A DNA stretch of 24,415 nt from a virus (IMGVR_UViG_3300017978_000358:1-24415); one strand, 5' to 3'. Numbered from the stretch's first letter, positions 1 through 24,415 are shown. Numbers and translations: made by a program. The notes: generated by a model not told the origin, from the sequence alone.

Positions 1-80
1 CGCTGCGCTGCCGTATCTTCGACGCCAAAGCCTACCCCGCCGTCCACAAGGGACTCAGCGGGGTGTGGTTCTTTCGGTAG
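1..80 (+). CDS. 3' end of a small convergent phage protein (partial): ...LRCRIFDAKAYPAVHKGLSGVWFFR*
   Basis: Not in the ORF track. Frame 3 is open from position 3 to TAG at 78-80. The G-x-x-G-V-W-F-F-R end resembles small podophage hypothetical proteins as I recall them. It overlaps the end of the giant gene by 26 bp. Confidence 0.55.
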   Translation, partial: LRCRIFDAKAYPAVHKGLSGVWFFR

Positions 81-3000
81 CCGCGTAGAACTGCAACGCC
101 ATCCGGTTTTGCATGTCTTTGAGCTGCTGAACCCTTGCTTCTTTTTCTTCCCCGGACAGTTTCGGGTTAGCAATGACCTTGCGCTCCATATCAAACAACT
201 CACCCATGCGCTGCCTGAACGCCCCCGCCATCGGTGCACCGACAATCAACGCTGCATTTTCTTTGGCGTACGCAACGGCGCGGTCTTGCTGGCCCCGGTT
301 CACCAAGTCCTTGTATGTCGCCTGTGCCGAGATAACGTCTTCCATGCGACCGTACGCACGTTCGATCAGGAACCTGCCCTCGGAAGGCTGGAACAAACCG
401 CCAATGAACGGCTGGCGTGATGCGCCAACAGGCATCTTCTCGCCTTCCGCTGGATCACGCAGCAGCGGGTTCAGCGTAGACATGAGCGCCACACCAAGAC
501 CGCCGGTATAGCCGCGAACAAAATGCTCAATCATCAGAGGAGAGATGCCGACTTCTCCGGTCACACTGCCCAGAGTCTTGGCCAGCTCGGTTGTGCCCGG
601 ACGGAACCGTGCGCCTGCTTCCAACAGCTTCTCACGCGCCGACTCAATCGGTCCAAAGGTTGTCTCGCCGTAGAAGGCTTCGATAATTGGCTTGGGAGCC
701 GCAGGGACTACGCCCGGTGCAGAGTTCAGCATCAGTTTGCCGATGGCTTTGGCCGCTTCTTTGCCCGTAGCGTTGCCCATGGCAACATCGACAATGGCTT
801 GCGGCAGGCCCATGAAGAGCAAACCCACTTCAAACGGGAACGGGATTTTGAGCGGGTCTTTGACGCCGGGGATGTTTACAAAGAAGTTGCTGTAGCGTTC
901 TTCGGGCGTGGCCTTCTGGTAGTCTTCGTCGTCCTGCATCATGAAGGCGTACGCCAACGAACTTGCAAACAGCATGGCGCCCCGCGCCGCAATCTTGCGC
1001 TGAATCTCCAACTGCTGACTGAACGGCATCTCGCCTTTGATCGAGCGATACAACACGTCCAAGCCCTGAATCTGGGCGTTGAAGAAAGGCACCAGTGTGC
1101 CCATAAGCTGCATGCTGGACGACAAGCCACGGCGACCGAAGTTGGCCGACTCCATGGTGCGGAACTGCGCTTGGGCTTCGGAGAATCCTTTTTTGATTGC
1201 GTCGTTGTAAATTGCCGCACGTGTGGCAGCATCGACCTGCAACGCCATGGTGTCCAGCTTGCCCAAGAATTTGTCCCAACCACCACGCCCTGCGGCTACG
1301 TCGTTCAGGAACTTCTGCATATCGGCTTCGCCGCCGGTGTAGATGTTAGAGCTGACCACAAGACCGCGCATGAGCGCCAGTTCCGCAGGGCTGCGACCTG
1401 CTTGCATTTTGGCCAACTCACGCAAGGCGTTGGCAACCGGCACACCGTCCACGCCCGAGACAATAAAGGCGTTGGCTGGTTCACGTACCAACTGACGCAC
1501 GATATAAGCAGGGCTGCGCGTGATGAACTTGCGCAGGATGTCGGCAGGAATACCCATCATTTTCACGATGGATGGGATGGTGGTCTTGATACCCTCCATA
1601 CCGCGCACAATCAATTCAGCCGGAATGCCGAAAGTATCCGCGTCGATTACTGCAAAGCGGTCTTCGCCGTCGATCTTGTAGTGGACGGTGCTTGGATTGG
1701 CCAGCCCCGCGCCTCTACCCATTTTGGAAACAAACCCCGCTTTATAGAGCGCGTTGGTAGTTTCCATCGTCGCCTTGTTGTGCATGGCCATGCGGGTAAG
1801 CATGAACGTGTTCTGCACGGCGCTGGTCAAGATGGGCTGAATCTTTTTCTCGTCGCCCAAGAACTGCTGGAGGTCCGGGTTGTCTTTGATGTTACCGATG
1901 GTAATCGGGCGCTCGCCCAGCACAAACAGCTTGACGTTGCCGTCTTCCACACGGTAGAAAGGCACGTACGGTTGCTTGTTGAGACGCCGCACTTCGTCCT
2001 TGCTCAAGTACCCAGTCTGTGCAGCAAAGTTCAACAGGCCTTCGTTGTACGTCTTGTACTCACGCATCGCTTCTTCCATGGCCGCTTTGACCTCGGGGTT
2101 GGCGTTCATCTTGTTGACGTACATGTCGTACTCGGCCTTGGCCCCGGCAGGGTCCTTGCCTTGCAGGCGCTCCCAACCGTTGGGCACAGCGTTGGCACGC
2201 TGTCCAGCGATCAGCACGGTCAGCATTGTTTCGGCTTCTTTTGGGTTCATGCCGCCAGCCTTGGCTCCCCGTTCGAGAGCGTTGCTGACTTTCACAAGGT
2301 TTGCTCCGGCCGTAGATTCGTAGCGGTATTCGGTGGCATTACCCACTTTGTCCGCAACGATGCGCACAGGGCCGTCCGTAATAAACTGACCAGCAGCTTG
2401 GGTTACTTTGTCGCCCATGCGCATAAAGTACTGGGCGTTAAACGCCTCAGTAGACGACAGCTTACCTGCGCCCTCTGCTGCCACAATACCTTTTTCGGCA
2501 GCGCCAAGACGGTCGAAGTACTGCACGCGCCCAGCCAAACCAAACAAGTTGCCCTTGAGCGTTGCCAACTTGCCGGGATCACCACCAACAATGGTAGATG
2601 CCGGCGGGGCTTCACGGCGGAAAATGGACGCAACCGCCTGTTTGCCTTGAGTAACATTGGTCGACGGCAAATAAAGTTCTTTAACCAGCGCACTGGCCTG
2701 ATCACTAATTTTTGCAATCGGTGCGTTGCTCCACAGACGCGTCAGCGCATGCCAGAATCGCTTGTACCAAGGTTGCTGGTCTACAGCAGCGCGGAACTCG
2801 ACGTTGGATTGCATCTCCGATACAAACTCTTCCACGTCGCTGATACCGTACTCGGTCTTCAAGTCACGACGCTTTTCAAGCTGTTTGAAAATAGCACTAA
2901 GTTCTCGCTTAGCGTTGCGTTGCTGCGGCGTCAGCTTTTCATCGGGCGTACGCAGTACTTGTATCGTAACGGCGTGAACAGCTTCGTGAATAATGTCTTC

Positions 3001-6000
3001 TTCGGAGATTGCATCGGGGCGCATGACAACCGTGTTTTTTGCCGGTATGAAAAGCGCTGGCACAGGCGTGCCATCCAACGTAATGTCAGTCGACGTAACA
3101 ACTTTGGTGCGCACCAACAAACGACGAATGTCTTCGGCAGTCTCCCGAATCAAAGCGTTGTCACTGTCCACCGCCAAACGCTCAACAGCTTCGGTAAACC
3201 GGCCGTCCAAAATGGCGTCTTTAACCGCTGGGTTTACTTCGGTTCGATTGTAGGTGGAGTACACCATAGCAACATCGAAGCTGCCCTCATCACGGATGCC
3301 ACGCCGCCCGCTCTGCTCGGCACGCTCCAGCTCAACGTCGGCTTCTTCTTTGCCGGGTTTGATAGTGCGTTCAATGGCTTCTTCCGCTTGTTCTTTGGCC
3401 GACTTGTTGGAAGACAAGCCTGCCGCCACGTTTGCTTTGGCGTCTGCAAGGGAGTCAACGGCACGAAACACTGCTTGTTGCGCGTCGTCCACGGCGTCTT
3501 TTGCCAACTCTTTGGCCGCAGGTGTCTTGGCTTCTTTGTAATCCGCTTCAGCTTTTTGCAGCACGGCTTGTGCTGCACGCAAACGCTCGTTAGCTGCAAC
3601 CACCGACGCAGCTCCGGGAACCCGGATGAGGTCGTTACCCTCTTTAATTTTCTCTTTGACCTGCGCATCAGTCATGCCGTCAGTAGCGGCATCAAAAGCT
3701 GCTTGGAGATCGGCCTTGCGCTCCCCGGTAGCGGCGTCCAGTTTTTGTTTCAGCACCGCCAAACTCACCGAGTTGGCATCGGCGCGGTTCATGTCCGAAG
3801 CGGTCAAGCGCACTGCGCCTGCCTGCATTGGGCGGTTTCCCTTGGCAATAGCCTCCCGAGATTCTTCCGTACCAGACAGCATCTGGCTCGGAGGCTGCGT
3901 GCCGACACGAGCAACAGGGCCAACGCGAGTGCGTCCCAGACGAGTACCGGGCGCAACCAGTGGTTCCACACGCTCAGCCGTGCGGTCCTCGGCACCTTCG
4001 CCCACCGGCGTAATAACGCGTTCGCCCAACTGGGTAACGCTTTCGTAATCACGTTCAAGCTGCTTAACAATCGGCGTAAGGCGCTGAACTTCTGCCACGT
4101 TATCTTGGGCCTGCGCTTTATCCAGTTCGGCTTGGCGAAGGTTCAGTGTGTCGCGCACAACCTTGCGCGTCTTAACCACCAACGAAGAGGTAGTGTCGCT
4201 CTCGTAGCGCGTACCGCGCAAACCAAGGCCTTCGCGGATGCGTGCCAACGCAGCGCGTTCAGTAGCGCTGTACCGGAAATCAGCCAATTGATCTTGAGGT
4301 TTCTTGGCCGCTTCTTCCCGTTCCGCAATTTTGGCACCAGCCAGCGCTTGGTTGGCTTTCTTCAAACGGGCGGCAGCTTCGGCGTTTTCCTTTGCTTTGT
4401 CCGCCAACTGCGGTGTCAGCTTTTGGATGTTGGCCACTTCAGTGTCAATCACGGCTTTGATGTCGTTGCCGTAAGCACGGGTAAGGCCCAACTGCTCCAG
4501 TCGCGCTTTCTTGTAGGCAAACTGGTACTGGGCAAGACCTTCGGCTGCCTTGTTGTAGGTGTCCAGCAAAGCGTTGTATGCGCCAAAACCGTAACGACGT
4601 GCCCAGTCAGACATCTTCATTTCGGTTATGTCGCTGACTTCACCCGGTGCGATAGGCAGCAACGAAGATTGGCGCTCAAGCGCCGTGTTAAGTTCGGCCA
4701 GCGTTGCAGTTTTGCTTGCCGAATCTGGGAGCTTTTCTGTTGCGGCAATTTGTTTTTGCGTGCCTTCCAGCATCTCGTCGAGTTTGCGTTTGACGGATGC
4801 AATTTCCAAATCGGCAAACCCAAGTTCCTGTGAAGCATTTAGCGCATTGGAGTTTTTCTCTTTGACCAGTGCGTTAAACGCCGTTGTCCACGCGTCTTGT
4901 TTTTTGCTTTGTTCTTTTTGCAGTTCACGGATCAACGCAGCAGTATCTTGCAGTTGCTGGTCTACAGTAAACGACACCTTCTTTTGTTCTTTCTCGTCAA
5001 AGATAGAACCGCGACGTGCAGTAAACCGGCCCTGTGTGGCCAATAGCTTTTCTCGTTCAGCGTTCAACCGTGCAAGCACGTCCCCAATCGTATTGCCTGC
5101 GGTTGTGGTTTTAAGGGCCGCATACGTTTGGTCCATGTTCTCGACCTGCTGCAATTGCGCAGGCTCCAAACCGCTGGCCAGTAGTTTTTCAATTTCCGTC
5201 TCAACGTCTTTGGCTACGCTATCAGGGTACACCTGTTTCAGCGCAGCATTCATGTTCTCAATGTTCTTGGTAGCGCGAGCAATCTGTTTTTCCAGCGTTT
5301 CCTTTTCCGCTGTCTTGCCTTCTGCTTGTGCTTGAACTTCTTGCTGGTATGCGCGAAGCATGCGTGACGATGCTGCTACTTTGGCAGCAGGCACAGGCTC
5401 AAGCGTTTTCTTGTCAATTTTGGTAATGCCCCAGCTTGACAGTTTCTTGGGCAGCGTCCGTACTTTTCCAGACGGGGTGCGGTAGCCTTCTCCTGCAATC
5501 AAGCGTTCGGCTTCCGCAGTGCCGGGCGTAGCCCCTGCACGTACAGCTTCTTGTTGCTCATAGGCGCGTTGGCGACGCTCAAGGTCGGCAATCTCAGCCC
5601 GAACTTTTTCCTGCTGCTGCAAGTTATCTTGAAGCGCGTTTTCAACCACCTTTGTTTTTTTACCTTTAACAAGGTTGTTGAGGTAGTTGATTTCTTTGCG
5701 CAACGCATCGTTGCGCTCAAGGTCACGCGCAGTAGCCTCAATTCGTTTTGGATAGCGTTGGCTCAAAACGATTGTTTTTTTCAGAGGCCATGTCTTTACG
5801 ATAGGGTCGTTTGACTGCACCAAGAACGCTTCGTGCTCTTCGTTTTTAAGTGCAGCCACATACCGCAAATACCGGGTAGGGTCCGAATCCCCAGACGCCC
5901 GTGCTTTGCGCAAGTCTTCTTCGACGTTTTTCAAAGAGACCAGTCGTTGCTTAGCGTCTTGCATTTTGGCAGGGTCAACCGCCTTCAAGCCAGCGCGTCG

Positions 6001-9000
6001 CTCAAATCCGGGCAGCGTACGGGTGCGGCTGTCTGCTTCTGCTACACGCTCGCGTTCACGTGCTTGCGCAAACTCGTCAAAACGCTCGCTTCTGCGGCCA
6101 GATGCTTCTTGCAGCCGTGCTTCAGTCTCCTCAATCTGCTCTTCAACTTGACGCAGGCGTGGTGTCTCTTTGCTGTATTGCTCAGCCAAGGCTTGGAGTT
6201 GAGGCGTAGCGCCAACTTGCCCACGGCGCTCCATACCTGCGCGAATGTCGTCGCGTTCTTTGTACAGAGCGTCCAGCTCACGCTGAATGCGGTTTGCTTT
6301 GCTGCGTGCTTCTTCCAGACCGCCAAACAAATCGGCAGTACCGGGGGCAGTTTCTTCCGCCTCAAACAAAGGCGTTTGACGTTCGGTCAGATCGGCGTAA
6401 GTCTTTTGGACGTTGTCCAGCTCATCAAGCGTGCTGCCGCGCAGGTCTTTAAGATCGTTGAGTCGCGCCAGTTTTTCTGGATCGGATGGGCGACCGGCCT
6501 TTTGAATCTGGGCGTTGTATTCTGCAAGGCGTGCACGCAGTTCACGGGCGCGGTCTACCAAATCTGCGGCTTGCTCAATCGGAGCAACGCTGGCTTTCTG
6601 GGCAGCGGGCTTAGCCGGTGCTGGGGCGGTAGTGTCTTTTACTTTAAAGCCTTCTTCGTCAAACTGCACGCGACGGCCTTCGCGTTCTCCCGTGGGGATG
6701 TTTGCCGCAAGTTCTTTCTGAGCTTCAACGTCAAACAACGAGGCTTGACCCAGCGCTTGTCTTTTTTGTTGCGTCTGTGCCGCTTTGGCTTCGTCGGCAG
6801 TTTTAGGTCGTGCGCCAGTGGCAAACGGCAACAAGCGGTCAATCAGTTCAGAAACACGAGCGTCGCTGGCTTGCGTAATTTGAGTAGCAGCATCGGGTTC
6901 ACGAACGGCTCTGTCTCGCCCGATTTTTAACTTGCGCTCAACTTGCGCAAGCGTTGCTTCGAGAGTTTCAGTTTCAGTGCGCACCAACTCTAGTGCTTTT
7001 GACGGGCCGTATTTGGAGAGGGTGTTGTACTCTGCCTCAAGGCCCTTGAGTTTGTCCTTGAGTTGGTCGCGCAGCTTTTCACGGTCAGCAACGCGAAATG
7101 CGTTTTCCTTGGCTTCTTTATCGAAAGACGCCCAGTCCTGTTCGTTTTCGCGCACCAGCATGTTGGCACGTGTAGCCAGATTCAGTTTGCCGCCGGGCTG
7201 CACGCGGTAGGGCTGCGCAAATTTCACACGCTCACTGGCCGGTTTGCTGGCTTGGCGCATGATTTCACGCGCTTCGTCCAGTCGGGCTTTACGCAACCCC
7301 ACTTCAAACGCTGTAAGGCCTTTCTCACCCATGCGGAACAAGGCGTCTGTCTCTTTGGCTACGGTTTCACTGCGGCGTTTGGCTTCTTCCCGAGCCGTTG
7401 CAATTTCGTTGGCCAGTTCGTTGTCAGACACGACGCCAGTCCTGAACGGCAGTTCTGTTTGCTTTTCTGCCTCAGCCAGTAGGGGAACCAACTGTCGAAT
7501 GGCGTCAACGTCACCGTTTGCTTTGGCCACATCCATCTTGTCACGCAGGTCGCTTACGGACGGCATCTGCGTGGTGGTTTTTATAAACGGCTGGAACTTC
7601 TGCAACTCTTCGAGCGCGGTTTCCACTCGATTCAAGTTGGCAAGGATGGCCTGTTCTTGCTCGGTGTTTGTTGCATCAACCAGTTGTTGCTGCGTTTTAT
7701 CAATCGTATTTTGCAGTCGAGCTTTAGCCGCTTTGTAAACGTCTGCGTCGGGCACGATTTTTTCTAACGTGCTTTCCAACGCATTAATTTGGTTTTGCAA
7801 TGGCTGTTGCTGCGCAGGCGTCAGGCCTGCTTGTTTCTTTTTCAGGTCGTCAATACGCGCTTTGAGCTGCGTAGCTTGCCCAATATCCGATGTGTCTTCC
7901 GCTGCGTACGTTGGCTCTTTGCCAAAGACTGCTTCGGCGGCTTTCTTTTCTGCTTCTATTTTGCGCAGAAGCGGAGTTGCCTCAACGCGTTCTTGGACCA
8001 GCGCCTCGTACTCAGGAGACGCCCGGAAGTCTTTGAGTTCTTGGACTGCCAGTTTCTTTTGTTCAGAAGCAAACTGTTTGGATGCAGGGTCAGTGCCTTC
8101 TGGTTTGATTTTGGTTTTTTCTTCCAGTTCTTTTTCTTGCTTAACCAAAGCGTCATAGCGCGTTTGCAGATCAGTTAAGTACTCAGGCTTGGTACGCTCT
8201 GCGGCCAGTTGCTGTTTTGCTTCTTCGGCGCGTTGCGCTTCGACTTTGGCCGCTTCCTCAGTCTCAAGACGTTGAGCTTCTCTTGCTTGGGATTTAGCAG
8301 AACCGCGTTCAAACGCACGACCAACAGGAGCCAGTGTGCCGCCCAGTACTGCGCCGCCGATGAAACTCTCAACGTACTCTTTGCGGGCTTCGGGGTCTGC
8401 GATTTGCAAACCTGCTTGCAGTCGCTCAAGCGACTGCTGCACAACTTCAGTAAGACCTTCCCGAGTCATGGCAGTACCGGTCTTTGCTGCATAATCAGCA
8501 ACGGTTCTGCCCAGTGTTTGGGAGGCAATTGCTTTTGCCTGTTCGGTTGTCAGTTTGGAACCAACGGACCCAAACAACTTACCCACACCGGGAAGCAGCG
8601 CCATGGCGGCGGTGTCAATCAAGGCTTGAGGAACGGCTGCGGCAGCAGCTTTACCGAGGCTGGCTTCTTGCAGCGACTTGCCTTCGTCTACCTGACGGGC
8701 AAGGTTGGTTGCCGTAAATTGGCCGGTAGACACGGCCCCTGCGCCCAACAGACCTGCGCCTATGGCAACCGGAGCCGATACTGGCAAACCCAGCGCAGCA
8801 ATACCTGCGGCAGCAGGAGCAACGGCGTAGGGAATGGACCCGCCAAGAAGTTCCCGAACTTTTAGGAACGGCGCTTCTGTGAAGCCTTTTTCGGTGGGAG
8901 TAAAGCGCTCACTGGCTCTTGCCTCTGCGGCTTCGTACTCTTTCTGCGCCTCGGCTTCGCTCTTGATACCCAGTTTGCCCTTGAGCAGTTCGGCCTGTCC

Positions 9001-9189
9001 ACCCAAACGGGTAAAACCAGCAGAAGCTGCTGCTTTCAGGCCGGAGGTGTCTTGCTTGGGTTTGGGCTCCTCTCTGCGACCAAACGCATCGGGGTACAGT
9101 TTGGCGGCTTCTGACAGTGCTGCTCTGGGGTCTTCGCCCTCCTTGAGAGGGAACCACGAACCGTCTGGGAGCTGGACTGACTTTGCCAT
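55..9189 (-). CDS. Giant (3044 aa) internal virion / large polyvalent protein with zincin-like HExxH metallopeptidase and C-terminal LPD38-like domain
   Basis: N-terminal LPDG motif, then a Gly/Ala-rich hydrophobic region (aa ~110-295) and a long A/E/K/Q/R coiled-coil region. HEAVH lies at nt 2974-2988 with a downstream EEFVSE. The C-terminus has NFGRRG, FFNAQIQGLD and DDEDY..ATPEERYSNFFVNIP..IPFPFEVG, as in LPD38-type proteins. It is the last gene of the structural operon. Confidence 0.85.
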   Translation of the reverse strand: MAKSVQLPDGSWFPLKEGEDPRAALSEAAKLYPDAFGRREEPKPKQDTSGLKAAASAGFTRLGGQAELLKGKLGIKSEAEAQKEYEAAEARASERFTPTEKGFTEAPFLKVRELLGGSIPYAVAPAAAGIAALGLPVSAPVAIGAGLLGAGAVSTGQFTATNLARQVDEGKSLQEASLGKAAAAAVPQALIDTAAMALLPGVGKLFGSVGSKLTTEQAKAIASQTLGRTVADYAAKTGTAMTREGLTEVVQQSLERLQAGLQIADPEARKEYVESFIGGAVLGGTLAPVGRAFERGSAKSQAREAQRLETEEAAKVEAQRAEEAKQQLAAERTKPEYLTDLQTRYDALVKQEKELEEKTKIKPEGTDPASKQFASEQKKLAVQELKDFRASPEYEALVQERVEATPLLRKIEAEKKAAEAVFGKEPTYAAEDTSDIGQATQLKARIDDLKKKQAGLTPAQQQPLQNQINALESTLEKIVPDADVYKAAKARLQNTIDKTQQQLVDATNTEQEQAILANLNRVETALEELQKFQPFIKTTTQMPSVSDLRDKMDVAKANGDVDAIRQLVPLLAEAEKQTELPFRTGVVSDNELANEIATAREEAKRRSETVAKETDALFRMGEKGLTAFEVGLRKARLDEAREIMRQASKPASERVKFAQPYRVQPGGKLNLATRANMLVRENEQDWASFDKEAKENAFRVADREKLRDQLKDKLKGLEAEYNTLSKYGPSKALELVRTETETLEATLAQVERKLKIGRDRAVREPDAATQITQASDARVSELIDRLLPFATGARPKTADEAKAAQTQQKRQALGQASLFDVEAQKELAANIPTGEREGRRVQFDEEGFKVKDTTAPAPAKPAAQKASVAPIEQAADLVDRARELRARLAEYNAQIQKAGRPSDPEKLARLNDLKDLRGSTLDELDNVQKTYADLTERQTPLFEAEETAPGTADLFGGLEEARSKANRIQRELDALYKERDDIRAGMERRGQVGATPQLQALAEQYSKETPRLRQVEEQIEETEARLQEASGRRSERFDEFAQARERERVAEADSRTRTLPGFERRAGLKAVDPAKMQDAKQRLVSLKNVEEDLRKARASGDSDPTRYLRYVAALKNEEHEAFLVQSNDPIVKTWPLKKTIVLSQRYPKRIEATARDLERNDALRKEINYLNNLVKGKKTKVVENALQDNLQQQEKVRAEIADLERRQRAYEQQEAVRAGATPGTAEAERLIAGEGYRTPSGKVRTLPKKLSSWGITKIDKKTLEPVPAAKVAASSRMLRAYQQEVQAQAEGKTAEKETLEKQIARATKNIENMNAALKQVYPDSVAKDVETEIEKLLASGLEPAQLQQVENMDQTYAALKTTTAGNTIGDVLARLNAEREKLLATQGRFTARRGSIFDEKEQKKVSFTVDQQLQDTAALIRELQKEQSKKQDAWTTAFNALVKEKNSNALNASQELGFADLEIASVKRKLDEMLEGTQKQIAATEKLPDSASKTATLAELNTALERQSSLLPIAPGEVSDITEMKMSDWARRYGFGAYNALLDTYNKAAEGLAQYQFAYKKARLEQLGLTRAYGNDIKAVIDTEVANIQKLTPQLADKAKENAEAAARLKKANQALAGAKIAEREEAAKKPQDQLADFRYSATERAALARIREGLGLRGTRYESDTTSSLVVKTRKVVRDTLNLRQAELDKAQAQDNVAEVQRLTPIVKQLERDYESVTQLGERVITPVGEGAEDRTAERVEPLVAPGTRLGRTRVGPVARVGTQPPSQMLSGTEESREAIAKGNRPMQAGAVRLTASDMNRADANSVSLAVLKQKLDAATGERKADLQAAFDAATDGMTDAQVKEKIKEGNDLIRVPGAASVVAANERLRAAQAVLQKAEADYKEAKTPAAKELAKDAVDDAQQAVFRAVDSLADAKANVAAGLSSNKSAKEQAEEAIERTIKPGKEEADVELERAEQSGRRGIRDEGSFDVAMVYSTYNRTEVNPAVKDAILDGRFTEAVERLAVDSDNALIRETAEDIRRLLVRTKVVTSTDITLDGTPVPALFIPAKNTVVMRPDAISEEDIIHEAVHAVTIQVLRTPDEKLTPQQRNAKRELSAIFKQLEKRRDLKTEYGISDVEEFVSEMQSNVEFRAAVDQQPWYKRFWHALTRLWSNAPIAKISDQASALVKELYLPSTNVTQGKQAVASIFRREAPPASTIVGGDPGKLATLKGNLFGLAGRVQYFDRLGAAEKGIVAAEGAGKLSSTEAFNAQYFMRMGDKVTQAAGQFITDGPVRIVADKVGNATEYRYESTAGANLVKVSNALERGAKAGGMNPKEAETMLTVLIAGQRANAVPNGWERLQGKDPAGAKAEYDMYVNKMNANPEVKAAMEEAMREYKTYNEGLLNFAAQTGYLSKDEVRRLNKQPYVPFYRVEDGNVKLFVLGERPITIGNIKDNPDLQQFLGDEKKIQPILTSAVQNTFMLTRMAMHNKATMETTNALYKAGFVSKMGRGAGLANPSTVHYKIDGEDRFAVIDADTFGIPAELIVRGMEGIKTTIPSIVKMMGIPADILRKFITRSPAYIVRQLVREPANAFIVSGVDGVPVANALRELAKMQAGRSPAELALMRGLVVSSNIYTGGEADMQKFLNDVAAGRGGWDKFLGKLDTMALQVDAATRAAIYNDAIKKGFSEAQAQFRTMESANFGRRGLSSSMQLMGTLVPFFNAQIQGLDVLYRSIKGEMPFSQQLEIQRKIAARGAMLFASSLAYAFMMQDDEDYQKATPEERYSNFFVNIPGVKDPLKIPFPFEVGLLFMGLPQAIVDVAMGNATGKEAAKAIGKLMLNSAPGVVPAAPKPIIEAFYGETTFGPIESAREKLLEAGARFRPGTTELAKTLGSVTGEVGISPLMIEHFVRGYTGGLGVALMSTLNPLLRDPAEGEKMPVGASRQPFIGGLFQPSEGRFLIERAYGRMEDVISAQATYKDLVNRGQQDRAVAYAKENAALIVGAPMAGAFRQRMGELFDMERKVIANPKLSGEEKEARVQQLKDMQNRMALQFYAATERTTPR

Positions 9190-9202
9190 GAGAGACTTTC
9201 AA

Positions 9203-9229
9203 ATTGTATCCGGGGAGCGCGACCCCGGA
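9203..9229 (-). promoter_or_regulatory. Intergenic GC-rich inverted repeat next to a -10-like TACAAT, upstream of the giant gene
   Basis: TCCGGGG-N7-CCCCGGA at 9209-9229 is a perfect 7-bp stem. On the minus strand it is followed immediately by TACAAT (9208-9203). There is no U-tract and no good -35. Confidence 0.45.
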
Positions 9230-9252
9230 AGTGTATGCGCTTGATTCAGATT

Positions 9253-10974
9253 TTAAGGTCTTGCGCGTGTTGGCGCAACGTCTGCTACCTTGGGGCCGTA
9301 CATCAATGAGCTGAACTCGCGTGCACCTTTCAGCAAGTCTTCCATGGTCACAGCAGGCTCGCCCGGCATACGCTTAGCGTTGATGTCAGCCAAAACCTTG
9401 ACGGCTGCCATACCAGACTTGTCTGCCGTGATTTCTTGCAACTTTTTCATGCCCGACTCCAGACGCTCGGCGTCTGTTTTGCCAGTGCCCAGCATCATAG
9501 CGGTGCGGTCTGCGCCGGTAGGCATAGCTGCACGTGCATTTGCACCGCCTTCGCGGATCATGGTATTTCTCAAGTCTGCTGCAATTGTCTTGTCGGTCTT
9601 GAGATCGTCAGCCACAACACCAAAGATTTTGCCCATATTGGCGTTAGAGATTTCCAAATCTTTGGTCGCGCCTTCCAAGAACAACTGCTGACCTTGGATT
9701 CGGGCCGTACGGATAGCGCGGTTTTCTTCTTTGATCTCTTTTTCGTTCATGTCGTCGCGGTTCAGGCGCAACTCATCCAGACGATCACGGGCTTCGGCAA
9801 ACTTGTCCTTGGCGGCGTTGATCTTGTCAATACCTGCGATGTAGCGCTCGCTGCCCACAGCAATCCCTTTACCGATTACGGAGCCAAGGTTACCCGGAGT
9901 GGACATCATGGCAGCACCGGCTTGCAGCAGCGCCAAACCCATGTACTTGTCGCTCAACCCCGCAATACCTTTTTCACGTTCAGCAAGACGAGCCTCTCTA
10001 CCGGCAAACACATCGCCCCGCTCTTTGCGTCTTTTTTCGCCTTCTTCCTTAGTCCCCAGTGCTTCTTGCTCAAGTTGCGAAGCAAGACCAACACGCTGAT
10101 TTCGCAAAGCGCCTTGAGCAAGTTCCGTCTCACGAGTGAACTGTTTCACCAAAGCGTCAAGTCCGCCCGTCTCGGTTTTTGCAACGGGTTCTTTGCGCGT
10201 TGCGCTGGGGTCAGTCAGGTTGCGGCGGGTAGTATCGACTTTGGGGGCTGCATCGGAAGTAAGCAGAGGCTGCGTAGTTGCAGCTACCCCCGGCTTCATA
10301 CGGGGGTCTTCTTGGCGGCGGAAGCCGTCATCCGTGGGGGGAGTTGCCTGTGCAGTTAGCTTGTCGATTGCGCCCGCACGATTACCGGCGGCTTCACGTG
10401 CAGCGCTGATTTGATTGCGTATTGCTTGCGCTTGCTGCGCGTACATTTGGATAGCTTGCTGATCACCTGAAGCTGCGGCAGCGCGTAGCTGAGGCTCAAT
10501 AACCGCCAACTGCTGATTAAGCTGGTTGATTTGCGCGGCTTTTTGCTGGTCCAACTGGTCAAAAATACTCCCGCCAACCTGATACCGCACCACACCGCCA
10601 TCGGCCATCATCACCACAGGCTCGCTGCGTGCGGCAAAGTTAGCATCGTCGTCATACCCGGCGATGCCACCATCAGCCATCTGCTGCATATTTGGCGCAG
10701 CCAAAGTAGCAATACCACGATCTTCCGGCATGGGTTGTGCTCGTGGAGGAGCCATCTGGGCCAGCGCTTGCTCGTTCACTTTGGGCTGGGGCTGCATGCC
10801 CTGCGCCGCCTGCTGGTTCATGTTCAGGCGTTGGCGGTTCTGGCTTTCTTGAAAAACCAAAGGGAAAATGTACGGGTTTGCTTTATGCATCTCACCGTAC
10901 TGCCGCAAGGTCTGTGGGTCCATAAACCGCAAGGTGGCGCTGATGCCGCGTTGGTCGTTTGACATGATTGACAT
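9253..10974 (-). CDS. Internal virion / DNA ejection protein (573 aa)
   Basis: RBS TAAGGA overlaps the upstream stop codon. The protein is helical and Q/A/M-rich, with two MADGG motifs and a hydrophobic patch (MGLALLQAGAAMM..LGSVIGKGIAVG) typical of ejection proteins. It lies between the tail genes and the giant gene. Confidence 0.7.
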   Translation of the reverse strand: MSIMSNDQRGISATLRFMDPQTLRQYGEMHKANPYIFPLVFQESQNRQRLNMNQQAAQGMQPQPKVNEQALAQMAPPRAQPMPEDRGIATLAAPNMQQMADGGIAGYDDDANFAARSEPVVMMADGGVVRYQVGGSIFDQLDQQKAAQINQLNQQLAVIEPQLRAAAASGDQQAIQMYAQQAQAIRNQISAAREAAGNRAGAIDKLTAQATPPTDDGFRRQEDPRMKPGVAATTQPLLTSDAAPKVDTTRRNLTDPSATRKEPVAKTETGGLDALVKQFTRETELAQGALRNQRVGLASQLEQEALGTKEEGEKRRKERGDVFAGREARLAEREKGIAGLSDKYMGLALLQAGAAMMSTPGNLGSVIGKGIAVGSERYIAGIDKINAAKDKFAEARDRLDELRLNRDDMNEKEIKEENRAIRTARIQGQQLFLEGATKDLEISNANMGKIFGVVADDLKTDKTIAADLRNTMIREGGANARAAMPTGADRTAMMLGTGKTDAERLESGMKKLQEITADKSGMAAVKVLADINAKRMPGEPAVTMEDLLKGAREFSSLMYGPKVADVAPTRARP

Positions 10975-10983
10975 GGTTATTCC

Positions 10984-12042
10984 TTACGCCATTCTGGAGA
11001 GAGCCAGCTCGGCCAGACCGGCTGGACGGGGCTTCACAGAGCCGCCTTTTGCGTAGCTGCTCACCATGCCGCCTTCTTTTCTGCCGCCCATCAGGTACGC
11101 ACCGCCCAATGAGGTTGCAGCCCCGAGGAGTTGCGCCCCGGTAGAGGGTGCTGGCTGGTACATGGTCGCCGATGTCTGTGTCAGAGGCAGACCGCGCAGC
11201 ATGTCGGACATGAAGCCCAACTGCTTGTAGGGGTAGTTCTGCGCGTTCAGGTAATCCTGATACTGCGTGTTGAGCATGCCTTGGACTTGCTGTTGCTGCT
11301 GTGCGCCGAACTGGTTTTGCAAGTTGGCTGCGCCCACGTTCTGGGTGTATTGCTGGTTGCCCAACTGGCCCAACGTGTTGGCTCCGGTCAAAGCTGTTTG
11401 CAGACCTTGGATGCCCAGACCCGCGCCAAACTGCCCTTGCTGCGCGTTGAGGTTGGCCGCTGCTTGGTTCGCAGCCTGCTCGGCGTTGAACTGCTGCATG
11501 GCTTGCTGGAATGCGTTTTGGGAACCTGTGGCTTGAATGCCTGCCAGCGTGCGCTGCAAGTCGGCGTTGCCTTGAGCGCGAGAGATGTAGTCTCGTGCGC
11601 CACCAAAAGCGCCTGCGCGGGCCGCTTGGGCTTGCTGAGTTTGTTGGGCGATCTCGGCCTGACGACGGGCTTGCTGGGACTGTACGTCCACCACGTTCTG
11701 CATGTACGGCGACATGTAGCTGGTAGCCGTTCCTTTGTCTGTGAAGGACTGCGCTGCGTAGGGGTTATAGGTGAACTGCGTGTTCAGCGCCCCAAGCCCT
11801 GCTTGTCCAGCCAAAGCTGTTGCATCTTTCAGTTGCGGAGCAGTTTGCAGCAACGCAGCGTTCTCAAACGACTGTTGCTGCAAGGGGGAGAACTGCGCTT
11901 GGCGGTCTCCCATGTACTGCATGTACGGGTTGTACTCAAGGTCAGTCAGGGCAGCGGACTGCCCCAACAAGTTCTCCACATACGGCCGAGCATAGTCGGG
12001 TATGGAGGTTTGTTCCATTCGTTGCGAAATTTGCTCAGCCAT
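10984..12042 (-). CDS. Internal virion / DNA ejection (pilot-like) protein (352 aa)
   Basis: RBS AAGGAG. Q/A/G-rich, with YMSPYMQNVV and AGAFGGAR motifs and a C-terminal Gly-rich hydrophobic segment (GAQLLGAATSLGGAYLMGG). Confidence 0.75.
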   Translation of the reverse strand: MAEQISQRMEQTSIPDYARPYVENLLGQSAALTDLEYNPYMQYMGDRQAQFSPLQQQSFENAALLQTAPQLKDATALAGQAGLGALNTQFTYNPYAAQSFTDKGTATSYMSPYMQNVVDVQSQQARRQAEIAQQTQQAQAARAGAFGGARDYISRAQGNADLQRTLAGIQATGSQNAFQQAMQQFNAEQAANQAAANLNAQQGQFGAGLGIQGLQTALTGANTLGQLGNQQYTQNVGAANLQNQFGAQQQQQVQGMLNTQYQDYLNAQNYPYKQLGFMSDMLRGLPLTQTSATMYQPAPSTGAQLLGAATSLGGAYLMGGRKEGGMVSSYAKGGSVKPRPAGLAELALSRMA

Positions 12043-12053
12043 GTCTTGGCTCC

Positions 12054-14648
12054 TTATGCGGGGAGATATTTGTCAGAACGGGTATTGGCCGCGACGCGGT
12101 TTTTGCCGGTGGTCTTGCCACGGGCTTTTTGAACACGGTCCATCATGGCGTACAGCTTGCGTGCGCCCGCTTCAGCCGAACCTTTGCCCAACGCTTTGAC
12201 TGCTTCGCTTGAAATGACGACCTCGCCATCGGCAATACGCGCTGGCTGTCGCCCACCGATGGTCGCGGGTACGCTGTCAGAAACGCCGTCACCTTTGCCT
12301 CGCACGAGGTTGCCGCCGCCGGAATAACGCCCAAGATTAACAGGCCGTGCGTTTTTGCCCAAGAGTCGTTGCTCCATGGCAAACAGTTTTTGTGCGCCTG
12401 CATTGGTGGACCCGTTGCCAATCTCGGAGGTTATTCTGGCCGGGACAACAAAGGCGTTATCAGGAAGTTCAGCCACGCCGCCCTTAGCCAAAGAACCCAG
12501 ACCGCCGCCAACAGCGTAACCGCCAGCAGCCATGCTCATGAGGCCTCCGTTAGCGGCACCTGATGAGTAAGGGTCAGTCGCAGCAGCGGCAGCGGCAGCG
12601 GCCTCTCTAGCAGCAGTGCCGTCTGCCAGTTTCTTACCCGCAGCAAGGCGTGCGCGTGCTTCCGCGATGGAAATGCCAAGCGCAGCGGCAAGTTGTGCTT
12701 CGGAAATCCGGTTGCTGGACACAAAGTCAAACAAAGCGCTGTCATCGGCAGGGTCTTTGAGTCCTTGCAAACCTTTGATGACTTCAGCCGAAGTCATGCC
12801 CACCATGCGCTCGCCTTTGGTGTTGTACGACATTGGGCGGTAGTTGGGGTTCTCAACATAGACCCGCTTAACGGGGTCGTAAATGTACTTTTGTGCTGGC
12901 CTGCCTTCTGCGGCAGGAACACCTCGCACAGCCTCGCTGTACGGACGCATGATCTCACCCACGCCGGACTTGATGGGGTTAGCGCCCTTACCCATGAGGT
13001 ATTCGTACGCAGCCAGCGAGTCGCCCGTCTGGCGGTTGAAGCGCTGGTTAAACTCTTCCATCGTTGTAGGTGCGGGATTGGCGTATCCCAGACTGCCGCC
13101 GCCTTGCGTGTAGACATCGCGCAGTTGCCCCATACCTGTAAAGCCGCCGGGTGGACGACCGGGGATGTTGGGGAAAGTTGTGATTGTGCCGTTGGGGTTG
13201 ACTACGCTGCTGCCGCCACCGCTCACGCCGCCAGCAAGATTCGACGTGTCTGTAAGGCCGGGAAGAACTGTGGTGGTTTTGACCGGCGGTTTCTTTGTCT
13301 CTTTGAACAGCTCGTCCAGCGTCTTGCCTGTAGCGCGAACAATGTCAGCTTCGTTGTATCCCCAAATATCCATAGCCCGTTCGGCTTCACTCCGTTTGAG
13401 GTCTGGATACTGCCCTAAAAATTGATTGATGTTGGAGCTCAGCCCGGCAAGGCCGCCCAGCGGCGTGCTCGGCACGCCGACATCTGGCTGGAAAGCCGCA
13501 AACTGCGCTGCGTTGGACAGTCCCGAAGCACGCATGGCGTTGGCCACATCTGCTTGGTTGAGCCCGTACGTGCTCATGGCGCTGCTGACATCGGCCGCCG
13601 TAAGGTTGGGGTTTTGATTGAAGAAGTTGCCAACCATGCTGTTGTATGCAGCGGAACCCGCCGCAGGACCAGCCACAGGCGCAGGTGCGCCGGTAATCAA
13701 GCCCGTGTTCGACGCTGCGCTGGACAGCATGTCGGCAGAAATGCCCAAGTTTTTAGCTGCGTTTGCGGCATCGGCAAAAGACAGCGTACCACCGGCCTGC
13801 TGCGCGGCCTCGCGCACCAACTGGTTTACGTAGTCTTGACTGATGGCTGCGGGCATACCGCCGTTGGCAAGCGCCACAATACCGCCTTCGGCCATACCTT
13901 TGTACTCGCTGGCAGGGTAGCTGCCTGCGTCTGAGTATGTTTGGCCGTAAGGGTCAAATGTGAAGTTGCGGATGTAGCCGGTGTCTGGGCGCTTGGTTGT
14001 GGTCTCTACGGTGTCTGCGGCCATCATGGGAGAAGCGGCGGCATAAGCCGCGCCAAGGGCCTTAGTAGTTCCGCCCATACCCGTCATAAACGCTTTTGGA
14101 TCATTGAACGCCGCAGATGCGCCTTCCATGAGCCTGTCACCAACGCCTTTTGCCAAGAAGTCTTTTGTAGCATTGGCAGCGGCTTGGTTGAGAACGCCTT
14201 GCTCGGTCAGCCCTGACGCAACAGCTTGCTGCGCAATCTGGTCTGTCGTAAGTCCGGCCACTGCTGCTTCTTGGGCTGCGCCTGCTCCTGCGCCTGACAA
14301 ACCAGCACCCAGACTTGCGCCGCCGTAAGCGCCCAGACCTGCCATCAGGCCACGAGACAGACTGCCTGTTGACAAAGCAGTAACGCCGCCAACCGCCAAA
14401 CCGGCCATTTGCGCCGACATCAAACCAAAACCCGCAGGGCCAAGTGCGAAGCCTGCAATCATGGGCAGCATCTTCTTTAGGAAGTTAGCTTCTGGCTGGC
14501 CCGTTTCGGGGTTAATTGTGAGTGTGCCGCCATGACGTTCGGCCAGCGCTTGTAGCGCTTGGACTTCGCCGGGGGTCATGTGTACGAGCATCGAATCGCC
14601 GCCGCGACCTTTGGTGGCCATGTGACTGGCAAGTGCGTGAAGGCTCAT
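12054..14648 (-). CDS. Internal virion / ejection protein (864 aa) with internal repeats
   Basis: RBS GAGAGG. N-terminal GRGGDSMLVHMTPGEV...TINPETGQPEA motif, followed by a Gly/Ala-rich hydrophobic block, four small helical repeats and a C-terminal GKGDGVSDSVPATI...GEVVI domain. Confidence 0.7.
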   Translation of the reverse strand: MSLHALASHMATKGRGGDSMLVHMTPGEVQALQALAERHGGTLTINPETGQPEANFLKKMLPMIAGFALGPAGFGLMSAQMAGLAVGGVTALSTGSLSRGLMAGLGAYGGASLGAGLSGAGAGAAQEAAVAGLTTDQIAQQAVASGLTEQGVLNQAAANATKDFLAKGVGDRLMEGASAAFNDPKAFMTGMGGTTKALGAAYAAASPMMAADTVETTTKRPDTGYIRNFTFDPYGQTYSDAGSYPASEYKGMAEGGIVALANGGMPAAISQDYVNQLVREAAQQAGGTLSFADAANAAKNLGISADMLSSAASNTGLITGAPAPVAGPAAGSAAYNSMVGNFFNQNPNLTAADVSSAMSTYGLNQADVANAMRASGLSNAAQFAAFQPDVGVPSTPLGGLAGLSSNINQFLGQYPDLKRSEAERAMDIWGYNEADIVRATGKTLDELFKETKKPPVKTTTVLPGLTDTSNLAGGVSGGGSSVVNPNGTITTFPNIPGRPPGGFTGMGQLRDVYTQGGGSLGYANPAPTTMEEFNQRFNRQTGDSLAAYEYLMGKGANPIKSGVGEIMRPYSEAVRGVPAAEGRPAQKYIYDPVKRVYVENPNYRPMSYNTKGERMVGMTSAEVIKGLQGLKDPADDSALFDFVSSNRISEAQLAAALGISIAEARARLAAGKKLADGTAAREAAAAAAAATDPYSSGAANGGLMSMAAGGYAVGGGLGSLAKGGVAELPDNAFVVPARITSEIGNGSTNAGAQKLFAMEQRLLGKNARPVNLGRYSGGGNLVRGKGDGVSDSVPATIGGRQPARIADGEVVISSEAVKALGKGSAEAGARKLYAMMDRVQKARGKTTGKNRVAANTRSDKYLPA

Positions 14649-14676
14649 GTCTGCCTCTCAAAATGGGTGTTGGTCG

Positions 14677-14706
14677 ATAATATCATGGGGGTAGCCTTTA
14701 GAGCAA
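14677..14706 (-). promoter_or_regulatory. Putative sigma70-type promoter for the ejection-protein genes
   Basis: TTGCTC (14706-14701), an 18-bp spacer, then TATTAT (14682-14677) with an extended -10 TG, in a 58-bp intergenic gap. Confidence 0.5.
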
Positions 14707-15381
14707 TCACGGCGGGGGTACGGGCCGGGGGTCAGGCAACCGTGCAACATAGCTAACGGCCATCACTGCGGATGCTGCGGCTGGGTACGGGGCTACGGCT
14801 GCGGTTGTTTCCAGAACGGCGTTTGTGTTGTCCGCGCCCCAGTACATTTCGATGAACTCCCCCGCCGCCAAGTCGATATTAAAACTCCACGTAATAGCAA
14901 AGTTGTTGTCCGCACCTTCTAAGGTGTATATACGGGACGAATATCCGATAGTGGTGTTGTTGCGTTTGATCCAAATCTGCACGTCTTTGCCTGAAGAGTT
15001 TGTGCTCTTTAGTTGACAAGAAAGCTGGAAGTTGTACACCCCATCGACACTGACTTCAATTTTGGATGTGCTGGCAGGTTGAAGCGCGACTGCGTTGTTG
15101 AGGTAGGTCTGGTTAAACGTGATGGGGTAACCCGTATCCACTGCCGCCAAAGTCTGGTCTACGGTACTAAAAAACAGCCCGTTTGGGTTGTTGATCAGTC
15201 CGGGGTTGACTGCGCCCGACGTCTCTAGGTTTGCAATAAAACTGTCGAGCCTATTAAAGTACAGACGCAAGACGTTGGAAAACTGATCTTGATAGCGCTG
15301 ATCCCACTCACGCGGGGCAAGCGGTAAGCTAGGCGCAGCAACCTTTTCGAGTGCGAAGTCCGTTGTGACAATAAGAGTCAT
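14707..15381 (-). CDS. Tail needle/plug candidate with C-terminal C1q/TNF-like jelly-roll (224 aa)
   Basis: ATGA overlap with the nozzle gene. A short N-terminal helix (QDQFSNVLRLYFNRLD) precedes a C1q-like pattern (ITFN...KIEVSVDGVYNFQLSCQL...IWIKRN...IDLAAGEFIEMYW). It occupies the gp26 position of the P22 gene order. Confidence 0.55.
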   Translation of the reverse strand: MTLIVTTDFALEKVAAPSLPLAPREWDQRYQDQFSNVLRLYFNRLDSFIANLETSGAVNPGLINNPNGLFFSTVDQTLAAVDTGYPITFNQTYLNNAVALQPASTSKIEVSVDGVYNFQLSCQLKSTNSSGKDVQIWIKRNNTTIGYSSRIYTLEGADNNFAITWSFNIDLAAGEFIEMYWGADNTNAVLETTAAVAPYPAAASAVMAVSYVARLPDPRPVPPP

Positions 15382-17468
15382 CGTCTGCCGTCCGGTCTGA
15401 TGTCAATTCGGGGTGCACCGATCTGCCACGTGGTGTTGAGCTGGTTAGACTCGATTTTGAAAATCAACTGCCGCCCCCGCATCCGCGTGTAAATCTGCCC
15501 AGTGAACTCTTCCGTGATGACGTACGAAGCGCTGGCTGCAACCGGAGCCCCGGCCGAGCTGGTTACCCCCGAACCTGAATTTGACAGCCCAAACAGCGTC
15601 ATGGTTGCCGTGGGGGCCTGCATGGTAGGCGACGTCGAGGAAGTCTCAAACGTCAAGTCGGGCAGCACGCGCCAGACAAACCCAAAGTTGTGCCCGTCCC
15701 CAATGTCAAACTCGGACGAGGAGATGTTGGCAGCGATTGCTGCTGGGTTTGCGCCCTCGTTGTTGTTGATGCCCTGCTCGTGGTTCACCAAGTTCTGACT
15801 GTACGTTGCGGCCAGCGGGTAGTCCCGCAAACCCGAGTCTAGCCAAGCTGTGCGGCCCAGCGTGCCGTAGTACCAGATTTTCTCTGCGTAGTTGTACACC
15901 ACGTACTTGTCAACAGCACTGGAATCGGCAGAGCAGTAGAACCACCAGACCTCATTGAAGCCTTCACTGGTCCCCGCAAACACTTGCGCAACCTGCGCCT
16001 GATTGAAATCACTGAACACGTACCGGCGCACGTCGCAGTTGAGCGTTTGCACCCGGCCATCGTAGACGTAGAACTTATCCACCCCCATCCAATACACGAT
16101 ACCGGAGGCAAGAGCCACACAGTTCGGACTTTGAATGGAAATGTTACTGCCCAACAACTGTGTCTGCCACACGTTGGGGGGCCCAAGGTACTGGAGTGAG
16201 TACAGCGCGGAGTCTGTGAACACCACCAGCTCCTGTCGGGCCTGAATGGCCGTGATGATTTCGGAGCCGTCGGACAGACGGATACTGCCTGCTTGGTTGA
16301 CGGCATCAGGCGTCCAGTTAAACGGATCGTCTTGGTTCGACCAGCGGATCAGCATCGGGTCCAGCGTTGTGGAGCCGTAGTCGTTGGTGCCCATGGCGAA
16401 AATGAACCGCGAAGTGTCTGAAACCGTGAGGAAATTCTGCACTACTGGGATGTCGAGCGGCGTAATGGTTTGCGTGCCCGACTGCGTGCCAGAGGTGTTG
16501 ACGATGTTGCCGTTGACATCCAGCAACTGAAACGTCAGCCCCACGTTGTTGAATGCAAAGTATGTGGTGTCCGGGGACATACCGGACGGCAGCGCCCCTG
16601 TTGTGGAGAACGAAATGGCAGCGCCCTCGGTATACAGCACGGTGGACGTGACCACGGCCGGAGAAGCGATCGTGATGGTAGCAGTGCCGCCCAGACTGCG
16701 CAGCAAAGCACCGCGAGACGTGACGCCAGATGTGGCGTCCCAGTAGTACAGCCCACCGCCGCGTGGGCCAAACACGAGGTCTTCGCCGTAATTGCGCTGG
16801 CTCCACAGGCGTACACTGGTAAGCGAAGTGCCCCCATTACCCCACGTACCTGCGCTCCACACGCCCGCACCCCAACCCGTAACAGGGATGGGAATTGCTG
16901 GGCCGACGTTGATCTGGTACGCGGCTGTTACTGTGCCGCCGCCGGGGGAGCCTGCTGCGTCGGTAGCGTTGGCGTTGACGCCAGCATTAATTGTGTAGTC
17001 GTTACCGCCAGTTACCGTGACTTGGTACTCTCGGTTGAGTACGCCTGCGGTGATATTGCCGCCCAAGCCTGTAGCGCCACTGAACGTCACAAAGTCGCCG
17101 GTCACGCAGCCATGTGCCGTGTCTGTGACAGAAATGATGGAGGAGCCGTTGGTGGCCGTAAAGGGGTTTGTCAGGGTGGCAGTAGTGCGAATCGGCGTGA
17201 TGTCGTTATACGCCCCACCCTTTTCAATGTAAAACTTCAGGTTCGTGCCCACCCCGACAAGGTTCAGTGAGCCCAACGTCACCCAGTTCCACAAGGAACG
17301 GCAAATGCCGAGAAAGGTGTTGGCCGAAATGCGCTGCCAGCCCCCGATCTTTTCGGGGTTGCCCTGACGAAAACGCACCTTGTCGCCGTCATACCAGCCG
17401 CCTTCGGTGGTGTAGCGTGTGTTTTCCCGGTTGATTCCCGGTTTGAACAGTATCTTGGAAAGGGGCAT
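15378..17468 (-). CDS. Tail hub/nozzle (P22 gp10-like 'stabilisation' / tail tubular B-like) protein (696 aa)
   Basis: RBS GAGG. Starts with FKPGINRENTRY..EGGWYDGDKVRFR and has beta-propeller-like repeats (IRWSNQDDP..W, GSIRLSDGSEII, ELVVFTDSALY, VYWMGVDKFYVYDGRV, FNEVWWFY). Ends in RMRGRQ..IDIRPDGRR. Confidence 0.75.
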   Translation of the reverse strand: MPLSKILFKPGINRENTRYTTEGGWYDGDKVRFRQGNPEKIGGWQRISANTFLGICRSLWNWVTLGSLNLVGVGTNLKFYIEKGGAYNDITPIRTTATLTNPFTATNGSSIISVTDTAHGCVTGDFVTFSGATGLGGNITAGVLNREYQVTVTGGNDYTINAGVNANATDAAGSPGGGTVTAAYQINVGPAIPIPVTGWGAGVWSAGTWGNGGTSLTSVRLWSQRNYGEDLVFGPRGGGLYYWDATSGVTSRGALLRSLGGTATITIASPAVVTSTVLYTEGAAISFSTTGALPSGMSPDTTYFAFNNVGLTFQLLDVNGNIVNTSGTQSGTQTITPLDIPVVQNFLTVSDTSRFIFAMGTNDYGSTTLDPMLIRWSNQDDPFNWTPDAVNQAGSIRLSDGSEIITAIQARQELVVFTDSALYSLQYLGPPNVWQTQLLGSNISIQSPNCVALASGIVYWMGVDKFYVYDGRVQTLNCDVRRYVFSDFNQAQVAQVFAGTSEGFNEVWWFYCSADSSAVDKYVVYNYAEKIWYYGTLGRTAWLDSGLRDYPLAATYSQNLVNHEQGINNNEGANPAAIAANISSSEFDIGDGHNFGFVWRVLPDLTFETSSTSPTMQAPTATMTLFGLSNSGSGVTSSAGAPVAASASYVITEEFTGQIYTRMRGRQLIFKIESNQLNTTWQIGAPRIDIRPDGRR

Positions 17469-17489
17469 GGGTTACCTCAGTTTTGCGAT

Positions 17490-17519
17490 ATTTTCGCACT
17501 TAACTCAGGAACAGCGCAA
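17490..17519 (-). promoter_or_regulatory. Putative sigma70-type promoter for the nozzle gene, overlapped by a small inverted repeat
   Basis: TTGCGC (17519-17514), an 18-bp spacer, then GAAAAT (17495-17490) with an extended -10 TG. A TGCGA-N5-TCGCA inverted repeat lies at 17484-17498. Confidence 0.4.
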
Positions 17520-18015
17520 TCTCGGCTTCCCGGCGCTTGACGAGTCCCGGCAGGACTTTACCCCCGCCCTTGGTCCAAGCCCGGAATGCGTCGGCTGCAC
17601 CCTCCCAGTCGCCCCGGTTGGCACGCATGCGGATGGTGCTGCGCTGGAGGTTTCCTAACCCGAAATTGAAGGAAATAGAGACAAGAGCGTCGAAAGAGCC
17701 TTGACGCCCAACCACGCCGGGAACAAGACGAAGAACACCCCGTTCAAAAGTTCTGACGTCAGCGTGGAATAGTTCGTTGATTTCCGTCTTTGTCCAGACA
17801 CGGTTGTCCTCCGGTTTCAGCGGGAACTCGCTGCGGATCATGGGGATGTCTTCTTTGGTCTTGCCCGGTGGTCGAACCACGGGTAGCCTGATCTGCTCTT
17901 GGTACAGGACGTGGCCGTAGCCAATTGTCCAGATGTGGGCTGGGCAAAGGTAGGGGCGAGAGCGAAAGCCCTCGTACTTGTGCATCAAGTCTTCCCCTGC
18001 CTTGGAGAGCTTCAC
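17500..18015 (-). CDS. Endolysin, GH24 phage lysozyme (muramidase)
   Basis: Motif EGFRSRPYLCPAHIWTIGYGH (E-x8-C-x5-T triad), plus FDALVSISFNFG and GGKVLPGLVKRREAE. The likely start is GTG at 18015 (GTGA overlap with the holin stop) rather than TTG at 18027. There is no N-terminal SAR helix. Confidence 0.95.
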   Translation of the reverse strand: MKLSKAGEDLMHKYEGFRSRPYLCPAHIWTIGYGHVLYQEQIRLPVVRPPGKTKEDIPMIRSEFPLKPEDNRVWTKTEINELFHADVRTFERGVLRLVPGVVGRQGSFDALVSISFNFGLGNLQRSTIRMRANRGDWEGAADAFRAWTKGGGKVLPGLVKRREAEIALFLS

Positions 18016-18515
18016 TTCTTGCCCCAAGTCCTAGAGCCAAACCAAAAGCCCAAAATTCCCCCAAGCATAGCCATCTCGTCAGAGCTGAAGATCAGGTCGG
18101 AGTAGCGAATGATGTCGTCAATGCTGGTAATCAGGCCGGGGGTCCGGTACAGATACCAAGCCATGAAAGCATTGATCGCAACCAGCTCAATCACGAAGAT
18201 GTAGGTCACTGTGGGGCGCACGGTGCCTACGTAGCTGGACACCCATGTAGATGCCTTTTCAAGCACCTTGGCGTCGTGGGCCAGAGCCGCCTCAGTCATC
18301 CGGGCGTCGGTCTCCATCGCCACCTGCTCGGTGCGAATCTCCTCGACACGGGCCTGCGCGGCAAAGCCAGCAGCGGCCAGTTGCAGTTCACGCTCAGTCT
18401 GGACTTGGGCCAGTCGTAGCTCGTGCGCTTGGTCAGCTTTGTTCTGGAAGTACTCCAGCAGCTTGGGCAAGCCGGAGATCAGCAGACCTCCGAGAGTTGA
18501 AATGAGAGACAGCAT
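18012..18515 (-). CDS. Holin-like membrane protein, GTA holin 3TM-like family (167 aa)
   Basis: N-terminal hydrophobic helix and coiled coil, then ASTWV....VRPTVTY and a terminal ILGFWFGSR motif. RBS GGAGG. It lies directly upstream of the lysozyme. Confidence 0.7.
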   Translation of the reverse strand: MLSLISTLGGLLISGLPKLLEYFQNKADQAHELRLAQVQTERELQLAAAGFAAQARVEEIRTEQVAMETDARMTEAALAHDAKVLEKASTWVSSYVGTVRPTVTYIFVIELVAINAFMAWYLYRTPGLITSIDDIIRYSDLIFSSDEMAMLGGILGFWFGSRTWGKK

Positions 18516-18931
18516 CAGTTTCCTCCGGTTGTCACAACATCGTCGCCCTTGGCAACTGTTACCTTGTCGCCCTCGACCGTGACCTTCATGGGCTGCTCTT
18601 TGCGGTCCAGTCGGTCGAGCTTGTCGATCAACTGCTTCATGACCTCAAACTCAGGACGCTCTTGCTTGGGGTTGGCCCCAGCGACGCCGTTCAGCATGGA
18701 GATTAGAGCCGTGAGCGCAGCAGACACAAGGCCGATGACGGCAGCGATCTTGGACTCCTCTAGAACGATGCTCGCTCCGACCCCCACGATCACGATGGTC
18801 GTGATGTACAGAAGACCATGCTTGCCGACAGCTTTACCTGCCACCTCTTTGGCGCTGGAGTGCGCCTCCAGACGGTTTAACTCAGCACGCGCTTGCGCCT
18901 TGAGCATTTGAATTTCAGAGACTTCAGCCAT
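18515..18931 (-). CDS. Two-TM membrane protein in the lysis block (138 aa; holin/antiholin candidate)
   Basis: TM-like segments LLYITTIVIVGVGASIVL and IAAVIGLVSAALTALISML. RBS GAGG. TGATG overlap with the next gene. Confidence 0.65.
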   Translation of the reverse strand: MAEVSEIQMLKAQARAELNRLEAHSSAKEVAGKAVGKHGLLYITTIVIVGVGASIVLEESKIAAVIGLVSAALTALISMLNGVAGANPKQERPEFEVMKQLIDKLDRLDRKEQPMKVTVEGDKVTVAKGDDVVTTGGN

Positions 18932-18934
18932 ACA

Positions 18935-19027
18935 TCACCTCAGCAACGGGACAATAAAGTAAGCGCACCAGATGATGAGCGCAACAACGCAGACTGCCGC
19001 GACAAGAGCCTCGGCATAGTCTTTCAT
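18935..19027 (-). CDS. Unannotated 30-aa single-TM peptide MKDYAEALVAAVCVVALIIWCAYFIVPLLR
   Basis: Shorter than any ORF in the track. The ATG is 2 nt after the upstream TGA, and the ORF fills the gap almost exactly, with its TGA 3 nt before the next ATG. It has a hydrophobic core of about 22 residues. Confidence 0.7.
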   Translation of the reverse strand: MKDYAEALVAAVCVVALIIWCAYFIVPLLR

Positions 19028-19029
19028 GG

Positions 19030-19230
19030 TCAGATTCCAAAAATCTTTTTGACCATCTCAGCCGCAACGCCGGGGCCAAGAAGAACAGCAGCGATCACAG
19101 CGTACAGGAGGTACTCGATCTTGGTCATGCGCTTTTCACCAGCGTCAAGAGAGTGATTGATCTTCTCGTAACGCTGGGCGCAAACTGCCTCGTGAACTGA
19201 CATACGGGTCTCCATAGATTCATCCGACAT
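19030..19230 (-). CDS. Small coiled-coil plus C-terminal TM protein (XhlA/hemolysin-like or holin-like; ~66 aa)
   Basis: HEAVCAQRY..I...L..G..RM..IEYLLY followed by the TM segment AVIAAVLLGPGVAA. The probable start is ATG at 19230 after GAAGG. Confidence 0.65.
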   Translation of the reverse strand: MSDESMETRMSVHEAVCAQRYEKINHSLDAGEKRMTKIEYLLYAVIAAVLLGPGVAAEMVKKIFGI

Positions 19231-19247
19231 GACCAAACTACCTTCAA

Positions 19248-19766
19248 TCAGATACCGGGAGCAGCCGTGTTAACAGGTGCAACCACAGCCATCAATTCTT
19301 CCACCGTGGTGCAAGCAGCAATGGCAGCTTCCTTGGCGTTGCAGTCAGAAACGATCTGTGCACGTTCGGCTGCAATGGCTTCAGGGATGTCGATGCCACG
19401 CTCAAACTTGCGAGTCACGCACCAATCGGTTTGAGCCAAAGCAGAGCCAGCAGCAGCCTTGCACTGAGCAATCCACTGCGACTTGAGACCCTTAGTGGTC
19501 ACAGGCTCTGTCTGCCCTTCAGGTGTCTCAGTGACATCCTCAAGCGCCTTGGGTGTGTTGGTGTAGGTACGGGTCACTGTGGAGCCTGTTACCTCGTAGT
19601 GGCTGAACGTGACCCAATAGAAACGCTGGTCTTTTTGTTCACCCTCCACCACTTCCAAAGCGCCTTGCTCAGTGGCAAAGTCATGCGTTGGGTTGGATGT
19701 GTTGGGGAACAGGATGGACAGTTCACCGACTTGGGTGACTGCGTTGTTGTCGATCAGTGCGTACAT
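19248..19766 (-). CDS. Tail fibre assembly chaperone-like protein (172 aa)
   Basis: RBS TAAGGA. The C-terminal motif K..WI...K..AGS.LAQTDW.V.R..E....IP..IA..R resembles tail fibre assembly chaperones. It follows the receptor-binding gene. Confidence 0.6.
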   Translation of the reverse strand: MYALIDNNAVTQVGELSILFPNTSNPTHDFATEQGALEVVEGEQKDQRFYWVTFSHYEVTGSTVTRTYTNTPKALEDVTETPEGQTEPVTTKGLKSQWIAQCKAAAGSALAQTDWCVTRKFERGIDIPEAIAAERAQIVSDCNAKEAAIAACTTVEELMAVVAPVNTAAPGI

Positions 19767-19803
19767 GATGTTTCCTTATCGTGCAAATTTAATGAATGGC
19801 CTA

Positions 19804-22239
19804 TCAGCGGGCCAAACTAAACTTTTGTGGAGCAGAGGCAAAGGCTGCGAATATGTAGACGTTGCCATTGCCGTTTACGGCGGCATCAGTGCCACGAACC
19901 TTGAAGCCGTTTGACAAGAAGTCGATACCAATAGCACTGGCATCAACAAACTCAGCGCCAGATGTGTTGGGAGAAAGTTTTGCGTTGACCACGTTGCTAG
20001 GATTGCGTGTTCCGTCCTCCACAATCCAATCCACTGCGCCGCTTGTGTTTTTCACCATCACATACGCTGGCCTAAACCCACAGAACACAAACGGGCCATC
20101 AGCACTGCCATTGCCCGTCCAATTGCCGAACCTGCTGTAACCGGGGACTTCTGCGAAACAGTAGGCGACATAGTTGTTACCACTAGCGTTGTTTGTGCTG
20201 TCGTTCCACAACTCAATCGTTGAGCTATTGCCCGGACCTTGCGCTGCCCCTCCAAACGCGTTTGTTGTGTTGAGCAAAAGAAACGCTCTATTTCCGTAGG
20301 CTGCATTCAAGGCATGACCAAGCACAGCCCAATCAGCAGTGGCACTTCTATTTTTTACAAAATACATTGCCACGTTTCTGCCAAGGCCATGACCGACAGT
20401 TGCCCCCGCTGTTCCATTCCCTGTATAAGTCACCACACTAAACCCAGAGGTCGTGTTTGCGCTCACTGTGCTGGTGATGGAGCCTGCTGTGTTGGTCACA
20501 CCTGCGCCGTTGGCTTTCCAAGCCCAAGCAACGATATTGTCTCCGCTACCGTTTGTTGAGTTGTAGTTCGTTACAGGACCGAGAGAAAACCCGTCAGCAT
20601 CAAAAGACGCCAAGTCATTTCCCGCCGTGATGGTGACTTCTGCGCCTGTAGTGTTAGATGACAGACCAAAACCTCTAGTCATCACCGAGTTAAACAAGGC
20701 GTGCGCCCTTCCAAGGTTTCTTGACTTAAACCACAAGAAGTCTGGCTGGAAGCCAAGGCCGGAGATGGACTGATTAGCGTTATTGCCCGTGTACAGGGAA
20801 ATGTTGAAATACTTCCCCGCCTGAGTCGCTGTCGTTGCCCCAATCGTTGGAGTCGGCAGGTTCTGCGTGTTCAGTGCTTTGAAGCCTGATGGGGCTGTGT
20901 AAGCAAAGGGGCGTTGGCCGAAGTTGATAACTGCGCCTGTTGCACCAGTAGCACCAGAACCATCACCAATGCACGGAGTAAATGTTCCTGCCACCCCAAT
21001 GGTGTGCGTACCTTGCAGTGTGTTATTTTTGTAGAACGCTATTGTTCCGGCGTCCAAGTTCAGAGCCACGCCAATGACGTCCCCTGAGGCCCAAGACGCA
21101 CCCCAGCTAGATGTTGCACTGCCAAAATAAAACAAAGTTCCATCAAGGGAAAAATAGACTACACCGCTTACAGTTCCACTGGCATTGTTAGCTGCACTGG
21201 CGTCAATGATCCCTGTGGTGATTCGAGAAGCACCTGTCGAAACTACCTCCCAATACCACTTTCCATTTGAAACGCCGATTGTTCCTCGAGTGTCAAATGT
21301 TGAGCCTGCATCAGGTGTACTAACTTCCAGATTGCCATTACTCAAGGTGGCTGTACCAGAAGGCACATTTAACACCAGCGGATTTAACGTGCAGTAGTTC
21401 CCCCGCACACTCCCGCCCACACCAGTGTCCACGCCCCAGTTCGTTGGCACATCCACCAGAGAGTCATTACCAGCACCAGCACTTACGCTGAAGTTGTTGG
21501 GCGTCCAGTTGTTGCCGTTGCCTGAGTAGTCCTTGCCCAGAGTCGCAGCAGTGGTGTTGCTGCTGTCTGAGAAGTTGAGGTAGAAGCCGTTTGTGCCGTA
21601 AGACCCTGCGTACCGTGTTGGCCCCCACACACCTGTCTGAGCGTCAAATGCGCCAAACGATGAGGGTGTCAAGGCTTGACCGTCAATGAAGTTCACCTCG
21701 GTCAAATAACAATTTGAATAATAAGGAAACGATGGACTTGGAAAGTCCCATGACGAACCAATTGCGTTGGTGGCTGCGCCACACATAAAGTTATATGTTG
21801 CGTTTTGAGATGGATAGCTTGAACTGGCAAACGCAGTAATTTGGCTTCCATTGATATACAACTTCATCCTGTCTGTTGAAGTTGCTTGAGTTGAATCTAT
21901 TGAGCAAACAATGTGATACCACGCAGAAAAATCCCGAAATACAGCAGACGTTTTTATTTCCGCAGAACTTCCCCCTCCAAACGCCAAGACAATTTGATTG
22001 GACTCAACTCTAATATTGCTTGATGAGCCAGAACTTCCGTTGTAGCAATCAATAATTCTGTATTGATTTGTTGTCGTGCTAGATAGTTTTATCCACAATG
22101 AAATTGTGCATTTTGTTTGACTTGTGCCATTTGTTGAAAATGTGCGATTCAGGTAAGCACTGTCAGCACTGTTAAACCGCAGCGAACGCTGAATCTCGTA
22201 GCCGCCAGATAAAACTTGTGTTGTGTTTGAACTGAACAT
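19804..22239 (-). CDS. Receptor-binding / tail fibre tip protein: LamG (ConA-like) domain, SPRY-like domain and three [YW]TGN repeats (811 aa)
   Basis: LamG motifs SLRFN...TISLWIK...AWYHIVCSID...KLYING. Linker YGTNGFYLNF..LGKDYSGNGNNW. SPRY-like GKWYWEV...GDVIGVALNLDAGTIAFYKN...NFGQRPFAYTAPSGF. Repeats start YTGNNAN, YTGNGTA and WTGNGSA. Confidence 0.8.
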   Translation of the reverse strand: MFSSNTTQVLSGGYEIQRSLRFNSADSAYLNRTFSTNGTSQTKCTISLWIKLSSTTTNQYRIIDCYNGSSGSSSNIRVESNQIVLAFGGGSSAEIKTSAVFRDFSAWYHIVCSIDSTQATSTDRMKLYINGSQITAFASSSYPSQNATYNFMCGAATNAIGSSWDFPSPSFPYYSNCYLTEVNFIDGQALTPSSFGAFDAQTGVWGPTRYAGSYGTNGFYLNFSDSSNTTAATLGKDYSGNGNNWTPNNFSVSAGAGNDSLVDVPTNWGVDTGVGGSVRGNYCTLNPLVLNVPSGTATLSNGNLEVSTPDAGSTFDTRGTIGVSNGKWYWEVVSTGASRITTGIIDASAANNASGTVSGVVYFSLDGTLFYFGSATSSWGASWASGDVIGVALNLDAGTIAFYKNNTLQGTHTIGVAGTFTPCIGDGSGATGATGAVINFGQRPFAYTAPSGFKALNTQNLPTPTIGATTATQAGKYFNISLYTGNNANQSISGLGFQPDFLWFKSRNLGRAHALFNSVMTRGFGLSSNTTGAEVTITAGNDLASFDADGFSLGPVTNYNSTNGSGDNIVAWAWKANGAGVTNTAGSITSTVSANTTSGFSVVTYTGNGTAGATVGHGLGRNVAMYFVKNRSATADWAVLGHALNAAYGNRAFLLLNTTNAFGGAAQGPGNSSTIELWNDSTNNASGNNYVAYCFAEVPGYSRFGNWTGNGSADGPFVFCGFRPAYVMVKNTSGAVDWIVEDGTRNPSNVVNAKLSPNTSGAEFVDASAIGIDFLSNGFKVRGTDAAVNGNGNVYIFAAFASAPQKFSLAR

Positions 22240-22248
22240 TCAAGCCCC

Positions 22249-23229
22249 TTAGACGGTATATGCCTGCCCAGCAACCGAACCGTACCAATTTGAATCAGCA
22301 GCGGTGAACACAAACTTGTCCAGCTTGGATGCCGTGCTGGTGATCGTGGGTGCCGTGCCTCCGGGCCACTTCACAGCAGCGGGCCATGTCACTGTGCGTC
22401 CACCTGTACCGTCTTGCTTGAGCAGTAGGAAGAAGCTCTTGCCAGCAGTAGCTGTTGGGAATGTGAAGGTGCAGTTACCTGTCAAGGTCAGGATTTGCAC
22501 TGAACCGTTAGCCAAATCAATAGTGTAAGCCGTGCTGGTGTTGGCGGTCACAGTTTCTTCTGTGTAGCCGTTGGTGAACGTGCCAGCCTCGACGGTCTTG
22601 TTGGTCAGTGTTTCAGCCCCCGTCAACGTAGCAAGACCCGCAGCAGCAAAAGATGTTGCACCAATACCGCCGTTGGCAATCGGGAGAGTGCCTGTAACTT
22701 GCGTACTCAGACTTACGCCCGAAAGGGTTCCGCCTAAAGTTAAGTTGCCAGTGGACGTCACAGTGCCTGTGAGCGTAATGCCGTTTACCGTGCCCGTGCC
22801 GCCGACAGACGTGACGCCATCAGCGGTGCTGGTAGCGATCTTCACAAAGTCCGAACCGTTCCATGCAGCCAAGCATTTCTCGCCAGACACGATCGTCACG
22901 CCAGCGGTTGGGCCTGCGCCGCGCAGAACGACGGAGCCTGTGCCCGCGTTGATGACAATGTATGGTTTGCTCTGAGCAGGCGCTGTGATGTTGCGCGTCG
23001 TGGCTCCGTTGCTGGCCGTCCACAGAAGAACTGCCTGACGGGCTTGGTTAGCTGCAAGCACTGTAGTGGTCAACGTAACGTCCGAGTCTGCGCTCAGGGT
23101 AGTTGTACCCGCTACAGCGGAGTCCACCAGCGAGGTGATCGAGTCATTGACAACATCGCCCCATGTGCCATCGAGTTCGCCTTCAACCGGCAGCGCCAGT
23201 CCGAGCAGTGTGGTATTTCCTGTTGTCAT
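22249..23229 (-). CDS. Tail fibre protein (326 aa)
   Basis: N-terminal anchor (LGLALP..GE..GTWG..VN). Thr/Gly-rich shaft with VTSV and GTLPIANGG fibre repeats. C-terminal domain TIDLANG...TLTGN...KQDGTGGRTVTWP..VKWPGGTAPT. RBS CAGGAG. Confidence 0.75.
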   Translation of the reverse strand: MTTGNTTLLGLALPVEGELDGTWGDVVNDSITSLVDSAVAGTTTLSADSDVTLTTTVLAANQARQAVLLWTASNGATTRNITAPAQSKPYIVINAGTGSVVLRGAGPTAGVTIVSGEKCLAAWNGSDFVKIATSTADGVTSVGGTGTVNGITLTGTVTSTGNLTLGGTLSGVSLSTQVTGTLPIANGGIGATSFAAAGLATLTGAETLTNKTVEAGTFTNGYTEETVTANTSTAYTIDLANGSVQILTLTGNCTFTFPTATAGKSFFLLLKQDGTGGRTVTWPAAVKWPGGTAPTITSTASKLDKFVFTAADSNWYGSVAGQAYTV

Positions 23230-23988
23230 TTATGACTCCTGAGTAGCAACCGCCGTCCAAGCAGCCGATTGCGGATTTGTGATATTTTGCCAGTTAGCGT
23301 CTTGCGTGTCATCCACCGGCTCCCAGAAGTACCGCCCTGTTTGCGTCTCTGAAATCGCCGCTGTTTCTGTTCGGCTTGCGTTGTACGCAGTCTGTGCCGC
23401 CTCTTGCACGGTCAGCTCAGCCAACTCGTTGATTGACGCGACAAATGCAGCCGCCGCCTCTTGGGTCGCAGTAATTTCTGCCGATTCAGATACAGCCAAG
23501 CCATACGCCGCGCTGCCAGTTTCAGTGCTGGTCAGCTCCGCCGTTTCGCTGACTGTCTCATTGAAGAAGGACCCTACGGTTTCAGAATCTTCAATCAGCG
23601 CGGACTCATCCACCGACACAGCAAACGTGGCTGCAATTTGTTGATCCTCGGTCAGCGCCGCAGTTTCACTGACGGCCAGTGCAAACGTGGCGGCAACAAC
23701 TTGGGATTCCGAAATACCGGAGGTCTCCGCCACAGATACCCCGTATGCCACCGCAGCAGTCTGATCTTCGGTGATACCTGCGCTCTCTGTAACCGATTCA
23801 GCGTACCCGACCAAAACACTCTGGTCTTCGGCAATAGCCGCCGATTCAGTTACTGAGAAGGGAAAGGTGGCAACAACTGTTTGCGTCTCCGTGATTGAGA
23901 CGGACTCAGATACGCTGTCGCTGAAAGCAGTAATGCCGCCCCAGCCACCAGCGCCCCAAGCTCCTACGCCCCAAGCACGTCCGGCCAT
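23230..23988 (-). CDS. Acidic virion protein with ten 20-aa repeats (252 aa)
   Basis: N-terminal WGxGxWGxGxWG, ten tandem repeats and a Trp-spaced C-terminus. It contains no Lys, His or Cys. Confidence 0.75.
   Translation of the reverse strand: MAGRAWGVGAWGAGGWGGITAFSDSVSESVSITETQTVVATFPFSVTESAAIAEDQSVLVGYAESVTESAGITEDQTAAVAYGVSVAETSGISESQVVAATFALAVSETAALTEDQQIAATFAVSVDESALIEDSETVGSFFNETVSETAELTSTETGSAAYGLAVSESAEITATQEAAAAFVASINELAELTVQEAAQTAYNASRTETAAISETQTGRYFWEPVDDTQDANWQNITNPQSAAWTAVATQES
23329..23928 (-). repeat. Ten degenerate 60-bp (20-aa) coding tandem repeats
   Basis: Approximate consensus x[FY]xxSVxE[ST]AxIxExQxxxx, e.g. TFPFSVTESAAIAEDQSVLV, GYAESVTESAGITEDQTAAV, TFALAVSETAALTEDQQIAA. 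Confidence 0.9.
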
Positions 23989-23990
23989 GA

Positions 23991-24415
23991 TTAGGTCAGA
24001 GTGGCTGTGTACGTAACGGCAATCGAATCACCAGAAACAACCGCCTTTGAGCTGGAGAAATCGCCAGCCGAGAACAGTGTGCCTGTGGTGTTGTCGATTG
24101 TTGCGCTACCACCAATGTTGATGAAGCAGCCAGCGACCGTGCCCGTCGATGTGATCGAGAAGCTGGAAGCGGAAGATGTAGTCTTGCTACCAGCAGAGGC
24201 GGCACTGAATGTTGGGGTCTTGCGGTTGCCAGAATACGTAGGGGCGTTGGCCAGACCCACTTCCAACCAGCTCGCGTGCGAGGACTGTGTGTCTGCTGCA
24301 ACCGCAGTGCCAGTACCTTTCAACCCCATCACGACAGCGCCAGCAGCAGAGTTGCCCAAAATGGTGTCCAGCGTCAGGTTCTTGCCCACGGTTGTGACCA
24401 AGTTTTTGATGTCGT
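23991..24415 (-). CDS. Beta-rich virion structural protein (5'-truncated by the window edge)
   Basis: The frame stays open to the window end (DIKNLVTTVGKN...). Ser/Thr/Gly-rich, with a GTLFSAGDF....V.SGD.I.VTY ending typical of small phage tail/decoration proteins. Confidence 0.7.
   Translation of the reverse strand, partial: DIKNLVTTVGKNLTLDTILGNSAAGAVVMGLKGTGTAVAADTQSSHASWLEVGLANAPTYSGNRKTPTFSAASAGSKTTSSASSFSITSTGTVAGCFINIGGSATIDNTTGTLFSAGDFSSSKAVVSGDSIAVTYTATLT

Follow-up and report, generated by a model that had tools for sequence, protein, structure and literature searches.

Bacterial clients of the β-clamp (DnaN) carry short clamp-binding peptides, such as QADMF in Pol III alpha, QLSLPL in Hda, QTSMAF in Pol III epsilon and QLNLF in Pol V (PMC11139829). 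The hexamer and QxxLL are among the allowed forms, and position 2 is defined as aliphatic yet called tolerant (PMC11139829). Mobile elements engage the host clamp as well, either to find the replication fork or to shut it down. The transposon proteins Tn3 TnpA and Tn7 TnsE target DnaN (PMC11417375), and DnaN shut-off is known in lytic phages from Twort gp168 and G1 gp240 (PMC3594737). In phage Mu, MuC and Mor contain the off-consensus peptides QHDLF, QPDLF and DLF, the family consensus being Qx[DE][LM]F. MuC, a small transcription factor that acts inside the cell, has been shown to bind the clamp and has His or Pro at motif position 2; its binding and the function of Mor both depend on the motifs (PMC12867686).

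Polyvalent and LPD38 proteins form the other point of comparison. Criteria for polyvalent proteins include at least two domains of disparate activity and a zincin-like metallopeptidase (PMC5512222). In phi24B, gp47 was detected in virions and its authors put it forward as an ejection protein (bioRxiv 10.64898/2026.04.10.717836), and PTXU04_00025 is critical for infection (bioRxiv 10.1101/2023.09.18.558157). The word "clamp" is absent from the main text of both PMC5512222 and the phi24B preprint. For the long middle parts of giant ejection (polyvalent) proteins, the peptide array described here would name a concrete host target.

A giant LPD38 protein in a podophage ejection module

The window, i.e., the whole 24,415-nucleotide stretch of uncultured phage DNA that was analyzed, contains the following features.

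55..9189, minus strand: giant LPD38 protein of 3,044 aa, final gene of the ejection/structural module, probable ejection protein
430..930, minus strand: LPD38 domain, aa 2754-2920 (PF18857, E = 2.2e-28, 100 bits against a cut-off of 27)
2974..2988, minus strand: HEAVH, aa 2068-2072, HExxH zincin-type sequence motif, candidate metallopeptidase
5890..7572, minus strand: motif-bearing region, aa 540-1100, predicted to be a chain of long helices with low-confidence loops
8731..8835, minus strand: Ala/Gly-rich hydrophobic segment, aa 119-153, candidate membrane anchor (Kyte-Doolittle scan)
9253..10974, minus strand: 573-aa neighbour gene, by position a probable second ejection protein, without clamp-like motif
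10984..12042, minus strand: neighbour DNA ejection protein of 352 aa (phrog_4287, E = 1.5e-11), without clamp-like motif

The module is a podophage ejection module in which the giant protein gene adjoins the genes of the phrog_4287 ejection protein and a phrog_3287 structural protein. In gene order the giant protein takes the place of the "DNA transfer protein" in phage DSL-LC04; family searches found no match for the 573-aa neighbour product. Gene position and the LPD38 relatives suggest that the giant protein is packaged in the virion and ejected. It combines an LPD-type domain with a very large size and a place among late/virion genes, as polyvalent proteins do. With described polyvalent and LPD38 proteins it shares size, C-terminal LPD38, HExxH and late-gene context (PMC5512222; bioRxiv 10.64898/2026.04.10.717836). 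The Pfam search returned LPD38 only and no enzymatic domain. Around HEAVH, a zincin-like metallopeptidase domain had no Pfam, NCBIfam or named Atlas match, and HExxH is present in the corresponding stretch of 62 of 133 representatives of the relatives.

The family is large, with 1,565 representatives of clusters matching at E ≤ 1e-30. Cultured relatives share merely 23-27% identity, in the C-terminus, where PTXU04_00025 matches at 23%. Extra domains among 54 relatives scanned were FtsK-gamma (n = 4) and LPD23 (n = 1). An Atlas search with aa 540-1100 gave no usable match, and one with aa 1975-2200 gave unnamed clusters only, with LPD23 as a minority label. A model of the C-terminus (aa 2200-3044, pTM 0.60) had no Foldseek match at E ≤ 0.001, and its best Z, 8.0, was to generic helical bundles. 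No host could be assigned: the best 3 of 8 contig matches (35-37%), which may be mis-binned, lie in MAGs of Burkholderiaceae, Actinomycetota and Saccharibacteria.

Clamp-type peptides in the protein and its family

The original prediction had proposed an array of six β-clamp-binding-like motifs. All six peptides translate on the minus strand within the ORF at 55-9189; comparison with relatives adds a decayed site.

7924..7938, minus strand: AEAVF, aa 418-422, decayed site
7444..7461, minus strand: site 1, QTELPF, aa 577-582, hexamer form at a helix end, loop in the model
6733..6747, minus strand: site 2, QASLF, aa 815-819, closest fit to the clamp motif, loop in the model
6364..6378, minus strand: QTPLF, aa 938-942, fits the pattern, L 33% and F 35% in close homologues
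6325..6339, minus strand: site 3, TADLF, aa 951-955, DLF core, loop in the model
6004..6024, minus strand: site 4, TRTLPGF, aa 1056-1062, non-canonical QxxLPG[FMVIL] class
4999..5013, minus strand: RGSIF, aa 1393-1397, present but not conserved

We applied the definition Q-phi-x-[LM]-[FL] or Q-phi-x-[LM]-x-[FL]. Gln stands at position 1 at aa 577, 815 and 938 and not at 951, 1056 or 1393; relatives have Gln at 951 and 1056. Only QASLF has an aliphatic residue (Ala) at position 2, with Thr at 577 and 938. Given the tolerance of this position and the MuC precedent, this deviation lowers the expected affinity more than the likeness. Leu or Met at position 4 with Phe or Leu at 5 or 6 occurs at 577, 815, 938 and 951, and not at 1056 (LPGF) or 1393. 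TADLF and TRTLPGF, the two cores that are best conserved apart from QASLF, deviate as well, since both lack Gln in this protein, and this counts against the clamp reading.

Conservation was measured over 55 close homologues, query included. At site 1, Q is conserved at 85%, L at 98% and F at 100%, while Pro reaches only 59%. More distant relatives have the pentamers QPQLF, QPDMF and QGDLF there. A single flank cluster at 577 holds 7 hexamers and 11 pentamers, a switch that counts for the clamp reading because both are known clamp-motif forms. Site 2 (Q 93%, S 96%, L 98%, F 100%, next D 100%) reads QADMF, the internal Pol III alpha motif (PMC11139829), in relative P0065. Site 3 (D 98%, L 100%, F 100%) starts with Gln once more distant relatives are included (QGDLF, QQDLF). 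LPGF of site 4 is 100% conserved, and relatives read QRELPGF, QRSLPGM or QKLLPGF. The QxxLPG[FMVIL] class counts 27 occurrences among family representatives against 0.4 expected. QxxLPG[FM] is absent from the published clamp-motif definition (PMC11139829) and, if truly clamp-binding, would broaden it. The AEAVF position reads QGDLF in relative P0129, and QADLF occurs near residue 424-447 in many relatives. RGSIF was rejected as a clamp motif (I 6%, F 48%), and QTPLF, whose position is mostly QTPAY-like among close relatives, is a doubtful or recently gained site. The proposed array thus shrinks: judged by spelling and conservation, QTELPF, QASLF and TADLF are three conserved clamp-type peptides and TRTLPGF is a variant fourth, while RGSIF and probably QTPLF drop out. 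Mimicry by QTELPF of the SSB-tail motif was also rejected, as the site is internal and its Pro only 59% conserved.

The original prediction had cautioned that such motifs arise by chance and had leaned on clustering. Against 10,000 local shuffles, counts in this protein are indeed marginal (QxxLF: 2 vs. 0.47, P = 0.08; QxxLF or QxxLxF: 3 vs. 0.92, P = 0.06; strict Q-aliphatic definition: 2 vs. 1.5, P = 0.44), and the clustering holds, with P = 0.005 for three QxxLF/QxxLxF sites inside 362 aa anywhere in the protein. The proposed comparison of homologues with shuffles gave a far stronger signal. In residues 300-1300 of 133 representatives of clusters at 50% identity, which share ancestry so that counts overstate independent events, there are 153 Qxx[LM]F matches where 20.5 would be expected (100 shuffles, maximum 29). 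At least two motifs fall within this range in 55 of the 133, against 1.1 expected. Both QxxLF (130 vs. 17.5) and QxxMF (23 vs. 3.5) contribute there. QxxLF is found 143 times outside the last 850 aa (27.1 expected) and 7 times inside (21.2 expected). Only LF and MF are enriched, and L/F is invariant or nearly so at 577, 815 and 951. There is no family-wide excess of QxxIF (6 vs. 7.5), QxxVF (9 vs. 10.4), QxxLW (0 vs. 2.5), QxxLY (6 vs. 15.7) or QxxLL (71 vs. 75), and family-wide hexamer enrichment was rejected (20 vs. 19.8). Other ORFs of the same loci, used as control, show no excess of QxxLF (12 vs. 11.7).

Three residues before [LM]F, Gln is enriched 5.1-fold and Thr 2-fold; Asp is enriched 7-fold at position 3. 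Gly and Pro dominate position 2, with Leu at background, and the strongest-type spelling QL[SD]LF is rare (n = 4 sites). Flanks are Pro/Gly-rich and acidic downstream (D/E 0.229 vs. 0.157). The 170 family motif sites fall into 100 flank clusters. A motif-poor clade lacks the motif in 21 of 32 relatives, against 11 of 102 elsewhere. Eight distant cultured LPD38 giants, PTXU04_00025 among them, lack the array (2 sites vs. about 3 expected). Ejection can therefore do without the array. Thirteen ejection-slot proteins from four syntenic phages gave 2 matches, and neither these nor the LPD38 giants included a cultured phage with an array.

Family spelling, as far as sequence can tell, tracks the rules of the bacterial clamp pocket (L/M then F; Asp preferred at position 3), and the mutational rules in PMC11139829 match these L/M/F and Asp preferences. 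With bacterial clients the peptides share Q at position 1, a preference for Asp at position 3, and L or M at position 4 with F one or two places later, as well as a predicted loop context with acidic flanks and the occurrence of both pentamer and hexamer forms; the Hda hexamer also has Pro at position 5, like QTELPF (PMC11139829). Unlike these clients, they occur as several weakly spelled copies in a probable ejection protein with no recognized DNA enzyme, position 2 is mostly Gly, Pro or Thr, and the QxxLPG[FM] class is additional. MuC and Mor are phage proteins that use the host clamp and have a nearly identical consensus, with two motifs in one protein (PMC12867686), and QPDLF and the DLF core recur in the giant-protein family. 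Compared with the small factor MuC, the giant protein is a 3,044-aa late-module product without a known DNA-binding domain. TnpA and TnsE are transposases with single motifs, gp168 and gp240 are small inhibitors, and no ejected array protein is described among these systems (PMC11417375; PMC3594737).

Predicted structure, location and partner

An AlphaFold2 model of aa 540-1100 (mean pLDDT 67, pTM 0.23) is informative on local structure only. It places five of the peptides in linkers between helices, as had been proposed; RGSIF lies outside the model. At all 5 modelled sites the motif Phe is outside helices, compared with 3 of the 10 remaining Phe residues, and pLDDT is low at most motif sites. 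The region had also been called Phe-poor: aa 560-1070 contain 15 Phe in 511 residues (2.9%), a share that equals that of the whole protein (89/3,044, 2.9%). Folding aa 805-964 together with the E. coli clamp dimer, without controls, gave scores of 0.28, 0.34 and 0.23 (median 0.28, mark 0.32), which weigh neither for nor against the clamp reading.

In 4 of the 133 relatives, an FtsK-gamma DNA-binding domain occupies aa 405-713, within the motif zone, which suggests a cytoplasmic, DNA-facing region. There is no support for mutual exclusion of FtsK-gamma and motif, as two of the four relatives contain both (P = 0.24). On the other hand, one relative has a weak YkuD match below the cut-off, and the phi24B LPD38 protein was proposed as a transperiplasmic conduit (bioRxiv 10.64898/2026.04.10.717836); from these, the motif region may be periplasmic. 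The conduit proposal counts against a tether to the clamp, as a periplasmic arm could not reach it.

For a phage-encoded DnaN, there was no PF00712 match in 56 records of relatives (11 at least 90% complete) and no PF02768 match in 50, nor was a clamp family found among 49 selected ORFs. Complete relatives encode PolA (family A polymerase), a helicase and a primase-helicase, and the polymerase, helicase, primase-helicase and exonuclease ORFs of relatives G001-G003 lack the motif. With no recognizable clamp in the relatives searched and replication proteins without motif, the likely partner is host DnaN, and from their sequences we consider it rather probable that the peptides bind it. On the same grounds, a phage-private clamp/tag system (T4 gp45-like or phage DnaN) is not supported; a shared packaging tag was rejected because neighbour ejection genes lack the motif. 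A very divergent phage clamp could have been missed, as G001 has many family-less ORFs.

A proposed tether to host replication and its alternatives

The reading that we tentatively prefer, while rating it somewhat below an even chance, is that weak multivalent hooks on the DNA-loaded host β-clamp tether the ejection site and the incoming phage genome to the replicating host chromosome. The packaged protein would be ejected into the host, as gene position and LPD38 relatives suggest, and the N-terminal hydrophobic segment would anchor it in the inner membrane, leaving aa 300-1950 on the cytoplasmic side. Predicted inter-helix loops of a long helical arm would then present the clamp-type peptides. 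Each would grip weakly, and several jointly could hold one clamp ring or neighbouring rings. The gain would be positioning at the nucleoid or fork and not processivity, since close relatives have a family A polymerase of their own, without the motif. In a broader and rather doubtful form, this widespread podophage ejection-protein family would be a cytoplasmic grappling arm, in which an evolvable pentamer/hexamer/QxxLPG[FM] array, or a captured FtsK-gamma in some lineages, ties the entry of the genome to the replicating host chromosome ahead of any phage gene expression. If true, a virion protein would meet the hub of the host replisome as the phage enters, and the ejection machine would join intracellular regulators (MuC) and inhibitors in clamp use by phages. 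Our literature searches found phage Mu MuC as precedent for clamp use and none for ejection proteins; the original prediction likewise knew of no such role described for them.

Such a protein is present in few copies per virion compared with the host clamp pool. Of the two mechanisms in the original prediction, the tether is therefore favoured over sequestration right after entry, also because position 2 is mostly Gly/Pro and not the high-affinity Leu. The same points make it unlikely that the giant protein, or a fragment released by its HExxH peptidase, occupies the clamp pocket as a competitive inhibitor and so halts or deregulates replication in the host, at entry or when made in large amounts late in infection, while the phage copies itself by its own family A polymerase: the spellings are weak (Gly/Pro/Thr at position 2, QLDLF rare), copies are few against many clamps, and a small early protein would cost less. 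This inhibition rests on the same motif evidence as the tether, complete relatives with PolA, helicase and primase-helicase need not use the host replisome, and it finds parallels in gp168 and gp240 (PMC3594737) and in the motif-dependent lethality of MuC overexpression (PMC12867686).

The Leu-Phe pairs could also be a structural latch, packing at helix ends on helices or subunits and folding the arm in the capsid or the ejected oligomer. Every modelled site is at a helix boundary, the cap-like residues Gly or Pro follow several of them, and within the close clade the helices around them show good conservation too. Yet a latch has no need for the Gln three residues upstream (5-fold enriched; Thr 2-fold), leaves unexplained the tolerance of Met but not Ile/Val and the pentamer/hexamer switching, and fits poorly with low pLDDT, 170 sites over 100 flank clusters and a whole clade without the motif, so that we give it only a small chance. 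Smaller still is the chance of a docking, packaging or cleavage tag read by a divergent phage hub, a peptidase of the phage itself or some other protein of the host. The family-less ORFs of G001 could hide a divergent clamp and the LPG variant does not fit the known definition of the clamp motif, but other ejection-module and replication proteins lack the tag, no relative searched has a clamp-family match, and the spelling closely tracks bacterial clamp rules. Chance matches in a 3,000-aa protein, suggested by the whole-protein P of just 0.06-0.08, hold for RGSIF and perhaps QTPLF, and are highly improbable as the general explanation: against the shuffle maximum of 29 stand the 153 matches in relatives, L/F is invariant at three sites and control ORFs lack an excess, so that on sequence statistics chance is excluded for sites 1-4 as a class.

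Locus and features of the giant protein

Spanning 24.4 kb (38% complete), the window is a fragment whose minus strand encodes a podophage structural module. The features relevant here are the following:
55-9189, minus strand, giant protein of 3,044 aa
Upstream neighbours of the giant gene: a 573-aa gene, a 352-aa DNA ejection protein (phrog_4287), an 864-aa gene and a structural protein
12054-14648, minus strand, the 864-aa protein
19804-22239, minus strand, 811-aa tail-associated protein

Besides PHROG family phrog_18222, LPD38 (aa 2754-2920) is the sole family match of the giant protein, which has hydrophobic segments at aa 119-153, near aa 181 and near aa 2786, and an HEAVH at aa 2068. Cultured matches of the upstream structural protein carry a stabilisation or needle-head protein annotation. 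In phage DSL-LC04, the same module also ends, in the slot of the giant gene, in a gene annotated as 'DNA transfer protein'. The giant gene of complete relatives converges on an opposite-strand replication module, and its end is overlapped by a short ORF of 62 aa; the edge of the window (55-420) matches this convergence point, where the window stops.

The 811-aa protein comprises DUF7483, SPRY and an N-terminal lectin-type fold, and is most similar to a family of virion structural proteins. The weak Clostridium neurotoxin receptor-binding Pfam label on its N-terminal fold (E = 1e-5) probably reflects a shared fold. The 864-aa protein is Gly/Ala-rich and repeats a short G-G motif (MAEGGIV, MAAGGYA, LAKGGVA), which is common to its 573-aa and 352-aa neighbours (MADGGIA, YAKGGSV) and is possibly a shared packaging or assembly signal.

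Enrichment and spelling of the motifs

The original prediction, that six peptides of the giant protein form a cluster of beta-sliding-clamp (DnaN)-binding-like motifs, gives their positions correctly. Within this single protein the case is thin: QxxLF occurs twice (0.47 expected, P = 0.08) and QxxLF or QxxLxF three times (0.92 expected, P = 0.06). These three sites lie inside 362 aa (P = 0.005), while the P values of at most 0.003 for the predicted patterns over aa 560-1070 rest on a region picked post hoc.

The C-terminal 845 aa, used as query, matched 1,075 proteins, 120 of them listed. Clusters at 50% identity yielded 150 representatives among the matches listed, of 6,345; counts use the 133 of at least 1,700 aa, the 17 shorter ones being dropped. 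Leaving aside the last 850 aa, the 133 proteins contain QxxLF 143 times, where 27.1 are expected (maximum of 41 in 60 shuffles), and 94 of them have at least one, although these counts are not independent events because the representatives share ancestry. Within the conserved C-terminus (last 850 aa) it occurs 7 times against 21.2 expected. Over aa 300-1300, Qxx[LM]F reaches 153 (20.5 expected), and 55 of the 133 carry at least two motifs (1.1 expected). Homologous giants are enriched for the pentamer, but not for the hexamer (20 vs 19.8 family-wide). In the same representatives, no excess is seen for reversed or Glu-substituted patterns, and mis-spaced Q..LF patterns exceed expectation 1.4-1.6-fold. 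Among 204 dereplicated other ORFs of the same loci (of 636, mechanically called), QxxLF occurs 12 times (11.7 expected); the giant proteins, 45 after dereplication of 71, carry it 38 times (9.2 expected). Matches to the narrower Qx[SDE][LM]F number 6 in these control ORFs (2.4 expected), some of them contributed by a giant gene that is split and by one gene upstream. At one relative's locus (L035:3699-6101, plus strand), the upstream ejection gene is extended to 800 aa and bears both QGELF and QMSLF, as though the stretch with the motifs had shifted into the next gene upstream.

At positions 4-5, only LF (130 vs 17.5) and MF (23 vs 3.5) are enriched in the relatives; IF, VF, LW, LY and LL are not. 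Asp (7-fold) and Ser (3.5-fold) are enriched at position 3, Gly and Pro (both 4-fold) at position 2, where Leu stays at background level, and family-wide Thr is the second enriched residue at position 1 (2.1-fold). A QxxLPG[FMVIL] class occurs 27 times family-wide against 0.4 expected, and aligns with QGDLF at one further site (relatives P0109 and P0129). As far as the available text of PMC11139829 goes, clamp-binding motifs take the forms Q-phi-x-[LM]-[FL] and Q-phi-x-[LM]-x-[FL], with Leu or Met at position 4, Phe best and Trp poor at position 5, Asp slightly preferred at position 3, a tolerant position 2 at which Leu is strongest, a Gln that aids but is not essential, and acidic flanks. The family spelling is close to these rules, save for position 2 and the absent LL form. 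It almost equals the Mor/MuC family consensus Qx[DE][LM]F; in the portion of PMC12867686 at hand, binding of Mu MuC to the clamp runs through QHDLF and QPDLF, and Mor requires its own DLF. Judged by sequence, the motif array is real, selected and clamp-binding-like.

Conservation and structural context of the sites

Site conservation was assessed in 55 close homologues including the query, along with pairwise alignments and flank clusters. At aa 577 (QTELPF), Q, L and F are kept while spacers vary, and one flank cluster holds 7 hexamers and 11 pentamers. QASLF (aa 815) is nearly invariant, with relative P0065 spelling QADMF. The DLF of TADLF (aa 951) is invariant, distant relatives reading QGDLF or QQDLF, as is the LPGF of TRTLPGF (aa 1056; QRELPGF, QRSLPGM and QKLLPGF at this position in relatives). 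QTPLF (aa 938) retains L/F in only a third of close homologues, a decayed site lies at aa 418, and RGSIF (aa 1393) is not conserved, so that its predicted membership of the array falls away. Sites are gained, lost and respelled, and the number per protein holds at one to four, a turnover that would be expected of short linear motifs. The 170 sites fall into 100 flank-similarity clusters, 77 being singletons, which may reflect convergent gain or retention with diverged flanks. A conserved QAGL[SPD]L stretch around aa 255-290 of the representatives (ERLQAGLQI in the giant protein) fits the hexamer pattern, but was treated as structural given its fixed place in the conserved N-terminal part.

An AlphaFold2 model of aa 540-1100 (53 sequences), usable for local structure only given its pTM of 0.23, predicts about three-quarters helix. 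All five modelled sites lie in loops or at helix ends, in agreement with the predicted linker placement. With our own profile, an FtsK-gamma domain, a cytoplasmic DNA-binding fold, was found at aa 405-713 in four of the 133 listed representatives, three of which pass the Pfam cut-off:
P0172, aa 405-475
P0173, aa 643-713, with QPELF at the N-terminal edge of the domain
P0174, aa 604-673
P0200, aa 492-562

A midpoint-rooted FastTree phylogeny of 134 proteins, built on their C-terminal 800 aa, contains a clade of 32 that is poor in motifs: 21 of its members have none, compared to 11 of the 102 proteins outside it, with some N-terminally truncated proteins shifting the counting window. Three of the four FtsK-gamma proteins belong to this clade. 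No motif array was found in eight cultured distant LPD38 giants.

Candidate partner and proposed role

The clamp family PF00712 has no match in the window's record, five close relatives (two complete) or 50 more (nine at least 90% complete), nor has PF02768 in the same 50. Four of the five relative records encode a family A polymerase, and relatives further encode an SNF2 helicase, a primase-helicase and an exonuclease; none of these replication proteins carries the motif in the ORF calls (for G001, the polymerase reading began at an internal ATG and covered 573 of 661 open codons). Since no clamp family was found in these records and the replication proteins lack the motif, host DnaN is predicted as the most likely partner, and the relatives' own motif-free polymerase argues against a contact serving phage polymerase processivity.

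From gene order and LPD38 relatives, the giant protein would be packaged and ejected: phi24B gp47 was detected in virions and put forward as ejection conduit (bioRxiv 10.64898/2026.04.10.717836), and PTXU04_00025 is critical for infection (bioRxiv 10.1101/2023.09.18.558157), as far as the text available from both preprints goes. A putative membrane anchor near the N-terminus would leave a helical arm in the cytoplasm, displaying weak hooks from loops. The original prediction offered sequestering or recruiting the host replisome, or tethering the incoming DNA to it; an avidity tether onto DNA-loaded clamps would be favoured over titration upon entry because the spellings are weak and few virion copies of such proteins face hundreds of clamps in each cell. 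Inhibition of host replication by the motifs is nonetheless a live rival, as are a role as structural latch and recognition by another partner. For the tether, our best guess at the phage's gain is positioning at the nucleoid or fork, by analogy with Tn3 TnpA and Tn7 TnsE as portrayed in the accessible part of PMC11417375.

A literature search, mostly of open-access papers, found no paper describing clamp motifs in ejection or polyvalent proteins, and the word 'clamp' is absent from the main texts of Iyer 2017 (PMC5512222) and the phi24B preprint (bioRxiv 10.64898/2026.04.10.717836). Short ORFs occupy one slot in two relatives' records: in G003 a 52-aa ORF without a QLELPL-type end, and in G002, adjoining the primase-helicase, a 64-aa ORF (L021:17762-17956, minus strand; no Pfam or PHROG match) whose C-terminus, QLELPL, is a textbook hexamer clamp motif.
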